Shown one piece after another: positions 1 to 64,000 of a stretch of 64,000 nt of DNA; within the stretch, counting starts at the first letter, position 1; the number at the start of each line of letters is the position of its first letter. The notes beneath the pieces were generated by a model. That model was not told the DNA's origin, ran no database searches, and saw only the letters and a list, made by a program, of their open reading frames with translations. A program made the position numbers and the translations under genes. The stretch comes from an uncultured Pseudomonadota bacterium (GTDB taxonomy: Bacteria > Pseudomonadota > Alphaproteobacteria > Rs-D84), in assembly GCA_902798205.1 (NCBI GenBank), contig CADBVV010000004.1, positions 21,572 through 85,571 on the forward strand, written 5' to 3'.

Positions 1-285
1 ATATAAATTTGATATCAATGCACTGACACCCAAAATTAACAATATGTTCGCGATATTAGAACCCAAGATATTACCAACACCGACACCTGTTGCGCCATTT
101 ATCACCGAAGAAATAGAAACCGCGGCTTCCGGGGCACTGGTTCCACAGGCAACGATTGTTAAACCTATGACTATTTCTGGAATATTAAATTTTCTGGCGA
201 CGGCAGAAGCCCCATCAACCAAAACATCGGCCCCTTTGGACAATAAAACAAAACCCAAAATTAAAAGTATAATACTTATAAACAT
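1..285 (-). CDS. CaCA-family Na+/Ca2+ antiporter (YrbG-like), N-terminal part; gene continues beyond left window edge
   Basis: Reverse-strand translation from the ATG at 285 gives MFISIILLILGFVLLSKGADVLVDGASAVARKFNIPEIVIGLTIVACGTSAPEAAVS..., which matches the alpha-1 repeat (GTSxPE) of CaCA exchangers. Absent from the ORF track because it runs off the window edge. Confidence 0.6.
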   Translation of the reverse strand, partial: MFISIILLILGFVLLSKGADVLVDGASAVARKFNIPEIVIGLTIVACGTSAPEAAVSISSVINGATGVGVGNILGSNIANILLILGVSALISNLY

Positions 286-463
286 ATTCTCTCCACATCA
301 GATTATACAAAAAACACTTTTATTTTATCAAGTTTTTTAAATATTTTACCAAATAATAGGTTTGTGTTCTTATTATGGTTGTATTTGTTGATTTTATTCT
401 CTTATAATGATAACATACCCACTGAATTGGAAAACCAAAATGGAATCAATAGGAGCACACACC

Positions 464-715
464 ATGAACCATTATCAAATCTGGCACGCCATAGAATTAT
501 TCGCCCGCGAACATGGATTATCTTGTTCCGGATTAGCAAAGCGCAGCGGATTAGATCCAACAACTTTTAATAAAAGCAAAAGATTTTCCAAATACGAACA
601 ACCACGTTGGCCATCGACCGCCAGCATATCAAAAATATTGGCCGCGACAGGTGCTGCGCCAAAAGATTTTTTTAAATTTATTACAAATGACGAATATAAA
701 AACAAACAACAATAA
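464..715 (+). CDS. small HTH-type (Cro/CI-like) DNA-binding protein
   Basis: ATG at 464 preceded by AGGAG. Product MNHYQIWHAIELFAREHGLSCSGLAKRSGLDPTTFNKSKR... has an HTH-like segment. A terminator follows. Confidence 0.4.
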   Translation: MNHYQIWHAIELFAREHGLSCSGLAKRSGLDPTTFNKSKRFSKYEQPRWPSTASISKILAATGAAPKDFFKFITNDEYKNKQQ

Positions 716-745
716 AAAAAACCGCCCAAACGGGCGGCTTTTATT
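714..745. terminator. bidirectional intrinsic terminator (CCGCCC-AAAC-GGGCGG stem-loop flanked by A and T runs) between convergent genes
   Basis: Perfect 6-bp GC stem at 722-737 with a T-run on both strands. Confidence 0.6.
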
Positions 746-2141
746 ATCTTTGACGACCAGGAGCACAATAAACGTTTTCTAATCCAGTTGTAATATCACC
801 AGTATTTTCGTCTGGACGATTTGTTCCTCCAAACGCGAACCCAAAGAACAACCCGTTGACTGTATTAGTAGAAACAAAGTTTCTGTCTGTACGATAACCT
901 TGGACAACGACTTCCGAAGGTTCGTATGGCGTATCACCATAAAAATCTGTTGCTACACTGATACGAACACCAATATTTTCGTTATTTCTATCGTTTTCTT
1001 CAAATTCTACACCACGCGATCCTTTGAAAGGTTCTTCGAAGTTTTGGCTATGAACAACGGCCAAACCATTTTCTTGTATACCAGCAGAAACGTCAAAATC
1101 CGTAATTTGTGGGTTTTGTACTTGCCATGTTGAATTAACAGCATTCAAAGAATCAACCAATGTTATTGCTACATGCCCATTGGTTTTGATAACAGTAACA
1201 CGATACCAGTTATTAAAAGGCATAACGATAGTTTCGTTTTGTGCAGCATCTACAGTCATACGTGCGGCGCCTGGATTTGTATAAACAATCTTTCTGTTAA
1301 TACCGTCTGTTTCTTCTATTTGCGCTACAGCCAAACCTTTATATGTTTCTGTTGTTGGTTTGTTTGCTTTTTTAGATTCAATCCCACCTGCATATACTCG
1401 TGAAAAATGGTAATAAGGTTCTGTCCAACCTTCAATAACACCACTTGCAACAGGCACTTCCCAATCATAAACACCTATGTCAGAATATTGTAATCTTGCT
1501 TTATAACCTTGAGATTCCATAGCAATATCAGATATTGTTGTGGATTCGTTCCATATATTCCATGTTCCTTGACCGTTTCTAATTAAATTACAAACATAAG
1601 CGTCACATCCATGGTTTTGAGCAATCTCTGCCAACTGATCCGGTGTCATATTTTGATATTGACTTTCTGGCACATAACCCATAGACCACAATTCATAACC
1701 ATATTGTGGATCATTGATTTCAAAATAATATGTTGTTTCACCAAAATCAAAGTGCGCCGTATTGTTTACAGAAAAAGCATCCTTGCGGGCATATCTTTTT
1801 GGCAAAGCATAACCCCAACGTCTTTCAACATCATGATCTGTCAAATAAGAAACCCTGCCATCAGCGTAATTTGCTTCCAATGATATATGACCATTATAAT
1901 CACGAGGTTTATAAAATTTAACACCTTCAACATTTGGCATATGCGTCATAAAAGAATCAACTGGCATATCTTGATTTGCTGACATTACACTTGGAATAAC
2001 GTATGAATTATTTATGCTTTGTGGTTCTTCTGGTGCGTTTTTATCCATTTTACAAGATGGCGTCAACCCCATAAGCCCAGCTAACACAAATGTTTTTGCC
2101 TTATTAGATTTTAAGACATTTAAAAATTTCTTTGTTTTCAT
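744..2141 (-). CDS. hypothetical secreted protein or lipoprotein (465 aa)
   Basis: Long ORF with an ATG start and an AAGGG Shine-Dalgarno. N-terminal signal peptide with an LTPSC lipobox-like motif. No recognisable catalytic motifs. Confidence 0.5.
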   Translation of the reverse strand: MKTKKFLNVLKSNKAKTFVLAGLMGLTPSCKMDKNAPEEPQSINNSYVIPSVMSANQDMPVDSFMTHMPNVEGVKFYKPRDYNGHISLEANYADGRVSYLTDHDVERRWGYALPKRYARKDAFSVNNTAHFDFGETTYYFEINDPQYGYELWSMGYVPESQYQNMTPDQLAEIAQNHGCDAYVCNLIRNGQGTWNIWNESTTISDIAMESQGYKARLQYSDIGVYDWEVPVASGVIEGWTEPYYHFSRVYAGGIESKKANKPTTETYKGLAVAQIEETDGINRKIVYTNPGAARMTVDAAQNETIVMPFNNWYRVTVIKTNGHVAITLVDSLNAVNSTWQVQNPQITDFDVSAGIQENGLAVVHSQNFEEPFKGSRGVEFEENDRNNENIGVRISVATDFYGDTPYEPSEVVVQGYRTDRNFVSTNTVNGLFFGFAFGGTNRPDENTGDITTGLENVYCAPGRQR

Positions 2142-2291
2142 TACAAAACCCTTTGATTAATTATGGTTATTTAACGGTAACCATAGCAAAGTATTTACAT
2201 ATTTCAAGAACAAAATTGACAAAAAACACTTTTGGACTGTGTTTGTATTTAACATTTACAACTTAAAATAAAACCGCCCAAATTGGAGGTT

Positions 2292-2858
2292 TTATTTTAA
2301 GTTGGTCAACAAACCTTTTTTCATCAATGCACGACGCAAACTGGTATAATGTTCAACATATGGGCGCAAATAATGATTATAAAGTGTTGAATTATTACTT
2401 ATCATTGTAACAGGTACCGATTTTTCCATACAACCACGTATAACATTTGGGGAATCATCAAAATGAATATCTGGTTTTATATCTTTTAATATATCAGATT
2501 TCAGGCCTTCTTGATCATAAACCTGGACAAAACTGCAATTGATACCGGCTTGTCTTAATTGGCGAAAAGTTTTTTCAGGTTGTTTTAATCTGCGTTCTGT
2601 CACAAATAAAACTTCTGTTTCTGGTTGTGCCATCAAAGCATTCAAAATATGTGGTATTCCCTTGTCCAGAACAGGCATTGTGTACAACATATCACTGGAC
2701 CACAAATCTATCAAATTATCACAAAGTTTCTTATCGTATATTTCATCAATATTCCAAGAAGTCTGTTTGACATAAGGGACACCTGCCCGTCTGAAAGCTT
2801 CCATGGTTAACGGTTTCATATTGAAAATTACATCATCTAAATCAAAAGTTAAAAGCAT
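2292..2858 (-). CDS. HAD-superfamily hydrolase, 5'(3')-nucleotidase-like
   Basis: N-terminal FDLDDV (DxDxV HAD motif I). 188 aa. Immediately downstream of folA on the same strand. Confidence 0.5.
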   Translation of the reverse strand: MLLTFDLDDVIFNMKPLTMEAFRRAGVPYVKQTSWNIDEIYDKKLCDNLIDLWSSDMLYTMPVLDKGIPHILNALMAQPETEVLFVTERRLKQPEKTFRQLRQAGINCSFVQVYDQEGLKSDILKDIKPDIHFDDSPNVIRGCMEKSVPVTMISNNSTLYNHYLRPYVEHYTSLRRALMKKGLLTNLK

Positions 2859-2887
2859 TACACATCCATTTATTATACAATCACAAA

Positions 2888-3448
2888 TTATCTTTGCCGA
2901 ACATATTTATAAAAGAACGCTTTGACATTCGGGTTTTCTTTTGGCAAAAGATTTTCATCAAACGGTACCGCGTATTTAGTCCATTTTAAATTATCAAAAT
3001 TGTATGGAAAATATGTATTAGTTTTTTTGTTCGATGCAATCTGTTTTTTTAATGTTTCGTCAAACAAATATATTTGTGTCACATACATAACATCTATCAA
3101 ATCTTTTTCCAGCGAATAATTATAAAGAACCGCACCACCACACACAAAAACCCGGTCCACATTGCCGCACTGCTTTATACCTTCTTCCAGTGAAGGGGCA
3201 TGCAAAACATCACCATTTTTTTCAATTTTATATGAACGTGAACACACGATATTCAAACGCCCTGGCAATGGTTTTATTGACAAGTTTTCATAAGCGGTTT
3301 TCCCAAATATACATGGTGCCCCCATTGTCATAGTTTTAAAGAAAAACAGGTCCTGTTTACTGTGCCAAGGCATAGTGCCACCACACCCGATAAGATTATC
3401 CGGTCCAATTGCAACAATTCCACAAACAATCGGCTTTTTATTTTTCAC
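2888..3448 (-). CDS. folA: dihydrofolate reductase
   Basis: IVAIGxDNLIGcGGTMPW, PLPGRLNIV and VCGGAVLY motifs are typical of DHFR. The ORF-track start at 3448 is a GTG, so the start is uncertain. Confidence 0.7.
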   Translation of the reverse strand: MKNKKPIVCGIVAIGPDNLIGCGGTMPWHSKQDLFFFKTMTMGAPCIFGKTAYENLSIKPLPGRLNIVCSRSYKIEKNGDVLHAPSLEEGIKQCGNVDRVFVCGGAVLYNYSLEKDLIDVMYVTQIYLFDETLKKQIASNKKTNTYFPYNFDNLKWTKYAVPFDENLLPKENPNVKAFFYKYVRQR

Positions 3449-3714
3449 AAGCGAATATGTACCACAGAGAAATCTTTTTTCAAGCGTTTTGTCGCACAGG
3501 AATTTAAAAAACTTGATTTTGTTTTTTGGTGTGCTAATCTTTGTTTCCCTTGCCCCCTAAAAAAGAGGTATAAATATGGCAAAAAAACAAAAAAACGATA
3601 TGTTACAAATTGAAAATTGGGCCGCGTTGCCAATTATAGTCAATGGAACAAAAGCTCTTAAATTTTTTCAAACTAATTTGGCATACATAGCCCATACAAC
3701 CCAAAGATATTAAA

Positions 3715-4308
3715 ATGATTAAAGTCGCTGCTGCCGTTATAAAATACGAAGACAAAGTATTATTGATGCGTCGTGCACCGGGCCAAAAACATGCCGGCAC
3801 ATGGGAATTCCCAGGCGGCAAAGTCGAAAATGGCGAACGCACATCTGCCGCCCTTGCACGCGAATTAGACGAAGAATTGTACATAAAAGCCAAAATTGGC
3901 AAATTGATAACATCTGTATCCGATGGCGAATACGAAATATTTGCATATGATGTTAAATATTTTGACGGGCTTATAAAATTACATGTCCACGATGATATGC
4001 AATGGGTAACATTAACAGACGCTTTAAAATACAATTTATTACCAGCAGACCGCAAAATCGTTTTGCACATGACAAAAACCAAAGAACAATCCAAACCCAA
4101 ATTGTCTTTGCAATCTGTAATTAATCAAATTATTGAACAACCTGTGTTTGATGAAAAAATAAAATTATACGTTGTTGCAATAAAAAACATTTTCTTTGGC
4201 ACTACACGTTATTTTAATAACCAACACAGCGCAATGCAATTTTATATGGATACGGTACGCGATATTGTAAAAACAGTGCAAAACACCCAAATGATACGCC
4301 AGAAATAA
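3715..4308 (+). CDS. Nudix hydrolase (MutT-like) with C-terminal extension
   Basis: Nudix box GGKVENGERTSAALARELDEEL. ATG start. Confidence 0.7.
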   Translation: MIKVAAAVIKYEDKVLLMRRAPGQKHAGTWEFPGGKVENGERTSAALARELDEELYIKAKIGKLITSVSDGEYEIFAYDVKYFDGLIKLHVHDDMQWVTLTDALKYNLLPADRKIVLHMTKTKEQSKPKLSLQSVINQIIEQPVFDEKIKLYVVAIKNIFFGTTRYFNNQHSAMQFYMDTVRDIVKTVQNTQMIRQK

Positions 4309-4331
4309 ACATTGAATATATTTAAAAACCT

Positions 4332-4368
4332 AGGGATTTAAACAATTTGTTTAGATCCCTGTTTTTTT
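4332..4368 (+). terminator. intrinsic terminator after the Nudix gene
   Basis: AGGGAT...ATCCCT hairpin followed by GTTTTTTT. Confidence 0.5.
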
Positions 4369-4476
4369 ACATAATTGCATTGTGGATTTGGATATTGAAA
4401 AATGAACATTTTGTTTTCCAATTCAAACACCAAGTAAGAAAATATCCAAATTCACATTTTTTATACAAAAAATAAA

Positions 4477-4503
4477 ATCACCTTTCGGTGATTTAATTTT
4501 TTT
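4477..4503 (-). terminator. intrinsic terminator immediately downstream of the tRNA-Lys 3' fragment
   Basis: ATCACC-TTTC-GGTGAT hairpin followed by a T-run in the minus direction. This is the typical native terminator position after a tRNA gene. Confidence 0.5.
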
Positions 4504-4552
4504 GGTGGAGGCACAGGGACTCGAACCCTGGACCCAATGATTAAAAGTCATT
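4503..4552 (-). pseudogene. tRNA-Lys(UUU) 3' half (anticodon arm to CCA), 5' half missing; att-site relic
   Basis: Minus strand reads AATGA-CTTTTAA-TCATT (anticodon UUU), GGGTC, CAGGG-TTCGAGT-CCCTG, TGCCTCC-A-CCA. No D-arm or 5' acceptor strand lies upstream. Confidence 0.6.
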
Positions 4553-5173
4553 TGAATTTTGACTGTTTCTTAACTTTTTACGCGAAGTATAACCCGTGGC
4601 ATAGAACCAATCATCTATCATTGACAAAGTGGTTTCAATATAACGCGCAATTTCACGTGGCGAATTGTGGTATTTGCATTCATTTAAAATCTGATTTAAT
4701 TCTTGGGCGATAAAAGACAATATTTGCGTATGCTGTGGGTCCAACACTTCGATTTTATCAGATTTATAAAGCAAATCTTCCAATAAATGCAATTGTTTGC
4801 GAATTGCACGCAGGTATTTCGCATCCAGATTTAATTTTTTGTAATTCAAGTTAATATCTTGCATCGGGACTTCTATTCTGGTCAAACCGATTATATTTTT
4901 CATTTGGGTTAAAATTTTGAACAAATAACCATCCAATGTATTAATAAGGCTGGTATGTTGATGACGATGCACACGACGTGTTATCAAGAAATTAGAATAA
5001 TCATAAAACAAAAACACCAGCGGAATCGCCAAAAGCGATGCTGCAACATTGTCCATTAAATCTATCCAACCCGGATCATGCAGATAATCTTGGGAAACAT
5101 CAAAAACAATTACACCGCCCGCAATGGATAAAACATAAGGTATAGATTTCAAAAAAACATTCATTAAAACCAT
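4541..5173 (-). CDS. hypothetical membrane-anchored protein (210 aa); 3' end overlaps tRNA-Lys relic
   Basis: ATG start. Hydrophobic N-terminus. The last codons are encoded by the tRNA-derived sequence. Confidence 0.4.
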   Translation of the reverse strand: MVLMNVFLKSIPYVLSIAGGVIVFDVSQDYLHDPGWIDLMDNVAASLLAIPLVFLFYDYSNFLITRRVHRHQHTSLINTLDGYLFKILTQMKNIIGLTRIEVPMQDINLNYKKLNLDAKYLRAIRKQLHLLEDLLYKSDKIEVLDPQHTQILSFIAQELNQILNECKYHNSPREIARYIETTLSMIDDWFYATGYTSRKKLRNSQNSNDF

Positions 5174-5310
5174 AAGGCAAATTATACGATTTTTTATAAA
5201 ATTTGATACAGGAACAAAACCCCAACAAAAACCATAAGCACACTTGAAAACACCCCGTAAAAATGCTATAATTATAGTGTTGGGTGTGGTGTATACCCAA
5301 GGGGTGTTTT

Positions 5311-7446
5311 ATGGCAAAGACGTTAGACGACAAATTATTTGATTTTTTAGCCCAGCTGCATTTTAATTTAATGCCGCCGGAAGTCCGTGCGCGCTTTAAC
5401 GACTATTCCAAAAACAATGATTTTCAAGGTCACATGCGTCATTGGAAAGATAATTATGTAAATGGCATGTTACCAGACTTATTAAACCCTGCCCCTGCCG
5501 GTTCTGGTGTGGTAAACGAACACCAATTAACCCCAGACGAATGGGAAAAATTATATTTTGCTTTCCAAAAAACATTCCAGAATATGGATATTGCAAAAAA
5601 TCCTGAAATTGGATTTGCCAGCGAATATAACAAAGCCACAAAAGACTTTATTGCCAAATGGTTTGGAAACGATAAATTATTTGCAAAAGATAAAGCCATA
5701 GGGGATGTTGAAAAAAAATTAACTGGACCCACCGTTCCCCCTGGTAATAGTTTAGCAGAATTCTTGCGAGCCAACCGCAGATCTTTGGAAATTATCTTCA
5801 AAACTAACAACGTTATTTCTGCTGATTTTTCTTATGACTCTTTGGTCAAGGGATTGGAAAAGAAAGAATACAATACAGATTCAAAATTCAGAAACAATCT
5901 TGAAACTGTGATTAGTTATATCAATGGATATGGACCAGCTGCTGGTGGCGGGGTTGGTGTTGCTGGATATTGGCCTGCAGGTCTTGGAATGGTACCGGCT
6001 ATAGATTTTGGCGCTCTTCCAACTGATTATAAAGATTGGTTTGAAGCATCAATTGATTATAACCCACCACGTGCAACAAACCGTATTCAAGATTTCCAAG
6101 TTGAATATTCAAATATTTTCAGTGAATTATTACATTCTAAAAATTCCAAAATTCTTGAAAAATTTATGGCACAAGCGGACTCTACTATAAGCAAACCGCT
6201 TAAAGCCGCCATAGAACAAACAGATTACGCGAATAAAGATTCAAAAGATTTTGTACCTGAAAAATATCCAGATGAAAAAAATTGGGTTCAAGAATTACAA
6301 GATTTGAAAGACGATACATACGAAGATTATTTTCGTAAATTCACAAACCCAAGTCGTGGGACACGTATATTTTTCAGTCCTTGGGCTCAAAATATAATAA
6401 AAGCTTTTGACAAAGAAAAAATCAAACCAACCGATGGTATAGAAGGCATATTATCTAAAAAAGATGCCATATTAAAAAGATTGCAAACTTCTGCAACGGC
6501 AACCACCCATTTTAAATGGTTCACTGACAAAATGGAACAGTTGAAAAACGATATGCCAAAGGCATTCGAAGGTGCTTTGCGTAATGGTTCACAAATGCGC
6601 GCTTTGGTTTCTGCTTTGATACAACAAGCGGTCAAAGAAGGCAAAATCGAAGAAGCCAAGACGGCTATGGAAGTATTATCTGTCGCAAAATATGGTTTAT
6701 TATGCAGCAGAACATTTGATAAATTAAGAGAAGCCACAAAAGACTTAAAAATCCTGTCTGATGAAAAGTTATCGTGGAACAAAGGTCCTGTTAAAGATGT
6801 AACTACCATAATAGACAAAACCGCACGCGCGGCATTGATTGGTGCTGCTGGGGCTTTCACAATAGCACGCAATGCGTTTCAACTTAGCCGAACAAAAATC
6901 GGTGCAGATCTGTCAAAGAATAAAATATTGAACGAAGGTCACAAAAGTTGGAATGAAGAAGATACATTAAAAGCAGCACGCGACAAACAAACAAAAGCAG
7001 TTGAAACACTGGCAAACTTGGCCACAGGTCATGGTCCCGGGAAATCTGGCACAACAATAAATGATGCCGCAACTTTGGCAGCCGCAGAAGCGGCATTGGG
7101 CGCGATGGCACCAGGAACCGATCCACATAAAAAACTTAAAAAAGATATAGAAGCGTATAAACAAGCCGTCATAGATCAACATGATGCGCCACTCAAAATT
7201 CGCGAAATCGAGGCCCGTCAAAGAATCCGTACACTTCCTACAAACGCCAAAGACGACCCGTACAGACAACTGATCGCTTATTGGGATATGTTGGAAACAT
7301 TTTCAATGTCACACTCTTTCACATTGGGCAGCATGTCCGCGAAACGCAAAGCGTTGTTGAATGGTTGGGATGACAAAAAAAGTTTGGCACAAGAAAATGC
7401 AAAGGCATATCTGGATAATTATGCCAACATCAGAACCGCTGCTTGA
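5311..7446 (+). CDS. hypothetical large protein (711 aa), no recognisable domains
   Basis: ATG at 5311 with a GGGG Shine-Dalgarno-like sequence; the ORF-track start at 5284 is a GTG. Long uninterrupted ORF with a Gly-rich segment. Confidence 0.5.
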   Translation: MAKTLDDKLFDFLAQLHFNLMPPEVRARFNDYSKNNDFQGHMRHWKDNYVNGMLPDLLNPAPAGSGVVNEHQLTPDEWEKLYFAFQKTFQNMDIAKNPEIGFASEYNKATKDFIAKWFGNDKLFAKDKAIGDVEKKLTGPTVPPGNSLAEFLRANRRSLEIIFKTNNVISADFSYDSLVKGLEKKEYNTDSKFRNNLETVISYINGYGPAAGGGVGVAGYWPAGLGMVPAIDFGALPTDYKDWFEASIDYNPPRATNRIQDFQVEYSNIFSELLHSKNSKILEKFMAQADSTISKPLKAAIEQTDYANKDSKDFVPEKYPDEKNWVQELQDLKDDTYEDYFRKFTNPSRGTRIFFSPWAQNIIKAFDKEKIKPTDGIEGILSKKDAILKRLQTSATATTHFKWFTDKMEQLKNDMPKAFEGALRNGSQMRALVSALIQQAVKEGKIEEAKTAMEVLSVAKYGLLCSRTFDKLREATKDLKILSDEKLSWNKGPVKDVTTIIDKTARAALIGAAGAFTIARNAFQLSRTKIGADLSKNKILNEGHKSWNEEDTLKAARDKQTKAVETLANLATGHGPGKSGTTINDAATLAAAEAALGAMAPGTDPHKKLKKDIEAYKQAVIDQHDAPLKIREIEARQRIRTLPTNAKDDPYRQLIAYWDMLETFSMSHSFTLGSMSAKRKALLNGWDDKKSLAQENAKAYLDNYANIRTAA

Positions 7447-7544
7447 TTTTTATATTAATTTGTGATATAATATAACGCAAGTTGGGACGCCTTTTTGGGT
7501 GTCTTTTTTTATTTTCCAAACATTTTTAACTAAAAGGATTTAAT

Positions 7545-8126
7545 ATGACACGAATTCTGCAGATTCGTCGCGGTACGTCCGCACAAAATGATAATTTTAC
7601 CGGTATGACTGGTGAAATAACTATGGATACAACAAACAAAACTATTCGCATACACGATGGTGAAACATTGGGCGGTTTTGCCCTGGCCCGCGCAGATGCG
7701 ATAAATGAAAACAATGAAATAGAAGTTTTTGATATAAATTCTGTTCCTGATACTTTCTGGCAAAATTTGTTTTCGACATACCAAACCAACGGTATTCATT
7801 CACAATCTTCTGTGTTGATGAGTGTTTTGAATAATGCGACTTTCTGTGATGATTCTTTCCCGGAATTGACCGCTTTGCCATTATATGCACGCGCATTTTT
7901 GGTATGTCAATCTGACGACGCAGGATACACCACTGGCGATGAAACAAGTGCATTTGGAATTGGTGATTATTCTTGTCCGCCAATTTATTGCTATATTGCC
8001 AATGATGTTTTACATGCCCGTTTATTTTGTGGTTCGCAAACATTTTGGATTCCACACAAAACAACAGGCGTAAAAACAAATCTGACAACAAACAATTGGA
8101 AAGTAAAAATCACAGTTTATTATTGA
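7545..8126 (+). CDS. phage tail-fibre-like protein (N-terminal RRGT...GE...DT..IHDGETLGG domain)
   Basis: N-terminus LQIRRGTSAQNDNFTGMTGEITMDTTNKTIRIHDGETLGG matches the conserved tail-fibre / host-specificity N-domain seen in phages and gene transfer agents (GTAs). Confidence 0.45.
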   Translation: MTRILQIRRGTSAQNDNFTGMTGEITMDTTNKTIRIHDGETLGGFALARADAINENNEIEVFDINSVPDTFWQNLFSTYQTNGIHSQSSVLMSVLNNATFCDDSFPELTALPLYARAFLVCQSDDAGYTTGDETSAFGIGDYSCPPIYCYIANDVLHARLFCGSQTFWIPHKTTGVKTNLTTNNWKVKITVYY

Positions 8127-8218
8127 AACAATTAAAATCATTTGCTATTGTTATCGGCGTAAAACAAGATAATCACCCTTCGCCAAGGCTATGGGTGACC
8201 AGCAAAAAGGATAACATA

Positions 8219-9466
8219 ATGTACATACTTGCTTTGAATTGTGGTTCATCTTCCCTGAAATACCAGGTGTTTGATGCAGATACTAAAACAGCCATTGTTG
8301 GCGGAAATGTTGAAAAAATCGGTTTGGCTGATTCTTTTGTGACACAAAAATATCCAGACGGTCACAAAGATAAAAAAGTGACCGAAATGAAAGACCACAA
8401 AGAAGCATTAAGTGTTGTTATGCAAATGTTACGCGAAGCTTCTATTGATATGAACGAAATTGGTGGTGTTGGCCATCGTGTTGTTATGGGTGGTGATAAA
8501 TTTGCTTCTTCTGTCGAAGTCACAGATGAAGTTATTAAAACTTTGCGTGAATTGACACCATTGGCACCATTGCATAACCCAAGTGGTATTTTGGGCATTG
8601 TCACAGCACAACAATTGTTGCCAAACGCAAAACAGGTTGCTGTATTTGATACTGCGTTCCACCAAACAATGAAACCTGCATCTTACCGTTATCCTGTGCC
8701 AAAAGAATGGTACACAGAATTGGGTGTTCGCAGATACGGTTTCCATGGAACATCACATTTGTATGTTTCTAAACGCGCTGCGGCTATGTTGGGCAAACCT
8801 GCATCTGAATGCAATTTAATCACTGCGCACATTGGTTCTGGTGCATCTATCACAGCAATCAAAAACGGTGTTAGTGTAGATACATCTATGGGTATGACAC
8901 CAACCGCAGGATTGATGATGGGAACACGTTGTGGCGATATCGATCCATCTATTCCATCTTATGTTGCAGCACGTAAAGGTTTGTCTATTGAAACAGTTCA
9001 AAACGAATTGAATAAAAAATCTGGTTTGATGGGCGTAACAACATGCTACAGCGATGGTCGCGATGTCAAAGAAAACCAAGAATGCAATGATGATTGCAAA
9101 CTGGCATTGGAAATGCAGGCACAAACTGTGAAAAAATTCATCGGTGCATATATTGCAGAATTGGGACATGTTGATGCATTGGTTTTGACCGCTGGCGTTT
9201 GCGAAAACGATGAATACATGCGTGAAAAATTCTGCGAAGGATTGGAAGAATTGGGCATAAAAATGGACAAAGAAGCCAACAAAAACATCAGCCGCGATGT
9301 TCCAGAAGCAGTTTTAAGCACACCTGATTCCCGTATCAAAATCTTTAAGATTGCAACAAACGAAGAATTGGTCATCGTCGAAGATACATTGGCAATAATG
9401 AACGGCACATACAACGCCGACCATTTGAAAATGGCATATTCATTTGCACAACAAAAAGAAAGATAA
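8219..9466 (+). CDS. ackA: acetate kinase
   Basis: MYILALNCGSSSLKYQVF N-terminus and further acetate/propionate kinase motifs. ATG at 8219 with an AAAGG Shine-Dalgarno. The ORF-track N-terminal extension from 8027 is considered spurious. Confidence 0.85.
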   Translation: MYILALNCGSSSLKYQVFDADTKTAIVGGNVEKIGLADSFVTQKYPDGHKDKKVTEMKDHKEALSVVMQMLREASIDMNEIGGVGHRVVMGGDKFASSVEVTDEVIKTLRELTPLAPLHNPSGILGIVTAQQLLPNAKQVAVFDTAFHQTMKPASYRYPVPKEWYTELGVRRYGFHGTSHLYVSKRAAAMLGKPASECNLITAHIGSGASITAIKNGVSVDTSMGMTPTAGLMMGTRCGDIDPSIPSYVAARKGLSIETVQNELNKKSGLMGVTTCYSDGRDVKENQECNDDCKLALEMQAQTVKKFIGAYIAELGHVDALVLTAGVCENDEYMREKFCEGLEELGIKMDKEANKNISRDVPEAVLSTPDSRIKIFKIATNEELVIVEDTLAIMNGTYNADHLKMAYSFAQQKER

Positions 9467-9487
9467 TTGATTGCTTATAAAAATAAA

Positions 9488-9516
9488 ATCGGTGGGGGTT
9501 CCCACCGGTTTTTTTA
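9488..9516 (+). terminator. intrinsic terminator after ackA
   Basis: CGGTGGG-GGTT-CCCACCG hairpin followed by TTTTTTT. Confidence 0.7.
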
Positions 9517-9552
9517 TTGAATTAACCTGTTATATTTTGCTAAATTTAGAAT

Positions 9553-11619
9553 ATGGACAAAGAAATCTTTGATTTTTTTAATACAGATTTACAATTCATA
9601 CATGGTGTAGGACCGGTGTTGGCTGCAAAATTCAATGAAGTTTTGGGTGGCCGTCGCGTTCTGGATTTCTTGCTTCATATACCATCTTATGTTCGTCCAC
9701 GCGAAATTCTGGATTCTGTTGTAAATGCACAAAATGGCGATACAATCACAATTTCATTACAAATAAAATCTCACAAACGCGGCGGTATTTTTCATGGCCG
9801 TCGCACCCCAACACAAATTGTATGTGCCGATAAATTTGCGGCACCCGTTACTATTCAATTTTTCAATACTAAATTTCTTGATTATTGGACCGAAAAATTG
9901 CCAATTGGTTCATGGCGAATTATAAGTGGTAAATTGGATTTTAATTCACGTGGTGGCGCAATAATCAATCATCCTGATTTTATCGAAGTCCCAGAAAACG
10001 CCTATAAAATTCCAAAACATCAGGCAATATATCCGTCTGGCGAAGGGTTGACCCAGAAAAACTTTTCTGCTGTTCGTGACCAGATTTTTAATATCATGCA
10101 CGAACGGATTGCCGCGTATAAATTAAGTGAAAGAATGCTGGAATTTTTGGATGCGTTGGAACATGTGCATTATCCAGAAACTAACGACGACCTGGCTCCA
10201 AACGGAACTTATATTGCTAAATTGGCATACGGTGAATTGTTTGCACATCAAAGTGCGATTGCTATAAATCGTCGCGCAAGATTGGCACATAAAAATACAA
10301 GACCAGTACGTGTATCAAATAAAAACTTTATCGATAAATTTTATGAAATATTGCCGTTTGAACTGACCAATGCACAACAACGAACAATCGACGAAATATT
10401 TGCAGACTTTAAACGCGATGTTCCAATGATGCGTCTGGTTCAGGGCGATGTTGGTTCGGGAAAAACTATGGTTGCAATGGCGGCTGCGGTAAAGATGGCG
10501 GAAAGTGGCGCACAATCTGTATTATTGGCACCAACAGACACATTGGCCCAGCAACATTTTGCAAAAATAAAACCAATGTGTGATAAATTGGGTTTGGTGT
10601 GCGATGTTTTAACAGGCCGCGACAAAGGTGCACCCAGACGCGAAAAATTAATATCCTTAAAATCTGGTCGCACAAAAATAGCAATCGGAACACATGCACT
10701 TTTCAGCGAAGATGTTGAATACAAAGATTTGGGATTGGTTATAATTGATGAACAACATCGCTTTGGTGTTGATCAACGCACCGCCATGCGTGCCAAGGGA
10801 AACAATCCAGATATGTTGGCATTGTCTGCGACCCCTATTCCGCGCACATTATCTATGACTGTTTATGGCGATATGGATATTTCAATTATCAATGAAAAAC
10901 CTGCGGGTCGTATTCCGATTAAAACATCTAAAATACCAATTGCACGTGTAAATGCATTGATTGAACGCATTGCGCCCCAGGTTGCAAATGGTGCAAAAAT
11001 ATTCTGGGTTTGCCCATTGGTCGAAGAATCTGAAATTTCAGATATGACCGCGGCACAATCACGTTACGAAGAATTAAAGAAATATTTCCCGGGCACCGGT
11101 CTTTGCCACGGTCAAATGGATAAAAAGCAACGCGACAAAGTTATGGAAGAATTCGTAGATACAAATTCCCAAATGCGCGTTTTGGTTTCAACCACTGTTA
11201 TAGAAGTCGGCATTGATGTGCCATCGGCAACCATTATGGTTATTGAAAACGCAGAAAGATTTGGTTTGGCCGCCCTGCACCAATTGCGTGGGCGTGTTGG
11301 CCGCGGTTCTAAACAATCGTATTGCATTTTATTATATGGCAACAATGTATCACCAGACGGCATAAAAAGATTAGATGTATTATGTGAAACCGAAGACGGC
11401 TTTGTAATCGCAGAACAAGATTTAATGATGCGTGGTGTTGGCGAATTATTGGGCACACGTCAAAGTGGTTGGATACAATATCATTTTGTAAACTATCGCG
11501 AACACAGGGATTTATTCAAATTGGCACAAACTGCGGCCATGAATAATAATAGCGAAGACGAAGATTGGGCGAAAACATTACGCATGATATTTAATTGTTC
11601 AACTGTTGCAGGGGCATAA
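9553..11619 (+). CDS. recG: ATP-dependent DNA helicase RecG
   Basis: Wedge domain. Helicase motifs GSGKT, DEQHRFG and QLRGRVGRG. 688 aa. Confidence 0.9.
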   Translation: MDKEIFDFFNTDLQFIHGVGPVLAAKFNEVLGGRRVLDFLLHIPSYVRPREILDSVVNAQNGDTITISLQIKSHKRGGIFHGRRTPTQIVCADKFAAPVTIQFFNTKFLDYWTEKLPIGSWRIISGKLDFNSRGGAIINHPDFIEVPENAYKIPKHQAIYPSGEGLTQKNFSAVRDQIFNIMHERIAAYKLSERMLEFLDALEHVHYPETNDDLAPNGTYIAKLAYGELFAHQSAIAINRRARLAHKNTRPVRVSNKNFIDKFYEILPFELTNAQQRTIDEIFADFKRDVPMMRLVQGDVGSGKTMVAMAAAVKMAESGAQSVLLAPTDTLAQQHFAKIKPMCDKLGLVCDVLTGRDKGAPRREKLISLKSGRTKIAIGTHALFSEDVEYKDLGLVIIDEQHRFGVDQRTAMRAKGNNPDMLALSATPIPRTLSMTVYGDMDISIINEKPAGRIPIKTSKIPIARVNALIERIAPQVANGAKIFWVCPLVEESEISDMTAAQSRYEELKKYFPGTGLCHGQMDKKQRDKVMEEFVDTNSQMRVLVSTTVIEVGIDVPSATIMVIENAERFGLAALHQLRGRVGRGSKQSYCILLYGNNVSPDGIKRLDVLCETEDGFVIAEQDLMMRGVGELLGTRQSGWIQYHFVNYREHRDLFKLAQTAAMNNNSEDEDWAKTLRMIFNCSTVAGA

Positions 11620-11620
11620 A

Positions 11621-12916
11621 ATGAAACGAATATTGATGATTTTATTTTCTGTTTTGTTTGTGTTCAATGCAAATGCCGCGACACTGATTAACGATACAGA
11701 AATCGAAAAACAAATTACAGAAATTATAAAACCTGTGGCAATTGCTGCAAATATTCCGGAAAACAGGTTAAAAATCTATATCGTTCGCGATGATGATTTT
11801 AACGCGTTTGTTCGTGGTGGCGAAGACGTGTTTGTTTATACAGGCCTGCTTAAACAAATCAAAAACCCAAATGCATTACGCGCGGTTATCGCACACGAAT
11901 TGGGACACACAATTGGCGGGCACATGGTTCAAATATCTGCGCGTATGCACGATGAAATGGTTCGAACAATGATAATTCAGGCATTGGGTGTTGGTTTAAT
12001 GGTGGCCGGCGGTAACCCAACCGCAGGCATTGGTGTTATGGCGGGTGCAACCGGCATTGCACAACAATCGATGTTGTCTTTTTCACGTGACGAAGAACGC
12101 ATGGCAGACGATATGGCCGTTGATTTAATGGTAAAGGCGGAACAAAATCCAAATGGACTGGTTGAAGTTTTCGAACAGATGCGTGAAATGCATGGTGCAA
12201 TTGAATCAAAAATTAACCCAAATCGTGTTAACCACCCATTAACAAATGAACGTATAAATAATGCGCAAACAAAAATATCCAAACTGAAAAAAATACCAAC
12301 AAAATCAAAAGCGCAAATTGCAAATGAAAATGAAAACTATGAAATCTTGCGCGCGAAATTAATTGGCTATTTGGACAAAGATAAAAATGTAATAACAAAA
12401 TATCCATATTCGAACAAAAGCGATGCAGCAATTTATGCGCGTGCGATTGCAAATATGCGTGGCGGTGATTTAAAGACCGCAAAAACAGGCACACAAACAT
12501 TAATTAAACGTCATCCAAACAACCCCTATTTTTACGAATTGTTGGGCGATATTGAATACCAATTCGGCGCATATGATGACAGTGTTATTGCATACGAAAA
12601 ATCTTTGGAATTATCAAAAAATGCACCACAAATTGAAACCGCACTTGCATTGGTGTTAAGTGAACGAAACAAACCGGGCGACCAAGAACGCGCCATTGAA
12701 TTATCAAAACACGTTATATTAACCGACCCCGCACCATTGGCATATTGGATATTGGCACGCGTGACAACTGGCGGTGAATCAGATTGGGCAATGGCCGAAT
12801 TTTACAACATGAACGGTGACAAAAAGAACGCGCAAAAATATGCAAAAATGGCGCAACAAAAATCAAAAAAGAATTCCCCAGAATATATTAAATCTGGCGA
12901 CATATTGAAAAAGTAA
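11621..12916 (+). CDS. periplasmic M48 metallopeptidase with TPR domain (BepA/YfgC-like)
   Basis: Signal peptide, HELGH zinc motif and C-terminal TPR-like helices. ATG at 11621, directly after the recG stop. Confidence 0.7.
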   Translation: MKRILMILFSVLFVFNANAATLINDTEIEKQITEIIKPVAIAANIPENRLKIYIVRDDDFNAFVRGGEDVFVYTGLLKQIKNPNALRAVIAHELGHTIGGHMVQISARMHDEMVRTMIIQALGVGLMVAGGNPTAGIGVMAGATGIAQQSMLSFSRDEERMADDMAVDLMVKAEQNPNGLVEVFEQMREMHGAIESKINPNRVNHPLTNERINNAQTKISKLKKIPTKSKAQIANENENYEILRAKLIGYLDKDKNVITKYPYSNKSDAAIYARAIANMRGGDLKTAKTGTQTLIKRHPNNPYFYELLGDIEYQFGAYDDSVIAYEKSLELSKNAPQIETALALVLSERNKPGDQERAIELSKHVILTDPAPLAYWILARVTTGGESDWAMAEFYNMNGDKKNAQKYAKMAQQKSKKNSPEYIKSGDILKK

Positions 12917-12926
12917 AAGGCATACA

Positions 12927-13487
12927 ATGAACATAATTTTTTGTGCTGGTGTTATGCCACCAGAAATGGATTGGAAAACGCGCGAATATTATCCGGGCAA
13001 CTTTGAACATTGGTTGCAATTTCGCATTGAAAAAGATAATGATATAATCACACAAATTCCAAAATTTCCACATGCACATGCGTTACTTATGAAATATGAC
13101 GAATGGGAAAAGATTATGGGTTACCAAGATATAAACGACGACACAATTTTGATTGGGCATTCTGCGGGCGGTGGCTTTGTATTAAAATACCTGGCGACAC
13201 ATCCAGAATTAAAAATAAGGCAAGCCATTTTGGTTGCACCATGGATTGATACAGGAAACGAACAACCAAACGGATTTTATAAAGGCCTTGATTTGAATAA
13301 CGACATTATCAAACAAACCCGCAATGGTGTTGATATTATGATTTCTGATGATGATATGCCGGAAATAATGTCCAGTTTTACCAAAATAGAACAAAATATA
13401 TCCGATATCCGCATTCATAAATTTACAGGACGCGGACATTTTTGCACCCCCGAATTACCAGAAATTTTGGACATTATAAAATATTAA
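12927..13487 (+). CDS. alpha/beta-fold serine hydrolase (YdeN/RBBP9-like)
   Basis: GHSAGG nucleophile elbow. 186 aa. Confidence 0.55.
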   Translation: MNIIFCAGVMPPEMDWKTREYYPGNFEHWLQFRIEKDNDIITQIPKFPHAHALLMKYDEWEKIMGYQDINDDTILIGHSAGGGFVLKYLATHPELKIRQAILVAPWIDTGNEQPNGFYKGLDLNNDIIKQTRNGVDIMISDDDMPEIMSSFTKIEQNISDIRIHKFTGRGHFCTPELPEILDIIKY

Positions 13488-14071
13488 TTTCCAACATCTT
13501 TTGCGGTGGCATCATGAACAGTATATTCTTTGCCATTATGCAAGACATGGAAAGATTTTGTTGTATTCGCATTCATTGTTTTTTTACCGTCTGATACCGG
13601 GGTCATTTTTGCATAGTATATTTTATTATCAAATTTGAAAGCCAACGCCGGTGTTGTTGTTTTTTCGGCGGTAATGTACATAATATCTTCACCAACATGG
13701 AATTTTTTGCCACATTCGCCGGCACTGATTGTCCCACGCGGTGATACCAATCCATCCGGACAATGTTCCATAACTGCATTTTCACCACCAACACAATAAT
13801 GATTTTCATCACATATCACACATTCGGTGGTGTTTTCCGAAAAATAATATCCCGCATCACAAAACGATGGTATATCTCTGTATCTGGCTTTTGCATAAAC
13901 GGTACCGGAATACACACCCAAAATTTCAAAAACCGCTGCATTTTTATATATATGATTTTCCAACATCAATTTATCGGACGGAAATTCATTTGAAACAACA
14001 ACACCCACATCGGCAAAGGCATTTGTCGATATAAAAACAAGTAGTAAAAATAAAGTGTTCCTTGCCTTCAC
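13484..14071 (-). CDS. secreted cysteine-rich repeat protein (paralogue family)
   Basis: Proposed GTG start gives MKARNTLFLLLVFISTNAFA, a clean signal peptide with AAGGGA upstream. The ORF-track start is a TTG at 14092. Contains a C-x2-C...CVGG / HCPDG cysteine pattern shared with 14275..15492 and 63532..64000. Confidence 0.5.
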   Translation of the reverse strand: MKARNTLFLLLVFISTNAFADVGVVVSNEFPSDKLMLENHIYKNAAVFEILGVYSGTVYAKARYRDIPSFCDAGYYFSENTTECVICDENHYCVGGENAVMEHCPDGLVSPRGTISAGECGKKFHVGEDIMYITAEKTTTPALAFKFDNKIYYAKMTPVSDGKKTMNANTTKSFHVLHNGKEYTVHDATAKDVGN

Positions 14072-14274
14072 TTTAAATTCGTCCCTTGACAATCTTTTCG
14101 TATTTTTTCTATACTGAATTTGAAGTTATTAATTATCTCGGTTCGAATTTATTTCCTTATCATCCTTTCTTTTATATAAACACTTGGCTATTACGAATTT
14201 TGGTTCGCAATAACAAAGCATTCGCATTTTGTATATGCGTGGGTGTTGCCCCACACATATACTTTTTTAATGCG

Positions 14275-15492
14275 TTATTCAGTGACAGGATTTTGTGGTG
14301 CTGTCGTACTGAATTCCCAACCATCAAATACCTTACCAGGTACGTGTATTGCTGATTGTGGGGTTCTGATATTGCCACCGTATGTGACAGTGCCCGCATT
14401 ATTAGCGTTGACCGCAGTAGATGTTGCGCCATCCCAACTAATATTGATTGTATTCGCTTCACAGGTTGATGGACTTGGTTCAATTGAACCGACCAACGCA
14501 GCACGGAGCGCGAGAGTGTCTGCATTGTCGGTATTCGGGTAATAAAAGATGTTTTCACAGGTGTTGGCACAGTATGTCGCGCAATCAAAACTGCTGGAGC
14601 TTTCGTTGATGAACACCCACACCCCAGACGATGCAATAGCAGAACCACCATTTGGTGTATAACTATCCAAATTGCAATAGCAATATCGTGCACCTTCTTG
14701 TTGCCATTCATCCGTTAAGCTATCAAATGTTGTTATATCTGGATATGTACCATTTGACATTGTTCCTTTGCTTCCATTTTGTGTAGAACATATACCATAT
14801 CCGTGTACCATACCATTGTTACCGTAATCTACTACAAATTCCCCGTTTTGTGTGAGTGTGTATGTAGATGTGTTAAAAGCTGGAGCGTTTGGGTTATTAG
14901 CTTTAAAACCAGCGCCTATTTGTTCACTTGTACTGATTAATGTCATAAGATCTGGTGTCCCTGATTTTACATGCCAACCGTTAACACAATCTGTCGGTTC
15001 ACATTGGTTGTTGTCGCCATAATAATAACCACCGTTTACTGTGCCGGTTGAATGTGCTACGTCATTATTTGTACATGTACGGTAACAATCTGTGTTTGCT
15101 GCGGCACCAGTTCCTGAATTACCATACCCGGTCGGGCATTGTGTCAAACCTTGTGCTGAAGAACTATAATTTACACCATTATCATCACCGGCACAAAAAT
15201 ATCCATTTTGATCACAATCTATCGGTGTTTCACTGTTTGCCGGTAAATATTTTCCGGCCGCCAATGCGTACGTTACATTGTGATATTTCGCATTTGCATA
15301 TACCGTGGCATTGTTTTGATATACGCCCGCCATATTTGTTGATGTTGCAGCACCGGTATATGTGGTGTCTTCCTGCATATATTGATTTTGACTTGCGTCT
15401 GGGAATGTTGATGATGTATTAGTTGGTTCAGCCATCGCCGGACAGGCAAAGCCCAACGCGACAAAACTGGTTAATATTAATTTTTTGTTCAT
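14275..15492 (-). CDS. secreted cysteine-rich protein with C-terminal Listeria-Bacteroides repeat
   Basis: ATG with an AAAGGA Shine-Dalgarno. Signal peptide. Cys-rich CxxGYFC...CPTGY region. C-terminal TVTYGGN...P..PGKVFDGWEF matches the flg_new / Lis-Bac repeat. Confidence 0.55.
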   Translation of the reverse strand: MNKKLILTSFVALGFACPAMAEPTNTSSTFPDASQNQYMQEDTTYTGAATSTNMAGVYQNNATVYANAKYHNVTYALAAGKYLPANSETPIDCDQNGYFCAGDDNGVNYSSSAQGLTQCPTGYGNSGTGAAANTDCYRTCTNNDVAHSTGTVNGGYYYGDNNQCEPTDCVNGWHVKSGTPDLMTLISTSEQIGAGFKANNPNAPAFNTSTYTLTQNGEFVVDYGNNGMVHGYGICSTQNGSKGTMSNGTYPDITTFDSLTDEWQQEGARYCYCNLDSYTPNGGSAIASSGVWVFINESSSSFDCATYCANTCENIFYYPNTDNADTLALRAALVGSIEPSPSTCEANTINISWDGATSTAVNANNAGTVTYGGNIRTPQSAIHVPGKVFDGWEFSTTAPQNPVTE

Positions 15493-15618
15493 GTTTTTTC
15501 CTTTCCTTTAGTTATTGTTAAATAAAAAAATCGACCAATTACGCCATATACGTAATTAGTCGATTCTTCATCCCATGCGCGAACATCCGTTCGCATAAAA
15601 ATTATTGCACAGCAAAAC

Positions 15619-15649
<31 letters not shown>

Positions 15650-15812
15650 AGAAAACTGCGGCTTTCAGCACTTTCACGATTTTTCCTTTTTCTCTTTTCT
15701 GTTATTTTATCAAAATCTGAAAATTAATAAAAGCAAAAAAATCATAAAAAAACTTGCAATGTGTTGGGAATATTTCCATAATTCCATTGTGTAAAACACA
15801 AAAGGAGACAAA

Positions 15813-15953
15813 ATGAAAAAATTAATCTTGGCATTGTTTGCTGTATTAACATTGGCAGCCTGCACAGGTTCATATAAATCTGGTAATTGTGAATATGATT
15901 TCTTGCTTCACAAAGATATTTCTATTTCTAAATGGATTGGCAGTTGCAATTAA
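15813..15953 (+). CDS. small lipoprotein (46 aa)
   Basis: AAGGAG Shine-Dalgarno 7 nt upstream of the ATG. Product MKKLILALFAVLTLAAC has a lipobox. A terminator follows. Not in the ORF track because it is shorter than 60 aa. Confidence 0.45.
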   Translation: MKKLILALFAVLTLAACTGSYKSGNCEYDFLLHKDISISKWIGSCN

Positions 15954-15973
15954 TAATTGCAATACCATAAAAA

Positions 15974-16000
15974 CACCGCCCGTTTGGGCGGTATTTTTAT
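15974..16000. terminator. bidirectional intrinsic terminator (CCGCCC-GTTT-GGGCGG)
   Basis: GC stem plus T-run, between convergent genes. Confidence 0.6.
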
Positions 16001-16437
16001 TTAACGTATTGTTTTAAGAAATGAACTATTTTATTTTCTGTTTCTTTTCCCAAAGTTGGTTTTTCTTCTTTTTTCTTTGGGGTGTCATCAAGCAACTCTC
16101 CTTTTACATTTTTTGAAAATGGGTTTAACTTTCTTTTTATAAATTCTTTTCTGACATCATTATACAAAGATTCCACTTCTGAATCTAAAAATTCACCCCA
16201 CAAAGATTTATCACCTATTGTTATATCATAAGGATGAGAGCTTTCCTTGTTACCTTTTCTTATTCTCCATATACGTTTGCCTTGCTCGGAAACAAACGAA
16301 TAAGATATTACTTCACGAGTCGTCGAATACTCCCTTCTATCACGAACAGTTTTCTTTTCTATTGTGTATTCTGGGTCCTTTATCATTTTACGCAACATAT
16401 CCAATGTCGCGGTTCTGAACTTTTTACTGGCAGACAT
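15997..16437 (-). CDS. hypothetical protein (146 aa)
   Basis: ATG at 16437 with an AAAGGAG Shine-Dalgarno, product MSASKKFRTATLDML... The upstream part of the ORF-track call overlaps the rne terminator. Confidence 0.45.
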   Translation of the reverse strand: MSASKKFRTATLDMLRKMIKDPEYTIEKKTVRDRREYSTTREVISYSFVSEQGKRIWRIRKGNKESSHPYDITIGDKSLWGEFLDSEVESLYNDVRKEFIKRKLNPFSKNVKGELLDDTPKKKEEKPTLGKETENKIVHFLKQYVK

Positions 16438-16484
16438 ATAAAACTCCTTTTTCATATGTATGATATTATACCATAAAATCATAA

Positions 16485-16520
16485 TAAAAAAAATAAAAAA
16501 ACCGCCCAAACGGGCGGTTT
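16485..16520 (-). terminator. intrinsic terminator downstream of rne
   Basis: CCGCCC-AAAC-GGGCGG stem followed by a long T-run on the minus strand. Confidence 0.6.
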
Positions 16521-16528
16521 TAATTTAT

Positions 16529-18328
16529 TTATCCAACCAATTTTTTCCAAAGTGATTGTTTCTTTGGTTGTTTTTTGACTGGTTTACGATGACGTGGCGC
16601 AGTGGTTGTCACACGTTTCGCATCCGCATGTTGTGCGTTTTTCTTTTTCGCATCAGTAGATGGTTCGTGTGCATCCAAAACATCGTCTGTTTTTACACTG
16701 TCCGCCATAACACGTTGAATTGAATATTGGTCAATATTCATCAAACTGTCATCGCCAACAATAACGATTTCTGTTTCAAATTCTTTTTCCATCGCCGCCA
16801 ATTCTGCGCGTTTTTGGTTAAGCAGGTAAATTGCGACATCGCTCGGCACTGTCATAATGATTTTTTGTGCGGCCTTAGCCAACAATTTTTCCTGTAAATG
16901 ACGGAACAAGATAATTGATGCAGTTTGAATAGATGGAACAACGCCCGCACCCATACAGTGTGGACATACAACGTACGAAGATTCAATGAAAGATGAACGC
17001 AATCTTTGACGTGATAACATCAACACACCAAATGCGTTAATCTTTGCAACCTGGGTACGTGCGCGGTCGTGTTTCATAACTTCGCGCATTTTTTGTTCCA
17101 ATTTGCGATTATTTTTTTCTTCTTCCATATCGATAAAGTCAATCGCAACAATACCCGCCAAATCACGCAAGCGCAATTGCAATGCGATTTCTTCGGCTGC
17201 TTCCAAATTAGTATTTAATGCGGTTTGTTCGATATCTTTTTCTTTTATCGCACGTGAAGAATTAACGTCAATTGTCACCATTGCTTCGGTTTGATTGATA
17301 ACAATCGAACCACCAGATGGCAATACTACGTATGGGCCATGTAATCCTTCCAATTGTTTTTCAACACCGGCCTTGGTCATTAATGGAACCGCAGTATCTT
17401 TGTATTGAACCAATTGTTTACGTGGGGCCTTGCCATACATTTGTTGGAAATAAGCCTTGGCTTCATCGAATGCTTCTTGGCCCTGGACATACATAACATC
17501 GTCTTTGTCAGAAATAAAATCACGAACAACACGACGAAGCAATGAATCTTCGGTGTGAATTGTGACAGGTGCCACAGATTCCAATGTTGTTTTGCGAATA
17601 TCGTTCCAAAGAGATGTCAAATATTCGTAATCTTTTGTGATGTCTTCTGCAGACGCATCTTGGGCCGCAGTTCTTAAAACAACCGTCATGCCCTTTGGTA
17701 TTTTCAAAGCATGCAAAATTTCACGCAAACGTGCACGTTCTGCCTTGTCAGAAATCTTTTTAGATATACCATAGCTGTTGCGTTTTCTGGAATTAGGCAT
17801 CAAAACTGCAAAACGACCCGCCAATGACAAATATGTTGTCATTGATGCGCCCTTTTGTCCGCGTTCTTCTTTTACGCCCTGGACCAACAAAATTTGCTTT
17901 GGTTTGATAACGTCTTGAATTTTAAATTCGTGTGCACGTTTTAATAATTCTTTGTTATCTTCACCGGCACTGTGATCATCGTATTCGGCGACTTCGTCTT
18001 CTTCATCGTTTGGATCGTCATCGTCATCAACGATATTCGCGTGTGCCAATTCTAATAATTTTTTCTTTTGTTCTGGGGTTACCTGATAATAGTCTGGGTG
18101 AATTTCAGAAAATGGCAAGAAACCATTTTTACCAGTACCATAGTCAACAAAAGCCGCCTGAAGTGAAGGTTCAACACGAATAACCTTGGCCAGATAAATA
18201 TTACCCTTTATCTGAGGTTTAGTCGTTGTTTCCACGTCAAAATCAGACACACGATTTGTTGCAGAATCGACAACCACCACCCGTGTTTCTTCTGGATGAA
18301 CGCCATCCACATATATCTTTTTTGACAT
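16529..18328 (-). CDS. rne: ribonuclease E/G family endoribonuclease (short RNase E)
   Basis: S1 domain and catalytic RNase E/G core (NIYLAKVIRVEPSLQAAFVDYG...). Acidic insert and basic C-terminal tail. 599 aa. Confidence 0.85.
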   Translation of the reverse strand: MSKKIYVDGVHPEETRVVVVDSATNRVSDFDVETTTKPQIKGNIYLAKVIRVEPSLQAAFVDYGTGKNGFLPFSEIHPDYYQVTPEQKKKLLELAHANIVDDDDDPNDEEDEVAEYDDHSAGEDNKELLKRAHEFKIQDVIKPKQILLVQGVKEERGQKGASMTTYLSLAGRFAVLMPNSRKRNSYGISKKISDKAERARLREILHALKIPKGMTVVLRTAAQDASAEDITKDYEYLTSLWNDIRKTTLESVAPVTIHTEDSLLRRVVRDFISDKDDVMYVQGQEAFDEAKAYFQQMYGKAPRKQLVQYKDTAVPLMTKAGVEKQLEGLHGPYVVLPSGGSIVINQTEAMVTIDVNSSRAIKEKDIEQTALNTNLEAAEEIALQLRLRDLAGIVAIDFIDMEEEKNNRKLEQKMREVMKHDRARTQVAKINAFGVLMLSRQRLRSSFIESSYVVCPHCMGAGVVPSIQTASIILFRHLQEKLLAKAAQKIIMTVPSDVAIYLLNQKRAELAAMEKEFETEIVIVGDDSLMNIDQYSIQRVMADSVKTDDVLDAHEPSTDAKKKNAQHADAKRVTTTAPRHRKPVKKQPKKQSLWKKLVG

Positions 18329-18533
18329 TTAATAATCCTTTTGTGTTGGGTATGTATAAAACAGACGCAAATCGTTCCCATGGGGCAATCCAGCCCATGC
18401 CAAGGATGCACGCAACGATAATCAAAAGCGCGACTCGAATTACAGTAAAAAGTGACAAAAACAGCACCACTTTACCCCATTTTATACAACAAAATAAATG
18501 ATAACAAACATGCGTTCCAAAGGCAAGGTGTTT

Positions 18534-19553
18534 TTATTTTTGAATATTTGGTTTTTTGTGTGGTAATTGAATATGCGGCATTTTTTCTTTAGCTTCTGCC
18601 AGCCATTTTTTCATGCGCGCACGCAACCAACGTTCGTATATAAAGAACAAACCACCGACGCCGATTAATGGCAATACATAATAAATTATTCTGTATGCCA
18701 ACAAGGCGCCAAAAATGCTGGCCTTGTCAACTGTTTCCGGCAAAGCCACCATAAATATAGATTCAAAAACACCGATACCACCTGGGACCTGGCTGAAAAC
18801 GCCAGCCACATTTGCTATCACATACAATCCGATAAATACACCAAACGGCATATCTATGAACGGACTGATACAGAAATAAAGAACCAATCCCGCACAAATA
18901 GCGTCTGCAATTCCCAAAATTGTTTGAACAATCGCTTCGCCAATTGTTGGAATATGTATTTTTATTTCACCAATTCTTATGCTTTTCCCGCTTAACATGG
19001 TTGCAATTGTGTAATATGCCAATATCACAGACAAACACACAATGAACAAACCATTTACACCAAATGAAGCGCCTGCGGAATTCGCAAACATATCACTTGG
19101 CACAAGAAAATAACCGATAACCGCGATTGCGGCATATCCAAGAAAGAAAGTAAATCCAGAAAACATTAACATTTTTACAATATCAGAACCCGGCACGCGC
19201 CAACGCGTATATAAACGATACCTTATCGCGCCACCACTGACCACTGCATGTCCGGCATTATTAGATATCGCAAAACCCAACATCCCGGCCAACATCCATT
19301 TCCACCAGGATACTTTGCGTCCAACATAATCTAATGCCAAATAATCATAAAGCGATAATGCAATATATCCGAACAAACATGCAATACATGCCAAAACCAA
19401 ATTAACAAATGGTATATTCCAAAGCGCGCGCGCAATATCCATTAACGAATAATTACGCAACTGCCAATAAAGCATGCCCGCAGCCAGTACAAAAAAGAAA
19501 ATTCCGGCATAACTGATTAATCTTTTAAAAAAACGTTTTGTTTTTGCTGACAT
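18534..19553 (-). CDS. integral membrane protein, UPF0104 / lysyl-phosphatidylglycerol-synthase TM-domain family
   Basis: 339 aa, about 8 predicted TM segments. Resembles the flippase-like membrane domain family. Confidence 0.5.
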   Translation of the reverse strand: MSAKTKRFFKRLISYAGIFFFVLAAGMLYWQLRNYSLMDIARALWNIPFVNLVLACIACLFGYIALSLYDYLALDYVGRKVSWWKWMLAGMLGFAISNNAGHAVVSGGAIRYRLYTRWRVPGSDIVKMLMFSGFTFFLGYAAIAVIGYFLVPSDMFANSAGASFGVNGLFIVCLSVILAYYTIATMLSGKSIRIGEIKIHIPTIGEAIVQTILGIADAICAGLVLYFCISPFIDMPFGVFIGLYVIANVAGVFSQVPGGIGVFESIFMVALPETVDKASIFGALLAYRIIYYVLPLIGVGGLFFIYERWLRARMKKWLAEAKEKMPHIQLPHKKPNIQK

Positions 19554-19608
19554 AAACTATCTCTTGCGAAAAAAAGCATAGCACCCATATAAATAAAAAG
19601 CAAATTGT

Positions 19609-21393
19609 TTATTTTTCCTGTAAAAATCCGCCAGATTGCATTTGCCACAGGCGATAATATTCACCACGTTTACGTAACAATTGGTTATGTGTTCCCTGTT
19701 CAACAACAACACCTTCGTGTAACACGACAATTCTGTCCATATTGCGTAATGTCGATAAACGGTGCGCAATCGCAATCGTTGTATGCCCACGGGACAATTT
19801 ATCAAAAGATTTTTGTATTGATAATTCTGTTTCACTGTCCAGCGCAGATGTCGCTTCGTCCAGAACCAATATTGGCGCATTTTTAAGGAACGCACGCGCA
19901 ATCGCGATACGTTGACGTTGTCCACCTGATAATTTAATACCACGATCCCCGACCATTGAATCATAGCCCTTTTCTGTGCCCATGATAAATTTATCTGCAG
20001 ATGCCTTTTTGGAAGCCGTTCTTATTTCTTTAAGTGATGCACCAAATTTACCATATCCAATATTTTCTTTGATTGTTCGGTTAAACATCGTTGGATCTTG
20101 CGGGATAAATGATATATTTTCACGCAATGAATTTTGTGTGACATCTTTTATATTTTGACCATCTATGAATATTTCACCCTTTTGTGGTTCATAAAAACGC
20201 ATCAACAAATTTACCAATGTGGTTTTACCTGCCCCAGATTGTCCAACGATACCAACGCGTTCACCCGGCTTAATTTCCAAACACAAATCTTTTAACACAT
20301 ATTTATTTCTGTATTTGAAATATACATTTTTAAATTGAATAACACCTTTTTTGATACGCAAAGGTTTTGCATTTTCCGCATCAATAATATCCAACGGCAC
20401 AACCAATTCTTTATACGCCTTTTTAGCAGAAGCGGTTTTATCTATGATTTCAGGAAAACGATTAACCAAACCACCTATTGTTCCCATAACATTTAAATAT
20501 ACCGATATTGTGTAGACTATTTCTGATATTGCCATTTCACCGCGTTGATACAACATGCACGAAAAAAGTATTGTTGCACCAAACATTAAATCCCATAAAA
20601 TTCCAGGAATTCCCCAAAATAAACGTATTGTATAACGAGAATACATACTTTTTTGAATTTTATCTGCACGTGGTTCTTTTAATGTCTGTTGTTCCTTGTT
20701 CGCCCCAGAAAACAGTTTCACAATTGCATAATTTGAAAAACTATCTACTATTTTGCCATTTAATTTGCTGGTTGCAGCCGATAAATCTTCGCTGGCTTTT
20801 TTCACTTTCTTTCTTAAAATCCACGCATATAAAATTCTGAAAAATACTGCAAAGATAAAAAGATATGCAACATATCTGTTCACAGCAAACAATAATGTTC
20901 CATTAATTAAAATTACTAATACCCTGCATATAATTTCAAAAACATCGTAAAAAGCCATTGCACCATTTTCTATATATCCAATTTGGGTATTTATTGAACC
21001 AGACATTTTGCTTGCCCAAAACGACATAGATTGTTGATGTGTGTACCCAGTTAGTATTTCAGAGATTTTATTTCGTATTTCTGGTTGTGCATGTGAAGAC
21101 ACTGTTGATTGTATTAATTCACATACTGTCAAAGACATATTTATTATTGTAATCAGCAAAATCGTTGGCAATGCATATTTTATCAATCCCATACCTTCTG
21201 GAATAGGGTTTTCAAACAATGCCACAACCCAACGCTGAAAATTAGGAAAAATAACATTATTGCCAAGTGCCATAAACAAAAACACAATCATCCACAGCAA
21301 AAGCAATGATTTTTGACCATTAATCCCATATTTCCAATAAAAACCTAATAAAGATTTTGGTAATTCTGTTATATTTTCTATCATTTTTGACAT
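19609..21393 (-). CDS. ABC transporter, fused permease/ATPase (MsbA-like exporter)
   Basis: Six-TM domain followed by Walker A GQSGAGKT, the signature LSGGQRQRIAIARA and Walker B ILVLDEATSALD. ATG at 21393 after GGGGGGA. Confidence 0.8.
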   Translation of the reverse strand: MSKMIENITELPKSLLGFYWKYGINGQKSLLLLWMIVFLFMALGNNVIFPNFQRWVVALFENPIPEGMGLIKYALPTILLITIINMSLTVCELIQSTVSSHAQPEIRNKISEILTGYTHQQSMSFWASKMSGSINTQIGYIENGAMAFYDVFEIICRVLVILINGTLLFAVNRYVAYLFIFAVFFRILYAWILRKKVKKASEDLSAATSKLNGKIVDSFSNYAIVKLFSGANKEQQTLKEPRADKIQKSMYSRYTIRLFWGIPGILWDLMFGATILFSCMLYQRGEMAISEIVYTISVYLNVMGTIGGLVNRFPEIIDKTASAKKAYKELVVPLDIIDAENAKPLRIKKGVIQFKNVYFKYRNKYVLKDLCLEIKPGERVGIVGQSGAGKTTLVNLLMRFYEPQKGEIFIDGQNIKDVTQNSLRENISFIPQDPTMFNRTIKENIGYGKFGASLKEIRTASKKASADKFIMGTEKGYDSMVGDRGIKLSGGQRQRIAIARAFLKNAPILVLDEATSALDSETELSIQKSFDKLSRGHTTIAIAHRLSTLRNMDRIVVLHEGVVVEQGTHNQLLRKRGEYYRLWQMQSGGFLQEK

Positions 21394-21456
21394 AAAAAAT
21401 CCCCCCATACCATATATTGACAGTTTTGCACAAAGCATAGGAAAAAATCAATATAA

Positions 21457-23214
21457 TTATTTCACTATTTCATGGAAAATTGTGGCAGGTAATGTGCCAC
21501 CTGTAATCTTTGATGACATTGGTTTGTTATCGTCACGTCCAACCCAAACACCCATTACATAATTTGGCGTTGCACCAACAAACCATGCGTCCCTGTTATC
21601 GTTGCTGGTCCCGGTTTTTCCACCAAAGACATCTTTGGTATATGCACGTTTACCGGTTCCCTTGGTAACAACTTCATATAATAATTCTTTCATATATTCG
21701 ACAGTTTGTGGTTGCAATATCGTTATTTCTTCCGATGGATTGCGCGAATAAATTACATGTCCACCCACATCTGTTATCTTTGTAATAGAATACGGATGCA
21801 CAGATTTACCATCATTCCAAATAACCGAATATATTGTGGTTAAATCCAACAACGACATTTCTGAAGCCCCCAAAACAGTTGAATATTCTCGTTTCAAATT
21901 GTTTCCAACACCAAGGCGCGCCGCCATTTGCAAAACAGAATCTATACCATATTCCTTGGTCAATTTTAATGGTACCGAATTAACACTTTTCGCAAATGCC
22001 GTTGCTAATGTTATTCCACCATAATATCTTTCATCATAATTCTTTGGGTTATAATCACCAATTGCAAACGGGGAATCATTAACATAAGATTCCGGTGTCA
22101 TACCATTTTCCAATGCAACCAAATATACAACTGGTTTAAATGCAGATCCGGGCTGGCGTAATGCCAAAGCACGATTAAATTGGCTTTCCACATAATCGTC
22201 CCCACCCAACATTGAAACGATTGCACCATCACGTGCAACTGCAACAATTGCACCCTGATATTCGCCAATATTTGACGATAAAGACGTGGCAACTTGTTTC
22301 TGTAATTTAGTATCTAATGTAGTGTACACATACAAATCTTGATTTATTTCGCCCAGTCTTGATTCAATTTCATCACGAACAAAATCAGTCCAATAACGAT
22401 ATATATTTTTATCTTGTTGTTTTACAGATTGTTTTAATTCCGCAGACGCCGCGCGTGCCGCATCCAACGATATATAATTTTGTTTAACCATTTCGGTTAA
22501 CACTACTTTTGCACGTTTAATATTTCGTTCAGGATTTTTTATCGGGCTGTATGCACTGGGGGCCTTTAACATTGCGGCAATTTGCGCAGATTCCGCAAGG
22601 CTCATTTCGCGCGCGCCATGTCCAAAAAGCATATTTGATGCCGCATCTATGCCACGCATTCCGCCAACCAATGATATTCTGTTCATATACAAATCAAGAA
22701 TTTGATTTTTGCTGAATCTGTTTTCCAACCACAACGATAAAATTAATTCTTGGATTTTACGTGAAACTTTCTTTTCGCGGGACAAGAATATATTCTTTGC
22801 AGTTTGTTGTGTTATTGTCGAACCGCCTGCTGCAAAATGTCCATGAAACATGTTCAAAATCATCGCACGCAATGTTCCACGATATGATATTGCGCCATGT
22901 TCAAAAAATCTTTTGTCTTCTATTGCAACGATTGCCTGCCATACATGTGGTGGCAAATTATCAACAGATACCGCCGCACCCATTATGCGACCATCTGCAC
23001 GTATTTCACGTCCGTTTCTGTCTAAAAATACTATTGCAGGTTCGCGTGTTTCATGTAACACAGAATCAAGGGACGGCATTTGCAAAAACACAAACAAAAC
23101 ATACAAACCCGTGATTGCAACACAAATCAACCCCAAGTTCACAAAGAACGCCATCACACGCGATTTAAACGAACGCGTTTGTTCTTGTTTTTTGTTACGC
23201 AAATTTTTTTGCAT
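21457..23214 (-). CDS. class A penicillin-binding protein (transglycosylase + transpeptidase)
   Basis: GT51 motifs EDKRFFEHGAI, GGSTITQQ and RKIQE. Transpeptidase motifs SAFKP, SVN and KTGT. 585 aa, short for a PBP1A. Confidence 0.8.
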   Translation of the reverse strand: MQKNLRNKKQEQTRSFKSRVMAFFVNLGLICVAITGLYVLFVFLQMPSLDSVLHETREPAIVFLDRNGREIRADGRIMGAAVSVDNLPPHVWQAIVAIEDKRFFEHGAISYRGTLRAMILNMFHGHFAAGGSTITQQTAKNIFLSREKKVSRKIQELILSLWLENRFSKNQILDLYMNRISLVGGMRGIDAASNMLFGHGAREMSLAESAQIAAMLKAPSAYSPIKNPERNIKRAKVVLTEMVKQNYISLDAARAASAELKQSVKQQDKNIYRYWTDFVRDEIESRLGEINQDLYVYTTLDTKLQKQVATSLSSNIGEYQGAIVAVARDGAIVSMLGGDDYVESQFNRALALRQPGSAFKPVVYLVALENGMTPESYVNDSPFAIGDYNPKNYDERYYGGITLATAFAKSVNSVPLKLTKEYGIDSVLQMAARLGVGNNLKREYSTVLGASEMSLLDLTTIYSVIWNDGKSVHPYSITKITDVGGHVIYSRNPSEEITILQPQTVEYMKELLYEVVTKGTGKRAYTKDVFGGKTGTSNDNRDAWFVGATPNYVMGVWVGRDDNKPMSSKITGGTLPATIFHEIVK

Positions 23215-23222
23215 TATCCCCC

Positions 23223-25241
<2,019 letters not shown>

Positions 25242-25249
25242 TCATAAAT

Positions 25250-25280
25250 AAAAAAACCGCCAATTTGGCGGTAAATTTTT
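25250..25280 (-). terminator. intrinsic terminator (CCGCC-AATTT-GGCGG)
   Basis: GC stem flanked by A and T runs, between ligA and the SIMPL gene. Confidence 0.5.
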
Positions 25281-26025
25281 ATTTCAAAAAGAACGTTATT
25301 GTTGAAACCACACGAACACGTTTATTAATAGCCTGTCTTTCGTTATCAGACCACGCATCAACTTGATCGCGTGCAGAGATACTGAAAGTTCCCTGATTTG
25401 CGGTTTTAATTTTACCCAATGTTGCACCGGCATCTTTTGCAAATTGTTCACCCGCAGCGGTTGCGTTTTTGGTTGCCAATTCAATCATCTTTATTTTTAT
25501 ATCATTAAGTCCATTAAACACATAAATTGGCCCCGCATAATCTTCGGTTACGGTTACACCTTGACGCACTAAATCACCCATTTTACGCGATACAGAATCA
25601 ACCAAATTCACAGATTTAGAACGAACCATAACACCTGTTTCAATAACATATCTGTCTGTCTTTTCTTGATCCATACGTTGTGCATCACTGTATCCTGCAA
25701 ATTTATCACGCACGGTTATACGTAAATTTTGTAATTCGTTTTCTTCGAAACCATTATCTGTCAGGAATTTACGTGTTTTCACAATATCATTATCAATATC
25801 AGATTGAACACGTGTTAAATCACCACCAACACGATTAAATTTAATGTTCCAAACGGCAGTATCTGCGACAACATCCATTTCCGCCAATCCCTTTACAGTG
25901 ACGGTACGCGATGCGACAGATTGATACACCCCGTTTCCAATAAAAAAGCCACCCAGCGCAACACCAAACGCCATGATTGCAACCCAAATTGTTGGTAAAT
26001 TTTTTAACTTTTCAGATATTTTCAT
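25279..26025 (-). CDS. SIMPL-domain periplasmic protein (DUF541, BP26/YggE-like)
   Basis: N-terminal TM or signal segment and SIMPL-like composition. ATG with a GGGGGAAAG Shine-Dalgarno. Confidence 0.55.
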   Translation of the reverse strand: MKISEKLKNLPTIWVAIMAFGVALGGFFIGNGVYQSVASRTVTVKGLAEMDVVADTAVWNIKFNRVGGDLTRVQSDIDNDIVKTRKFLTDNGFEENELQNLRITVRDKFAGYSDAQRMDQEKTDRYVIETGVMVRSKSVNLVDSVSRKMGDLVRQGVTVTEDYAGPIYVFNGLNDIKIKMIELATKNATAAGEQFAKDAGATLGKIKTANQGTFSISARDQVDAWSDNERQAINKRVRVVSTITFFLK

Positions 26026-26155
26026 TTCTTTCCCCCTGCGTAATTAAATAACGATACGATTATAGTGTTATAAATAAAATATTGCAAGTTTAAAAAATTA
26101 TTTTCTTGTAAAAAATTATGAAAATTTTTATTGTCCACACAGAAAGGAGTCAAAA

Positions 26156-27178
26156 ATGAAATGGTCAATCATATTAGCAATTATCGTAATTTTCGGAATT
26201 TTGGGATATTTTCTTATACCATGCAACAAATGGGATAATGTGTTTCCAAAGAACCCAAATGTTATCACACAAAAGGTACATTTTCACAATCGTTATGGTA
26301 TAAAACTTACTGGCGATTTATATATGCCTAAAAATAAATCCGCCGAAAAAATGCCGGCCATCGCAATATCTGGTCCATTTGGTGCGGTCAAAGAACAATC
26401 ATCTGGATTGTATGCCCAAGAAATGGCCGCACGTGGATTTATAACTTTGGCTTTTGATCCATCGTTTACTGGCGAAAGTGGTGGAGATGTTCGTTATGTC
26501 GCATCCCCAGATATAAACACCGAAGATTTTTCTGCGGCTGTTGATTATTTGAGCAACCGCAAAGATGTTGATGCAGAAAAAATCGGTATTATTGGTATTT
26601 GTGGGTGGGGTGGCATGGCAATTAATGCAGCGGCCATGGATACACGTATAAAAGCAACTGTTGCATCAACAATGTATGATATGACACGTGTTACGGCTAA
26701 TGGTTATTTTGATGCAGACGATAATGCAGATGCACGTTTTGCAACCAAAAAGTCATTAAACGAACAACGCACAATTGATTATAAAAACGGCAAATACGAT
26801 TTGGCCGGCGGTGTTGTTGACCCATTACCAGAAGATGCACCACAATTTGTAAAAGATTATTATGCATATTACAAAACACCACGTGGTTATCATAAACGTT
26901 CATTAAATTCTAATGGTGGATGGAACAAGACAAGTTCTTTGTCTTTTATCAATATGCCTATTTTACAACGCGCAGATGAAATACGCACACCTGTATTATT
27001 AGTGCATGGCGAAAACGCACACAGCCGTTATTTCAGCGAAGGCGCCTTTGCTAAATTAACTGGCGACAACAAAGAATTGATGATAATTCCTGGTGCAAAC
27101 CATGTTGATTTATATGACAACATGGAAAAAATACCATTTAATAAATTAGAACAATTCTTTAAAACAAATTTGAAATAA
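26156..27178 (+). CDS. alpha/beta hydrolase, dienelactone-hydrolase-like (GxCxG nucleophile elbow)
   Basis: AAAGGAG Shine-Dalgarno and N-terminal TM segment. The GICGWGG motif suggests a Cys nucleophile as in dienelactone hydrolases. Confidence 0.5.
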   Translation: MKWSIILAIIVIFGILGYFLIPCNKWDNVFPKNPNVITQKVHFHNRYGIKLTGDLYMPKNKSAEKMPAIAISGPFGAVKEQSSGLYAQEMAARGFITLAFDPSFTGESGGDVRYVASPDINTEDFSAAVDYLSNRKDVDAEKIGIIGICGWGGMAINAAAMDTRIKATVASTMYDMTRVTANGYFDADDNADARFATKKSLNEQRTIDYKNGKYDLAGGVVDPLPEDAPQFVKDYYAYYKTPRGYHKRSLNSNGGWNKTSSLSFINMPILQRADEIRTPVLLVHGENAHSRYFSEGAFAKLTGDNKELMIIPGANHVDLYDNMEKIPFNKLEQFFKTNLK

Positions 27179-27190
27179 AAAGGACAAACG

Positions 27191-27703
27191 ATGAAAATAT
27201 TGGTATTAAACGGCAGTCCAACCCCAAATGGTAACACAATCGCATTGGTAAACGCTTTCAAAGAAGGTGCCGAATCCAAGGGACACGATGTCAATGTTGT
27301 AAATGTTGCCCACAAAAATATCAAGGGATGTATGGCATGTAATTTCTGCAAACGTAACAACGGTCAATGCGTTCAAAAAGATGATATGCAAGAAATTTAC
27401 CCATTGATTCAAGACGCAGATATGATTGTATTCGCATCACCAATTTACTATTTCATTATGTCTGGACAATTGGAATCTGTTATCCATCGTTTCTATGCAA
27501 TAAATGCGCCAGAAAAAGCAAAATACAGTGCGTTGTTATTGTCGTCTTATTCACCAAATGTTTATACCGGCGCAATCGCACAATACAAAGATATGATTGC
27601 GTATATGGGTATGTCTGACAAAGGTATTGTAACGGCAGATAATTCAACAAATAAAACACCTGCAAAACTGGCGGAAGCACGTGCATTGGGCGAAAGTTTA
27701 TAA
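27191..27703 (+). CDS. NAD(P)H-dependent FMN reductase / flavodoxin-like oxidoreductase
   Basis: MKILVLNGSPTPNGNT N-terminus, typical of the FMN_red family. Confidence 0.6.
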   Translation: MKILVLNGSPTPNGNTIALVNAFKEGAESKGHDVNVVNVAHKNIKGCMACNFCKRNNGQCVQKDDMQEIYPLIQDADMIVFASPIYYFIMSGQLESVIHRFYAINAPEKAKYSALLLSSYSPNVYTGAIAQYKDMIAYMGMSDKGIVTADNSTNKTPAKLAEARALGESL

Positions 27704-27718
27704 TTACAGGGGGACAAC

Positions 27719-28252
27719 ATGAAAAAAATTTTGTTTATTTTATCATTATTTTTGCCATTTATGGCACATGCGGATAACAACAAAATCTTGGTTGCATATT
27801 TCAGTGCAACCGGAACAACTGCAGAAGTCGCACAAAAATTGGCAACCGCTATAAATGCTGATTTATTCGAAATTGTACCAGAACAACCGTATACATCTGA
27901 TGATTTGAATTGGCAAAACAATCAAAGTCGTACATCGATTGAAATGGGCGACAAAAATTCACGTCCCGCAATCGCATCAAAAATCGAAGACATATCGCAA
28001 TACAATATTGTCTTTGTTGGATCACCAATCTGGTGGGGACGCGAACCATCCATAATGGATACATTTATCGAAAGTTATGATTTTGCCGGCAAAACAGTGA
28101 TACCATTTGCCACATCAGGCAGCAGTGGTATCGGTGATTACGGTGCAAATTTACAAGCATTGGCACCAGATGCAAAAGTTCTGACAGGAAAAAGATTTCC
28201 GGCCGATGTTTCAGGTGAAGAATTAAAAACCTGGGCCGACGAACAAATGTAA
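27719..28252 (+). CDS. flavodoxin-family protein with N-terminal signal peptide
   Basis: Signal peptide MKKILFILSLFLPFMAHA followed by KILVAYFSATGTTAEVA, a flavodoxin-like FMN-binding start. Confidence 0.5.
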   Translation: MKKILFILSLFLPFMAHADNNKILVAYFSATGTTAEVAQKLATAINADLFEIVPEQPYTSDDLNWQNNQSRTSIEMGDKNSRPAIASKIEDISQYNIVFVGSPIWWGREPSIMDTFIESYDFAGKTVIPFATSGSSGIGDYGANLQALAPDAKVLTGKRFPADVSGEELKTWADEQM

Positions 28253-28291
28253 AAAACACCGCCACTTTGGGCGGTATTTTAATTTATGGGG
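28253..28291. repeat. 39-bp direct repeat copy A (terminator hairpin CACCGCC-ACTTT-GGGCGGT plus TATTTTAATTTATGGGG)
   Basis: Exact 39-mer repeated at 28517..28555. Confidence 0.85.
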
Positions 28292-28379
28292 CGGGAGAAC
28301 CTTCCTCAATACACAATCTCCTATTCACGAAGTTTGTATGCTCGATTTTTAAACCTTGCTAACGCTGCGGTAAAAATCG

Positions 28380-28505
28380 GCATCGGGTGACCAGATTGCT
28401 TCGCTGTCGCTACGTTCCCTTGGCTCGTTCGCTTTGCGAACCGGCATACTTCCGTTTGCCTCTCGCCTGCGGGTCGAACTGGCTTCTGCCGGTTCTAAAA
28501 TCTGG
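28380..28505 (-). pseudogene. tRNA-His-derived 3' fragment (anticodon-stem 3' side to acceptor 3' strand) interrupted by a 77-nt GC-rich insert in the T-loop; putative attL region
   Basis: Minus strand reads GCCAGTTCGA, then 77 nt, then AATCTGGTCACCCG. The intact tRNA-His at 40835..40912 reads GCCAGTTCGAATCTGGTCACCCGCC. 28384..28397 is an exact 14-bp repeat of the tRNA-His 3' end. Confidence 0.45.
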
Positions 28506-28516
28506 TCACACCTAAT

Positions 28517-28555
28517 AAATTAAAACACCGCCACTTTGGGCGGTATTTTAATTTA
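28517..28555. repeat. 39-bp direct repeat copy B
   Basis: Identical to 28253..28291. The two copies bracket the GC-rich tRNA-His-like fragment. Confidence 0.85.
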
Positions 28556-28656
28556 TGGGGCCCCGATTTTGACACAACACCACCAGATATTGTGCAGGAA
28601 ACCTTGGGGTTATCACATTTATTAACTGAAATTATGGACGAAATAGAAAAAACATA

Positions 28657-28685
28657 TTTACAACCTGACTTTGATACATTATAAT
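28657..28685 (+). promoter_or_regulatory. sigma70-like promoter (TTTACA-N17-TATAAT) upstream of hipB
   Basis: Near-consensus -35 and -10 hexamers with a 17-nt spacer, about 28 nt upstream of the hipB ATG. Confidence 0.4.
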
Positions 28686-28713
28686 ATAATATATTATCTA
28701 AAATGGATTAAAA

Positions 28714-28998
28714 ATGACAGAATTAGACAACATATTATCTATTAAACAAGGTATCGCTAAAAGATTGCATACAGCACGCAGAAACACCAAAATTTCACAG
28801 ATTGTTTTGGCACAGCGTTCTGGCGTTTCGCTTGGATCTATCAAACGTTTTGAAAGAACGGGTGAGATATCTTTGTCATCTTTACTAAAACTTGCGATGG
28901 TTTTGGGTTATGAATCTGATTTTAATACCCTGTTCACACGCAAGAATTATCAATCCATATTCGATGTAGTAAAAGACGGGGGCAACAATGCAAAATAA
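28714..28998 (+). CDS. hipB: HTH XRE-family antitoxin (HipB-like)
   Basis: HTH_XRE signature QIVLAQRSGVSLGSIKRFERTG. Overlaps the start of hipA by 11 nt. Confidence 0.7.
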   Translation: MTELDNILSIKQGIAKRLHTARRNTKISQIVLAQRSGVSLGSIKRFERTGEISLSSLLKLAMVLGYESDFNTLFTRKNYQSIFDVVKDGGNNAK

Positions 28999-30109
28999 AA
29001 TGTTAATCGTAAAATATCATGGTTCTATTGTTGGTCGTTTGGCATTAACACCTGATAATCTTATGGCTTTTGAATACGATGCCGGCTGGTTGGAAAACGG
29101 GTTCAGTATATCACCTTTCAAACTACCACTGGAAAAGAAAGTTTTTATTGCTAATCGCGACCCGTTTGATGGTGTATTTGGGGTATTTAACGATTGCTTG
29201 CCTGATAACTGGGGGAAATTATTGGTAAATCGTGAACTACAAAGACGTGGCATAGCACCAAACAGTATATCTGTCCTGGACAGATTAGCCATAGTTGGGA
29301 AAAATGGTCCTGGGGCCTTGGAATTTGAACCAAGTGAAGATTTTGCCCAAGAATACAAAGATTCTGATTTGGATACCATCGCCAACGAAATCAACAAAAT
29401 CATTGACGATGCAACTGTTATTACCGAAGATTCTGTTACCGAAGAATTATTCAGAATTGGTGGTTCGTCTGGTGGCACACGTCCAAAGATATTCCGTAAA
29501 TTCGAAGATGGCGATTGGATTATAAAGTTTCGTGCTGCCGTTGATCCTGCGGACATTGGCAAAAAGGAATTTGATATTATGGAATTGGCACAAAAAGCAG
29601 GTCTGGAAGCACCAGAACACAAATTATTCAATAACAAGTATTTTGGTGTAAAACGTTTTGACAGAAAACCAAATGGCGAAAAAGTGTTTATGATTTCTGC
29701 ATCGGGTTTATTAGATGCAGACCACAACCAACCTGTATTAGATTATACTGATTTGTTATCATTAACCGCAAAACTTACCCGTAATATGGTTGAAGTCGAA
29801 AAGATGTTCCGCCTTATGGTGTTTAACGTTTGGATAAACAACACAGACGACCATGCAAAGAACTTTGCATTTTTATATGATGGCAAAGATTGGAAATTAT
29901 CCCCTGCTTTCGACCTTACCCAGACAGTTGGGACATGGGAACACGCAACATCTGTAAATCACAAAGGCACAAATATAACCGGTGCAGACACACTGGCTGT
30001 GGCACATAAAATCGGTCTGACCGACAAACAAGCCGGCGATATTATGCTGGAAGTCAAAGATGCTATAGATCAATGGGATGAACAACATGGAACTAAAACC
30101 AAAAGATAG
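28988..30109 (+). CDS. hipA: HipA-family serine/threonine kinase toxin
   Basis: HipA N-terminal domain (LIVKYHGSIVGRL...), catalytic loop DDHAKNFAF and NVWINNTDDH. Confidence 0.8.
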   Translation: MQNKMLIVKYHGSIVGRLALTPDNLMAFEYDAGWLENGFSISPFKLPLEKKVFIANRDPFDGVFGVFNDCLPDNWGKLLVNRELQRRGIAPNSISVLDRLAIVGKNGPGALEFEPSEDFAQEYKDSDLDTIANEINKIIDDATVITEDSVTEELFRIGGSSGGTRPKIFRKFEDGDWIIKFRAAVDPADIGKKEFDIMELAQKAGLEAPEHKLFNNKYFGVKRFDRKPNGEKVFMISASGLLDADHNQPVLDYTDLLSLTAKLTRNMVEVEKMFRLMVFNVWINNTDDHAKNFAFLYDGKDWKLSPAFDLTQTVGTWEHATSVNHKGTNITGADTLAVAHKIGLTDKQAGDIMLEVKDAIDQWDEQHGTKTKR

Positions 30110-30719
30110 AGAAAAACTTAACCATCTTGTCTCTGAACTATTTAAAATGGCTTTAAGTGCCTATGTTGATTGCTTTATTTACCTGGAATCCCACCTCCGC
30201 AAAAACAATAGTTTTATTTTTATTTATAGTAGAAGTGCTATCCAAGAACGATTGATTATCGCAGTCAAAAAACTTATAGAACCTGCCAAATCTGATAAGC
30301 TCACAATGTTTTCTATAGGCAAAATTATCGAAAAACCAGATTTTTGTGATAGTTTACAAGACAAAAAAGGCATAAAATATATTTACACAGATAGATTAAA
30401 AGAAATTTTCAATTCGGTTCATGCTAAAAGATTAAAAGACATGAGAGATGCCTTCTGTCATAATTTTTGCGACGAAAAGAATGGGATACGTGGATATTGC
30501 AAAGATTTTATGATTGTTCTACAAGAATGTTTGAATATACTATCTGACGTTAAAGAACAAATACTGGATCAACCAGAAACAAGATTTCAACAAGTAAAAG
30601 ATTTAGCATTAAAAATATCCAAAGATTATTGGAATTGTGTGATATCTGGTGCAAAAAAATCTAAAATAACAGATAAAGATTTAAAAATGCTATCCTCTTT
30701 TATTGGCAACATGCTATAA
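30078..30719 (+). CDS. hypothetical alpha-helical protein with HEPN-like Rx4HN motif; third gene of the hipBA operon
   Basis: Overlaps the hipA 3' end by 32 nt. Contains RDAFCHNF (Rx4H followed by N). 213 aa. No other recognised domain. Confidence 0.35.
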   Translation: MNNMELKPKDREKLNHLVSELFKMALSAYVDCFIYLESHLRKNNSFIFIYSRSAIQERLIIAVKKLIEPAKSDKLTMFSIGKIIEKPDFCDSLQDKKGIKYIYTDRLKEIFNSVHAKRLKDMRDAFCHNFCDEKNGIRGYCKDFMIVLQECLNILSDVKEQILDQPETRFQQVKDLALKISKDYWNCVISGAKKSKITDKDLKMLSSFIGNML

Positions 30720-30720
30720 C

Positions 30721-31305
30721 CTAGATCTTTGCTAATTCGACAGCATTCATTAATTGTTGCGGATTATGGTTATAATATCTCTGAGTGGTCTGAATATTTC
30801 TGTGATTCACAAGTGTTTTTACTAAAAATGGATTTGTTCCGTTGTTAATCAATTTGGTTATAAACATGTGCCTGCCAAGATGCGAAGCCCCATGAATACC
30901 AAATTTGTTATAAATATCGTGAAATATTCTGCTGATTGATACCCTGTTAAAAGGTTTATTCATTTTCTGTGATGTAAACAAATAAGTATCAGGTTGCAAT
31001 TTATCACCATATTTCTTTTTCAAATATTCATGGTATACTTCAAATTCTTTCTTAAACTGTTTGTTAACATAATATTGAGCCGCGAATTTTCCCTTGTTTT
31101 TATCTTTACCCAAATCAATAACATTCTTAACAGACCCATCTGGGTTATATATGTCTTTTAATTGCAAATAAGCAAAATTAATACTTCTCATCCCATTGAT
31201 AGAACAAAAGAACATCATACGAAGCATGTCACCATGATTCAACCCTTTTATATAAGTCAAAATATCTTTGATCTGGCTGTCAGATATAAAATCGCCATTT
31301 ACCAT
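30721..31305 (-). CDS. tyrosine recombinase, catalytic domain only (194 aa; truncated or minimal integrase)
   Basis: Conserved Arg (INGMRS), HLGRH box and C-terminal TTQRYY with the nucleophile Tyr. The N-terminal core-binding domain is absent. Confidence 0.6.
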   Translation of the reverse strand: MVNGDFISDSQIKDILTYIKGLNHGDMLRMMFFCSINGMRSINFAYLQLKDIYNPDGSVKNVIDLGKDKNKGKFAAQYYVNKQFKKEFEVYHEYLKKKYGDKLQPDTYLFTSQKMNKPFNRVSISRIFHDIYNKFGIHGASHLGRHMFITKLINNGTNPFLVKTLVNHRNIQTTQRYYNHNPQQLMNAVELAKI

Positions 31306-31482
31306 AAAAACCCTTTTATAATGTTAAACTTTATGTATTATTTAAGTATATATTAACATTTTTATATTGTCAACAGATTCGATTTGCACAAAAAAGCCTA
31401 ATTTCAGCCTATTCCGTCAATAATGTTAAAGAATGATGCTTTTTTAACATTTTATTGCGTACTAAGCACAGAGTAATATATA

Positions 31483-32955
31483 TTAATACTCCAAATTCTC
31501 GTCAAAAACTTCTATTTCTTCTTGTCTGATAGGAAGAGCTAAATGTTTAATCAGACGAATATTAACAAGTTTGCAGGCCAACAACTCAGATCTAACATGT
31601 GGTTTCAACCATGAATTATTCCATAGATTTATATTATCATCAGATATTAATTTACATAATGTTGGTACATAATCCAAATTTTCTCCGCACGCTAAACTTA
31701 ATCGTTGTATCCATATATACACAAAATCTGTATATGCTTTTTTATCAAACTTATTTTTTATACATCTTATAAAGCCAAATCTATCAGATACCGACATACG
31801 TTTTAAAATTTTACTTATAATCGCAAAAGCTTGCGGAATAACTTTTGGATTATTAAAAGCTATATCAAGCATTATATTTAACAACAACTCAAGATCATCA
31901 TTCTTATTAAATCTAATTTTCTTATTTATTTTACCTATACATGTTTGTAAAACGCCAGAATTTTCGAATCTTTTAGCAAATTCGTATAACACAAGAAATA
32001 AATTCTGCTTATCTTGTCTATATTCTGGCCATATATAAAATTTTTCATTTCTTATTGATCCTGTTATAACATCCGATGTTAAACACGTTTTTTCTGAATT
32101 TAATTTTAACCCAAGATTTCTACAAATATCATTTATAAGCTTAATAATTAGTTCTGTATCTTTTATACTGTTTGTAAAAATTCTATAATCATCTCTGTAA
32201 CGTAAAATTTTGTAATCTGAAATATTATTTGCTTCGATTTTATTTGTAAGCAAAACATCTATATACCCAAATACAGTTTCTGCTATAAAATCCATAAGCA
32301 CAGACCCCTGAGGTATACCATTTGTTTGTCCATAGGATAAATTACTAAGCTTAGAATCTAAAACATTACCAAAATTCTCTTTTTTACCCCTATGCTGTTT
32401 TGCAAAATCCACCCCATAAAAAGCCCACGGTATCACATGTGTATATATAGACGAATAACAATCAGATATATCTGTACAAGCCATATATGCAAAAAACATT
32501 GATAATTTAGCAGACTCTTTTTCAAACTTACTTATCCAATTATTAATCTGACTTCCTTTTTGCTTTCTCTTATGTTCCGGAAGAACTGGTATACTAGAAA
32601 CACAAATATTTGGATTTTTTCTGAATTCTCTAAATTTATTTTGTAAAAACAACCAATTTTCTTCAGAACAAATACAATTCACTAAATCAACATACAATAT
32701 AGGGTTAACAGCCGTCAATTTACGCCAAGAATAATTGTTATTTTTATTTATAACTATATCATAATTTACATTTTCTATCTGACTAGGATTTTGGTTCTGT
32801 ATGTCTTTTAACTCCTTATCTTTTAACAAACCATCTGCCACATTCAAAATTTCTTGGAAAGAAAAATACTGTGGCAAATCCCCAGTGAAATAATTTTCAC
32901 TTTTCAAGAAGAATTTTTTTGCATCCTTTGCTGTTAAATCTAACACTGTTGCCAT
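31483..32955 (-). CDS. standalone reverse transcriptase, retron/Abi-like (defence-associated RT candidate)
   Basis: RT motifs: motif 1 TDISDCYSSI; motif 4 NGIPQGSVLMDFIAE; motif 5 ILRYRDDYRIF, a YxDD variant; motif 6/7 GLKLNSEKT. About 150-aa N-terminal and C-terminal extensions. No maturase or endonuclease domain. Confidence 0.75.
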   Translation of the reverse strand: MATVLDLTAKDAKKFFLKSENYFTGDLPQYFSFQEILNVADGLLKDKELKDIQNQNPSQIENVNYDIVINKNNNYSWRKLTAVNPILYVDLVNCICSEENWLFLQNKFREFRKNPNICVSSIPVLPEHKRKQKGSQINNWISKFEKESAKLSMFFAYMACTDISDCYSSIYTHVIPWAFYGVDFAKQHRGKKENFGNVLDSKLSNLSYGQTNGIPQGSVLMDFIAETVFGYIDVLLTNKIEANNISDYKILRYRDDYRIFTNSIKDTELIIKLINDICRNLGLKLNSEKTCLTSDVITGSIRNEKFYIWPEYRQDKQNLFLVLYEFAKRFENSGVLQTCIGKINKKIRFNKNDDLELLLNIMLDIAFNNPKVIPQAFAIISKILKRMSVSDRFGFIRCIKNKFDKKAYTDFVYIWIQRLSLACGENLDYVPTLCKLISDDNINLWNNSWLKPHVRSELLACKLVNIRLIKHLALPIRQEEIEVFDENLEY

Positions 32956-33165
32956 ATGATTTGTCCTAAACTGTAATAACTTTGATTAAGTATAGGTTAA
33001 AAATCCGAATTATCAAGCTCATCTTTCGATTTTTATATGTTATTTATGTTCCAAATATGTTTCATAATTCGAATACTTTATGGTATTCGTTGTTCAAATT
33101 TAAACTTTATATTTGAAAACCTTTAACAAACACTATATCATAAAGAAACAAAAGGTTTGTTTTAT

Positions 33166-35319
33166 ATGATGTTAAAAGAAATAGACAAGGCATTATTAAA
33201 AGCGGTATTAAAAAACGATTCAAACGAAGTGAAAAAGCTCATAAAAGCTGGTGCAAATATTACTTCAAGATTTGATGACGACGATACTTACTTGCATTGT
33301 GTAAAGAACAAAGAAATAGCAGAATTATTAATTAAAGCTGGGGCAGATGTAAACGCAAAAAACAAATCCGGCTTAACACCTTTGTATCGTGCGGAAAATT
33401 TAGAAATAGCAAAACTATTAATCAAACATGGTGCTGACATAAAAATAACCTTACCTAACGGTTATACTGTCCTACATGCAGCAATTTTTCTTAAAAAATT
33501 GGATCTTGCAAAACTTTTCATTGAATATGGTGTAGATGTTGATTCAAAAAGCGAAGAAGGGATAACCCCTTTACATTTGTCACCTACCCCTGAAGCAGCG
33601 GAATTATTAATAGAAAATAATGCAAACATGTATATAGGAGAAAACGTATTCAACACACCTCTTCATTATGCTATAAAAAACAATAACTACGATGTTGCAG
33701 AATTCTTAATAGATGCTGGTATTTGCAACAATAAACACCGAGAATTGTGCTATGATATTTTTCAAAAGACAATAGAATATAATAATATAAAAACATTAAA
33801 ATACTTGATAGAATATGGCATTACATCTGCAGAAACAAAATATACTGTGCCACTATTAAAGATTGCTCTACACTACAAAAATTATGAAATTTGCAATTTA
33901 TTAATTAATAATAATGCGTGTGTTAATTTCTGTGACAAAGAAGGACAAACACCTCTACACACAGCGATTATAATAAGAAACACCGAACTTGCAGAAAATT
34001 TGATAAAACACCATGCAAAAATCAACGCAAGTGACAAAACAGAAAAAACTCCTTTACATTATGCAGCCATAAATGATGACATAGAACTAATTTCACTTTT
34101 GATAAAATACGGAGCCAATATTAATGTCAAAGACAAAGACGGAAACACACCTCTACACTTTGTTAGAGACACAAAATCTGCACTGTGCTTAATTGAACAA
34201 GATGCAGATGTCAACGCAAAGAACAACGAAGGCATAACTCCTTTACATTGGGCAGATAGTGTTGAATTAGCAGATTTGTTAATTAAATATGGAGCAGATG
34301 TTAATGCCACAAACAACAATGGCGTTACACCTTTATACTGGGTAAAAGACTATGATTTAGCAAGGTTATTAATAAATAACGGTGCAGACGTTAATGCATC
34401 CAATAAAGACGGAGCAACCCCATTACATATACAGGACAACCCAAAAATAGCCGAACTATTAATAGAGAAAGGTGCAAATGTTACTGCAAAAATAAAAAAT
34501 GGTGATACTCCACTACATTGGATTGAAAACCCAGAAACAGCAGAGCTATTGATTAAACACGGGGCAGATGTTAAAGCTACAAATAATAATAATGTTACCC
34601 CTTTGCATTGGGCTGAAAACGCACAAATAGCAGAATTATTAGTAAAACACGGTGCCAACATTAATGCAAAAACATCTTTATCTAATTTTACTCCTCTGGA
34701 TTTAGCTATTAAAAACAGTCATTTTGATGTTGTAGATTTTTTAATAGAATGTAAAGCAACTATAAAAAGCCCTAAAAAACTACTTCTTTGGGCTTTAGAT
34801 AATAACAGAACAAACCTAGCACAAAAACTTCTTAAAAACAAATCTATTAAGAATACAAACTCAACTGGCGATACATTATTGCATACAGTACAAACTATTG
34901 ATGGGGTACATTTGTTAATATCAAACGGTATAGATATTAATACAAAAAACAAAAATGGTGCGACCCCATTACATTTAGCGAAAAAACTAGAAATAATAAA
35001 CACATTGATAGAAAACGGTGCAAAAATAGAATCAACCGACAATGAAGGTAAAACACCTTTGTTTTATTATATAATATTCTGTAAAAATGCGGAACGTGCT
35101 AGCTGTTTATTAAAATATGGAGCAAATGTTAATGCAAGAGACAGTGATGGTATGACACCCTTACATTTTGTGCGTTCTATAACGACAGCACAAATATTAA
35201 TTGATTATGGGGCCGACATTAATGCCATAGACAGTCACGGGAAAACGCCTTTATTTTATGCAAAGAAACGTAATAATTCTGCATTAGTTAGATATCTTAA
35301 ATCTATTGGGGCAAAATAA
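33166..35319 (+). CDS. ankyrin-repeat protein (about 20 ANK repeats, 717 aa)
   Basis: Repeated TPLH.A.......LLI..GADVNAKN consensus throughout. ATG at 33166 after AAAGG; the ORF-track start at 33157 is a TTG. Confidence 0.85.
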   Translation: MMLKEIDKALLKAVLKNDSNEVKKLIKAGANITSRFDDDDTYLHCVKNKEIAELLIKAGADVNAKNKSGLTPLYRAENLEIAKLLIKHGADIKITLPNGYTVLHAAIFLKKLDLAKLFIEYGVDVDSKSEEGITPLHLSPTPEAAELLIENNANMYIGENVFNTPLHYAIKNNNYDVAEFLIDAGICNNKHRELCYDIFQKTIEYNNIKTLKYLIEYGITSAETKYTVPLLKIALHYKNYEICNLLINNNACVNFCDKEGQTPLHTAIIIRNTELAENLIKHHAKINASDKTEKTPLHYAAINDDIELISLLIKYGANINVKDKDGNTPLHFVRDTKSALCLIEQDADVNAKNNEGITPLHWADSVELADLLIKYGADVNATNNNGVTPLYWVKDYDLARLLINNGADVNASNKDGATPLHIQDNPKIAELLIEKGANVTAKIKNGDTPLHWIENPETAELLIKHGADVKATNNNNVTPLHWAENAQIAELLVKHGANINAKTSLSNFTPLDLAIKNSHFDVVDFLIECKATIKSPKKLLLWALDNNRTNLAQKLLKNKSIKNTNSTGDTLLHTVQTIDGVHLLISNGIDINTKNKNGATPLHLAKKLEIINTLIENGAKIESTDNEGKTPLFYYIIFCKNAERASCLLKYGANVNARDSDGMTPLHFVRSITTAQILIDYGADINAIDSHGKTPLFYAKKRNNSALVRYLKSIGAK

Positions 35320-35432
35320 CATCTGCTTTTCTATAAAAAAGCATGGGCTAAAAAACACAAAACAAACATATAGACACACACTAAAAAACGTTTAATTATT
35401 CAAACATTACGTAGAATCAAAAAGGTTGTGAT

Positions 35433-36179
35433 ATGAATGATCTGACTATCGTAGATTTACTAACTTCTGTTATTCCAAGAACTGCTACAAGCGGAACTCT
35501 TTTAAAGGCATATTGGAAAAAACAATTAGACGAAAAAATGGAAATAGCATTGTCCGAAATTCGTCAAGGAGCACTTGATAAAATAAATATGGAAGATAGA
35601 ATTTCTATAGCATATAGAATTTGTAGATCTATATCTGAGGGCATTGCCAATCATAATTTTAAGTTGATTTGTCGATTGTTACAAGGCTTAAGCAATAATA
35701 ACAAATTGTCAGCAAAAACATTTAATCGTTTTTCCTCTATTTTAGAAACACTAACAGAAGAAGAACTAAAAGTCATCGCATATGATATATGGATGTATAA
35801 AAACCCTAAACCAAAAATTTCAACAGAAACCAGAACAAAAACAGAAAAAGGTCCAACATTTATAATATTGAAAGAATCAGAAGAATATAAAGATTGGAAA
35901 ACAAAAGCATTGGAATTTATAAATTCATTAAATATCAAAATAAACACAAATGATATTTTTGATCGTCTCGTATCTGGAGGAAAATACATTATAAAAGGCG
36001 AAAATCCATTTTCTACAATTCATTATTCACTATTGAGAACGGGTTTGTATTCTTTAGATATATTAACAAAACAAAAAAACGAAGTGGGCGATGGCAAAGG
36101 ATGTCCCATATTTGAACTTTCTCCATTGATGATGGAACTAATGGATTATATTGATATTTATTTAGACAACAACTTTTAA
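35433..36179 (+). CDS. hypothetical protein (248 aa)
   Basis: ATG with an AAAGG Shine-Dalgarno. No recognisable motifs. Confidence 0.4.
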   Translation: MNDLTIVDLLTSVIPRTATSGTLLKAYWKKQLDEKMEIALSEIRQGALDKINMEDRISIAYRICRSISEGIANHNFKLICRLLQGLSNNNKLSAKTFNRFSSILETLTEEELKVIAYDIWMYKNPKPKISTETRTKTEKGPTFIILKESEEYKDWKTKALEFINSLNIKINTNDIFDRLVSGGKYIIKGENPFSTIHYSLLRTGLYSLDILTKQKNEVGDGKGCPIFELSPLMMELMDYIDIYLDNNF

Positions 36180-36444
36180 AACACAAATCTAAGTAACTCT
36201 CATATATTTCCTTATTTATTCTATATTTTTACTTTTTTCTAAAATATGACAAATGGTGGTATGTTGTACCACCTTTTCTAATAATATGATTCAATTTTAG
36301 TGTTCAGGTTTGGGCAACCCATAGGTTACTTATACCAAAATATCTGTATAAAATCCCATATATAAAAAGCGATTTTATTAAGTTATAGAAATCACATTTT
36401 GTTATAAAAATGTGTTCTTATTATACAGGTAACAAAGGACATAT

Positions 36445-36675
36445 ATGATTGCTAATAATTTGTTTTATCCAGATACATTACTTACGATTTCTGAAGTCTC
36501 TAAAATTAGTGGTTTCAGCAAATCCACATTGTATAAAGATATAAGCAAATCTAAACACAACCACATAGAACCTATGTTGCCATTCTGCAAACTGGGTGGT
36601 CGAATATTTTATCGTTCCAGAGATATCCACTCTGTGATTGATAAAGCATTCGATAGGTCATTAAACTTCTTTTAA
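36445..36675 (+). CDS. AlpA-like phage transcriptional regulator / excisionase (HTH_17)
   Basis: LLTISEVSKISGFSKSTLYKDI...GGRIFYRSRDIHSVI matches the AlpA/Xis family pattern. Confidence 0.6.
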   Translation: MIANNLFYPDTLLTISEVSKISGFSKSTLYKDISKSKHNHIEPMLPFCKLGGRIFYRSRDIHSVIDKAFDRSLNFF

Positions 36676-36773
36676 CAACTTGTTATATCTCCTATTGTTT
36701 GTTGTTAAATGTCCTATATACCTCTTTACTATACCTCACTAAGCTCTAAATTCCACCCAGCTTGCAGTATTGT

Positions 36774-37583
36774 TTATTTGCCCTTACGTTTTCTTTTTCT
36801 GCTTTCCATATAACAATTAATATACTTTTCAAGCACAGTACCACGAAGCCCAAATTCTTCTTGTAATAACTTACGTAACTGCTGTATTTGTTCGTATATT
36901 CTAGAAGCCTTAAAACCGAGAGCTATTCTTTTAAAATCAAGTATCAACCCACGTTTGATATCACTTCTTTTAAAGAATCTTACCCTTAATAAAGCTTCTT
37001 GTTCTTCTGGTAATGGGAATTTCACATTTAATGCTATGTTTGAAGGTATTAAATATGCAGTACTTCCAAGCTTGTCAGATTTTGTGTATATGTACTTTTG
37101 GTTATCTCGGTTATGGTTTTTCCATTCTTTGATACAGTACCTTATACACCCATCCTGATTGTAAATCTTTCTGACATCGATACAATCTTTTCTTAAGCCT
37201 TTTTGTCCTGCCACATACCGAAAAGCTCTTCGTAAAGCCCTCTTTGTAACAAACTTATTCTTAAGGGTCAGAATATGGTAGTGGGTTAAAGCACCTGTCC
37301 TGCCAAACTCCTTAAACCCAAAGAACTGTAAAGCATGTCTACTCTGCTTGTAGTGTTTCCCAAACAGATACAATTCCACATGGTGCATAAATGAACCAAA
37401 CAGCTTATCATAGTTGATTTTGCCGTATATCCCTTCTGCACCAGTGCCTAACAAGCTTGGGGTAAAGGTTACAAAGTACCCCAACCTGTACTTATTCAGC
37501 CAATCCAGAACACCTTTCTGAATGGCAGAAAGTTTTTCATCTTTTAGCTGAAAAATATTTTTTTCTTTTTTTAACTTTTTCAT
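36774..37583 (-). CDS. HUH-superfamily rolling-circle replication initiator (Rep)
   Basis: Motif I YFVTFTP, motif II THYHIL (HUH), motif III RYCIKEWK (YxxK). Basic C-terminus. Confidence 0.55.
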   Translation of the reverse strand: MKKLKKEKNIFQLKDEKLSAIQKGVLDWLNKYRLGYFVTFTPSLLGTGAEGIYGKINYDKLFGSFMHHVELYLFGKHYKQSRHALQFFGFKEFGRTGALTHYHILTLKNKFVTKRALRRAFRYVAGQKGLRKDCIDVRKIYNQDGCIRYCIKEWKNHNRDNQKYIYTKSDKLGSTAYLIPSNIALNVKFPLPEEQEALLRVRFFKRSDIKRGLILDFKRIALGFKASRIYEQIQQLRKLLQEEFGLRGTVLEKYINCYMESRKRKRKGK

Positions 37584-37882
37584 GATTTAATCCTTTATGT
37601 AAAAAAAAGCAAAAAAGCCCTTATTGCGAGAGCAGGAAAATTTTCTGTTCGCATTGTTTAAAGAGATATCGTGTTGGATTCTTGTAATAGTAAACAATTA
37701 TTGAGTCCCCACTAATAGCTCTTGTCTATTAAGTAGAACTCAAAATTTTCCACGGTTTTGTATTTTTAGGATTAATAAAATTTTTTTATTTTTTTGGGTC
37801 AGAAATCTTTTTCCACGAGTTCTTAAAAGTTAAGAAGTGTGAGGGTCACGCTTCTATAACCTTTAAGAAAAGAAGTTTAAAG

Positions 37883-39316
37883 ATGTCTAAAATTGTAAGT
37901 AAAATAAATGCGTTAGGTATAGCAAGAGTGTCAACAAAAAGCCAATGTGATTCATTGGAATCACAAAAAAAAAGAATTTGTACATACTGTGATTCCCATA
38001 CGGAATTAGATTTAAAAAGAATAGAAAATTTAAAAGAATCCGCATATTGTTTAAAACCAGGTTTATTAGATGAAATACTTGGGGCCACTGTAAAAAATCA
38101 AGCCATTATATTGGACAAAGTGGATCGTTTAACCCGTAACCACAAAGACATACCTTTTTTTGAAAAATTAATAGATGAACGGAACATATCTTTTCATTTC
38201 ATACAAGAAAACATTGTTTGGGATCAAAATACAACAAGAGACCTGGTAACAAAAATTGTTGCATATATAAATAAGGCTGAAGAAGAATCCGACAGTACAT
38301 CCAAACGAACAAAAAATTGTAACATTATTATGCGAGAACACGGGAAGATAAGCACCCCTGCCCCTTTTGGTTATATTAATTATGCCGAAGGTGAAGAAAA
38401 AGGTTGGAAACCGCATAAAGTAAATTCAAAATACGTAAAAGAGCTGTTTGAAATGTATGCTACTGGCAATTACTCAATCAGAACCATCACAGAAATATTG
38501 AACAAGAAATATGGCAAATCTTTAAAAAAACCATTATCACATCAACATGCTGCAAGTTTGTTACACAACAAATTCTTTATTGGTATTGCCTGTCATGATG
38601 GTGTCGAATATAAACACATATATAAAACATTTATAACCAAAGAGATTTTTGATAAATGTCAGGTTATATTCAAACAGAATGAAAAATCAAAGAAAGATCC
38701 AAAAGTACTTATTTCACCACTTTATGGTATGGTACGAGACAAAAACACAGGTGCCTTATTCACTCCATACAGAAATAAATGTAAAAAACGTAATTATCTG
38801 AAGACAAAAGATTCAAACCTTGGCAATTTATCTGAACAAACCGTTATTAAAGGTATCAAAGAAGCATTAAAGAATTTAAACAAAGATAAAGATGTTGTCG
38901 ATATTTTATCAAATCAACTGAATATCGATGTCAAAGAAAACTTAGACTCTTTGACCCAAAAAGCTAAGAATGAAGCAGAAACAATAAACAAATTAGAAAA
39001 TAGATTAGTATCTATATTAACTGAAAATTTGAGTATGAGCGAAGAATATATGAACAAATCTATTCAAAATATTCATAAAAAAATAGAAACCCATAAATCT
39101 ATATTGAATAACTATACAGTAAACATCGAAAAGATTAAAAAAGATGTTATTGATGTAAAAGGTGATTTGTTCGAATTTTTCGGGACACTTAGCACACCAA
39201 ATCAAACCAAGATGTTGAAAATATTATTTTCTGAAATTCAGTATAACAATAACTGTTTTATATATAAATTCCAGAAACATATTAAACACAACTCTGTCAA
39301 TTATCAATTCAGATAA
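37883..39316 (+). CDS. large serine recombinase
   Basis: N-terminal resolvase catalytic domain (GIARVSTKSQ with the Ser nucleophile), recombinase domain and C-terminal coiled-coil. 477 aa. Confidence 0.8.
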   Translation: MSKIVSKINALGIARVSTKSQCDSLESQKKRICTYCDSHTELDLKRIENLKESAYCLKPGLLDEILGATVKNQAIILDKVDRLTRNHKDIPFFEKLIDERNISFHFIQENIVWDQNTTRDLVTKIVAYINKAEEESDSTSKRTKNCNIIMREHGKISTPAPFGYINYAEGEEKGWKPHKVNSKYVKELFEMYATGNYSIRTITEILNKKYGKSLKKPLSHQHAASLLHNKFFIGIACHDGVEYKHIYKTFITKEIFDKCQVIFKQNEKSKKDPKVLISPLYGMVRDKNTGALFTPYRNKCKKRNYLKTKDSNLGNLSEQTVIKGIKEALKNLNKDKDVVDILSNQLNIDVKENLDSLTQKAKNEAETINKLENRLVSILTENLSMSEEYMNKSIQNIHKKIETHKSILNNYTVNIEKIKKDVIDVKGDLFEFFGTLSTPNQTKMLKILFSEIQYNNNCFIYKFQKHIKHNSVNYQFR

Positions 39317-39385
39317 GTATATTTTGTAATATGGGTTGCTTTTGGATTGCAAACATTCCAAACTCTATACAGAAAGGGGTTTGGA

Positions 39386-40846
39386 ATGAAAGCGATTCTC
39401 TTAGCCAGAGTTAGCAGCAAAGAACAAGAAGAAGGCCATAGTTTAGTTGCTCAACTTGACCGTTTGCATGCTTATTGTGAACGTAAAAATTTAGATATTA
39501 TCCAAGAATTTACTCTGGTTGAAAGTTCTACCAGAGGCGAAAGACCAGAGTTCCAAAAAATGATCGCTTATATTAAAAAGCAACATGAAAAAGTAGCCCT
39601 GGTATGTGATAAGGTTGACCGTTTACAGAGATCCTTTAGAGAGGTTCCTGTCCTTGAACAATTACATAAATCCGAAAAATTAGTCCTGCATTTTGTAAGT
39701 GAAAACCAAATACTTGATTCTGGGGCCAACAATTCGCAAATTATGGCCTATCAAATATTTGTTATGATGGCTGAAAATTACACCAACTGTATCAGCGATA
39801 ACGTAAAACGTTCTTTTGAGAAAAAGATTAAAGAAGGCAGTATTTTAACCTTTGCACCCATAGGGTATTTAAACGTCACCATAGATGGTGTAAATACCGT
39901 TATAATAGATCCTATCCGTGGTCCAAAAGTTCGCATGTTATTTGAAAAATATGCCACCGGAACAGTATCCATACACCAGCTTGCCCGATATGCTGTTGAA
40001 ATCGGTCTGTTATCAAAGAAGAACACACAAATATCCCCACAACAAATTCACTTTATCATAGCCAACCCATTCTACTATGGCATGATGAGAATCAAAGGCA
40101 AACTGTACCAGCATTCATACAAAACACTTATAACTAAAGACATGTTTGACCTATGTGCAAATATAAGGACAGGACGAAACACAAATGTTTGCAAAAGAAA
40201 GAATCCTGATATGTTATTGGCTGGTTTAGTCAGGTGTCCACTTTGTGGCAAAGCATATTCCCCATATTTAGCCAAAAATAAATATATTTTCCTGCACCAG
40301 CCACGTGATAAAAACTGTGTACACCATCACTTGTCTGCAAAACCTATCCTGAAACAAATAAACGATGTTTTACAAGCATTACACTTTAAACCAGAACACA
40401 AAGAAAGCATTCTTGCTAACCTAGAAAAGAAGAAAACAGAAGCAATCATCAAACGAGACGAATACATAGCCAGACTTTATGAAGATCGAACTAAATTAAT
40501 AGCCAAGAAAAGTAGATTAACCGACCTGTATTTAGATCGTGGTATAGATAGAGAAGAATACGATAAAATCACCAATCAAATAAGTAATGAACAACAAGAT
40601 TTACAACTGAAAATTGATGGTTTAGACGACAGAATTTCCGCTTTTTATGACAATCTTATCAAATGTGTAAAAATCGCAGATATCAGCCATTTTTTGTTAA
40701 AAAGTTCGAACTTTCACAAAAAACAGCTTATTTTAAAATTGATAAGTTCGAACTTTTTTATAGACGATAAAAATCCAGTAATTTCAATAAGATACCCCTT
40801 TGAAAACATGCTTCAAAGGGGTTATCGTCAAGACTGGGGCGGGTGA
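39386..40846 (+). CDS. large serine recombinase (second, tandem); 3' end overlaps tRNA-His 3' end
   Basis: AILLARVSSKEQ catalytic motif. Zinc ribbon RCPLCGK...C.HHH. The stop codon lies within the tRNA-His acceptor-stem sequence. Confidence 0.8.
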   Translation: MKAILLARVSSKEQEEGHSLVAQLDRLHAYCERKNLDIIQEFTLVESSTRGERPEFQKMIAYIKKQHEKVALVCDKVDRLQRSFREVPVLEQLHKSEKLVLHFVSENQILDSGANNSQIMAYQIFVMMAENYTNCISDNVKRSFEKKIKEGSILTFAPIGYLNVTIDGVNTVIIDPIRGPKVRMLFEKYATGTVSIHQLARYAVEIGLLSKKNTQISPQQIHFIIANPFYYGMMRIKGKLYQHSYKTLITKDMFDLCANIRTGRNTNVCKRKNPDMLLAGLVRCPLCGKAYSPYLAKNKYIFLHQPRDKNCVHHHLSAKPILKQINDVLQALHFKPEHKESILANLEKKKTEAIIKRDEYIARLYEDRTKLIAKKSRLTDLYLDRGIDREEYDKITNQISNEQQDLQLKIDGLDDRISAFYDNLIKCVKIADISHFLLKSSNFHKKQLILKLISSNFFIDDKNPVISIRYPFENMLQRGYRQDWGG

Positions 40847-40912
40847 CCAGATTCGAACTGGCGACATTCGGTACCACAAACCGACGCTCTAACCAACTGA
40901 GCTACACCCGCC
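40835..40912 (-). tRNA. tRNA-His (anticodon GUG) with G-1 and encoded CCA
   Basis: GGCGGGTG-TA-GCTCAGTTGGTTAGAGC-G-TCGGT-TTGTGGT-ACCGA-ATGTC-GCCAG-TTCGAAT-CTGGT-CACCCGC-C-CCA. The cloverleaf folds, with an extra 5' G pairing with the discriminator C73. Confidence 0.9.
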
Positions 40913-40932
40913 ATAACTTTTGGGTAAAAACT

Positions 40933-41008
40933 TGGTGGAGCTGATCAGACTCGAACTGACGACCCCTTGCATGCCATGCAAGTGCTCTACCAACTGAGCT
41001 ACAACCCC
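40933..41008 (-). tRNA. tRNA-Ala (anticodon GGC) with G3:U70 identity pair
   Basis: GGGGTTG-TA-GCTCAGTTGGTAGAGC-A-CTTGC-ATGGCAT-GCAAG-GGGTC-GTCAG-TTCGAGT-CTGAT-CAGCTCC-A-CCA. Confidence 0.9.
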
Positions 41009-41095
41009 ATGCGGAAACTTATTCTATATTTCTTCTTGCAAAAAGTCAAATCATTTTGCTAACCTTTCTTTATCGAATATACCAAGGAGTAAAAT

Positions 41096-41656
41096 ATGGA
41101 TTATTCAGCACTGAAAACCGAAGTCGAACAAAAAACAGCTCAAACATTGGAAGTCTTACAAAATGAATTCGCCGGATTGCGCACTGGTCGTGCATCTGTG
41201 CATTTATTAGACGGCATAAAAGTACCTGTATATGGTGCAGAAATGCCATTAAATCAGGTTGCAACTGTATCAACACCAGACACACAAACATTATCTGTGA
41301 CGGTTTGGGATATCGCCAATGCACCGGCTGTTGAAAAAGCGATTCGTGATTCAGGTTTGGGATTGAACCCAATGACTGCTGGTGGTGTTATCCGCTTGAA
41401 TTTGCCACCATTAACCGAAGAACGTCGTCGTGAATTGACCAAAGTTGCCGGAAAATACGCCGAAGAAGCAAAAATTTCTATGCGTAACATTCGCCAAGAT
41501 GCAATGGGCAAAATCAAACGCGCTGTGACTGACAAAGAAATTTCCGAAGACGATCAACGCAAATACGAAGAAGATATTCAAAAAGTTTTTGATGGACGCA
41601 GCAACGAAGTTGATGCAATGGCAAAACAAAAAGAAGCCGACATTATGTCTGTTTAA
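41096..41656 (+). CDS. frr: ribosome recycling factor
   Basis: 186 aa with the typical RRF sequence (ISVTVWD..., RLNLPPLTEERRREL). AAGGAG Shine-Dalgarno. Confidence 0.9.
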   Translation: MDYSALKTEVEQKTAQTLEVLQNEFAGLRTGRASVHLLDGIKVPVYGAEMPLNQVATVSTPDTQTLSVTVWDIANAPAVEKAIRDSGLGLNPMTAGGVIRLNLPPLTEERRRELTKVAGKYAEEAKISMRNIRQDAMGKIKRAVTDKEISEDDQRKYEEDIQKVFDGRSNEVDAMAKQKEADIMSV

Positions 41657-41674
41657 TTACAAAAGGGATATGTA

Positions 41675-42430
41675 ATGTTTAATCTTTTCAAGAAAAAAGC
41701 CATTAAATCAGAAACATCAAAAAAGATACCGCAACATATCGCGTTCATTTGCGATGGCAATCGCAGATGGGCAGAAAACCGCGGTTTACCACCATTGATG
41801 GGACATCGCGCAGGCATTTCTAATTTTGAAAACCTGGTTGATTGGTTTGTTGCACATGGTGTTTCAACAATTACTTTTTATATCTTTTCAACTGAAAATT
41901 GGAATCGCAGCAAAGAAGAAGTCGATTTCCTTATGGATTTATTTTACACAGAATTAAATAAAAACATGAAACATGCGATTGAAAAAAATCTTCGTTATCG
42001 TGTTGTCGGTTCGCGTGAAAAATTACCAAAAAAGCTCGCAAAACTTTGTGATAAATTGGAAGAAGTATCAAAAGAAAACACAGGTGGAACTGTCGTATTC
42101 GCGCTTAATTACGGTGGCCAAGATGAAATTATTCGCGCTGTAAATGCTGCGATTGAAAATGGCGAACCTGTGGACAAAGATACTTTTGAAACATTTATGG
42201 ATACTGGCGATTTATTGCCTGTCGATTTGATGGTTCGCACCAGTAACGAAAACAGAATTTCTAATTTCTTGCTTTGGAAATTGGCATATGCGGAATTGTT
42301 ATTTATCCCAGAACATTGGCCTGATTTGGTAAAATCTGAAAAATTGTGGCAACATGTTTTGGATGAATATCAAAAACGTGATCGTCGTTTTGGTGGCGGA
42401 AAAAAGAAAAATTATTCGGGGAAGAAATAA
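41675..42430 (+). CDS. uppS: undecaprenyl pyrophosphate synthase
   Basis: HIAFICDGNRRWA motif and conserved cis-prenyltransferase regions. Confidence 0.9.
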   Translation: MFNLFKKKAIKSETSKKIPQHIAFICDGNRRWAENRGLPPLMGHRAGISNFENLVDWFVAHGVSTITFYIFSTENWNRSKEEVDFLMDLFYTELNKNMKHAIEKNLRYRVVGSREKLPKKLAKLCDKLEEVSKENTGGTVVFALNYGGQDEIIRAVNAAIENGEPVDKDTFETFMDTGDLLPVDLMVRTSNENRISNFLLWKLAYAELLFIPEHWPDLVKSEKLWQHVLDEYQKRDRRFGGGKKKNYSGKK

Positions 42431-42431
42431 A

Positions 42432-43103
42432 ATGAAATTATCTGAATTATCTAATACTTCATTAAGAATATTATCATCAATCGCAATGTTTGTTATATTG
42501 GGATTGGTGGTTGCATTGGAACATTATTTACCACAAATACATGCTGTGCGTTGGTTGGGTGTTTTAATTGTGATTGGTGCAATGTATGAAACTTTGAAAT
42601 GTTTTAAAAACACAGAACACGAAACATTTAACAAACACGCACCCTATTTCATTGCATTTTTTGCGTGGTTAATTTTGACATTGGTTTCTGTATATTTCGT
42701 TGGCGCACGCGCATGGATTATGTTGTGGTTGTTAATGATTATTGTTGGTGCTGATGTTGGCGGATGGTTATTCGGAAAACTTTTTGGTGGCGACAAAATG
42801 TGGGAAAGATTATCAGAACATAAAACTTGGTCTGGTCAAATCGGTGGCATTTTATGTGGGACTTTGATGTCTGTTATATTCTTTCTTTATTTCAAACCAT
42901 TTGGTAACGATGCAATGTTTGCGGTATTATTGGGTATCACAATTTCATTACTTTCACAATATGGTGATTTAACCGCCAGTTATATCAAAAGATGTTTGGG
43001 CATCAAAGATTTTGGTAATTTGTTGCCTGGTCATGGTGGTATATTGGACAGATTTGACGGATGGATTTACGTATTGCCATTTATATGGTTCTTTATAAGA
43101 TAG
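42432..43103 (+). CDS. cdsA: phosphatidate cytidylyltransferase
   Basis: ATG at 42432 directly after the uppS stop. Multi-TM protein with the C-terminal CdsA signature LLPGHGGILDRFDG. Confidence 0.8.
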   Translation: MKLSELSNTSLRILSSIAMFVILGLVVALEHYLPQIHAVRWLGVLIVIGAMYETLKCFKNTEHETFNKHAPYFIAFFAWLILTLVSVYFVGARAWIMLWLLMIIVGADVGGWLFGKLFGGDKMWERLSEHKTWSGQIGGILCGTLMSVIFFLYFKPFGNDAMFAVLLGITISLLSQYGDLTASYIKRCLGIKDFGNLLPGHGGILDRFDGWIYVLPFIWFFIR

Positions 43104-43117
43104 GGAGAAAATAAACT

Positions 43118-44176
43118 ATGCACACTATTTTAACAATTGTTGCATTATTAATCGTTTTGGGCGTTGTTGTTTTTGTTCACGAAGCCGGTCATTTTATGGC
43201 TGCGCGTTGGGCGGGTGTGCGCGTTGATGCTTTTTCTATTGGGTTTGGACCTGCAATTATCAAATGGCATGATAAACAAAATACTGTTTGGAAATTATGT
43301 TGTTTGCCATTGGGTGGTTATGTTTCCATCTATGGCCAAGAAGATATGTTTAACCGTAAAAAATATGCCGCATTACCAAAGGCCAAAAAAGTCGGACATT
43401 ATTTGTCAGTTCCTGCATGGAAACAATTCATAATTATCGCCGCCGGTGTGTTTATGAATTTCATGTTGGCATGGGGAATATATTCTGCTGATTTTATGTT
43501 CAGACCACGTAACATTCAATTGCCTGTTATTGGCCAGGTTGTACGTGACAGTGTCGCATTCAAAGCCGGCGTTAAACCAGGCGATGTTATCATGAAAATT
43601 GACGGTGCAAATGTTGAAAATTGGGGCGAATTGATTATTGCCAAAGAATTGGCCGACAAACATGATGCAAACCTGTTGATTGCCCGCAAAGACAAATTAA
43701 TCAAAGTGACTTTGGCACCGGCAGAACGTTGGGGCCTTATCGCAGACGGCAGCAAAACGATGTTCCGCAAGAAGGGTTTCTTTGGTTCTATATATTCAGG
43801 ATTGCGTGAAACATATCATCAATCAAAAACATTGCTGGTTGTGTTAAAACAAATAATAACAGGTGAACGTTCTTCGAAACAATTGGGTTCTTTCATAACA
43901 ATCGCTCAGGTTTCTGGACACGCATTGGAAGCAGGATTTTTCATATTCCTTTCCATCATCGCGTTGATTTCTGTGAATTTGGGTGTTATCAATTTATTAC
44001 CCCTGCCCGTGCTGGACGGCGGATATTTATTAATATTAATTATTGAAGCAATTACACGCAAAAAATTGGGTGGCAAAGCAATGGAAATAACTATTGTTAT
44101 TGGTTGGATTTTAATCCTGTTGTTGTTTGCTTTCACAATGTGGAACGATATCGCACGTGTATTTGGATTAAATTAA
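43118..44176 (+). CDS. rseP: RIP site-2 zinc metalloprotease RseP
   Basis: HEAGHF (HExxH) motif in TM1, PDZ domain and C-terminal LDGG. AGGGAG Shine-Dalgarno. Confidence 0.85.
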   Translation: MHTILTIVALLIVLGVVVFVHEAGHFMAARWAGVRVDAFSIGFGPAIIKWHDKQNTVWKLCCLPLGGYVSIYGQEDMFNRKKYAALPKAKKVGHYLSVPAWKQFIIIAAGVFMNFMLAWGIYSADFMFRPRNIQLPVIGQVVRDSVAFKAGVKPGDVIMKIDGANVENWGELIIAKELADKHDANLLIARKDKLIKVTLAPAERWGLIADGSKTMFRKKGFFGSIYSGLRETYHQSKTLLVVLKQIITGERSSKQLGSFITIAQVSGHALEAGFFIFLSIIALISVNLGVINLLPLPVLDGGYLLILIIEAITRKKLGGKAMEITIVIGWILILLLFAFTMWNDIARVFGLN

Positions 44177-44188
44177 AAGGGAAACAAA

Positions 44189-44431
44189 ATGGCAAAAAAT
44201 ATTCATCAGATGCATTTTAGTGCGATAATACCTGTGTATGGACTTTATCAGGCTAGACACACAGCCAAATCATTTGATTCTACTGTTGTTGCGTTACTTG
44301 GTCATAAAAACATTTGTATGTTAATCAATAAAGACTCGAGCCTGATAGAAGCGCGACAAGAATATGAAGATAAATTGAAATTCTTTGTGGACATCGAATT
44401 AAAAAAACAAGAATACAGAAGAAACAGATAG
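44189..44431 (+). CDS. hypothetical small protein (80 aa)
   Basis: ATG with an AAAGGG Shine-Dalgarno. No motif. Sits between rseP and bamA. Confidence 0.3.
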   Translation: MAKNIHQMHFSAIIPVYGLYQARHTAKSFDSTVVALLGHKNICMLINKDSSLIEARQEYEDKLKFFVDIELKKQEYRRNR

Positions 44432-44441
44432 GGTAATAATT

Positions 44442-44669
44442 ATGGCAACACAAGTTTATACACCAAAACCATTAATGAATTTAAGAGAAGCAATCGAACA
44501 TGCTATTGTTTTAGCACGTGCTTCAAATTCAAAAATCATTATTTCAATGAATGACGTTCGTTTTTCTGTTGACCCGGACACACAAATACAAACCGCTATT
44601 GATACTTATCTCGAAGTTCAAAAGAAAATGTTCGAAACAACAAAACAATTAAAACAAAAAACAAAATGA
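44442..44669 (+). CDS. hypothetical small protein (75 aa)
   Basis: ATG start. Its stop overlaps the bamA start (ATGA). Confidence 0.3.
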   Translation: MATQVYTPKPLMNLREAIEHAIVLARASNSKIIISMNDVRFSVDPDTQIQTAIDTYLEVQKKMFETTKQLKQKTK

Positions 44670-46951
44670 AAAGCAAAACATTAACATTTTTATCATTATC
44701 AATTTTGTGTATTGGAATGGCAAACGCAACAGTTGTTTCACGCATTGATATAAATGGAAATCAACGTATGGATGCAGAATCAGTGCGTATTTTGGCAAAT
44801 GTAAAAGCCGGGAAAGATATCAATTCTGAAACAATTAACAATATTGCAAAAGATTTGCAATCCAGTGGTTATTTTGAAAAAGTGGATGTAAAACTGGATG
44901 GCAGTGTTTTGAAAATAAAGGTCGTTGAATCACCTGTTATAAATATGGTGACTGTCGAAGGAAACGATGAAATAGATACAGATGATTTAAAGAAAGAAAT
45001 CAAAACAAAAGAACGTGCATCTTATGATAAATCTTTGATTGGGGGCGATGTTCAACGTCTTTTGACTCTTTATCAACGCAAGGGTTTCTTTGGAACAAAA
45101 ATCAATCCAAAGAAAATTGATTTGGACAATAATCGTGTAAATGTTGTGTTTGAAATAAAAGAAGGTCACCCAACATATATCAAAGACATTGATTTTGAAA
45201 ACAACAAAAAATTCCGTTCTGGGACATTACGCAAAGAATTGTTATCACGTGAACATGCGTGGTGGCGTTTTATGACACAATTTGATGTTTATGACGAAGA
45301 CCGTATTCAATACGACCAACAATTATTACATCAATTTTATATGCGCAACGGATTCCTTGATTTTCGTATAACTGATGTTAAGGGGGAATTCACACAAGAT
45401 CGCGAATATTATTCTGTAAAATATACTGTTGATGAAGGCGCCCAATACAGAATTGCCAATATTACAATTGATAATCCTTTTGCCGATGTTCCAGACAAAG
45501 AATTATACAAAGAATTAACTATATCCAAGAAAGACATTTATAATATCGATGAAATTGACGCAACAGTAAATGCGTTACGTGGCAAAGTTGCAGATCATGG
45601 ATATGCTTTCATAAGCATTGATCCGATACCAACCAAACACGATGACACACGCACTGTTGATTTGAATTTCAAAATACAAAAGACAAATCGTATTTATATA
45701 AACAATATTAATCTGTTGGGCAATGTTCGTACTTTTGACAGTGTGATTGAACATCATTTACCTATGCGCGAAGGCGATCCTTTTTCATTACAAACCATCG
45801 AAACAGGCCGTCAAAATTTAATGCACACACGTTATTTCAAAGATGTTCAAATGATTCCGACACGCCTGGCCGATGCAAACATGATGAATTTGGATGTAAA
45901 GGTTGAAGAACAACCAACCGGTGAATTATCTGGTGGTTTGGGTTGGTCAACAATTAATGGTTTTATGGTTGATGCCGGTATCACAGAAAACAACTTTATG
46001 GGACGTGGGCAAATCGTTCAATTAAAAGGTTCTATTGCACAATATCAACGTCAGGCATTATTCAGTTTTACTGAACCCTTCCTTTTCAATCGCGAATTAT
46101 CCGGTGGTGTTGATGTTTCATACACACAATACAAATATTCTAAATTGGGTGGTTATGGATACGATCGTGATTCATTTACTGTTTCAGGACGTTTGGGTTG
46201 GCGTTTAACAGATCATTGGACACAAACAATGCGTTTGTCTGCAGCATTTGATCAAAACTATGATTTAAACCAAGGCGGATGGCAGAAAGCAAATCTTTAC
46301 ACGCTTGGAACAAATTTACGTTATTATAATTTGAATACAAATTTCCAACAAAATACCCATACTGGTATTGTAAGCAATCTTGGTGTTGCATATACAGGTT
46401 TCGGCAGCACCGACACATTTATGCGATACAGCGCGGATATCACCGCCCTTGTAAAATTCTTTGACGACAGATGGCAATTCCGCACAGGTTGGGAATTTGG
46501 ATATTTACAATCGTTGGAAAGTGATGATTATATACCACGTGTTTATCGTTATTTCTTGGGCGGCGAATCTTTGCGTGGTTTTGAAGTTGCGGGTGTCGGT
46601 TCACGCAATTGGTATTATCGCACTTATTCGTTGGGCGGTTTGTGGAAAGCAAATGGTTCAACACAAATAAATTTCCCAATATTTATACCAGATGAATATC
46701 AGGTAAAAGGATTTATATTTGCTGATTATGGTATTTTGGGCCGCCCACCAAAGAAGGAATCTGCGTATACTAACGTGTTTGGTATAACAAAAGACAACAT
46801 AATTGATCAAGATTGGCGTACATCTGTTGGTTTTGGTATTTATTGGAACACACCAATGGGACCAATGAACTTTTCTTGGGGTTGGCCACTGAAAGTAAAC
46901 AAATATGATGAAGAGCGTCGTTTCTTGTTGTCATTTGCAACACAATTCTAA
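44666..46951 (+). CDS. bamA: outer membrane protein assembly factor BamA (Omp85)
   Basis: Signal peptide, five POTRA-like repeats and a C-terminal beta-barrel ending ...LSFATQF. 761 aa. Conserved position after rseP. Confidence 0.85.
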   Translation: MKSKTLTFLSLSILCIGMANATVVSRIDINGNQRMDAESVRILANVKAGKDINSETINNIAKDLQSSGYFEKVDVKLDGSVLKIKVVESPVINMVTVEGNDEIDTDDLKKEIKTKERASYDKSLIGGDVQRLLTLYQRKGFFGTKINPKKIDLDNNRVNVVFEIKEGHPTYIKDIDFENNKKFRSGTLRKELLSREHAWWRFMTQFDVYDEDRIQYDQQLLHQFYMRNGFLDFRITDVKGEFTQDREYYSVKYTVDEGAQYRIANITIDNPFADVPDKELYKELTISKKDIYNIDEIDATVNALRGKVADHGYAFISIDPIPTKHDDTRTVDLNFKIQKTNRIYINNINLLGNVRTFDSVIEHHLPMREGDPFSLQTIETGRQNLMHTRYFKDVQMIPTRLADANMMNLDVKVEEQPTGELSGGLGWSTINGFMVDAGITENNFMGRGQIVQLKGSIAQYQRQALFSFTEPFLFNRELSGGVDVSYTQYKYSKLGGYGYDRDSFTVSGRLGWRLTDHWTQTMRLSAAFDQNYDLNQGGWQKANLYTLGTNLRYYNLNTNFQQNTHTGIVSNLGVAYTGFGSTDTFMRYSADITALVKFFDDRWQFRTGWEFGYLQSLESDDYIPRVYRYFLGGESLRGFEVAGVGSRNWYYRTYSLGGLWKANGSTQINFPIFIPDEYQVKGFIFADYGILGRPPKKESAYTNVFGITKDNIIDQDWRTSVGFGIYWNTPMGPMNFSWGWPLKVNKYDEERRFLLSFATQF

Positions 46952-47015
46952 GATTGTTTTGTCTTGACGTGGGGGATTAATTTTTCTTATACTTTTAGAA
47001 AAGAAAGGAGAAAGC

Positions 47016-47171
47016 ATGAAAAAATTTTTGGCAATATTAGCATTGATAGTCGTTGGTTTTTCCATGGCTGGTTGCGGTCAAATTTATGATGCAGAACCAG
47101 TAAGCATTGGCTATGACAATAATGAATTGAAATTAAGTCCTTGTGCCTGCATATTAGTATATCGTGCTTAA
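47016..47171 (+). CDS. small lipoprotein (51 aa)
   Basis: AAAGGAG Shine-Dalgarno and ATG. Product MKKFLAILALIVVGFSMAGC is lipobox-like. Not in the ORF track because it is shorter than 60 aa. Confidence 0.4.
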   Translation: MKKFLAILALIVVGFSMAGCGQIYDAEPVSIGYDNNELKLSPCACILVYRA

Positions 47172-47195
47172 TTATTTTATTTATGGGGGGATTAA

Positions 47196-47891
47196 TTGGA
47201 TTATCCAAATGATTTTAACATAAAATCATTTCCTGCGGGTAAAACAATAGCATTTTCCCGCAGTGTTTCTATTTGGATATCTATCGTTTTCTTTTTGATT
47301 GTTGCAATGTGCGGCTTTTTGTTGTTGGGCATACATTTCAAAAGCAATTATCCTTTTTTAATATCAATTGATCCATATACTGACGAATGGAGTGTTATTA
47401 CATATCCCGGGAAAAACGAAAAAGAATCAATTAACCAATATCAAATTGTCCAAGAAAAATTGGTTCGCGATTTTATAACAGATTGGTTTACTATTTCTGG
47501 TGACATGGCGACGAACGAAAAACGTTGGGCACAATGTGAAATCGAAAATTGTTCAAATGATGATCAATTCAATCCAGACAATATAAAATGCGCAATATAT
47601 TGTAAATCTGATATATCTGTGTTTGAAGAATTTACTGAAAATGTATTGCCAGATTATCGTGCATACGCAAATGCATCTGGAAGATGGACCGTTGCACGTA
47701 TGCTTATTACACCAAATATTGTGAATCAAAAATCTGGCACATGGCAGGTTATAACCACTGTTCAACCAGATATGAATATCGCGTTTGATGTATTAACATT
47801 TATAACAATCGAACAAGATCAAGAAAAATATCCAGCCACACTGGGATATTACATAAAAACATTTAATTCATACAGAATAACAAATGAATAA
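47196..47891 (+). CDS. hypothetical N-terminally membrane-anchored periplasmic protein (231 aa)
   Basis: Single N-terminal TM segment followed by a soluble domain. Overlaps the next gene by 8 nt. Confidence 0.45.
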   Translation: MDYPNDFNIKSFPAGKTIAFSRSVSIWISIVFFLIVAMCGFLLLGIHFKSNYPFLISIDPYTDEWSVITYPGKNEKESINQYQIVQEKLVRDFITDWFTISGDMATNEKRWAQCEIENCSNDDQFNPDNIKCAIYCKSDISVFEEFTENVLPDYRAYANASGRWTVARMLITPNIVNQKSGTWQVITTVQPDMNIAFDVLTFITIEQDQEKYPATLGYYIKTFNSYRITNE

Positions 47892-48549
47892 GATACGGTC
47901 ATTTTTAACAGGTTTGGTTTTGTTGATAATAATGTTTATTATCATCGTTTTGGTTGCATTGGTTTATCGCGCCAATGAAAGAATGTCGATTAAATCTTAT
48001 ATTTTCCAAACAAACAATTTTGCAAATCAACGCGTTGGTGAATTACAAGATATAAACGATATTTCACCAGAAGATTTACGTAATAAATTGATTAAAAAAT
48101 ATGTATCTGAATATTTCAAAGTTATTCCGGGACAAATAGATGCCAAAAACACTGTTTTGTATGGTCTTTCAACACCAAAGGCCTATAAACAATGGTTAAA
48201 TGGCGAAGCAAAAACAATAACAGAAATGTCTTCGAAAAATATGTTCCGTATGGTCTATGTCCCAGATGATGGTATCACAACATTGAATAAACCTGTTGAA
48301 TATGATTATAAAGATGATACATATACACAATTATATTATGCGGTTCGTTATTATACAAAAACGTGGGACGCCCCAAACAAAATGGGAAATGCCCCAACCA
48401 CAGACCAAGGGACACTTTATATAGAAGCCATCTTTAAACGCGGCATTCGTGAAGATATCGATATTCAAAAAAGTTTGGAACAAGGAATGGGTCCTGTACA
48501 ACTTTTTGATTTTTGGGTTACAAACATAGGAAACAAGGAAATAAACTGA
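47884..48549 (+). CDS. hypothetical N-terminally membrane-anchored periplasmic protein (221 aa)
   Basis: Single N-terminal TM segment. Stop/start overlap (TGATG) with the next gene. Confidence 0.45.
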   Translation: MNKIRSFLTGLVLLIIMFIIIVLVALVYRANERMSIKSYIFQTNNFANQRVGELQDINDISPEDLRNKLIKKYVSEYFKVIPGQIDAKNTVLYGLSTPKAYKQWLNGEAKTITEMSSKNMFRMVYVPDDGITTLNKPVEYDYKDDTYTQLYYAVRYYTKTWDAPNKMGNAPTTDQGTLYIEAIFKRGIREDIDIQKSLEQGMGPVQLFDFWVTNIGNKEIN

Positions 48550-49334
48550 TGAAAAAAATCTTGTGTTTAATATCTTTATTTGGATTGGTATTCGCAACAA
48601 ATTCATCTTTTGCTGATGATTTTGACGATTTATCTTTTGACAGTTTTGCCATCGTCAATGACACCGACAGTGATATGAATATAGAACAAGTATCTTTGAA
48701 TTCTGGTGCCGGGGTTGTTAATGTAAAACAATTTGATATTGCTGGTGTAATGTTGGGTATGAATTATGAAGAAATAAGCAATTTATTCTTAGACGGGAAT
48801 GGTCTTTATGCACCACGTCAAAAAAACAGTGTTATTTACACAATCAACAAAGAATGGAAATACAATCTGGATTACGAATGCCGTCAAAATAATGTATTTG
48901 TACCGGATCAATTGGAAAAATGTATAAATTCATTGGCACAAAATCGTGGTTTGTTATACATATCTGAAATACATTTGGAACGTACATTTACCGGCGAAAC
49001 AGTTGATATTTATTTAACCAGCAATGCAACAGATAATGTTGTATGGAAAGTCGTATATAAAAACGATGCCGATGCAATGGATGGCGAAAGTGAAAAATTT
49101 GAAAACCAACGTGAAAAAAAGATTCTGGCTTTCTGGCAAGGTGTCATTGATAAATATGGCACACCAAATTCAGGCGAAGATAAATGGATATCTTCTGAAA
49201 ATTCGTATGACCCAATGATGCAGGCTTTATACGGTCAATTAATTCTTGTGGATAATGGATTAAACGCAATTGATTCTTCTGAAAACATTCAAAAGGCGCG
49301 TGAAAACTTCCAGGCAAAACCATATGCTTTTTAA
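48549..49334 (+). CDS. hypothetical secreted protein (261 aa)
   Basis: ATG at 48549. Signal peptide MKKILCLISLFGLVFATNSSFA. Confidence 0.45.
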   Translation: MKKILCLISLFGLVFATNSSFADDFDDLSFDSFAIVNDTDSDMNIEQVSLNSGAGVVNVKQFDIAGVMLGMNYEEISNLFLDGNGLYAPRQKNSVIYTINKEWKYNLDYECRQNNVFVPDQLEKCINSLAQNRGLLYISEIHLERTFTGETVDIYLTSNATDNVVWKVVYKNDADAMDGESEKFENQREKKILAFWQGVIDKYGTPNSGEDKWISSENSYDPMMQALYGQLILVDNGLNAIDSSENIQKARENFQAKPYAF

Positions 49335-49677
49335 TAAAACATCTTATACAACTGGATTATATTCTGAATTTCTGGCGCGTATGTATTTACGTCTTCACGG
49401 ATATCGCATATTGAAAAGCAGATATATAACCGGAAAAAACACCAATCGTGCAGAAATAGATATTATTGCCAAACATAAAAACACCGTTGTATTTGTTGAA
49501 GTAAAAGCGCGACAAAATATTCCTGCGGCGTGGGACGCCATAACGCCGACACAATCAGCGCGTCTTCGTCGTGCCGCAGAAACATATTTAATTAACAAAC
49601 ATTGGATGGGCGATGCCCGTTTTGATGTAATAGTTGTTTGTGGTCATAAAATATATTGGGCAAAAAATGCGATTTAG
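49324..49677 (+). CDS. YraN/UPF0102-family endonuclease-like protein
   Basis: EIDIIAKHKNTVVFVEVKAR and RFDVIVV match the YraN pattern. ATG at 49324. Confidence 0.5.
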   Translation: MLFNKTSYTTGLYSEFLARMYLRLHGYRILKSRYITGKNTNRAEIDIIAKHKNTVVFVEVKARQNIPAAWDAITPTQSARLRRAAETYLINKHWMGDARFDVIVVCGHKIYWAKNAI

Positions 49678-49934
49678 TTTTTTATAACCGCACTTTTAAT
49701 CAATGTCACATCTTCTTTGATACCATCGATTTTTAATTGTAATTGACCGATACCAGATTCTAATATTGTTGTTCTGTTTTCCAATGATGTTATTCGTTGA
49801 TCTTGGCGTTCTATTTCTGCCAAAGAAGAATCTTGTCGTGCAACCCAATAAATTAATCCTGCAATAAAAACTATCAAAAACCAACTGTCACGCAAAGCAT
49901 CCAAAAACGTAAATATATTTTGTTGTTTTGTCAT
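49674..49934 (-). CDS. small membrane protein with coiled-coil (phage-associated, function unknown)
   Basis: One TM segment (WFLIVFIAGLIYWV) followed by a heptad-like region. At the edge of the T7-like module. Confidence 0.35.
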   Translation of the reverse strand: MTKQQNIFTFLDALRDSWFLIVFIAGLIYWVARQDSSLAEIERQDQRITSLENRTTILESGIGQLQLKIDGIKEDVTLIKSAVIKN

Positions 49935-49964
49935 TATACTATTAATAATTTACCACAATGTTTA

Positions 49965-50165
49965 TTATGTTGGATTATTACCTCTTTTTATAAAATTTTC
50001 TATTTGATGCACTAATGCGACCTGGGCCGCCCACCAGCGCAAATCATTGTCGGATACATTTTGTCCCAACACACGTTCTGTTGTTATATTCCGCAAATGA
50101 TTTAACACTTGTTTCCCAGACGGTGTATTAAAAATTCGTGCATAATGTTTTTCTATATCGTTCAT
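49965..50165 (-). CDS. hypothetical phage-associated small protein (66 aa)
   Basis: ATG start, immediately downstream of the portal gene. Confidence 0.3.
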   Translation of the reverse strand: MNDIEKHYARIFNTPSGKQVLNHLRNITTERVLGQNVSDNDLRWWAAQVALVHQIENFIKRGNNPT

Positions 50166-50176
50166 TATGTTCCCTT

Positions 50177-51400
50177 TTATATTGCCATTTCTTCACGTGC
50201 CATTTGCGCAATCGGTGCAATGTATTTTAATTCTGCGTCACTGTGCAAAGATATTTTATCTATCAATCCACGACGTGATAATATTTGCAATCCCCTTTCG
50301 CACAAAGGTCTTATAAATTCGTGCAATAAACGACCATACGTTGCGCCCAATATGCGAACCATATCAGAATTACGCGCTAATATTTCTGTTGCTGTCATTT
50401 CTTTGTCAGAAAGCAACCCAAGTCTGTCCGCCAAAAGCGAATGACGTATTCTGTCACGTAAATCACGCAGAACAATTTGGGACACATCAAAATCAGAACC
50501 ACTTTGTAATGGTGTTAAACCAGATGACCCCACTGCCTTTGGTATAATTGCGCCAGGGGTTAAATTGATATTGGATAAATTTATAACACCGTCATCATCG
50601 GCCTGCCATATACCACTGACCGCGATTGTTGCGTTTTTCAAAACCAATTCGACAACTTTGTTTGCTGTTTTAATATCTGGCAAAGCACGCAATACAGGTC
50701 CCCGACCATACAATTCGCCACTGACCAAAGACCAACGGAATATAATATATGGATTTGTTTCAAATGTTCCACGCGCAACAATATTATTTTCAATGTCACC
50801 ACCAACATCAACCCATGCCGTAAAATCTTTACCAATCAAAGCCTGAACCAATCTTATCGGTGTTTGTGGATTATTTTTTATTGTATCACGCATATTTACC
50901 GGAAATACAAAATCAGGATATTTTTCAATTAAATCACATGCCGGCAACGAAGTTGTATGAAATACCATACCTGGCAATATCGCAATATCTTTCATTGGTA
51001 TCGCAGTGAACGAAAATGCAGAATCTGCACCTATTGGATTTTCTGCCATAAACAAACATGCCGTTCCAAGAACAACCAAATCAATATAACATTGATGCAC
51101 AGTTGTATAAAAATTAGAATCGTTTAAATGTGCACGCAACATTGATGTCGCGAAATCTGCATCTGGCGATAAATCACTTTCACGAACCAGATTTATCCAC
51201 AAAGATTCTGGTGGTGTCAACAAAGAATACATAGATGCCGCCAAATTATCAACAGCATCTGCGGCAGTCGCATCAAACAAAGTTGCAGATTCTGTATCGT
51301 CTGTTGGTATGGTATAACGCATCGCGTCTTTCCAACGTGGCAACCATATTTCCCTTTCGTCTAATGCGCGTTTATATAATTGCATAAGATTTTTTTGCAT
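50177..51400 (-). CDS. T7-like portal (head-to-tail connector, gp8 homologue)
   Basis: PYIIFRWSLVSGELYGRGPVLRALPDIK... aligns with T7 gp8 PYIPIRMVRLDGESYGRSYIEEYLGDLRSLE... Downstream blocks are also conserved. 407 aa, shorter than T7 gp8. Confidence 0.6.
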   Translation of the reverse strand: MQKNLMQLYKRALDEREIWLPRWKDAMRYTIPTDDTESATLFDATAADAVDNLAASMYSLLTPPESLWINLVRESDLSPDADFATSMLRAHLNDSNFYTTVHQCYIDLVVLGTACLFMAENPIGADSAFSFTAIPMKDIAILPGMVFHTTSLPACDLIEKYPDFVFPVNMRDTIKNNPQTPIRLVQALIGKDFTAWVDVGGDIENNIVARGTFETNPYIIFRWSLVSGELYGRGPVLRALPDIKTANKVVELVLKNATIAVSGIWQADDDGVINLSNINLTPGAIIPKAVGSSGLTPLQSGSDFDVSQIVLRDLRDRIRHSLLADRLGLLSDKEMTATEILARNSDMVRILGATYGRLLHEFIRPLCERGLQILSRRGLIDKISLHSDAELKYIAPIAQMAREEMAI

Positions 51401-51421
51401 TTTAATATTCCTTTTGTTTGG

Positions 51422-52264
51422 TTATATTTTAAATTCTGTATTTGCACGAATTTGTTTTAATATTCTGGCATCCGATCGGAAAGGACCGGGAACCATAGAC
51501 ACCGCCCCAGCAACAGCATCCAGCCCATCATCGTGTTCTTTTGAGCCCATCGGTGAAAAGGCCAACATTTCTGATAACAACATTGTTTGTTTTATCTTTT
51601 CATGCATATAAAGATGCCCCGTTGACAATAACGGTTCCAATGTATTTAAAATTCGTGTTTCTTTTTTTGTATGATTTGAAATTTGTGTGATATTTATTTG
51701 AATCTTGCGATTAAGTGCAACATTACGCATAATTTCTGGCAGCGCATTTCCAATACCATTTATTTCTATGCCTATTCTTGTTAAATGGTGTTGTTGCATA
51801 AAATTCAACACACAATCACATTGATTACTTAAAGGGTGCATATCATCATCATCAACCCGCATATACAAAATATCATGCACAAAAACATTTCTGTTTTTAT
51901 CATCACGATAAATAAGTGCACAAACACTGCCATCGCAATTTTGTTGTCCTGTTGATGGGTCCCAATAAAATGCACATCCTGTGATAATATTATCCCCGAT
52001 TCGATTGTTATAAATATCGTCTTCATAAAAATGAACCGCGCCTGGATCCAGGTGAATTCGTTCTTCTGAAACATATTCCAACATCATCTGCGCTGAAAAA
52101 TGTCGTGGACCAACGATATCTTCCATTTCGTGTATTTTTTCCAGCGGAAACATTTCTGGCCAGGCCGGATTTCCGGCGCTGTCCAGTATTGGTATTTTCA
52201 ATTGTTTATACCCATGTAAAAAAGGTATTGAATTCTGAAAATTTTCGTTTAATCTAATGGACAT
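51422..52264 (-). CDS. terminase large subunit, C-terminal (nuclease) part (T7 gp19 residues after the ATPase domain)
   Basis: [20 protein letters not shown] matches T7 [36 protein letters not shown] matches [26 protein letters not shown] matches ILVIDPSGRG. The first ATG (MSIRL) is at 52264; the ORF-track start at 52339 is a TTG. Confidence 0.6.
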   Translation of the reverse strand: [280 protein letters not shown]

Positions 52265-53810
52265 GGACTTTACTCCGAAAACTTTACCTACTAATTTAGA
52301 AGCCGAACAAGCTGTATTGGCCGCGGTATTGATGAACAACCGCGCTTTGGAATCTGTATCGGACTTTTTGTTACCAGAACACTTTTCGCATCCGGCACAC
52401 CAAGAAATTTATCGTCTTGCAATGCGTCAATTTGCTGTCGGGGTACCATTTGATATAATCACTGCCAAAACATACCTTGAACAACAGGGAACATTGGAAA
52501 GTGTTGGTGGTGTTGAATATTTATCTAAATTGGCATCTGCAGGATCTACCGTTGTTAATGTTGAACATTATGGACGTATTGTTTTTGATAATGCACGCCG
52601 TCGTGATTTAATCCACCTGGGACAAAGCATTATCGATGATGCATATACCGAAGATTTGGATAAAACGGTAAACGCCCAAATAGAATCTGCAGAACAACAA
52701 TTATTCAATCTGGCCTCAACCGGACAAAGCGAACATAACGTTGTATCGTTGGCCGATGCTTTGCAAAGCGCTTTACAAGAAGCCGCCATTGCATACAAAG
52801 CAGATGGTAAATTATCAGGTCTTACAACCGGACTGGATGATTTAGATAAATCAATCAGTGGTTTACATCATTCCGATTTAATTATTATTGCTGGTCGTCC
52901 AGGTATGGGTAAAACAACATTGGCAATGAATATTGCTTTCAATGCTGCAAACGCTATTTTAAACGGACGCGCAAATAATCAATACAAAGGCGCAGTTGCT
53001 TTCTTCAGTCTTGAAATGTCGTATTCACAATTGGCGGCACGCGTATTGTCTTCCCAATCAAAAATACCGGCATCACATATGCGCGATGGTAATTTGACAG
53101 ACGAAGATTTTACAAAAATGTCACAATACAGTGATGCATTATCAAAGGTTCCTGTGGTTATTGATGACACAGCAAATATGTCTGTGGCGGCAATAAAAAC
53201 ACGCGCACGTCGTATTGCACGTCAATTTAATGGTTTGGCATTGATTGTTATCGACTATTTACAGTTGATGACTTCACCTGGTGGAAAACACAGCGACAAC
53301 CGTGTCCAAGAATTATCTGAAATCACACGTGGATTAAAGATATTGGCCAAAGAAATGGATGTTCCTGTTATTGCATTGTCCCAATTATCACGAAGCGTTG
53401 AACAACGTGATGATAAAAGACCTGTGTTATCAGATTTGCGTGAATCTGGATCTATCGAACAAGATGCGGATATTGTTATGTTCACATACCGTGAAGAATA
53501 TTATCTTGAAGGACGTTCCCCGGATAAAAAATTATCTGGCACCGCATCTGAACAATCTATGCAAAATTGGCAAAAACGGTTGGACAATGTTCGTAACAAA
53601 GCAGATATTATTATCGCCAAGAACCGTCATGGTAAACCAGAAACTGTTCATTTAAGTTTCACCGGTGAATATTACCTGTTTGATAACCTTAATCAATATG
53701 GCGTTCAACCTTTCCCTGATACCAACATTGAACAACAATATACCGCCCCTGTTGACAATAACATACAAACAGTTGCCGATATTAATGATATTCCTGATGA
53801 TATGATTTAA
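52257..53810 (+). CDS. dnaB: replicative DNA helicase DnaB
   Basis: N-terminal LEAEQAVLAAVL, Walker A GRPGMGKTT, LIVIDYLQLM and SQLSRSVEQRDDKRPVLSDLRESGSIEQDAD motifs. 517 aa. Confidence 0.85.
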   Translation: MDMDFTPKTLPTNLEAEQAVLAAVLMNNRALESVSDFLLPEHFSHPAHQEIYRLAMRQFAVGVPFDIITAKTYLEQQGTLESVGGVEYLSKLASAGSTVVNVEHYGRIVFDNARRRDLIHLGQSIIDDAYTEDLDKTVNAQIESAEQQLFNLASTGQSEHNVVSLADALQSALQEAAIAYKADGKLSGLTTGLDDLDKSISGLHHSDLIIIAGRPGMGKTTLAMNIAFNAANAILNGRANNQYKGAVAFFSLEMSYSQLAARVLSSQSKIPASHMRDGNLTDEDFTKMSQYSDALSKVPVVIDDTANMSVAAIKTRARRIARQFNGLALIVIDYLQLMTSPGGKHSDNRVQELSEITRGLKILAKEMDVPVIALSQLSRSVEQRDDKRPVLSDLRESGSIEQDADIVMFTYREEYYLEGRSPDKKLSGTASEQSMQNWQKRLDNVRNKADIIIAKNRHGKPETVHLSFTGEYYLFDNLNQYGVQPFPDTNIEQQYTAPVDNNIQTVADINDIPDDMI

Positions 53811-53876
53811 TTTTTACTTGCCAAGTCTGTAAAAATTGACTAATATTTTGTCAACATGATATCAAGGAGTCAGATT

Positions 53877-54884
53877 ATGGCACAAGAAGAAATCATTTTT
53901 CCAAATAATATTCGCAATATTCGTGCAAGCAAGGGCCTGAAAATGACCGAATTGGCACGTCGTGCTAATTTATCACTTTCTGCTGTATCCAAAATTGAAA
54001 AAGGCGTTCGTCGTCTTAATCAAAAACAGTTATTAAATGTATGCACAATATTGGGTTGCAAATTGTCAGATATATTTATTCATGAATCTGATTCTGTTGC
54101 ACAAAATTGGCAAAATGAAATCAAACGCCGTTTAACTGACAACGAAGACAGCGGTTTAAAGATTTTCGGTTCTGGCCTTCGCAAGATTCGCCAACGCAGC
54201 GAAAAAACTATTGCCCAGGCTGCCAAGGCTGCAAAAATGACATTGTCCGTTTATCATAAAATCGAAGTCGGGCAACGCGAAGTTTATGAAAACGAAATTG
54301 AAACTTTGGCGCATGCTTTTGGATATACTGCGTCTGAAATGTTTGATGAAATCGCGAAACTTTACAAGGCTGGCGAATTAACAAAACAAATTAACAAAGT
54401 AAAAGAACGTGTTAAATCTGTTTTGGAACCGGTTAACCCAATGTCTGGTTTGGACGTTCATGGTGGTCTTTATGGTGCACAACTTTACGATAATGCACGT
54501 AAAAAATTGGTTCCTGTATTTGGGAAACCATCCGGAAAAAACATCCAATTGAAAAAATCTGACGAAACAATGATTGTTGCACCTGCTGCATTAGAAGGTC
54601 GCAACGGAATCTATGCTGTTATACCTAATTCCAAAAGATCTGGTGGATTTATACCAGAATCTTCATATGTTTTCGTAGATGCAACAGCTAAACCAAATGT
54701 TGGTGATTTGGCCGTATGCATAAACGAAGATTTCGCAAAATTATCATCCGATGATGTCGTTAACGCACAAATTGTTGTCGTACGTCAAGACAGTCATGGA
54801 AAAACCTTTGGCCATGTTTCTAACCCAGATGAAAAAGTCACAGGAAAAACATTGCACAAGGTTGTTATGATAGTTATGCAATAA
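53877..54884 (+). CDS. CI-like repressor: two HTH_XRE domains plus C-terminal S24 (LexA-like) peptidase-like domain
   Basis: Tandem HTH segments (LKMTELARRANLSLSAVSKIEKG; RSEKTIAQAAKAAKMTLSVYHKIEVG). C-terminal beta-rich domain. ATG at 53877 after AAGGAG. Confidence 0.5.
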   Translation: MAQEEIIFPNNIRNIRASKGLKMTELARRANLSLSAVSKIEKGVRRLNQKQLLNVCTILGCKLSDIFIHESDSVAQNWQNEIKRRLTDNEDSGLKIFGSGLRKIRQRSEKTIAQAAKAAKMTLSVYHKIEVGQREVYENEIETLAHAFGYTASEMFDEIAKLYKAGELTKQINKVKERVKSVLEPVNPMSGLDVHGGLYGAQLYDNARKKLVPVFGKPSGKNIQLKKSDETMIVAPAALEGRNGIYAVIPNSKRSGGFIPESSYVFVDATAKPNVGDLAVCINEDFAKLSSDDVVNAQIVVVRQDSHGKTFGHVSNPDEKVTGKTLHKVVMIVMQ

Positions 54885-54914
54885 TATGCATAAATCAGGG
54901 ACAGGAGAGATAAC

Positions 54915-55559
54915 ATGCAACAACAAGCTCATACAATCGCACAGCGTTTATTGAACCTTTACCGCCAGGCACACGTTATCGAAGGTGGCTGGACGGCTGT
55001 TAACAAGGTTTTCATTGCAGAATCAAACGATGCCCAGGTTATATCCGAATTGGAAAATATGCCGACTGGTAAAAAGCTTGTTGCACACATAAACAATCTT
55101 CGCAGTGGCAAAACACCTATGGATTCAATTGATAAAGATTTATTGCCATATGGTGGTTTAATGTCTTCTGATTCAAAATCAAATGCTTCTTTGACAGAAA
55201 ACGAAATCAATCAATTAAAATTGTTATTGGATGAATTCCAACCAACAACAGATAATCTTAATACAATCAAACAATTACCTTTTGTTCAAAAATTCGGCAA
55301 CGATTGGATTGACAGCATTGAATCTGCAATTGCATTTGATAAAGATATGATTTCCAAATGGAAAACTGTTGCACAAACAGACAAGGCTTATCGTATCTGG
55401 GACACTGCCAAGGAATTAGTATCTGAAACATTAACAGAACGCAATCGCGCACAAATCCAAGCAGACATGCCTGAATTCGAAACATATCTTCCTATGTTTG
55501 GCGATACAGGTAATGAAATGTTATCGAAACTTCGCACATTTATGTCATCGCTTGCATAA
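54915..55559 (+). CDS. hypothetical protein (214 aa)
   Basis: ATG with a GGAGAG Shine-Dalgarno. Its stop is 1 nt from the stop of the convergent terminase-N ORF. Confidence 0.4.
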   Translation: MQQQAHTIAQRLLNLYRQAHVIEGGWTAVNKVFIAESNDAQVISELENMPTGKKLVAHINNLRSGKTPMDSIDKDLLPYGGLMSSDSKSNASLTENEINQLKLLLDEFQPTTDNLNTIKQLPFVQKFGNDWIDSIESAIAFDKDMISKWKTVAQTDKAYRIWDTAKELVSETLTERNRAQIQADMPEFETYLPMFGDTGNEMLSKLRTFMSSLA

Positions 55560-55560
55560 A

Positions 55561-56202
55561 TTATTCCGTTTTATATATCGTGTTTTGTGTATGTGGGGTT
55601 CCAATGAATATCATTGTCCCCTTTGGCGATAATATAAAATCTAATTCACGCAATCTTTCACGCAGATTTATTCGTTTTTGTGCTGTATTGCAAGTGTTTG
55701 GCACTTCGACGTCATCACAAATTATCAAGTCTGCACGCATACCAGTTATGTTACCGGAAATTCCCTGACAAATAACAGATGGTTCACGAATCCCTATTGG
55801 TCTGTTAATTGTTATTTTATGTGTTCCCCACTCTTTTTTTACATCTGGGACAATACCTTCACACCACGGATGGTTTTCCAGTATGTTTTTTATATGTGCA
55901 ACCATACGCGATGCCAACCCTGATTCCGCAGATAATATTAGAATTCTGCTTTCTGGTTTATGATACAAAACACACGCAGCGAACACACCGACAACTGTTG
56001 ATTTACCAGAATGCCGAAAAGCGTTTAACAATCCACGATGCGGTTCATCATTAAACACACCAACCAGAAAACTTATTATCTGTTTATGATGTTCTGGTGT
56101 TTTAAGCCCTAAAATTTTATTCCATGCATCCAGAAAATTAAATGCTTCCGTAATCGTCATTGTTTTCATCATCGGCATCTTCATCAACCGAACCATAATC
56201 AT
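55561..56202 (-). CDS. terminase large subunit, N-terminal ATPase part (T7 gp19 homologue), ending right after the ATPase domain
   Basis: LLNAFRHSGKST (Walker A) matches T7 ILQAFRGIGKSF. RADLIICDDVEVP (Walker B) matches RADIIIADDVEIP. IFIGTPHTQNTIYK matches IYLGTPQTEMTLYK. Confidence 0.65.
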   Translation of the reverse strand: MIMVRLMKMPMMKTMTITEAFNFLDAWNKILGLKTPEHHKQIISFLVGVFNDEPHRGLLNAFRHSGKSTVVGVFAACVLYHKPESRILILSAESGLASRMVAHIKNILENHPWCEGIVPDVKKEWGTHKITINRPIGIREPSVICQGISGNITGMRADLIICDDVEVPNTCNTAQKRINLRERLRELDFILSPKGTMIFIGTPHTQNTIYKTE

Positions 56203-56674
56203 TTATCAAACTGTCCAGCACCGATACCAGGTTATAATACAACCCCAACACCGCACCACCAGACAATTTATCTTCTATGGTTTGAATAACATAATCTATT
56301 TTATTCAAAAGATTATCGTGAACATTTGACCACTGTGCCAAATCAAGATTTATGGTTTGGATATCCTGTAATGCAGCCAACAAAAAATTGAAATCAGAAT
56401 TCAAATCTTCTGGATCTATTTTTGATGTTGGTTGATAATCGATAACGCGCGCTAATTCTACCTGACGAAAAATATCTATGTTTTTATTAATCGCTGGCGC
56501 ATTTGCAAACACAACCACACCACCGGTAAAATTATCATTTGGATTAACATCGTATTGCGTATTATTCAATATTTCATTATCAATACTTACCTTGATATCA
56601 GATTCTTGGAAAAACGGAAAAGAAAATACAAATTCTGTATTTTCACCGTCCCCAATATAAGATATTTTATACAT
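56138..56674 (-). CDS. T7-like tail-fibre N-terminal domain protein (gp17 N-domain-like, 178 aa)
   Basis: MYKISYIGDGENTEFVFSFPFFQESDIKVSI matches the conserved tail-fibre N-terminal adaptor motif (T7 YQLDGSNRDFNIPFEYLARKFVVV). No receptor-binding part follows. Confidence 0.5.
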   Translation of the reverse strand: MYKISYIGDGENTEFVFSFPFFQESDIKVSIDNEILNNTQYDVNPNDNFTGGVVVFANAPAINKNIDIFRQVELARVIDYQPTSKIDPEDLNSDFNFLLAALQDIQTINLDLAQWSNVHDNLLNKIDYVIQTIEDKLSGGAVLGLYYNLVSVLDSLINDYGSVDEDADDENNDDYGSI

Positions 56675-56683
56675 TGATTCCCC

Positions 56684-57031
56684 CTATCCTGCTATTTTAT
56701 CGATATTGGCTAACCATGTTTTTAATATATTAGGTTTTTGAACTTTTAATTTTTTAATCTTATCGATGTTTTCTTGGTATTTTTCATCATACGGTTTTGC
56801 TGTTTCGGAACGCAGACGTTTAAGCACTGCATTTTCTGATAACCCAACACCAGTATTTCCAGACGCACCATATTTTGCACGTTGGGCAGACAAAACTTTC
56901 TTTATCAAATTTGTTTTTGTGGCTTCATCTTCTGCCATTTGTGCCAATATTTTTTGTCTTTGATTTTCTGCCGATTTTTTAGATTCTTGATAATCTAAAA
57001 CTTTTGTAACATCTGATACTAATTGTCCCAT
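56684..57031 (-). CDS. hypothetical virion-associated protein (115 aa)
   Basis: Position between the gp12-like and fibre genes. Coiled-coil-like. Confidence 0.3.
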   Translation of the reverse strand: MGQLVSDVTKVLDYQESKKSAENQRQKILAQMAEDEATKTNLIKKVLSAQRAKYGASGNTGVGLSENAVLKRLRSETAKPYDEKYQENIDKIKKLKVQKPNILKTWLANIDKIAG

Positions 57032-57046
57032 ATTTAAATCTCCTTA

Positions 57047-58759
57047 TTAAATTGAATACCATCCATCAACTGTGACAGACAATATGGTGGCGTTTAATTG
57101 TTCATCGCTGGACAACGTCCACAAAGGTTCTATTGTGTTAATTTGACATCCCAATAAATTAAGCGACAAATCACCGCTGTATCCCGGATTATCTGGTTCA
57201 TAAATATAATTAGGAATTTCAACACGATAATTATTTATGAATAAAGTCTTTGTGTTTATTACACGAACAGACATCTTGCGCGCCCGAACTTTCTTTGGAT
57301 TATGATTATTAACAATCATTGGCAACGCAGATATTTTATATGAAAAATTATATGCCTGACAATCATCCAAACAATCATCATCAAATTTTTCAAGATAAAA
57401 ATTATTCTGACGTTTAACCACGACATATGTTTTATTGTCAAAAACAGATACATATTTAAAACATCCGTCTGTAATGTATTTTCCCCACGCATTGATTTCT
57501 GTATTTGGGTGTTTATTCAAAACAGCCATATATCCATCATCCATCACAATAAATAATTGGTGTGTTGATTGATTAAACGCCAGGCTTACCGGCGTATTCA
57601 TTAAATGTTTAGACAACAAACACAAATCATTTGCATTATAATGTTGACTTAAATCATCTAAATCTAATTCACGCACATCTTTGCCTGATTGCGATATAAA
57701 GACGGTTGCGCCTTCTATCTGTTGTGGTGGCAAATAGACATCTGTTCGACTGCCAACCGATGTGTGTTGTTTAACATTTACATTTGATGGTGTTAATGGC
57801 GCGTTTAAAATCGCCCATTCACCAACAGAAGTTAATATTTGTAAATTTTCACTGCTGACTATCGTTGCTATCTGATGATGTTGCGAAGATAACAGTGTTA
57901 AAAATATTGCTTCGTCATCTAAACCCGTGCCGGCATCAAAGTTGGTATAATCGCCAACCTTTGACATCCATAAATTATTTGGCGCAGATTTTGTTCCGCC
58001 AAAAACCAATCTGTTTTGATGAAACGATACAGACATTGGCCAACCGCGCTTATTACTGAATGCCGCAACATACCAATCATAAAGTGCAGTCCCAGGAAAT
58101 GAAAAACTGCTGTTTGTATAAACTGTTACAGAACGCGCATTTTGAACAGATTGCACAATCCATTGAATATCATTAACCAACAATCTTTCGTTAACCCAAT
58201 CGTTTGACCAAAAATCTTTGTTGGTGGTAAAAACCGCGTGATTATTATCAATATCACTGTTAGATATAGTAATAGACACACCATCCATATCATCAAAACG
58301 CATAAATGGAATATTTACACTCATGTTTTGATTTACATGAAAATTGAATTGTTTTATATGAAAGCCGTCTGAATCTTTTGTAAATATCTGTGGTTTTAAA
58401 TCAGGATGCACAAAAAATATAGTATTAAATCTTTGTGCGTATTGTATTTGTTTTAAATTGATACCGTTCCATGAATTTGTAACAGATGTTATTTTTACAT
58501 CATTTTCATAAACATCTATGGTTTGGCCGTATATCACCAATAAATATTTTTCTGTTTCGCTGATTTTGAACGGCACCAATATCGCATCATTTGGTATTTG
58601 TGATATTTGTTTCAAACCAGATCTGCGCTTTAATCCACCAGATTGCAAAACATCCATATTTTCTAATACAGACAACCCATTAATACTGTTTGCGGCATAA
58701 AATTCTGGGGCAACTTCCCCAAAAGAAAACATATTTTGTGTTTTAAGAAAATTTCCCAT
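57047..58759 (-). CDS. T7-like tail tubular protein B (gp12 homologue, shortened)
   Basis: INGLSVLENMDVLQSGGLKRRSGL...EKYLLVIYGQTIDVYEN matches T7 gp12 VNGWSSETEGLQKRPPL...EQYYAVFTGSGIRVFDL. FHQNRLVFGGTKSAPNNLWMSKVGDYTNF matches FFRNRLGFLSGENIILSRTAKYFNF. Confidence 0.55.
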   Translation of the reverse strand: MGNFLKTQNMFSFGEVAPEFYAANSINGLSVLENMDVLQSGGLKRRSGLKQISQIPNDAILVPFKISETEKYLLVIYGQTIDVYENDVKITSVTNSWNGINLKQIQYAQRFNTIFFVHPDLKPQIFTKDSDGFHIKQFNFHVNQNMSVNIPFMRFDDMDGVSITISNSDIDNNHAVFTTNKDFWSNDWVNERLLVNDIQWIVQSVQNARSVTVYTNSSFSFPGTALYDWYVAAFSNKRGWPMSVSFHQNRLVFGGTKSAPNNLWMSKVGDYTNFDAGTGLDDEAIFLTLLSSQHHQIATIVSSENLQILTSVGEWAILNAPLTPSNVNVKQHTSVGSRTDVYLPPQQIEGATVFISQSGKDVRELDLDDLSQHYNANDLCLLSKHLMNTPVSLAFNQSTHQLFIVMDDGYMAVLNKHPNTEINAWGKYITDGCFKYVSVFDNKTYVVVKRQNNFYLEKFDDDCLDDCQAYNFSYKISALPMIVNNHNPKKVRARKMSVRVINTKTLFINNYRVEIPNYIYEPDNPGYSGDLSLNLLGCQINTIEPLWTLSSDEQLNATILSVTVDGWYSI

Positions 58760-58777
58760 ATAAAAACTCCTTGTATA

Positions 58778-59296
58778 TTAAAATCTGGAATCTATTAACG
58801 AAAAACTGCCGATATCAGATTGTTTTGTTGTCGTGCTGTCTATGAATTTTGCAGATTGATATTCTGATTCATACAAAGCCGTCATCATTTTAAATACATT
58901 GGCATCACCGATAAGCGGGATACAGAATTCCATTGCCAATTTCGTGGCCAATAATGTAGCAAAATATCCTGGGAACATTTCTGGTTCGGTTTTCACAACG
59001 GCCAATATTGTTATTGTATTACCTGCCGCTTTTATTTTATTGCCATTGATTTGACCATTACATTTTAAAATTCTTAATACTTCACTTGGAATTAAAAAAT
59101 CGTTGTCTTGGGTTTTATTCAAAACCAATGTTTTTGTGGCAAAACGCCATGGAAACAGCGACAACAAAGTGTCTACAGTTGGTTCAAACAAAGTTCTGGC
59201 CAATTGTGCACTGGCGCTGTCTTCACGCCAAGATTGAATTGGTTTTTCGCCCAATTTTAATAATGCCATTGAACATAAATCTATTTTTGTAAACAT
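58778..59296 (-). CDS. T7-like tail tubular protein A (gp11 homologue)
   Basis: MALLKLGEKPIQSWREDSASAQLARTLF...LSLFPWRFA matches T7 gp11 ILASIGEPPVSTLEGD..AANARRIL...QSRGWTFN. ATG at 59296 after AGGTG; the ORF-track start at 59302 is a GTG. Confidence 0.5.
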   Translation of the reverse strand: MFTKIDLCSMALLKLGEKPIQSWREDSASAQLARTLFEPTVDTLLSLFPWRFATKTLVLNKTQDNDFLIPSEVLRILKCNGQINGNKIKAAGNTITILAVVKTEPEMFPGYFATLLATKLAMEFCIPLIGDANVFKMMTALYESEYQSAKFIDSTTTKQSDIGSFSLIDSRF

Positions 59297-59366
59297 ATTC
59301 ACACCTATTTATTAAATAAAAAAATGGGGGACAAATATCCCCCAACAATATTCAACGAAAAAATTA

Positions 59367-59597
59367 TTAAGATAACGCACCAACAGTTACAACGCCTTCT
59401 GCAACTGTAATAACCTTTATCGCAGAACCATTTGAACCATTGATTAAAATGATATCGCCAGTGTTCATAAGATTTTTCAAACTGGAAAAATATCCAGATG
59501 CGGTTATTGTTGCCAATGTTACATTTTCTTTATAATGCCACAAAGTAAAACCGTTTGCGTATGCAATCACGGACAAGTTTTTATTTTGAAAAGCCAT
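59367..59597 (-). CDS. hypothetical small virion or decoration protein (76 aa)
   Basis: ATG with an AAAGGA Shine-Dalgarno. Beta-rich composition. Sits between the capsid and gp11-like genes. Confidence 0.3.
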   Translation of the reverse strand: MAFQNKNLSVIAYANGFTLWHYKENVTLATITASGYFSSLKNLMNTGDIILINGSNGSAIKVITVAEGVVTVGALS

Positions 59598-59619
59598 CTT
59601 TTTTCCTTTTGGTTATAAA

Positions 59620-60444
59620 TTATTGTGCGTCATCATCACATTTGATACGAACGATACCTTCGTTATCAATCAATACAGCACCTTGGGACATACTGTTGCT
59701 GATAAAGTGTGCAGCACGTTCACCATGCCATGTGATATCTGTTTTAACTTCTTGACCACATGCATGACCGATACTGGATGAATGATAAATAAAGCAATCA
59801 CGATCATCGTCAGTTAATGGCAAAGAATTACACAAAATCCAATTTACACCCAACCATTTACGTGATTCGCAACCATCAACCAAAGGTGTGGCACCACCAA
59901 CATAATCAGCAGAAACAAATTCATCCAACGCCAACAATTCGTTCCATTGATGTACACCAACAACAGCAAATCTGCGACCGTCATCTGGAACATCATTAGA
60001 ATTCAATTTTTCCAATGCGGCCATAATTAATGCTTTTGTTAAACCGGTTGAATAATCACCAACATATTGTGTTGCAGAATTCATTGCATTGATAATTAAT
60101 TCATCTGTTTTGCGACCCAATGCATATGCACCAGCAGAAGCAACAACGCGACGTTCATCAACATTTGTTTTTAATTCATCCAATGCATCAACCCAATCGC
60201 CCGCATAGTAATCTTGCAATGTACATTCAACAGGTGTGTGATTCAAATTCATCACAGGAACAATACCATGACGTGATTTTGTGCTGGCAATACCTTTGCC
60301 AACTTTTTGGAAAGTAGTAGAAGTCCCTACAACCCCAGATTTGCTGCGAATTGTAGAGCGTAATTTTGTGCCCATTTGCTGATAAGCCAAATGAACATCT
60401 GCTTCAAATTGTTTTACAAACACTTGATCTACAGACATAGACAT
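59620..60444 (-). CDS. T7-like major capsid protein (gp10 homologue, 274 aa)
   Basis: VFVKQFEADVHLAYQQMGTKLRSTIRSKSGVVGTSTTFQKVGKG matches the T7 gp10 pattern LFLKVFGGEVLTAFARTSVTTSRHMVRSISSGKSAQFPVLGR. AAAGGA Shine-Dalgarno. Confidence 0.55.
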   Translation of the reverse strand: MSMSVDQVFVKQFEADVHLAYQQMGTKLRSTIRSKSGVVGTSTTFQKVGKGIASTKSRHGIVPVMNLNHTPVECTLQDYYAGDWVDALDELKTNVDERRVVASAGAYALGRKTDELIINAMNSATQYVGDYSTGLTKALIMAALEKLNSNDVPDDGRRFAVVGVHQWNELLALDEFVSADYVGGATPLVDGCESRKWLGVNWILCNSLPLTDDDRDCFIYHSSSIGHACGQEVKTDITWHGERAAHFISNSMSQGAVLIDNEGIVRIKCDDDAQ

Positions 60445-60618
60445 AAGAAAATCCTTTTTGTTTAAATTAAAAGGCGCAATATGCGCAACTTGAAAATTTT
60501 TGATTTGTGGTTATGCGAAAACAATCGCGCCATAAATACAAAACACAAAAAAGGGTCCAAAAATGGATTATCCAATAAAAAATTCAGTTAGACATATGAT
60601 ATCTAACTGAAAAATTTA

Positions 60619-60652
60619 TCAAAAAAATCCCCAAAACCAGCGGTCTTGGGGA
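60619..60652 (-). terminator. intrinsic terminator downstream of the H1-like gene
   Basis: CCCCAA...TTGGGG stem followed by a T-run on the minus strand. Confidence 0.5.
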
Positions 60653-60689
60653 TAATATAAAAAATCACGCAAAATATTTGCGCAAAATC

Positions 60690-61010
60690 TTATTTTTTCT
60701 TAACTACTTTTTTAGCAGCTGGTTTTTTTGCAGGTGCTTTTTTAGCAACTACTTTTTTTGCAGCTGGTTTTTTAGCAGCAACTTTTTTTGCAGGTGCTTT
60801 TTTAGCAACTACTTTTTTAGCAGCAACTTTTTTTGCAGGTGCTTTTTTTGCAACTACTTTTTTTGCAACTGGTTTTTTAGCAGCAACTTTTTTTGCTACA
60901 GGTTTTTTTGCAGCTGGTTTTTTAGCAGCAACTTTTTTTGCAGGTGCTTTTTTTGCAGCTGGTTTTGCAGCTGGTTTTGCACATGCACATTTTTTCTTTA
61001 ATCCGAACAT
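60690..61010 (-). CDS. Lys/Ala-rich histone H1-like DNA-binding protein ([10 protein letters not shown] repeats)
   Basis: ATG at 61010 with an AAGGAGAG Shine-Dalgarno. Product [31 protein letters not shown]... The plus-strand ORF 60678..61001 is its antisense shadow. Confidence 0.7.
60703..60990. repeat. imperfect tandem repeats (15- and 30-bp units) encoding the AKKxA repeats
   Basis: Visible periodicity of ...gcagctggttttttagcagcaactttttttgcaggtgcttttttagcaactac... units. Confidence 0.8.
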
Positions 61011-61106
61011 GTTTCTCTCCTTATAAAGTTTTGGACAGAACAAAATTATTTTGTTCTTAATTATATTTTATATGAATCAAAACAAATAGTAAAGAATAAA
61101 AATTAT

Positions 61107-61763
61107 TTATGAATATAATTTTTTAAATCCATTTTCAATTTTACGAACATATTCTGGATCTTGATCACGCCAATATTTTGGATCGCGCATCATATTACGC
61201 AACATATCATCAGATAAATTTTCTGTTGCATTTTTATCGGTTAAAACAGTTGGTTCAAAAGATTGCATCATCTTGTACACGCCTTGTATTCCCTGGGGTG
61301 TAGAGCACAACTCTTCGAATGCAGATGCGGGCAAATATTTTTCACCGAATGATTTTATTTCACGCATTGCATCATTCATTTTTTCATCACCACCAAAAAA
61401 ATTTTTTAATTCATTAATTGCATTTGTTTGATTTTGTAATTCAAATAAATTTTTTAATGTTGGTTGTAAAAATTCTTCAGCGATTGAATAAATTTGTTCA
61501 ACTTGTTTTGATGTTAAACCAATTTCATGAAATTTATTGCGAACCGATTCGTCATCAAACAAATCATTTGTTGGATATTCAGATGCATTTTCTGGAACAC
61601 CAATTGCATGATTAAATTTTTGTTTTGCATTTTCATCACTGTCATCATTTGGCACAGATATCATATTGCTCATTTTCTTTTCTAATTCACAATATGATTT
61701 TATTAATGCAGATGTATTTAATTCGCCTTTGTCATCAAGAAATTTTTCCGGAACGTTTTCCAT
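61107..61763 (-). CDS. acidic protein, possible capsid scaffolding protein (positional analogy to T7 gp9)
   Basis: Asp/Glu-rich helical protein upstream of the capsid gene. AAAGGA Shine-Dalgarno. No sequence motif. Confidence 0.3.
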   Translation of the reverse strand: MENVPEKFLDDKGELNTSALIKSYCELEKKMSNMISVPNDDSDENAKQKFNHAIGVPENASEYPTNDLFDDESVRNKFHEIGLTSKQVEQIYSIAEEFLQPTLKNLFELQNQTNAINELKNFFGGDEKMNDAMREIKSFGEKYLPASAFEELCSTPQGIQGVYKMMQSFEPTVLTDKNATENLSDDMLRNMMRDPKYWRDQDPEYVRKIENGFKKLYS

Positions 61764-61953
61764 TTGTTTTTCCTTTGGTTGAAGATTCTTGTTTAAGAAA
61801 ATAAATTCCCGATAAAGTAAATATTGTTTGCATCATTGTAAAAATATCTTCATCGCCTATTAAATAAGCCCCAACGGCAGATATAATACCGACACTTGAC
61901 ACAACATAAGTTTTTTTATCTTGTAAATATCCGCCTTTGATTATTTTATTCAT
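61735..61953 (-). CDS. holin-like protein (two TMDs plus basic C-terminal tail)
   Basis: ATG at 61953 with an AAAGGA Shine-Dalgarno. TM segments TYVVSSVGIISAVGAYLIG and IFTMMQTIFTLSGIYFL. Tail KGKTNGKRSGKIS. Immediately downstream of the lysin. Confidence 0.35.
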   Translation of the reverse strand: MNKIIKGGYLQDKKTYVVSSVGIISAVGAYLIGDEDIFTMMQTIFTLSGIYFLKQESSTKGKTNGKRSGKIS

Positions 61954-61967
61954 CGCATATCCTTTAT

Positions 61968-62378
61968 TTATAAATAAAACAAAATATCTTCGCATTCTGA
62001 TATATATCCACGTGCCATTGCCCATTGTGGAATAACATTTGCATGATGAAATTTTGTTGCACCGAATACAGTATCTTGTAAATTACCACGCATCATTGTT
62101 TGAACGACACGCAAACACATTTGGAATTTTCTGTCATTTGCAGCAACATTTAAATTTTTATTACGTGATGATTTTGAATTTAAACATTCAAATAAATCAT
62201 CATCTTTTGCAATAGATTCAAAAGATTTATCATATTTAATATGAATATTGTTAATCATCGAAGCCATTGCTTCCACTATTTGCAAAGACAAAGCATCTGT
62301 TTCTGCAAATATTATACGTGCCAATTTATATGATACGATTTGTGTATCATCGTTATTTGTTATTAAATTTAACTGCAT
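61968..62378 (-). CDS. SleB/CwlJ-family cell-wall hydrolase (endolysin)
   Basis: ARIIFAE...QIVEAMASMINNI...FECLN...DTVFGATKFHHANVIPQWA matches Hydrolase_2 conserved blocks. First ATG at 62378; the ORF-track start at 62432 is a TTG. Confidence 0.5.
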   Translation of the reverse strand: MQLNLITNNDDTQIVSYKLARIIFAETDALSLQIVEAMASMINNIHIKYDKSFESIAKDDDLFECLNSKSSRNKNLNVAANDRKFQMCLRVVQTMMRGNLQDTVFGATKFHHANVIPQWAMARGYISECEDILFYL

Positions 62379-62785
62379 GTTCAAGACCTGTTTTTTTGTT
62401 AAAAAAAAGCCCGCACAAAAAAGTGCAGGCAAAAATAAAGAATAAAAAAAGCCGCAATATTGCGGGCAAAATTTCTATTCTTGATGTGTTATATAATATC
62501 ACAAATTGACATAAAAGTCAAGGGCATATTACGACACTTTTAAATTTATTACTTTATTTTTCTATATAAATGTGCCAAAATCACATTGTCAGCAAGAGTT
62601 TTGCTGATGGGACTAGAAACCCATATAGCTTCGTCTGGAATGACGTTAAAATCTCCAACCTAATGTGGTTGGAGGGTCGCGAATATATAGAATAAGCGCG
62701 CAATTTAAGCTAAATTGTTTCTAGCCTCCAACCGCCCGATTTTTCTCTGGCGGTTCTTTTTGGTTTACGTCGGGGGAAAGATCAA

Positions 62786-63532
62786 ATGAAACGTTTTTTA
62801 ATATTATTATCAATATTGTTTTGCACAACAGTATTTGCACATACCATTGAATGGTATGTTGATGGCACACTGCTTTCAACGACAACATGCGAATCTGGGG
62901 ATGACATAACACCACCAACCGCCCCAACCAAATTCGGATACACCTTTAAAGGATGGGGAAATTATGCACCGATTGAATATCTTGAAAGCACAGGAACACA
63001 ATGGGTTGATACTGGTATTGCAATAACAAATGCAACATTATATACAGAAATCATGCCAATGCGAACATTCATAAAAAATTCGATTATTGGATATAATTAT
63101 AATAATGGTGCACACAGATTATCATTGAGCGGAAATTCATCCGGGAATATAACACTTGGATATGGTGATAGCAACAGCAGTTATCAATATATTAATTTTC
63201 TAAAACTAGATGAAAAAACCGCTATAAAAATACAGTATCTGAAAGATATTGTGTATCTGTCTGCGAACGATGTAATTCTATTTACGGCATATGGCACCAG
63301 AAGCGATCCTATCAATATTTTTGTAAATGGTGTCAATGCATTATCAAATACAAGTGGTCTTAACGGACGTTTTTTTTCTGCAAAGATATGGAACAATGAT
63401 ACAGGTGTCCTTGTTCGTGATTTCATTCCTGTCCTTGATAACAACGGCACACCATGTATGTATGACAAAGTGGAAGGTAAATTCTATTACAACGCCGGAA
63501 CAGGTCAATTTATCGCAGGTCCTGTATTATAA
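62786..63532 (+). CDS. secreted protein with N-terminal Listeria-Bacteroides repeat
   Basis: Signal peptide MKRFLILLSILFCTTVFA followed by IEWYVDGTLL...PPTAPTKFGYTFKGWG (flg_new-type repeat). Confidence 0.5.
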   Translation: MKRFLILLSILFCTTVFAHTIEWYVDGTLLSTTTCESGDDITPPTAPTKFGYTFKGWGNYAPIEYLESTGTQWVDTGIAITNATLYTEIMPMRTFIKNSIIGYNYNNGAHRLSLSGNSSGNITLGYGDSNSSYQYINFLKLDEKTAIKIQYLKDIVYLSANDVILFTAYGTRSDPINIFVNGVNALSNTSGLNGRFFSAKIWNNDTGVLVRDFIPVLDNNGTPCMYDKVEGKFYYNAGTGQFIAGPVL

Positions 63533-64000
63533 TGAAACACAAATGGTTATTATTTTTAATAATGCCAATATCTGCATTTGCAGACATGGTTTGTAATACA
63601 AATATTGTCAGATACAATGCATTTTATGAAAGAAATAAATATACATGTGCGCATGGGCAATATCTGCCCGCAAATACATTGGGGTGTGTTTCTTGTCCAA
63701 CGGGTTTTACATGTAATGGCGGAACATTTGAATTTAATCCAGATTATTTTCAGGGAATTGATTTTAATGTTCAAAACATATCAAACACACAAATAAACAA
63801 TATATGTTCGGCAAATTTCCCGGTAAAAATAGTTGGGCTATACGAACCAAACATTCACACATGCACACCGGGGTATTATTTGCCGGCAAATGTTGATGAA
63901 TGTGTGCCATGCACACAAAACAATAAATGTGTTGGTGGAACATACACTTTTAATGAAACTGTTACCCAGGGTATAACACAATGTGAATCTGGAACCTTTG
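63532..64000 (+). CDS. secreted cysteine-rich repeat protein (paralogue family), 3' end beyond window
   Basis: ATG overlapping the previous stop (TAATG). Signal peptide MKHKWLLFLIMPISAFA. Repeated C..CPxG..CxGG units (CVSCPTGFTCNGG, CVPCTQNNKCVGG). Confidence 0.5.
   Translation, partial: MKHKWLLFLIMPISAFADMVCNTNIVRYNAFYERNKYTCAHGQYLPANTLGCVSCPTGFTCNGGTFEFNPDYFQGIDFNVQNISNTQINNICSANFPVKIVGLYEPNIHTCTPGYYLPANVDECVPCTQNNKCVGGTYTFNETVTQGITQCESGTF

Follow-up and report, generated by a model that had tools for sequence, protein, structure and literature searches.

What was inserted at the tRNA-His gene's 3' end in a 64,000-nt stretch of DNA (the window), where does the insert begin and which enzyme put it there? 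The host, a rumen or gut alphaproteobacterium, has 'Candidatus Enterousia' MAGs as its nearest named relatives. A preliminary description had proposed a mobile island of about 12.5 kb between the intact tRNA and a 14-bp copy of its 3' end. The island and the intact tRNA were borne out, while the left boundary was misplaced. For three island-free metagenome contigs (L001, L003 and L004), whose flanks are 98.2-99.9% identical to the window, BLAST alignment stops at 28561 and resumes at 40835 with a 6-nt overlap, and a single copy of TGGGGC joins the two positions. These 6 bp, the last 6 nt of tRNA-His (GCCCCA on the tRNA strand), are the true flanking repeat of the island, and the insert measures 12,279 bp (28562 to 40840) with one core copy counted (Table 1). 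The tRNA remains intact after insertion at its last 6 nt and is 100% identical to that of L008 and L012, both without this island; GC content is 0.27-0.33 inside the island versus 0.36-0.42 in the flanks. The island is an exact presence/absence polymorphism among near-identical contigs, where the empty sites could be ones that were never occupied, as opposed to ones left by excision. Taken as a whole, the locus is probably best explained as a 12.3-kb integrative genomic island inserted precisely at the 3' end of tRNA-His.

Table 1. Features of the island and its borders, in window positions.
Feature	Position	Strand	Basis or remark
40-nt direct repeat, copy 1 (flavodoxin terminator and TGGGGC)	28253-28292	+	resident, outside island
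Resident relic segment with 14-mer (28384-28397)	28293-28555		present in L001, L003, L004; outside island
attL core TGGGGC, left repeat copy	28556-28561	+	empty-site BLAST and att reconstruction
Stranded 3' tail of LSR2 frame, WGPDFDTTPPDIVQETLGLSHLLTEIMDEIEKTYLQPDFDTL and stop	28556-28684	+	would be in frame with LSR2 only in excised circle
HipB-like HTH antitoxin, cargo	28714-28998	+	Pfam HTH_3 3.2e-6
HipA-family kinase toxin, cargo	28988-30109	+	Pfam HipA_C 7.9e-46, Couple_hipA 4.6e-18
213-aa protein, function not assigned, cargo	30078-30719	+	ORF
Short tyrosine recombinase, 194 aa, catalytic domain only, backbone	30721-31305	-	Pfam Phage_integrase 1.2e-18
AbiP2-type defence reverse transcriptase, cargo	31483-32955	-	PADLOC AbiP2 4.7e-164, full length; Pfam RVT_1 6e-11
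720-aa ankyrin-repeat protein, cargo	33157-35319	+	Pfam Ank_2 1.7e-144; PADLOC candidate PDC-M72A 1.3e-100
248-aa protein, function not assigned	35433-36179	+	ORF
76-aa HTH_17 (excisionase/AlpA-type) DNA-binding protein, backbone	36445-36675	+	Pfam HTH_17 5.1e-6
269-aa backbone protein, HUH-like and YxxK-like motifs	36774-37583	-	H101-x-H103-I; Y149-C-I-K
LSR1, 477-aa large serine recombinase, without zinc-ribbon cysteines	37883-39316	+	Pfam Resolvase 1.2e-15, Recombinase 6.9e-9
LSR2, 486-aa large serine recombinase	39386-40846	+	Pfam Resolvase 1.1e-20, Recombinase 1.5e-11, Zn_ribbon_recom 5.5e-4
attR core TGGGGC, right repeat copy	40835-40840	+	last 6 nt (GCCCCA) of tRNA-His
Intact tRNA-His(GTG), integration target	40835-40911	-	ARAGORN; Rfam tRNA 68.2 bits; 3' end at 40835

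The 14-mer CGGGTGACCAGATT is exact and non-random, occurring twice, at 28384 and 40840, against 0.01 occurrences expected by chance, and its left copy sits in a tRNA-His-like fragment. That it served as attL of an island of about 12.5 kb reaching from 28384 to the tRNA is nevertheless extremely improbable. It is ruled out as the att repeat because its 269-bp segment also occurs in empty sites: the three island-free contigs hold 28293-28561, 14-mer included, and join 28561 to 40835, and variants of the segment are found in L008, L010 and L012, all without the island. Comparison with island-free relatives had been expected to place flavodoxin directly beside tRNA-His; such relatives exist, but their order is flavodoxin, 269-bp relic, tRNA-His. 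Likewise, not everything between the two 14-mers is accessory, as 28398-28561 is resident and all of 28380-28561 lies outside the island. The 40-nt direct repeat occurs here in two copies, 100% identical at a spacing of 269 and both also present in L001. Pieces of the relic resemble the tRNA-His 3' end: 28384-28397, 28474-28483 and, in inverted orientation, 28500-28513. Together they build a long inverted-repeat structure, after which comes a terminator; the RNA fold of the segment has z = -8.7, and a search of Rfam gave no match. Only in the case of this older segment, outside the island, is repeated invasion of the site plausible.

The island was probably inserted by serine, not the usual tyrosine, recombinases. 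As described earlier, two tandem large serine recombinase genes are present according to Pfam, and the stop of the second overlaps the tRNA 3' end: LSR2, called as a 486-aa gene in the same contig, ends 12 nt into the tRNA. The final three codons of the gene, GGC GGG TGA, fall within the att core or past it, with tRNA-His sequence supplying the stop, and LSR2 homologues terminate in ...WGG. The zinc-ribbon match of LSR2 (20.7 bits) stays under the Pfam cut-off of 25.3, and LSR1, a paralogue 27% identical to LSR2, has no Zn_ribbon_recom match in Pfam. The LSR1 family is narrow and its members always lie directly upstream of an LSR2-type gene. LSR2 would recombine attP with attB, the 2-bp crossover lying inside TGGGGC, while LSR1, without a zinc ribbon, may be its obligate partner by analogy with CcrA and CcrB. 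Genes of the broad LSR2 clade end inside the 3' ends of tRNAs for His, Asn, Gln, Pro, Trp and Arg, and one abuts tRNA-Glu; an antisense-tRNA peptide forms the C-terminus in 94 of 120 LSR2-family representatives, and at about 50 of 73 loci an antisense tRNA overlaps or abuts the LSR 3' end. Since tyrosine integrases classically target tRNA 3' ends (PMC4383910), the 194-aa tyrosine recombinase, whose gene is conserved in the backbone, could be thought to integrate the island in place of the large serine recombinases. We consider this very improbable, as a flanking identity of just 6 bp typifies serine recombinases and is not what tyrosine integrases leave, as the tyrosine recombinase gene is set 2.2 kb into the island and its product has no N-terminal DNA-binding domain, and as LSR2 relatives with the att core in their own frame occupy tRNA 3' ends across many lineages, in phages and elements of very different gene content.

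The serine recombinases belong to a conserved backbone, ordered attL, LSR2-frame tail, short tyrosine recombinase, HTH_17 protein, HUH-motif protein, LSR1, LSR2 and attR, on which the cargo varies among islands. Wherever a related tRNA-His island has enough DNA upstream, the LSR1-LSR2 pair is present (carriers L015, L016, L020-L025, L029, L037 and L095-L097); it adjoins an annotated tRNA-His in most carriers and frr in L096 and L097, and the contigs L017 and L024 stop short of the tRNA. The other backbone genes are confirmed in two to four islands. The tyrosine recombinase, earlier called truncated, is likewise 194 aa long in L015 and L020, aligns ungapped at 74% identity with its counterpart in an island where LSR2 identity is 71%, and matches the NCBIfam model of a 200-aa tyrosine invertase nearly end to end, below its cut-off. 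At the position of the HTH_17 gene, L015 and L016 encode HTH_17 (weak or faint match) and L020 has a 78-aa ORF; this 76-aa protein is a candidate directionality factor or regulator that may act in excision. The HUH-motif gene is confirmed in L015, L016 and L020, with homologues in L021, L022, L025, L029 and L037. Both of its motifs are invariant in an alignment of proteins only 20-22% identical; RepB matches are weak (E 0.3-0.4), a profile search gave no match and the AF2 model has a pLDDT of 38.6. Based on the two short motifs, the protein is a candidate rolling-circle Rep or relaxase, which might replicate or mobilise the excised circle.

This shared architecture bears on the earlier proposal of a composite or repeatedly invaded island, in which two large serine recombinase elements would have come to lie side by side together with a decayed tyrosine-integrase element. 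There are indeed three recombinase genes within 12 kb, two of them the distant LSR1 and LSR2, and in L015 LSR1 is 100% but LSR2 only 85% identical to that of the window; modules therefore do recombine. Serial invasion is nevertheless disfavoured because the recombinases, the HTH_17 protein and the HUH protein form a conserved backbone, and we hold it to be quite unlikely. The pair, with its spacer of about 50-70 nt, is kept down to 39% LSR1 identity (members at 39% and 44% identity, n=2, lie directly upstream of an LSR2-type gene), the tyrosine recombinase is ungapped in diverged islands, and internal att-like junctions were not seen.

Within the cargo, HipBA, the AbiP2 reverse transcriptase and the ankyrin protein, whose gene contains 90-nt repeat families, may serve phage defence or addiction, and sister islands carry other defence-type cargo in its place: R-M/MTase with ResIII helicase, GmrSD, PLD and a RelA_SpoT-domain protein. 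The 213-aa and 248-aa proteins have no match in Pfam, PADLOC, NCBIfam or PHROGs. The same four collections revealed no transfer, conjugation or packaging genes in the island, and neither an excised circle nor an attP junction of the tRNA-His subfamily turned up, with 0 matches in viral contigs and five junction matches in JGI metagenomes, every one attL. Both results would fit a fixed, immobile remnant whose presence and absence go back to one old insertion and lineage sorting. This is unlikely, given that all backbone ORFs are intact, that the same backbone bears many cargo variants and that occupied contigs match empty ones at 98-99.9% identity in the flanks. Furthermore, island parts are 97-100% identical in the L015 host, against only 81-88% identity for its chromosome, which suggests horizontal transfer.

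When the island ends are joined in silico, the LSR2 frame lengthens to 525 aa, and the reconstructed attP (GTCAAGACTGGGG joined to CCCCGATTTTGAC) is an imperfect palindrome within this frame, its dyad centre being the palindromic dinucleotide GC, which would be unusual for a serine integrase. As the recombinase gene spans the recombination site, insertion would alter the tail of the enzyme. The excised circle would encode a 525-aa LSR2, from which integration would sever a conserved tail of about 40 aa and substitute a 'GG-stop' read from the tRNA, so that the integrated and free states would make different enzymes; if true, this could be an inbuilt switch for activity or directionality. The C-terminus of integrated large serine recombinases follows the host tRNA sequence (WGG-stop or WGGRPDSNWRH...).

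Five distinct tail sequences were compared, and six further attL junctions were recovered. Alternatively, the tail ORF at attL is untranslated, and its conservation reflects DNA constraints (the attP half-site and a hipB promoter or operator) plus chance openness. The region is short, a full-length LSR2 protein of the tRNA-His subfamily was not found, and the initial ~25 nt make up the right half-site of attP, mirroring the left arm (GTCAA...TTGAC); tail conservation must partly be a DNA-level constraint, since the first ~8 codons overlap this half-site. We regard the absence of translation as doubtful, albeit with a real chance of being correct. In each of the five variants the LSR2 frame alone is open, for 33-42 codons with the shared WG counted, and the other frames are stop-rich; pN/pS, based on about 20-30 codons, is 0.09-0.8 overall and 0.09-0.45 beyond codon 10 in most pairs. 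L020 and L021 differ by six synonymous differences, three residue changes and one stop-to-stop swap. In other subclades, free-form relatives have long non-tRNA tails, four of which share (L/V)VDxxRT near the tail start; free and integrated proteins pair up there as P0104 (on a phage contig) with P0085 and P0083 with P0029, and P0021 is encoded on a contig whose ends overlap by 30 bp.

Several known systems share parts of this arrangement. The tRNA-linked tyrosine-integrase islands and prophages of the Islander/TIGER type likewise insert at a tRNA 3' end and restore the tRNA, carry the recombinase gene at the tRNA-proximal edge and have low GC and strain-variable accessory and defence cargo; in contrast, the edge recombinase here is a large serine recombinase, and their flanking identity of tens of bp is replaced by 6 bp without a long displaced tRNA fragment. 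SCCmec and other cassette chromosomes (CcrA/CcrB) also combine two tandem, distantly related large serine recombinase genes with variable cargo and with site-specific insertion, without inactivation, at the very 3' end of a conserved housekeeping gene. NCBIfam matches to CcrA and CcrC are weak (70.8 against the Ccr equivalog cut-off of 700), and a 42%-identical homologue carries the source name 'cassette chromosome recombinase B'. The SCCmec target is rlmH, whereas here it is tRNA-His in Gram-negative Alphaproteobacteria, and the att core inside the LSR2 reading frame is a feature of this island. Phage large serine integrases (Bxb1, phiC31, A118/LI, SPbeta) show the same succession of domains (resolvase, recombinase domain, zinc ribbon, coiled coil), and their att sites are similarly short, with imperfect dyad symmetry and minimal core identity; there is a match to PHROG 95 'integrase' (2.9e-59). 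They act, however, as single proteins with an RDF, usually target protein-coding genes, and an attP inside the integrase frame is not described for them.

Integration-dependent immunity in cluster G-type mycobacteriophages also places attP in a reading frame, and integration alters the C-terminus and behaviour of the protein; there, the truncated gene is that of the repressor and the integrase is a tyrosine recombinase, whereas here the serine integrase itself would be altered. The gene of archaeal SSV1-type tyrosine integrases contains attP and is therefore split on integration into a tRNA gene, the full protein coming only from the free form (PMC8371274). They differ in enzyme superfamily and domain of life, and as only the last ~40 codons of LSR2 are severed, no recognised domain is lost from the integrated copy. 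Finally, the full-length AbiP2-type reverse transcriptase is shared with the AbiP2-carrying defence hotspots of P2/P4-like elements, in which the carrier is a P2 prophage or P4 satellite and not, as here, a small serine-recombinase island.

Comparison contigs were picked by encoding a flavodoxin and a ribosome-recycling factor exactly equal to those of the window. Two of them (L002 and L006) carry the island with 100% identity to the window and three (L001, L003 and L004) lack it; by BLAST, the latter match the window as far as position 28561 and again from 40835 on, the two parts overlapping by 6 nt, at 98.2% identity in the left flank and 99.2-99.9% in the right. Close relatives differ precisely in whether the insertion is present, and those without it show an intact empty site, which bears out the mobile island at the tRNA-His 3' end proposed in the preliminary description. 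An empty site with tRNA-His directly next to the flavodoxin gene had also been expected; the island-free junction was found, with a 269-bp segment lying between the two. In L001, the flavodoxin stop is followed by a terminator, the 269-bp segment including the 14-mer CGGGTGACCAGATT, a second copy of the terminator and TGGGGC/GGGTGACCAGATTCGAAC... of tRNA-His. The 14-mer does occur twice in the window (exact copies at 28384 and 40840 against 0.01 expected by chance), but it is resident sequence present in island-free L001 and not the flanking repeat for which it had been taken, and the left boundary drawn at 28384 has to be moved, as the empty-site alignments run to 28561. The true flanking repeat is TGGGGC (at 28556 and 40835), a target-derived common core of 6 bp that corresponds to the final six nucleotides of tRNA-His (GCCCCA) and leaves the tRNA gene intact. 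GC content is 0.27-0.33 in the island interior and 0.36-0.42 in the flanks. Both tRNA genes were located with ARAGORN and Rfam, the latter giving two tRNAs and no other match in the whole window. The reported overlap of a serine recombinase stop with the tRNA-His 3' end holds as well, since the island's own recombinase gene, LSR2, lies at one end and runs across attR into the tRNA gene.

Features of the tRNA-His island and its borders, in window positions and, within the island, in gene order from attL to attR (a slash marks the junction)
Feature	Position	Strand	Description
Relic (resident segment)	28293..28555		outside the island
attL core	28556-28561		attL: TTTATGGGGC/CCCGATTTTGAC
Stranded LSR2 tail	28556..28684	+	about 40 aa
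Insert	28562..40840		12,279 bp with one core copy counted
HipB-like HTH			
HipA kinase			
Unknown protein			213 aa
Tyrosine recombinase	30721..31305	-	194 aa
AbiP2 reverse transcriptase			anti-phage role predicted
Ankyrin-repeat protein			720 aa
Unknown protein			248 aa
HTH_17 protein			76 aa
HUH-motif protein		-	269 aa
LSR1	37883..39316	+	477 aa
LSR2	39386..40846	+	ORF of 499 codons, 486 aa counted from ATG 39386; stop 12 nt within tRNA-His
attR core	40835-40840		attR: CAAGACTGGGGC/GGGTGACC
tRNA-His(GTG)	40835..40911	-	3' end at 40835
tRNA-Ala	40933..41008		next after tRNA-His
attB			TTTATGGGGC/GGGTGACC
attP, reconstructed	40827-40840 joined to 28562-28574		CGTCAAGACTGGGGC/CCCGATTTTGACAC

The reconstructed attP is an imperfect palindrome, GTCAA-N4-GGGG/CCCC-N4-TTGAC, whose dyad centre is the palindromic dinucleotide GC (GGG-GC-CCC), as it also is in the related loci L020 and L021. 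By itself, such a centre would not define site polarity for a serine recombinase. The palindromic GC may perhaps be relevant to the presence of two different LSRs in the tRNA-His subclade. The junction strings were CGTCAAGACTGGGGCCCCGATTTTGACAC for attP and TTAATTTATGGGGCGGGTGACCAGATT for attB; a search for the circular or excised form with the pattern TGGGGCCCCGANTTTGACAC gave no match in viral contigs and five matches in JGI metagenomes, all of them attL.

When the right end of the island is joined to its left end, the LSR2 frame gains 39 codons and reaches 525 aa (...RQDWG/PDFDTTPPDIVQETLGLSHLLTEIMDEIEKTYLQPDFDTL followed by a stop); in the integrated state the frame reads ...WGG and ends at a TGA supplied by the tRNA. 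These sequences place attP within the reading frame of the integrase, so that integration would split the gene. Six related attL junctions were recovered (L020, L021 and L089-L092), which together with the window represent five distinct tail sequences. In all variants the LSR2 frame, and no other, is open throughout the tail (33-42 codons including the shared WG), and the variants have the pattern P(D/E)FDT..P(D/E).V(Q/R)..(L/I).L...L..E(I/V) in common. Nei-Gojobori pN/pS of the tail is 0.09-0.23 between close variants and 0.3-0.8 in comparison with the window, a result that also holds without the first ten codons, which overlap with the attP arm. In hosts whose tRNA-His has GGGCGACC in place of GGGTGACC, LSR2 of the integrated island extends as WGGRPDSNWRHSVPQTDALTN before its stop; since the integrated C-terminus thus varies with the host tRNA, it is arbitrary, and what is conserved is the free-form tail.

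Other subclades contain matched free and integrated pairs of LSR2-family proteins, the members of a pair differing little or not at all before the crossover. P0104 (WLW/VVDNLRTHYTEIEELK...), whose gene shares a phage contig with genes for baseplate and lysis functions, has P0085 (WLG/NLDSNQD) as its partner, and further pairs are P0083/P0029 and P0008/P0007. Another free-form LSR of the clade, of 525 aa (P0021), is encoded on L093, a contig of 12,016 bp from Logan SRR21686423 with a 30-bp terminal overlap, along with a type I R-M-like pair, HigB/HTH and SocA_Panacea; L093 is probably circular and a candidate unintegrated defence-cargo element. L018, which encodes P0008, may represent the free form of a tRNA-Asn element, its LSR diverging exactly after 'SWLG', but its flanking genes are host-like and its contig is non-circular. 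A phmmer search with the 42-aa tail against 1.84 billion representatives returned one spurious repetitive protein; as each 50% cluster is represented there by one protein, a full-length LSR2 would hide behind its integrated form.

Among the best 120 LSR2-family representatives (P0001-P0120), 7 end in ...WGG and 87 carry (D/E/G)SN motifs, for example ...WLGQLDSNQRHTD and ...LGRKDSNLRMPGPKPGALPLGDAP. Such C-termini read as the translated antisense strand of tRNA genes, because CCA gives TGG, and the T-loop GAT TCG AAC, when read in antisense. At about 50 of 73 loci, the 3' end of the LSR gene overlaps or abuts that of a tRNA gene in antisense orientation, the tRNA being His (about 13), Asn (about 17), Gln (about 17), Pro (5), Trp (2), Arg (1) or Glu (1). 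Among the hosts are Alphaproteobacteria (including Rickettsiales and Micavibrio), Melainabacteria/Gastranaerophilales, Gammaproteobacteria and a Fusobacterium MAG, and the Asn-type elements have a single LSR. Public gene calls of the clade contain chimeric C-termini (...DSNQRP..., ...LGRKDSNLRMPGPKPGALPLGDAP...), as at L096 9579-11093. A chimeric LSR C-terminus of this kind is an annotation artefact and also a marker of the integrated state and of the targeted tRNA.

That tyrosine integrases target tRNA genes is textbook knowledge. According to a standard resource, serine integrases are not known to use tRNA genes (PMC4383910), in a review of integrative mobilizable elements those with serine recombinases are said to insert within protein genes (PMC5704250), and a large LSR discovery paper makes no mention of tRNA (PMC10083194). 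No description of serine integrases targeting tRNA genes was found in the literature searched, whose coverage is incomplete and leaves the TIGER paper outside it (doi 10.1093/nar/gkaa156). An integrative island with defence cargo is a known kind of element; what is unusual here are the serine recombinases at tRNA 3' ends, the tandem LSR pair and the in-frame attP with its tail swap. With regard to CcrA/CcrB, the island scores far below the NCBIfam equivalog cut-offs (CcrA 70.8 against 700 bits, CcrC 61.2 against 900), and SCC elements target the 3' end of rlmH (orfX), whereas the target of the island is tRNA-His. It resembles the SSV1-type partitioned integrases in that attP lies inside the integrase gene, which is split on integration (PMC8371274). 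In contrast to that type, the enzyme is a serine recombinase and only its tail is severed, so the likeness is an analogy of design and not one of membership.

LSR2 homologues with 70-85% identity adjoin tRNA-His, tRNA-Ala and frr in other contigs and MAGs, the closest named genomes being 'Candidatus Enterousia sp.' MAGs and further gut or rumen Alphaproteobacteria. The preliminary description was right to see two large serine recombinases in tandem, and wherever the sequence reaches far enough upstream, these loci have an LSR1 homologue (44-100% identity) directly before LSR2. In L015, L016 and L020 the LSR pair is preceded by an HTH gene and, on the minus strand, by a homologue of the 269-aa protein, and tblastn revealed further homologues of this protein in L021, L022, L025, L029 and L037. 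Both island ends are present in L020 (8.4 kb, attL at 3082), where LSR2 is 71% identical to that of the window and the tyrosine recombinase 74%; the latter is also 194 aa long and aligns without a gap, which contradicts its earlier description as truncated. The two LSRs and the supposedly truncated enzyme had suggested a composite or repeatedly invaded island, a reading left unsupported by a backbone that is conserved across related tRNA-His islands with the cargo swapped. The chromosome of L015 is 81-88% identical to that of the window, yet its island segments are 97-98% identical in DNA, which argues for recent horizontal spread and module exchange. Moreover, comparison of L015 8498-11461 with window 37883-40846 gives 100% identity for the LSR1 protein and only 85% for LSR2, which points to recombination within the backbone, between the two recombinase genes.

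The two recombinases differ in their domains. LSR2 matches PF00239 (1.1e-20; motif LARVSSKEQ, with R8 and S10 invariant in the LSR2-family alignment A1) and PF07508 (1.5e-11); PF13408 scores 20.7 bits, below the cut-off of 25.3, and the zinc-ribbon cysteines are present, C284 being invariant and C287 at least 90% conserved in A1. LSR1 matches PF00239 and PF07508, with no zinc-ribbon match and no CxxC; it is a paralogue of LSR type rather than a canonical integrase. Its family is small, with 13 clusters that share at least 39% identity with it and all lack a zinc ribbon (PF13408). Two members, at 39% and 44% identity, were traced to their loci, and each lies immediately upstream of an LSR2-type gene; L096 and L097 adjoin frr, and the L095 contig terminates within tRNA-His. 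In the tRNA-Gln subclade (L054, L061, L070-L078 and L083), a second serine-recombinase-like ORF (match of about 250 aa) closely precedes the main LSR, so that arrangements with two recombinases may have had more than one origin.

The 269-aa protein has H-x-H-hydrophobic and YxxK motifs that are invariant in its alignment (A2), in which homologues are only 20-22% identical, and it matches the RepB initiator weakly (E 0.3-0.4). A profile search against the PDB gave no match, a word index returned only 3 homologues, and an AF2 model from a 4-sequence alignment has a pLDDT of 38.6. The motifs suggest a candidate HUH Rep or relaxase.

The reverse transcriptase matches PADLOC AbiP2 PDLC03744 (4.7e-164) over residues 1-487 of 490 as well as RVT_1 (6e-11), and is classified on this basis as an AbiP2-type defence-associated enzyme with a predicted anti-phage role; the ankyrin-repeat protein also matches the PADLOC candidate PDC-M72A. 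The HipBA pair is identified by Couple_hipA (4.6e-18), HipA_C (7.9e-46) and HTH_3 (3.2e-6), its antitoxin and toxin genes overlapping by 11 nt. Conjugation or virion genes were not detected in the island with Pfam, PADLOC, NCBIfam and PHROGs, and a search for inverted repeats marking an invertible segment for the short tyrosine recombinase gave only AT-rich, chance-level pairs. The cargo is wholly different from island to island: L015 carries a RelA_SpoT-domain protein, a 1021-aa protein and HipA, L016 and L095 carry UvrD/PDDEXK, two N6_N4 methyltransferases and a ResIII/TnsA-like protein, and L096 carries GmrSD, PLD and methyltransferases.

In the mechanism proposed here, LSR2 would recombine attP with attB by cutting within TGGGGC with a 2-bp stagger. 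Full-length LSR2 would be made from the free circle and a tail-less one from the integrated copy, possibly with a bias in direction or stability. By analogy with CcrA and CcrB, and on the basis of strict co-occurrence, LSR1, lacking a zinc ribbon, might be an obligate partner of LSR2. The HTH_17 protein could serve as an excision or regulatory factor, the HUH-motif protein could replicate or mobilise the circle, HipBA could stabilise the island, and AbiP2, perhaps together with the ankyrin protein, could provide phage defence. A joint reading, which is advanced tentatively and judged rather unlikely to be right in every part, is that of a widespread and largely undescribed LSR clade specialised for tRNA 3' ends, whose in-frame attP and exchange of a conserved tail for arbitrary antisense-tRNA codons yield functionally different free and integrated enzymes, and thus a self-contained switch of directionality or regulation, to which the His subclade adds a zinc-ribbon-less partner LSR; in the same reading, LSR1 would perhaps supply the site polarity that the palindromic GC crossover cannot.

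With attB, attL, attR and a reconstructed attP, the locus is a cleanly delimited example and an entry to a clade that extends over Alphaproteobacteria, Melainabacteria/Gastranaerophilales, Gammaproteobacteria and others. Island searches built on tRNA fragments paired with tyrosine integrases would miss or mis-delimit such elements, as the 14-mer illustrates, and gene callers produce chimeric integrase C-termini of antisense tRNA. Short, highly conserved tRNA attB sites with a matching LSR would be attractive landing pads for genome engineering, and the tail swap offers a testable idea of how a serine integrase could sense its own integration. In Alphaproteobacteria of gut and rumen, about which little is known, the islands act as small, exchangeable vehicles for defence genes.

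The relic outside the island belongs to a 269-bp unit in 28253-28561 with an exact 40-nt direct repeat, made up of the terminator and TGGGGC, at its two ends. The unit contains pieces of the tRNA-His 3' end in both orientations, namely TGGGGCGGG at the end of the first repeat, CGGGTGACCAGATT, TCGAACTGGC and the inverted AATCTGGTCACACC. One to three diverged relic units are present in L008, L010 and L012, their number and content varying by strain. As RNA, the relic folds far better than shuffled sequences (z -8.7) and has a terminator at its end; Rfam, including a permissive scan of 28150-28750, gave no match to it. The strong fold could suggest a structured sRNA, but the few variants show decay and no compensatory changes. 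The relic may instead represent scars of earlier integrations at tRNA-His, or a small non-autonomous element.

The neighbourhood downstream of tRNA-His is a variable hotspot. In L012-L014, the hydrolase, FMN-reductase and flavodoxin genes (compare window 26088-28280) are absent and a SIMPL-family gene region adjoins the relic and tRNA-His directly. L008, a strain with 95-97% identity, has another occupant between flavodoxin and relic (986-1531), a 181-aa minus-strand ORF, and a GC-rich insertion of about 110 nt (1871-2002) that separates tRNA-His from tRNA-Ala. In the rseP/bamA interval, a short hypervariable stretch (window 44188-44635) is unalignable between strains and contains two small ORFs, whose lengths are 71 and 78 aa in one set of contigs and 80 and 75 aa in another. 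The minus strand at window positions of about 50,200-51,700 (L005 19060-20561), downstream of the bamA region, encodes the large subunit of a T7-like terminase and a head-tail connector; as these genes occur in island-bearing and island-free contigs, they probably belong to a podovirus-type prophage or its remnant.

What the first reader, a model, noticed from the sequence alone, without database searches (positions are those of the whole stretch)
28714..30719. HipB-HipA module followed by an overlapping third gene with an HEPN-like Rx4HN motif
hipB (HTH) and a compact hipA (373 aa, catalytic DDHAKN loop intact) are followed by a 213-aa ORF that overlaps hipA by 32 nt, suggesting translational coupling. 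Its RDAFCHNF sequence fits the HEPN RNase Rx4-6H signature. A three-gene HipBA-HEPN arrangement differs from both classical HipBA and HipBST, and could be a two-toxin or kinase-regulated RNase module.
Basis: inference. Interest (0 to 1): 0.55.

Follow-up and report, generated by a model that had tools for sequence, protein, structure and literature searches.

The report
HipBA toxin operon with hitch-hiking HEPN-like gene
A standard two-gene toxin-antitoxin pair (hipBA) is followed by a rare, unannotated gene that is probably an AbiU2-type HEPN RNase, but this gene is swappable island cargo in a variable slot behind hipA, not a fixed third part of a new three-gene system.

Summary
Homologues favour the second ATG (30087). 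That gives a 210-aa protein and a 23-nt overlap with hipA.

ORF3 belongs to a very rare, unnamed family. R and H of an R-[D/N/H]-x3-H motif are two of only six invariant columns. Family members hit Pfam HEPN_AbiU2 just below threshold (best 25.7 vs 26.8 bits, E 9e-6). A confident AlphaFold model puts the motif at the end of a helix, as in HEPN domains. Foldseek found no significant solved match.

The proposed HipBA-HEPN system is not obligate:
- All six distinct contexts examined of the same hipBA (76-88% HipA identity) lack ORF3. They carry other genes there, or none, including a tightly coupled RelA/SpoT-like defence candidate (PDC-S33).
- ORF3 homologues at 51-76% identity sit without hipBA next to integrases, restriction-modification genes and helicases.
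- The HipA tree does not track ORF3 presence.
- ORF3 has the base composition of the island, a ~10.7-kb insert between hipA and tRNA-His.

ORF3 is most likely an autonomous abortive-infection RNase that borrows the hipBA promoter. Modest interest.

The parts
28657..28685 (+). Sigma-70-like promoter candidate (TTTACA-17-TATAAT) just upstream of hipB. It is the likely promoter for hipB-hipA-ORF3.
   Evidence: 11 of 12 consensus matches, joint best in the 5-kb scan. This is a consensus match only. No comparable site and no terminator lies between hipA and ORF3.
28714..28998 (+). hipB-like HTH antitoxin/repressor gene (94 aa). It overlaps hipA by 11 nt.
   Evidence: HTH_3, E 3.2e-6; couple_hipB, below threshold. 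A 94-aa orthologue precedes hipA in every related locus.
28988..30109 (+). hipA Ser/Thr kinase toxin gene (373 aa) with its own N-terminal subdomain. The last ~8 codons read into ORF3 because an upstream stop present in relatives has been lost.
   Evidence: HipA_C 156.8 bits, Couple_hipA 66 bits. (GGSSGG, DDHAKN, FDL motifs). (core most like HipT(Lp), E 5e-14). (3' end comparison).
30087..30719 (+). ORF3: a 210-aa member of a rare unnamed family, predicted to be an AbiU2-like HEPN RNase. The alternative start at 30078 gives 213 aa.
   Evidence: family; 19 representatives in 1.84 billion proteins. (HEPN_AbiU2 hits; best 25.7 bits, E 9e-6, in P0022). (invariant E65, S110, R120, H125). (AF2 pLDDT 87.7, all-alpha).
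30444..30461 (+). Codons for RDAFCH, the conserved R-[D/N/H]-x3-H motif and putative RNase active site.
   Evidence: In the AF2 model the motif sits at the C-terminal end of helix 111-125, followed by a loop. This matches the HEPN description in PMC3710099.
30083..40834 (.). A ~10.7-kb variable island inserted between hipA and tRNA-His relative to a related genome (L027). ORF3 is its first gene.
   Evidence: L027 matches window 28688-30082 and then jumps to 40834-44177. ORF3 GC is 0.297 and other island genes mostly 0.28-0.32 (up to 0.355), against 0.395 for hipA and 0.36-0.42 for the flanking core genes.
30721..31305 (-). A 194-aa tyrosine recombinase (catalytic domain only), convergent with ORF3 with the two stop codons 1 nt apart.
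   Evidence: Phage_integrase, E 1.2e-18; found only in loci that have both hipBA and ORF3; mosaic relationships with ORF3.
31483..32955 (-). AbiP2-type defence reverse transcriptase, which marks the region as a defence island.
   Evidence: PADLOC AbiP2, E 4.7e-164, full length. (RVT_1).
37883..40846 (+). Two tandem large serine recombinases at the right edge of the island, abutting the tRNA-His 3' end.
   Evidence: Resolvase + Recombinase domains in both. (tRNA-His 40835-40911, minus strand).

Best explanation
hipB-hipA is an ordinary type II HipBA toxin-antitoxin module. An HTH repressor/antitoxin is paired with a Ser/Thr kinase toxin that, in characterised relatives, phosphorylates an aminoacyl-tRNA synthetase.

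ORF3 is a separate, horizontally acquired gene and the first gene of a ~10.7-kb defence island wedged between hipA and tRNA-His. It encodes a divergent AbiU2-like HEPN protein. By inference it is a latent, metal-independent RNase using R120/H125 (210-aa numbering). By analogy with other HEPN enzymes it probably acts as a dimer. On phage infection it would cleave RNA and abort the infection.

ORF3 has no promoter or terminator of its own between it and hipA, and it abuts or overlaps the hipA stop. It is therefore most likely transcribed from the hipB promoter and translated by coupling to hipA. I read this as expression hitch-hiking, not as functional dependence on the kinase.

The position directly behind hipA is a recombination-prone slot. 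In close relatives it holds different cargo or nothing.

Shown here: the gene models, the domain assignments, the conservation, the island boundaries and the lability of the association. Inferred: RNase activity, the trigger, co-transcription and autonomy.
For: HipBA identity.

ORF3 is a real conserved gene. There are 19 clusters of 208-222 aa with no frameshifts.

HEPN assignment:
- R and H are invariant, with D, N or H after R in all 24 sequences.
- 9 of 19 close members plus P0020 (E 1.8e-4), P0022 (E 9.1e-6, covering model positions 25-175 of 193) and P0026 hit HEPN_AbiU2. Secondary hits go to other HEPN models: Apea, Cthe2314 and MAE_28990.
- The AF2 model has pLDDT 87.7 and pTM 0.84. The motif lies at the end of helix 111-125 before a loop. 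Invariant E65 lies at the end of the preceding long helix. This matches the HEPN topology described in PMC3710099.

Autonomy and cargo status:
- ORF3 homologues without the hipBA upstream: L014 (76% identity; integrase-ORF3-SNF2/DUF4391), L015-18, L009/10 and L011.
- Same hipBA without ORF3: L020 (HTH + M78 peptidase), L021, L023/24 (RelA_SpoT gene = PADLOC PDC-S33, E 2e-91, with a TAATG stop/start overlap with hipA), L025 (prophage), L027 (tRNA-His and frr follow directly) and L028.
- The HipA tree interleaves ORF3-linked and unlinked loci. For example, L001 and L021 HipA are 94.9% identical.
- Mosaicism: in L001 versus L013 the recombinase is 97% identical but ORF3 only 60%.
- ORF3 GC is 0.297 against 0.395 for hipA.
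- The insertion is mapped by comparison with L027.

Operon reading: a strong promoter-like site lies only upstream of hipB, with no terminator between hipA and ORF3. The junction ranges from -23 to +12 nt in all linked loci.
Against: No HEPN profile reaches Pfam's gathering score. The window protein scores 15.5 bits (E 0.013) against a cutoff of 26.8.

The hipBA-ORF3 linkage recurs in two deep ORF3 clades, covering five clusters. It always has tight coupling. This is more persistent than a random juxtaposition would suggest.

A second tightly coupled effector-like gene (PDC-S33) occupies the same slot, and ORF3 in L009 lies 1.2 kb from an unrelated hipBA. Both observations leave room for a functional link.

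No expression or activity data exist.
Confidence: 0.58

Rival explanations
1. This is a functionally integrated three-component module. HipA kinase controls the downstream effector, either by holding the HEPN RNase inactive through phosphorylation or by activating it. Alternatively, HipB/HipA and ORF3 act as a two-toxin system under one antitoxin/repressor.
For: - Tight stop/start coupling is conserved in five ORF3 clusters spanning 57-100% identity, in two deep clades.
- A different effector-like gene (RelA_SpoT / PDC-S33) is also translationally coupled to the same hipA in L023/24.
- An invariant Ser (S110) sits at the N-cap of the helix that carries the motif.
- An ORF3 homologue lies near an unrelated hipBA in L009.
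- HipA-family kinases have been validated in phage defence (HipAD/DS-6, PMC13092281).
Against: - ORF3 at 76% identity occurs with no kinase nearby (L014), as do three other lineages.
- All six distinct contexts examined of the same hipBA lack ORF3, and some have no third gene at all (L025, L027, L028).
- HipA phylogeny does not track ORF3 presence.
- S110 is equally invariant in the unlinked homologues.
- ORF3 has the composition of the island, not of hipBA.
Confidence: 0.12
2. ORF3 is a helical protein that is not a nuclease. It could be a regulatory or binding protein of the island, for example a recombination directionality or immunity factor working with the adjacent tyrosine recombinases. 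On this reading the conserved R/H serve structure or ligand binding.
For: - No solved HEPN structure was recovered by Foldseek.
- All HEPN profile hits are below the gathering score.
- ORF3 is almost always next to a tyrosine recombinase gene: rec194 in hipBA-linked loci, and a 392-aa integrase in L014-L018.
Against: - The only invariant polar residues form exactly the HEPN signature: an acidic residue on the preceding helix, plus R-[D/N/H]-x3-H at the end of a helix.
- The best Pfam hit across the family is consistently a HEPN Abi model, with other HEPN models second.
- In L009, L011 and L019 no recombinase is adjacent.
Confidence: 0.15
3. ORF3, the 65-aa ORF and rec194 together form a small integrative cassette whose attachment site is the 3' end of hipA. 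The association with hipBA would then reflect target-site choice by the recombinase rather than any shared function.
For: - rec194 is found only in loci that have both hipBA and ORF3.
- Homology between hipBA loci breaks within a few nt of the hipA stop.
- Content beyond rec194 differs in every lineage.
- rec194 keeps the R, H-x-x-R, H and Y catalytic residues (read directly from the sequence).
Against: - No flanking direct repeats or att-like duplication were found around 30083-31450.
- ORF3 and rec194 are mosaic relative to each other. This argues against movement as one unit.
- L019 has the hipA 3' end plus ORF3 but no rec194 within 6 kb.
Confidence: 0.12

Closest known systems
AbiU2 family of HEPN domains (Pfam PF18734; Lactococcus AbiU locus; Anantharaman et al. 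2013, PMC3710099)
   Same: Single-domain, ~200-aa, all-helical protein. It has a conserved R-x4-6-H with a polar residue after R and an upstream conserved acidic residue. It is found in defence islands next to restriction-modification and other Abi genes. It is the best and recurrent profile hit of the ORF3 family.
   Different: No member reaches the Pfam gathering score. The family is very rare and restricted to gut Alphaproteobacteria-like MAGs and metagenomes. The C-terminal half with the conserved DYW motif, and the placement behind hipA, are not described for AbiU2.
Classical HipBA (E. coli K-12 / Caulobacter) as classified by Gerdes et al. 2021 (PMC8262856)
   Same: [quoted passage not shown]
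   Different: The kinase is compact (358-373 aa against ~440). Its core is closer in sequence to HipT(Lp) than to E. coli HipA. None of the 10 gene organisations listed in that survey includes a downstream HEPN gene.
HipBST tripartite system
   Same: Three co-directional, tightly packed genes that include an HTH protein and a Hip kinase.
   Different: In HipBST the third protein (HipS) is the split-off N-terminal subdomain, lies upstream of the kinase and acts as the antitoxin. Here HipA keeps its N-terminal domain, and the third gene is downstream, unrelated to HipS and dispensable.
HEPN-MNT toxin-antitoxin modules
   Same: A HEPN RNase toxin sits in a small operon where a partner enzyme neutralises it by covalent modification. 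This is the conceptual model for a kinase-regulated RNase (from established knowledge).
   Different: No nucleotidyltransferase partner is present. ORF3 occurs without any modifying enzyme in several contexts.
PDC-S33 (PADLOC single-gene defence candidate, RelA/SpoT-like)
   Same: It occupies the same slot, translationally coupled to the same hipA, in L023/L024. This shows that the slot accepts stand-alone defence genes.
   Different: Unrelated fold and chemistry (nucleotide pyrophosphokinase against a predicted RNase).

Membership tests
HipBA type II toxin-antitoxin | HipA_C kinase core plus N-terminal HipA subdomain, both above the curated thresholds | tested here: met
   HipA_C 156.8 bits (cutoff 30.5); Couple_hipA 66 bits (cutoff 22.5).
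HipBA type II toxin-antitoxin | HTH (Xre/Cro-type) HipB gene immediately upstream in the same operon | tested here: met
   94-aa HTH_3 protein with an 11-nt overlap with hipA. It is conserved in all related loci.
HipBA type II toxin-antitoxin | Intact kinase motifs (Gly-rich loop, catalytic D-x-H-x-x-N, Mg-binding D) | tested here: met
   GGSSGG at residue 158, DDHAKN at 287, FDL at 308; alignment to HipT(Lp).
HipBA type II toxin-antitoxin | Kinase toxicity neutralised by HipB, with autoregulation of the promoter | not testable with these tools
   Only a promoter-like site upstream of hipB was seen.
HEPN superfamily / AbiU2 family | Conserved R-x4-6-H with a polar residue (N/D/H) directly after R | tested here: met
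   R120 and H125 are invariant in 24 sequences down to 24% identity, and the residue after R is D, N or H in all of them.
HEPN superfamily / AbiU2 family | Motif at the end of core helix 3 and the start of the loop to helix 4; conserved acidic residue on helix 2 | tested here: met
   (AF2, pLDDT 87.7): helix 111-125 ends at H125, followed by loop 126-137. Invariant E65 lies at the end of helix 43-63. The criterion comes from PMC3710099. This rests on a predicted structure, and side-chain distances could not be measured.
HEPN superfamily / AbiU2 family | Profile match to a HEPN family model at or above the curated threshold | tested here: inconclusive
   The window protein scores 15.5 bits (E 0.013) against a cutoff of 26.8. 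The best family member, P0022, scores 25.7 bits (E 9.1e-6) over model positions 25-175 of 193. 9 of 19 close members give weak hits. The signal is significant by E-value but below the gathering score.
HEPN superfamily / AbiU2 family | Structural similarity to a solved HEPN domain | tested here: inconclusive
HEPN superfamily / AbiU2 family | Metal-independent RNase activity dependent on R and H | not testable with these tools
   Needs biochemistry.
   All six distinct contexts examined of the same hipBA lack ORF3. Four of nine ORF3 clusters with known context lack the hipBA upstream. The HipA tree is interleaved.
HipBST | Kinase lacking the N-terminal subdomain plus a separate HipS antitoxin | tested here: not met
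   HipA retains Couple_hipA (residues 6-113). ORF3 has no HipS/HipA_N similarity.
HEPN-MNT toxin-antitoxin | Adjacent minimal nucleotidyltransferase partner | tested here: not met
   no nucleotidyltransferase domain in the neighbouring genes.

The most novel reading that the evidence does not exclude
The compact HipBA of these gut Alphaproteobacteria may be a modular sensor/gate with an exchangeable effector slot. Whatever sits directly behind hipA (the AbiU2-like HEPN RNase here, a RelA/SpoT-like PDC-S33 enzyme in L023/24) would be translationally coupled to the kinase and controlled by it. Control could work through phosphorylation of the invariant Ser at the N-cap of the helix that carries the active site. 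That would make this a kinase-gated RNase, analogous to MNT-AMPylated HEPN toxins.
Probability: 0.07. Interest if true: 0.75.

Novelty: new member of a known kind. Interest (0 to 1): 0.3.

Why it matters
If the reading is right, the practical gain is modest. It names a rare, so far unannotated protein family as a divergent AbiU2-type HEPN candidate. It also shows that the 3' end of a conserved hipBA operon serves as a slot where stand-alone defence genes are swapped and expressed by read-through. This is a useful caution: tight overlap with a toxin gene does not by itself define a new multi-gene system. The slot could also be mined for new defence genes in poorly studied gut Alphaproteobacteria. 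Only the low-probability kinase-gated-effector reading would change how HipA systems are understood.

Tried and rejected
- Foldseek against the PDB (both AF2 models) and against BFVD viral structures (first model only): no hit below E 0.1.
- Profile search of the PDB by sequence with A1: no hits.
- hhalign of the family profile against the single AbiU2-like protein of L009: E 0.23. Only the N-terminal Y-x-D ... KLxE region aligned. The protein comparison failed.
- PADLOC, NCBIfam and PHROGs: no hit for ORF3 or its distant relatives, apart from a weak Csx1 hit for P0024 (E 0.009) and a weak E2 hit for P0025 (E 0.012).
- tblastn against plasmids and phages, and scans of IMG/VR: no relatives.
- A profile search with the extended alignment added only one new cluster.
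- Search for att-type direct repeats between the tRNA-His end and the hipA/ORF3/rec194 region: none of 12 nt or longer.
- Inverted repeats that might mark an invertible segment for the small recombinase: only weak, chance-level pairs.
- Rfam on the repeat-flanked segment upstream of hipB: nothing.
- I considered that the 219-aa ORF in L024 was an ORF3 homologue. blastp rejected this.
- I considered HipS-like and MNT-like roles for ORF3. Both were rejected on domain content.
Full report
**Observation.** The three ORFs are exactly as described.
- hipB-like HTH: 28714-28998, 94 aa.
- HipA: 28988-30109, 373 aa.
- ORF3: 30078-30719, 213 aa, overlapping hipA by 32 nt, with RDAFCHNF at residues 123-130.

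Pfam confirms HTH_3 for the first protein and Couple_hipA plus HipA_C, far above threshold, for the second. The Gly-rich loop, DDHAKN and FDL motifs are intact. Most homologues of ORF3 begin at the Met that corresponds to the second ATG at 30087. The likely product is therefore 210 aa and the overlap 23 nt. R-x4-H is not improbable on its own, since the protein has a second, unconserved instance at residues 11-16.

**What ORF3 is.** ORF3 is a real gene of a very rare family.
- The first search found 19 clusters of 208-222 aa at 51-100% identity.
- A profile search of 1.84 billion representatives found only 19 proteins at E <= 0.001.
- None carries a name other than "hypothetical protein".
- Genome hits are MAGs of Candidatus Enterousia and an unclassified alphaproteobacterium from gut samples.

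In a 24-sequence alignment reaching 24% identity, only six columns are invariant: E65, S110, R120, H125, L152 and W182 (210-aa numbering). The residue after R is always D, N or H. This is the HEPN signature as defined by Anantharaman et al. 2013: R-x4-6-H, a polar residue after R, and an upstream acidic residue (PMC3710099).

The window protein hits only HEPN_AbiU2, weakly (E 0.013). However, 9 of 19 close members hit the same model. Among the distant members, P0022 reaches 25.7 bits (cutoff 26.8; E 9.1e-6) over model positions 25-175 of 193. P0020 hits AbiU2, HEPN_Apea and HEPN_Cthe2314 across the motif region.

AlphaFold2 with the wider alignment gives a confident all-helical model (pLDDT 87.7, pTM 0.84).
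- R120 to H125 end helix 111-125 and are followed by a loop.
- E65 ends the long second helix.
- A helical insert lies between them.

This is the topology described for HEPN.

**Is it part of a three-gene system?** The arrangement hipB-hipA-ORF3 recurs in five ORF3 clusters: the window/L007/L008, L013, L001-L006, L012 and L019, the last with only the hipA 3' end on the contig. The junction is always tight, from -23 to +12 nt. In L001 a TAA stop lies 1 nt before the ORF3 ATG. In the window and L013 that stop is lost, so hipA simply reads on into ORF3. The overlap is therefore a small accident at a tight junction.

Both partners also occur alone.
- ORF3 homologues without the hipBA upstream:
  - L014 (76% identical): between an integrase and an SNF2/DUF4391 pair.
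  - L015-18 (68%): after an integrase and a 320-aa gene.
  - L009/L010 (60%): beside a second AbiU2-like gene.
  - L011 (51%): between a Fic gene and a restriction-modification system.
- All six distinct contexts examined of the same hipBA (HipA 76-88% identical, same 94-aa HipB) lack ORF3, with no remnant. What follows hipA in each is:
  - L020: an HTH plus M78 peptidase pair.
  - L021: an 88-aa ORF.
  - L023/24: a RelA/SpoT-like gene whose ATG overlaps the hipA stop (TAATG) and which matches the PADLOC single-gene candidate PDC-S33 at E 2e-91.
  - L025: a prophage.
  - L027: tRNA-His and frr directly.
  - L028: an MFS transporter gene.

In a HipA tree, each ORF3-linked kinase has a nearest neighbour that lacks ORF3. 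For example, L001 and L021 are 94.9% identical. The region is also mosaic. In L001 versus L013 the recombinase is 97% identical but ORF3 only 60%. In the window versus L013, ORF3 is 82% identical and the recombinase 66%.

**Island context.**
- Compared with the related MAG contig L027, homology runs through hipBA to window position 30082 and resumes at 40834, at tRNA-His, tRNA-Ala and frr-uppS-cdsA-rseP-bamA.
- The intervening ~10.7 kb starts with ORF3. It also contains a 194-aa tyrosine recombinase, an AbiP2-type defence reverse transcriptase (E 4.7e-164), a 720-aa ankyrin-repeat protein, two unknown genes and two large serine recombinases abutting the tRNA-His 3' end.
- ORF3 has a GC content of 0.297, like most other island genes (0.28-0.32, up to 0.355). 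hipA has 0.395 and the core genes 0.36-0.42.

**Mechanism.** The best-supported reading is as follows.
- HipBA is a self-contained toxin-antitoxin module.
- ORF3 is autonomous island cargo: a latent HEPN RNase of the abortive-infection type that uses R120/H125.
- ORF3 is expressed by read-through from the hipB promoter. A strong sigma-70-like site lies at 28657-28685, with no terminator and no comparable promoter before ORF3.
- ORF3 is probably translated by coupling to hipA.

The gene models, domains, conservation, boundaries and lability are shown. RNase activity, the trigger and co-transcription are inferred.

The main rival is that HipA gates the downstream effector. Three things keep it alive: the recurrence of tight coupling in two deep ORF3 clades, the second coupled effector-like gene (PDC-S33) in the same slot, and the invariant Ser110 next to the active-site helix. 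The independent occurrence of both partners argues against it, and I put it near 0.1. HipA-family kinases are by now validated defence components in another pairing (HipAD/DS-6, PMC13092281). A defence role for this hipBA is therefore plausible on its own.

**Comparison with known systems.**
- The survey of Hip kinase operons lists ten organisations, none with a downstream HEPN gene (PMC8262856).
- This is not HipBST, because the kinase keeps its N-terminal subdomain.
- It is not HEPN-MNT, because no nucleotidyltransferase is present.
- AbiU2 is the closest family for ORF3. Its reported contexts, restriction-modification operons and other Abi genes, resemble those seen here.

**Verdict.** The HEPN idea is probably right. 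The three-gene-system idea is not supported as an obligate unit. This is a new, divergent member of a known kind sitting in a variable defence slot behind a conventional hipBA.

Noticed in passing
window 30721-31305 (- strand): A 194-aa tyrosine recombinase with only the catalytic domain (R, H-x-x-R, H and Y present). It is convergent with ORF3. Among all fetched loci it occurs only where hipBA and ORF3 are both present. It is mosaic relative to ORF3: 97% against 60% identity between L001 and L013. Its role (cassette exchange, inversion or remnant) is unknown.
   Followed up: partly
L023 6086-7198 and L024 6086-7198: A 370-aa RelA/SpoT-domain gene matches PADLOC PDC-S33 (E 2e-91). It starts inside the stop codon of the same hipA (TAATG). 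It is a second, unrelated effector-like gene translationally coupled to this hipBA.
   Followed up: partly
window 31483-32955 (- strand): A full-length AbiP2-type defence-associated reverse transcriptase (PADLOC E 4.7e-164) lies directly beyond the small recombinase.
   Followed up: partly
window 28253-28292 and 28522-28561 (third copy 15969-16003): A perfect 40-nt direct repeat contains a terminator-like hairpin (ACCGCCACTTTGGGCGGT plus a T-run). The two copies flank a 229-nt segment between the flavodoxin gene and hipB. There is no Rfam match. It may be a small inserted element or a duplicated terminator.
   Followed up: partly
L001 5375-5572, L013 2312-2512, L019 827-1030, L012 ~1498-1680, L011 ~6541-6732 (all - strand): A conserved ~65-aa ORF (MQNKNPYDMHYKHRKDT...DQWGIKHW) lies tail-to-tail with ORF3, overlapping its 3' end, in several loci. 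It also lies near the hipBA-less ORF3 of L011. In the window it and a 44-aa ORF are missing, through a 434-nt indel relative to L013. There is no Pfam hit.
   Followed up: partly
window 37883-39316 and 39347-40846, with tRNA-His at 40835-40911 (- strand): Two tandem large serine recombinases sit at the right end of the ~10.7-kb insert. The second ORF overlaps the 3' end of tRNA-His. No att duplication was found at the left end.
   Followed up: partly
L027 ~6100-6460: In the related genome that lacks the island, the 300 nt between hipA and tRNA-His contain a duplicated ~75-nt block. It ends in the first ~19 nt of the tRNA-His 3' end (TGGGGCGGGTGACCAGATT). This looks like an att scar from an excised or decayed element.
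   Followed up: no
window 33157-35319: A 720-aa ankyrin-repeat protein inside the island has long runs of 90-nt-period repeats (12 copies detected). This is unusual cargo for a bacterial defence island.
   Followed up: no
L009 8001-11291: In a Candidatus Enterousia MAG, the ORF3 homologue is followed by a second, different AbiU2-like gene (8678-9310; Pfam E 2.7e-5). About 1.2 kb downstream of the ORF3 homologue lies an unrelated hipBA with a 418-aa HipA.
   Followed up: partly
protein P0024 (distant ORF3 relative): The database lists a precomputed Pfam accession, PF27216.1, for this protein. That model is not in the local Pfam copy, which returned no hit, so its identity could not be checked.
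   Followed up: no

Follow-up and report, generated by a model that had tools for sequence, protein, structure and literature searches.

Introduction

Is the lone reverse transcriptase (RT) gene at positions 31,483 to 32,955 of this DNA an anti-phage gene, and to which family of RT-like enzymes does it belong? The gene lies within the 64,000-nucleotide stretch that was analysed, here called the window, and its host, a relative of Candidatus Enterousia, is an alphaproteobacterium of the gut that has not been cultured. A sequence-only reading had proposed a stand-alone RT of the abortive-infection (Abi) or retron type, perhaps from a group that is still uncharacterised, carried on a mobile island. 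We found that the first part of this proposal was right and could be made more specific: profile, homology to PDB 7R08, predicted fold and key residues all place the gene in the Abi-P2 family. The precise family is already known, and the gene is an ordinary member of it rather than a new type. For Abi-P2, both a crystal structure and a biochemical definition of the activity are available (PMC9508834). Taken as a whole, the reading of this gene as a protein-primed Abi-P2 polymerase that would act as a single-gene anti-phage system, and that arrived as the cargo of a horizontally acquired island, is very probably correct.

Placement in the Abi-P2 family

An ATG-to-stop open reading frame (ORF) of 490 aa on the reverse strand coincides exactly with the interval (Table 1). 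We placed its product by profile scores and by comparison of folds. Among the profiles searched, PADLOC AbiP2 (PDLC03744) gave the best match, with 545 bits and E = 4.7e-164, and it pairs residues 1-487 of the ORF with positions 4-486 of a 489-position profile. In a phmmer comparison with PDB sequences, 7R08, which is Abi-P2 of phage P2-EC30 and the founding member of the family, was matched at E = 2e-72 (query 2-456 on chain 33-504), while the next match reached 1e-15. A tblastn search against AM157365 and AM157368, from P2-EC30 and P2-EC58, returned 32% identity over 99% of the query. The homology with the founding Abi-P2 is collinear and includes the C-terminal domain, and the identical protein occurs on two independent contigs. 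The ORF is real, and it is a full-length, intact member of the Abi-P2 family within the class 1 UG/Abi RT-like polymerases.

The sole Pfam match in the ORF is RVT_1, at residues 156-294 (E = 6e-11; 42.9 bits against a gathering score of 29.6). It leaves about 155 aa on the N-terminal side and about 196 aa on the C-terminal side, which roughly agrees with the extensions of about 150 aa described before. These extensions had been said to match no family. In fact the Abi-P2 match runs the full length of the protein, and the extensions correspond to the fingers and priming loop on one side and to the helical domain on the other.

Table 1. Features of the RT gene, its flanks and the surrounding island (window coordinates)
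Feature	Position	Strand	Remark
Abi-P2 family polymerase gene	31483..32955	-	490 aa plus stop codon; from ORF, PADLOC, 7R08 and Foldseek
RT-like lobe (fingers and palm, N-terminal priming loop)	32071..32955	-	about residues 1-295; boundary approximate
C-terminal helical (alphaRep/HEAT-like) lobe	31486..32070	-	about residues 296-490
Tyr30 codon, predicted priming tyrosine (LPQ-Y-F)	32866..32868	-	aligns with 7R08 Tyr61 (LPAYI)
Asp162 codon, motif A catalytic aspartate (T161-D162-I-S-D)	32470..32472	-	invariant
Motif C, Y253-R254-D255-D256 (catalytic YxDD)	32188..32199	-	from sequence and alignment of 60 relatives
Upstream intergenic region	32956..33156	-	promoter-like site and ribosome-binding site
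Downstream intergenic region	31306..31482	-	carries the next gene's promoter-like site, 31373..31345
HipB-like HTH gene	28714..28998		confirmed
HipA gene	28988..30109		confirmed
Gene for 213-aa unknown protein	30078..30719		between HipA and RT
Gene for 194-aa tyrosine recombinase, catalytic domain only	30721..31305	-	between HipA and RT
Gene for 720-aa ankyrin-repeat protein	33157..35319		
Variable island segment with the RT gene	27179..40834	.	missing from sister genome; 13.7 kb
Two tandem large serine recombinase genes	37883..39316 and 39347..40846	+	likely integrases
tRNA-His(GTG), insertion point at tRNA 3' end	40835..40911	-	synteny break exactly at 40835

Predicted fold and key residues

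The AlphaFold2 model of the ORF product has a pLDDT of 93.4 and a pTM of 0.92. Its top PDB match by Foldseek is 7R08, with TM 0.85/0.86 and an rmsd of 3.0 over about 510 columns. The model shows the predicted bilobal Abi-P2 fold, in which an RT-like lobe with fingers and palm but no thumb is joined to a helical alphaRep lobe. We drew the limit of the RT-like lobe at the last palm strand of the model (residues 291-293), and the 7R08 alignment spans the region. The C-terminal lobe is all-helical in the model and is homologous to the helical domain of 7R08, in sequence as far as residue 456 and also in fold.

Of the RT motifs reported earlier, motif A (TDISD) and motif C (YRDD) are present. In an alignment of 60 relatives, Tyr30, Asp162, Arg254 and the two catalytic aspartates Asp255 and Asp256 are invariant, and Tyr253 is nearly so (at least 90%). 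W415, Q417, R418, W445, W449 and E480 of the C-terminal lobe are invariant as well, and every family-invariant residue is present in the ORF. The 7R08 residue with which Tyr30 aligns is the priming residue of that enzyme, and its Y61F substitution abolishes DNA synthesis (PMC9508834). Tyr253 aligns with 7R08 Tyr282, the counterpart of AbiK Tyr245, which contacts DNA (PMC9508834). An unnamed ORF has thereby gained a place in a defined defence family and a set of testable residues: Tyr30, Asp162 and Asp255/256.

Expression signals and the search for an RNA

On its 5' side the gene has an AGGA ribosome-binding site at 32964..32967, 8 nt before the ORF start, and a promoter-like TTGATA-16-TATACT at 33016..32989. 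A structured RNA in the flanks had been suggested as something to look for, and we searched for one in several ways. At gathering score, the only Rfam matches in the whole window were two tRNAs, with none to a group II intron or to any other family of RNA; at E <= 1, Rfam found no match in 30600..33400. Single-sequence folding gave z-scores of -2.0 for the upstream flank and -1.1 for the downstream flank. An alignment of the region upstream of the ORF with those of its four nearest distinct loci showed no sequence conservation. Across 80 relatives, the intergenic lengths are often near zero, with a first quartile of -4 nt upstream and 12 nt downstream; the downstream gap has a median of 90 nt and is 16-33 nt in the closest relatives. 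Rfam, folding, conservation and gap lengths in relatives thus support no structured non-coding RNA (ncRNA) in either flank.

An island at tRNA-His

The RT gene is the cargo of an island at tRNA-His. The sister genome L089, whose LigA is 92% identical, aligns with the window up to 27178 and resumes at 40835, and between these points it has 378 bp against 13.7 kb here, so the earlier view of a mobile island holds. GC content is 0.28-0.33 over 30-40 kb, compared with 0.36 for the window, and the RT gene itself is at 0.28. The two large serine recombinases are likely to be the integrases of the island: Pfam Resolvase and Recombinase domains were found in the first, and PHROG 95 'integrase' matches both (8e-60 and 1e-42). 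A classical att direct repeat was not seen: the repeats found were limited to 14 nt at 28384-28397 that copy the 3' end of tRNA-His, and an odd duplication of 40 nt. Synteny was therefore used to place the left end.

The HipBA module and the ankyrin-repeat (ANK) protein that had been named as neighbours of the RT gene are both there. HipA is not directly adjacent, since two further genes separate it from the RT gene (Table 1). In PADLOC, other island genes gave matches that were weak or driven by repeats (HTH-RmrA, HipA-PDC-M03A and ankyrin-PDC-M72A), and the 213-, 248- and 269-aa island proteins matched nothing in PHROGs or Pfam.

Alternative readings of the gene

Could the ORF belong to another class 1 UG/Abi group, such as DRT6/UG12, DRT4/UG15, UG14 or AbiK, with similar chemistry but a different priming site and assembly? 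The PADLOC profiles Drt6, Drt4, UG14 and AbiK all match it significantly (182, 158, 157 and 95 bits), and the structures next in rank by fold come from these groups (DRT6 TM 0.67, DRT4 0.64, AbiK 0.57). However, the AbiP2 profile scores three times as high and covers the whole protein, 7R08 leads both in sequence and in fold, and NCBIfam Drt4 reaches 112 bits against a cut-off of 450. The priming tyrosine also lies in the fingers loop, where Abi-P2 has it, and not in the palm as in DRT4. We consider membership of one of these other groups very improbable. Even less probable is a retron or another ncRNA-templated defence RT (of the retron, DRT2, DRT3 or DRT9 type) that would take a structured RNA next to it as its template. 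The non-coding stretches on the two sides, about 200 nt before the gene and 177 nt after it, leave room for such an RNA, the upstream fold score might hint at one, and the retron RT and Drt3 profiles weakly match the palm. But these profiles fall far below their cut-offs (25 bits against 235 for retron St85, NF038233; 21 against 200 for Drt3a), and retron and DRT2/DRT9 RT folds match the model only at TM ~0.3 (retron ~0.33). In addition, the flanks of the ORF lack any Rfam match and hold ordinary promoter-like sites, the upstream region is unconserved among relatives, and in many relatives the genes on either side overlap the RT gene or lie very close to it. The 'retron-type' label of the sequence-only reading is thus unsupported, and no msr/msd-like RNA accompanies the gene.

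That the gene codes for the RT/maturase of a group II intron, or for part of such a protein, is the least likely alternative, with a probability close to nil. TIGR04416 (group_II_RT_mat) does match residues 209-293, but at 39 bits where the cut-off is 300. Rfam returned no intron RNA domain at gathering score or at E <= 1, the ORF has no X/maturase or endonuclease domain, and group II RT structures align with the model at TM 0.3-0.4; on this point, Pfam, profile and Rfam searches agree with what had been read from the sequence by eye. A different kind of doubt concerns the role of the gene. The island might carry it as a passenger that is silent or in decay, or it could serve the island itself in maintenance or addiction together with HipBA, rather than in defence against phages. 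Its surroundings would suit this, as it shares the island with a toxin-antitoxin module, a tyrosine recombinase in truncated form and further cargo whose GC content is mixed. Yet the ORF is intact and at full length, it keeps all the family-invariant residues and has its own ribosome-binding and promoter-like sites, the identical protein occurs on two independent contigs, and HipBA stands beside no relative. We give this alternative a slim chance, somewhat better than that of the three others. The Abi-P2 reading is the one that we develop below.

Comparison with known systems

The closest known system is Abi-P2 of Enterobacteria phage P2-EC30 (7R08; Figiel et al. 2022, PMC9508834), the only characterised member of the family. 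It shares with the window protein the bilobal fold, the motifs and the position of the priming tyrosine, and both are single-gene systems on a mobile element. The window protein is about 32% identical to it and about 20 aa shorter (490 vs about 510 native residues), and 7R08 Tyr46, which is dispensable in vitro, is Phe15 here. The setting differs too: the P2-EC30 gene occupies a variable locus in a P2-like prophage of E. coli, whereas the window gene belongs to an alphaproteobacterium and lies, together with serine recombinases, on an island at tRNA-His. As a divergent homologue from a gut bacterium that has not been cultured, it offers an extra comparison point for Abi-P2.

DRT6 (UG12; PDB 9WY8) and DRT4 (UG15; PDB 9VDO) are class 1 UG/Abi RTs that also consist of a single gene with a C-terminal alphaRep domain. 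They carry out protein-primed, template-independent synthesis of single-stranded DNA (ssDNA), as we expect for the window protein, although they match it far more weakly than Abi-P2 does (158-182 vs 545 bits; TM 0.64-0.67 vs 0.85). In DRT4 the priming residue is Tyr125 of the palm (PMC12783706), unlike the fingers-loop position here. AbiK of Lactococcus lactis (PDB 7R06/7R07) likewise combines RT-like and helical lobes with priming by a fingers-loop tyrosine, and, as we would expect of the window protein, it makes DNA without a template and has a trimer-based assembly (PMC9508834). AbiK forms a DNA-stabilised hexamer, and the helical domains of AbiK and Abi-P2 have no sequence homology (PMC9508834). 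Its sequence similarity to the window protein is confined to the palm (46 bits), and the folds align at TM 0.57.

Proposed mechanism

How might the window protein work? From homology we infer its enzymatic activity as follows. The ORF product would be an RT-derived DNA polymerase in which thumbless fingers and palm are fused to a C-terminal helical domain, and we expect it to form trimers or hexamers. The first nucleotide would be attached to the hydroxyl of the enzyme's own Tyr30. ssDNA of random sequence would then be extended without a template by means of Asp162 and Asp255/Asp256, and the helical lobe would hold the growing strand in the place that a template would normally take.

The oligomeric state, the trigger and a role in phage defence in this host are likewise inferred. 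The gene would constitute a single-gene anti-phage system of the abortive-infection type that needs neither an ncRNA nor a partner gene. The tie between ssDNA synthesis and defence is explicitly still a question for Abi RTs (PMC12783706, PMC11077055), and some of them may not kill the cell at all. The sole reported phenotype of Abi-P2 is T5 exclusion, in E. coli (as cited in PMC11077055). By analogy, a model in the style of DRT4 and DRT6, the nearest relatives with known structures, is the most likely link for Abi-P2; these two offer the best model at present for activation by a phage DNA-binding protein (PMC12783706). According to such a model, host exonucleases would keep the ssDNA product short in an uninfected cell. 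During infection, a phage ssDNA-binding or annealing protein would shield the product and allow it to accumulate, and the accumulated product would either poison the infected cell or sequester the phage protein. The RT gene itself was gained horizontally, as part of the 13.7-kb island at tRNA-His.

Relatives and type I restriction-modification

The Abi-P2 family is very widespread. We found more than 560 matches in species-representative genomes, from many phyla of bacteria, from CPR lineages and from a single archaeal metagenome-assembled genome. Does the polymerase have a partner in these genomes? We clustered the three neighbours on each side of the gene at 81 loci, and no conserved partner gene was found. 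The closest relatives have differing neighbours, with no gene common to all. HipBA, the ANK protein and the 213-aa and 248-aa unknowns of the island have no counterpart beside any relative at these loci, and the short tyrosine recombinase clusters solely with generic integrases, at varying offsets. The only recurrent neighbour set is type I restriction-modification (R-M; hsdM/S/R). Most loci, and the window too, are without this set, which speaks against an obligate partnership. PMC9226505 also gives AbiP2 as a stand-alone immune protein.

Type I R-M genes lie around or beside the RT gene at 25 of 82 related loci, and about 30-40% of relatives are embedded in such operons, in the order hsdM-hsdS-RT-hsdR. 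In at least nine relatives, the RT gene is inserted between the hsdS and hsdR genes of the operon, co-oriented with them and with gaps of -23 to +87 nt. Other relatives adjoin R-M methylases, Mrr or integrases. Such neighbours associate the family with defence; the window copy has no R-M neighbour.

In the prr locus of E. coli (EcoprrI), the hsdS-hsdR slot is occupied by the anticodon nuclease PrrC. PrrC is a completely different protein from the RT that some relatives carry in this slot. The PrrC-like placement suggests that the polymerase may serve as a 'guard', to be freed when a phage disables restriction. It may be that the co-location is no more than clustering in defence islands. The reading as a whole, that Abi-P2 polymerases are often wired functionally to type I R-M and that the window copy is an emancipated orphan, possibly with a trigger of its own, seems unlikely to us, and the window itself holds nothing in support of such coupling. 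Since type I R-M operons house a sizeable share of relatives, members of the family may sometimes work together with other genes, and the behaviour of an orphan copy could differ from that of copies embedded in R-M. The recurrent hsdM-hsdS-RT-hsdR order offers a lead on how Abi-P2 enzymes might be regulated.

Family assignment and fold

The sequence-only reading placed the reverse transcriptase (RT) gene correctly: the ORF runs from ATG to stop, with a ribosome-binding site (AGGA) 8 nt 5' of the gene and a promoter-like site (TTGATA-16-TATACT) ~33 nt 5' of it. RT motifs A (TD162ISD) and C (Y253RDD256) are both there, and Pfam, other protein profiles, and Rfam likewise detected no maturase or endonuclease domain in the protein and no group II intron RNA. 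Pfam detects only the palm region (RVT_1, residues 156-294, E = 6e-11, above the gathering score), which is why the protein had looked like an RT core extended by ~150-200 aa at either terminus. These extensions had been thought to match no recognizable family, but both match Abi-P2 from end to end. The PADLOC AbiP2 profile matches the entire protein, beyond the palm (E = 4.7e-164, 545 bits, residues 1-487 on profile positions 4-486 of 489). The top solved-structure match is 7R08, the Abi-P2 protein from phage P2-EC30 (HMMER, E = 2e-72, query 2-456 on chain 33-504), and an AlphaFold2 model built from a 60-sequence alignment of family members (pLDDT 93.4, pTM 0.92) superimposes on all six 7R08 chains with TM 0.84-0.87. 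The RT is a member of the Abi-P2 family, and the earlier Abi-type placement is narrowed to this group by the 545-bit score and the 7R08 match. Together, the full-length match and the fold show that the N-terminal extension is an enlarged fingers subdomain with a priming loop and that the C-terminal extension is a helical alphaRep/HEAT-like lobe, a defining trait of class 1 UG/Abi RTs (PMC9226505).

Could the protein belong elsewhere? Profiles of the sister groups score much lower (Drt6 182, Drt4 158, UG14 157, and AbiK 95 bits), as do fits of the model to other structures (TM 0.67 for DRT6, 0.64 for DRT4, 0.57 for AbiK, 0.45 for AbiA), and these wide gaps in profile score and TM exclude another class 1 group (DRT6, DRT4, UG14, or AbiK). 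We exclude a retron or another RNA-templated RT because the profiles fall far under their cut-offs, no RNA was found, and the fold differs; the same grounds exclude a group II intron RT. The model fits structures of retron, group II, and DRT2/DRT9 RTs with TM of only ~0.3.

Key residues and proposed mechanism

The residues that matter in 7R08 have counterparts in the window RT. Priming Tyr61, whose change to Phe abolishes DNA synthesis (PMC9508834), pairs with Tyr30 in the HMMER alignment (LPAYI versus LPQYF). Tyr46, which can be changed to Phe with activity kept (PMC9508834), is naturally Phe15 here. Tyr253 aligns with Tyr282; of the AbiK residues that contact DNA, only the one matching Tyr282 has a clear equivalent in Abi-P2 (PMC9508834). 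Tyr30, Asp162, Arg254, Asp255, and Asp256 are invariant among 60 family members, as are W415, Q417, R418, W445, W449, and E480 in the helical lobe; that invariant residues continue through the lobe argues for constraint on the entire protein. The RT might instead be a silent passenger of its island, but an intact ORF that keeps every invariant residue speaks against decay.

We infer the activity, assembly, phenotype, and trigger of the window RT from its relatives. By homology, the protein would assemble as a trimer or hexamer, prime in cis by joining Tyr30 to the first nucleotide, and go on to polymerize random-sequence ssDNA without a template, the nascent strand being held by the helical lobe (PMC9508834). 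DRT4 and DRT6 are the next-nearest structures after 7R08. In their activation model (PMC12783706), ssDNA synthesis is constitutive and a host exonuclease trims the product until a phage DNA-binding protein shields its 3' end; the ssDNA that accumulates is toxic. With moderate confidence, we regard this model as the most likely link from ssDNA synthesis to phage defense for the window RT as well.

Noncoding RNA and partner genes

Some UG/Abi systems require an ncRNA, and we therefore tested both RT flanks for RNA. The structured ncRNA that the sequence-only reading had proposed to seek there was not found by Rfam, folding, or comparison of relatives' flanks: no Rfam family matched 30600..33400 at E <= 1, fold z-scores were unremarkable for AT-rich DNA (-2.0 for the 201 nt upstream, -1.1 for the 177 nt downstream), and the closest distinct relatives had no sequence in common upstream of the gene. 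Both flanks carry ordinary promoter-like sites. In ~80 related loci, the median distance to the nearest ORF is 94 nt on the upstream side (first quartile -4) and 90 nt on the downstream side (first quartile 12); the Abi-P2 family leaves no constant space for an RNA gene. The closest relatives' neighbors all differ (among them a Na/Ca exchanger and a DUF4379 protein; a resolvase, Bro-N, and an integrase; and R-M methylases, Mrr, and an integrase), in agreement with published work that classes AbiP2 as a multi-domain, stand-alone immune protein (PMC9226505).

The island at tRNA-His

LigA identities of 85% to Candidatus Enterousia merdequi and 89% to an alphaproteobacterial MAG identify the host as an uncultured gut alphaproteobacterium. 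The island is flanked by chromosomal housekeeping genes (recG, rne, a PBP1A-family gene, ligA, frr, uppS, cdsA, rseP, bamA, and dnaB). A sister genome, L089 (LigA 92% identical), is collinear on both sides of the segment and has a short YjbR-family locus in its place, the synteny breaking exactly at the 3' end of tRNA-His. These different contents at one site show that the 3' side of tRNA-His is a variable hotspot in the host lineage. The claim of a mobile island holds because the segment is absent from the sister genome, serine recombinases lie at tRNA-His, and GC is low (0.28-0.33, and 0.28 in the RT gene, versus 0.36 for the window). The segment is a mosaic, with flavodoxin genes and HipBA at GC ~0.39-0.40 and the rest at ~0.28-0.33. 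The second serine recombinase gene reaches 12 nt into the 3' end of tRNA-His on the opposite strand, where its stop codon falls.

The reported neighbors of the RT were right in kind, with HipB-like HTH/HipA on one side and the ankyrin-repeat protein on the other, but two genes separate HipA from the RT: that for a 213-aa protein and that for a tyrosine recombinase. The identical RT protein with the same neighbors occurs on a second metagenome contig.

Features of the island and its counterpart in the sister genome
Feature	Coordinates	Strand	Remarks
Segment absent from L089	27179..40834		13.7 kb
Counterpart in L089	L089:5919-6296		378 bp, 114-aa YjbR-family gene
40-nt direct repeat	28253-28292 / 28522-28561		perfect
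tRNA-His 3'-end fragments	28384-28397; near 28500		CGGGTGACCAGATT; AATCTGGTCAC; both orientations
ORF	30078..30719		213 aa
Tyrosine recombinase	30721..31305	-	194 aa, catalytic domain only; Phage_integrase profile 3-171/172
Recombinase promoter-like site	31373..31345		TTGACA-17-TATACT
RT	31483..32955	-	490 aa
Ankyrin-repeat protein	33157..35319		720 aa, almost all repeats
ORF	35433..36179		248 aa
ORF	36774..37583		269 aa
Large serine recombinases, tandem	37883..39316; 39347..40846	+	adjoin tRNA-His, segment end

Family spread and restriction-modification genes

The window RT is a divergent (~32% identity), otherwise typical member of a family for which a crystal structure is available, the biochemistry is defined, and a phenotype has been published. 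This very large family matched 5,529 database proteins at E <= 1e-10, with at least 568 confirmed matches in species-representative genomes; the matches listed include many phyla, CPR lineages, and one Methanophagales MAG. Full-length homologs with ~39-40% identity occur in that archaeal MAG (L083) and in CPR/Patescibacteria MAGs (L031, L046, L060, L070, and L073), which indicates either very wide horizontal spread or genome-bin contamination.

Family genes often lie inside type I R-M operons in related loci (examples among L010-L088: L015:3133-10434, L058, L085, L082, and L046). Type I R-M genes occur within 6 kb of the RT in 25 of 82 non-redundant loci, and in 18 of the 43 flanked on each side by 4 kb or more. 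The order hsdM-hsdS-RT-hsdR is found in at least nine loci, and a co-oriented hsdS or hsdR lies -23 to +87 nt from the RT in 15. The slot between hsdS and hsdR is that of PrrC in the E. coli prr locus. We found no description of this arrangement for AbiP2 in the Abi/UG literature searched; it may reflect a guard arrangement like that of PrrC, or simple clustering of genes in defense islands. The window lacks it, and the assignment to a known family stands.

Other features of the island

Lacking the N-terminal DNA-binding domain, the tyrosine recombinase is either a truncated or a minimal enzyme; its gene has a strong promoter-like site of its own. For the 213-, 248-, and 269-aa ORFs, neither Pfam nor PADLOC nor PHROGs gave a match. 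The 213-aa ORF shares 32 nt with the end of hipA and is possibly a component of the HipBA module. The ankyrin protein scores 335 bits against the PADLOC candidate-defense model PDC-M72A, probably an effect of the repeats alone; its 30-aa (90-nt) periodicity is visible in the DNA. After a flavodoxin gene, the 40-nt direct repeat forms a terminator-like hairpin, and its copies enclose a 229-nt segment (49% GC) that contains the tRNA-His fragments, has no Rfam match, and folds as a long hairpin (~-75 kcal/mol). Island integration or excision may have left the whole interval, 28253..28561, as a scar; alternatively, the interval could be a small mobile element.
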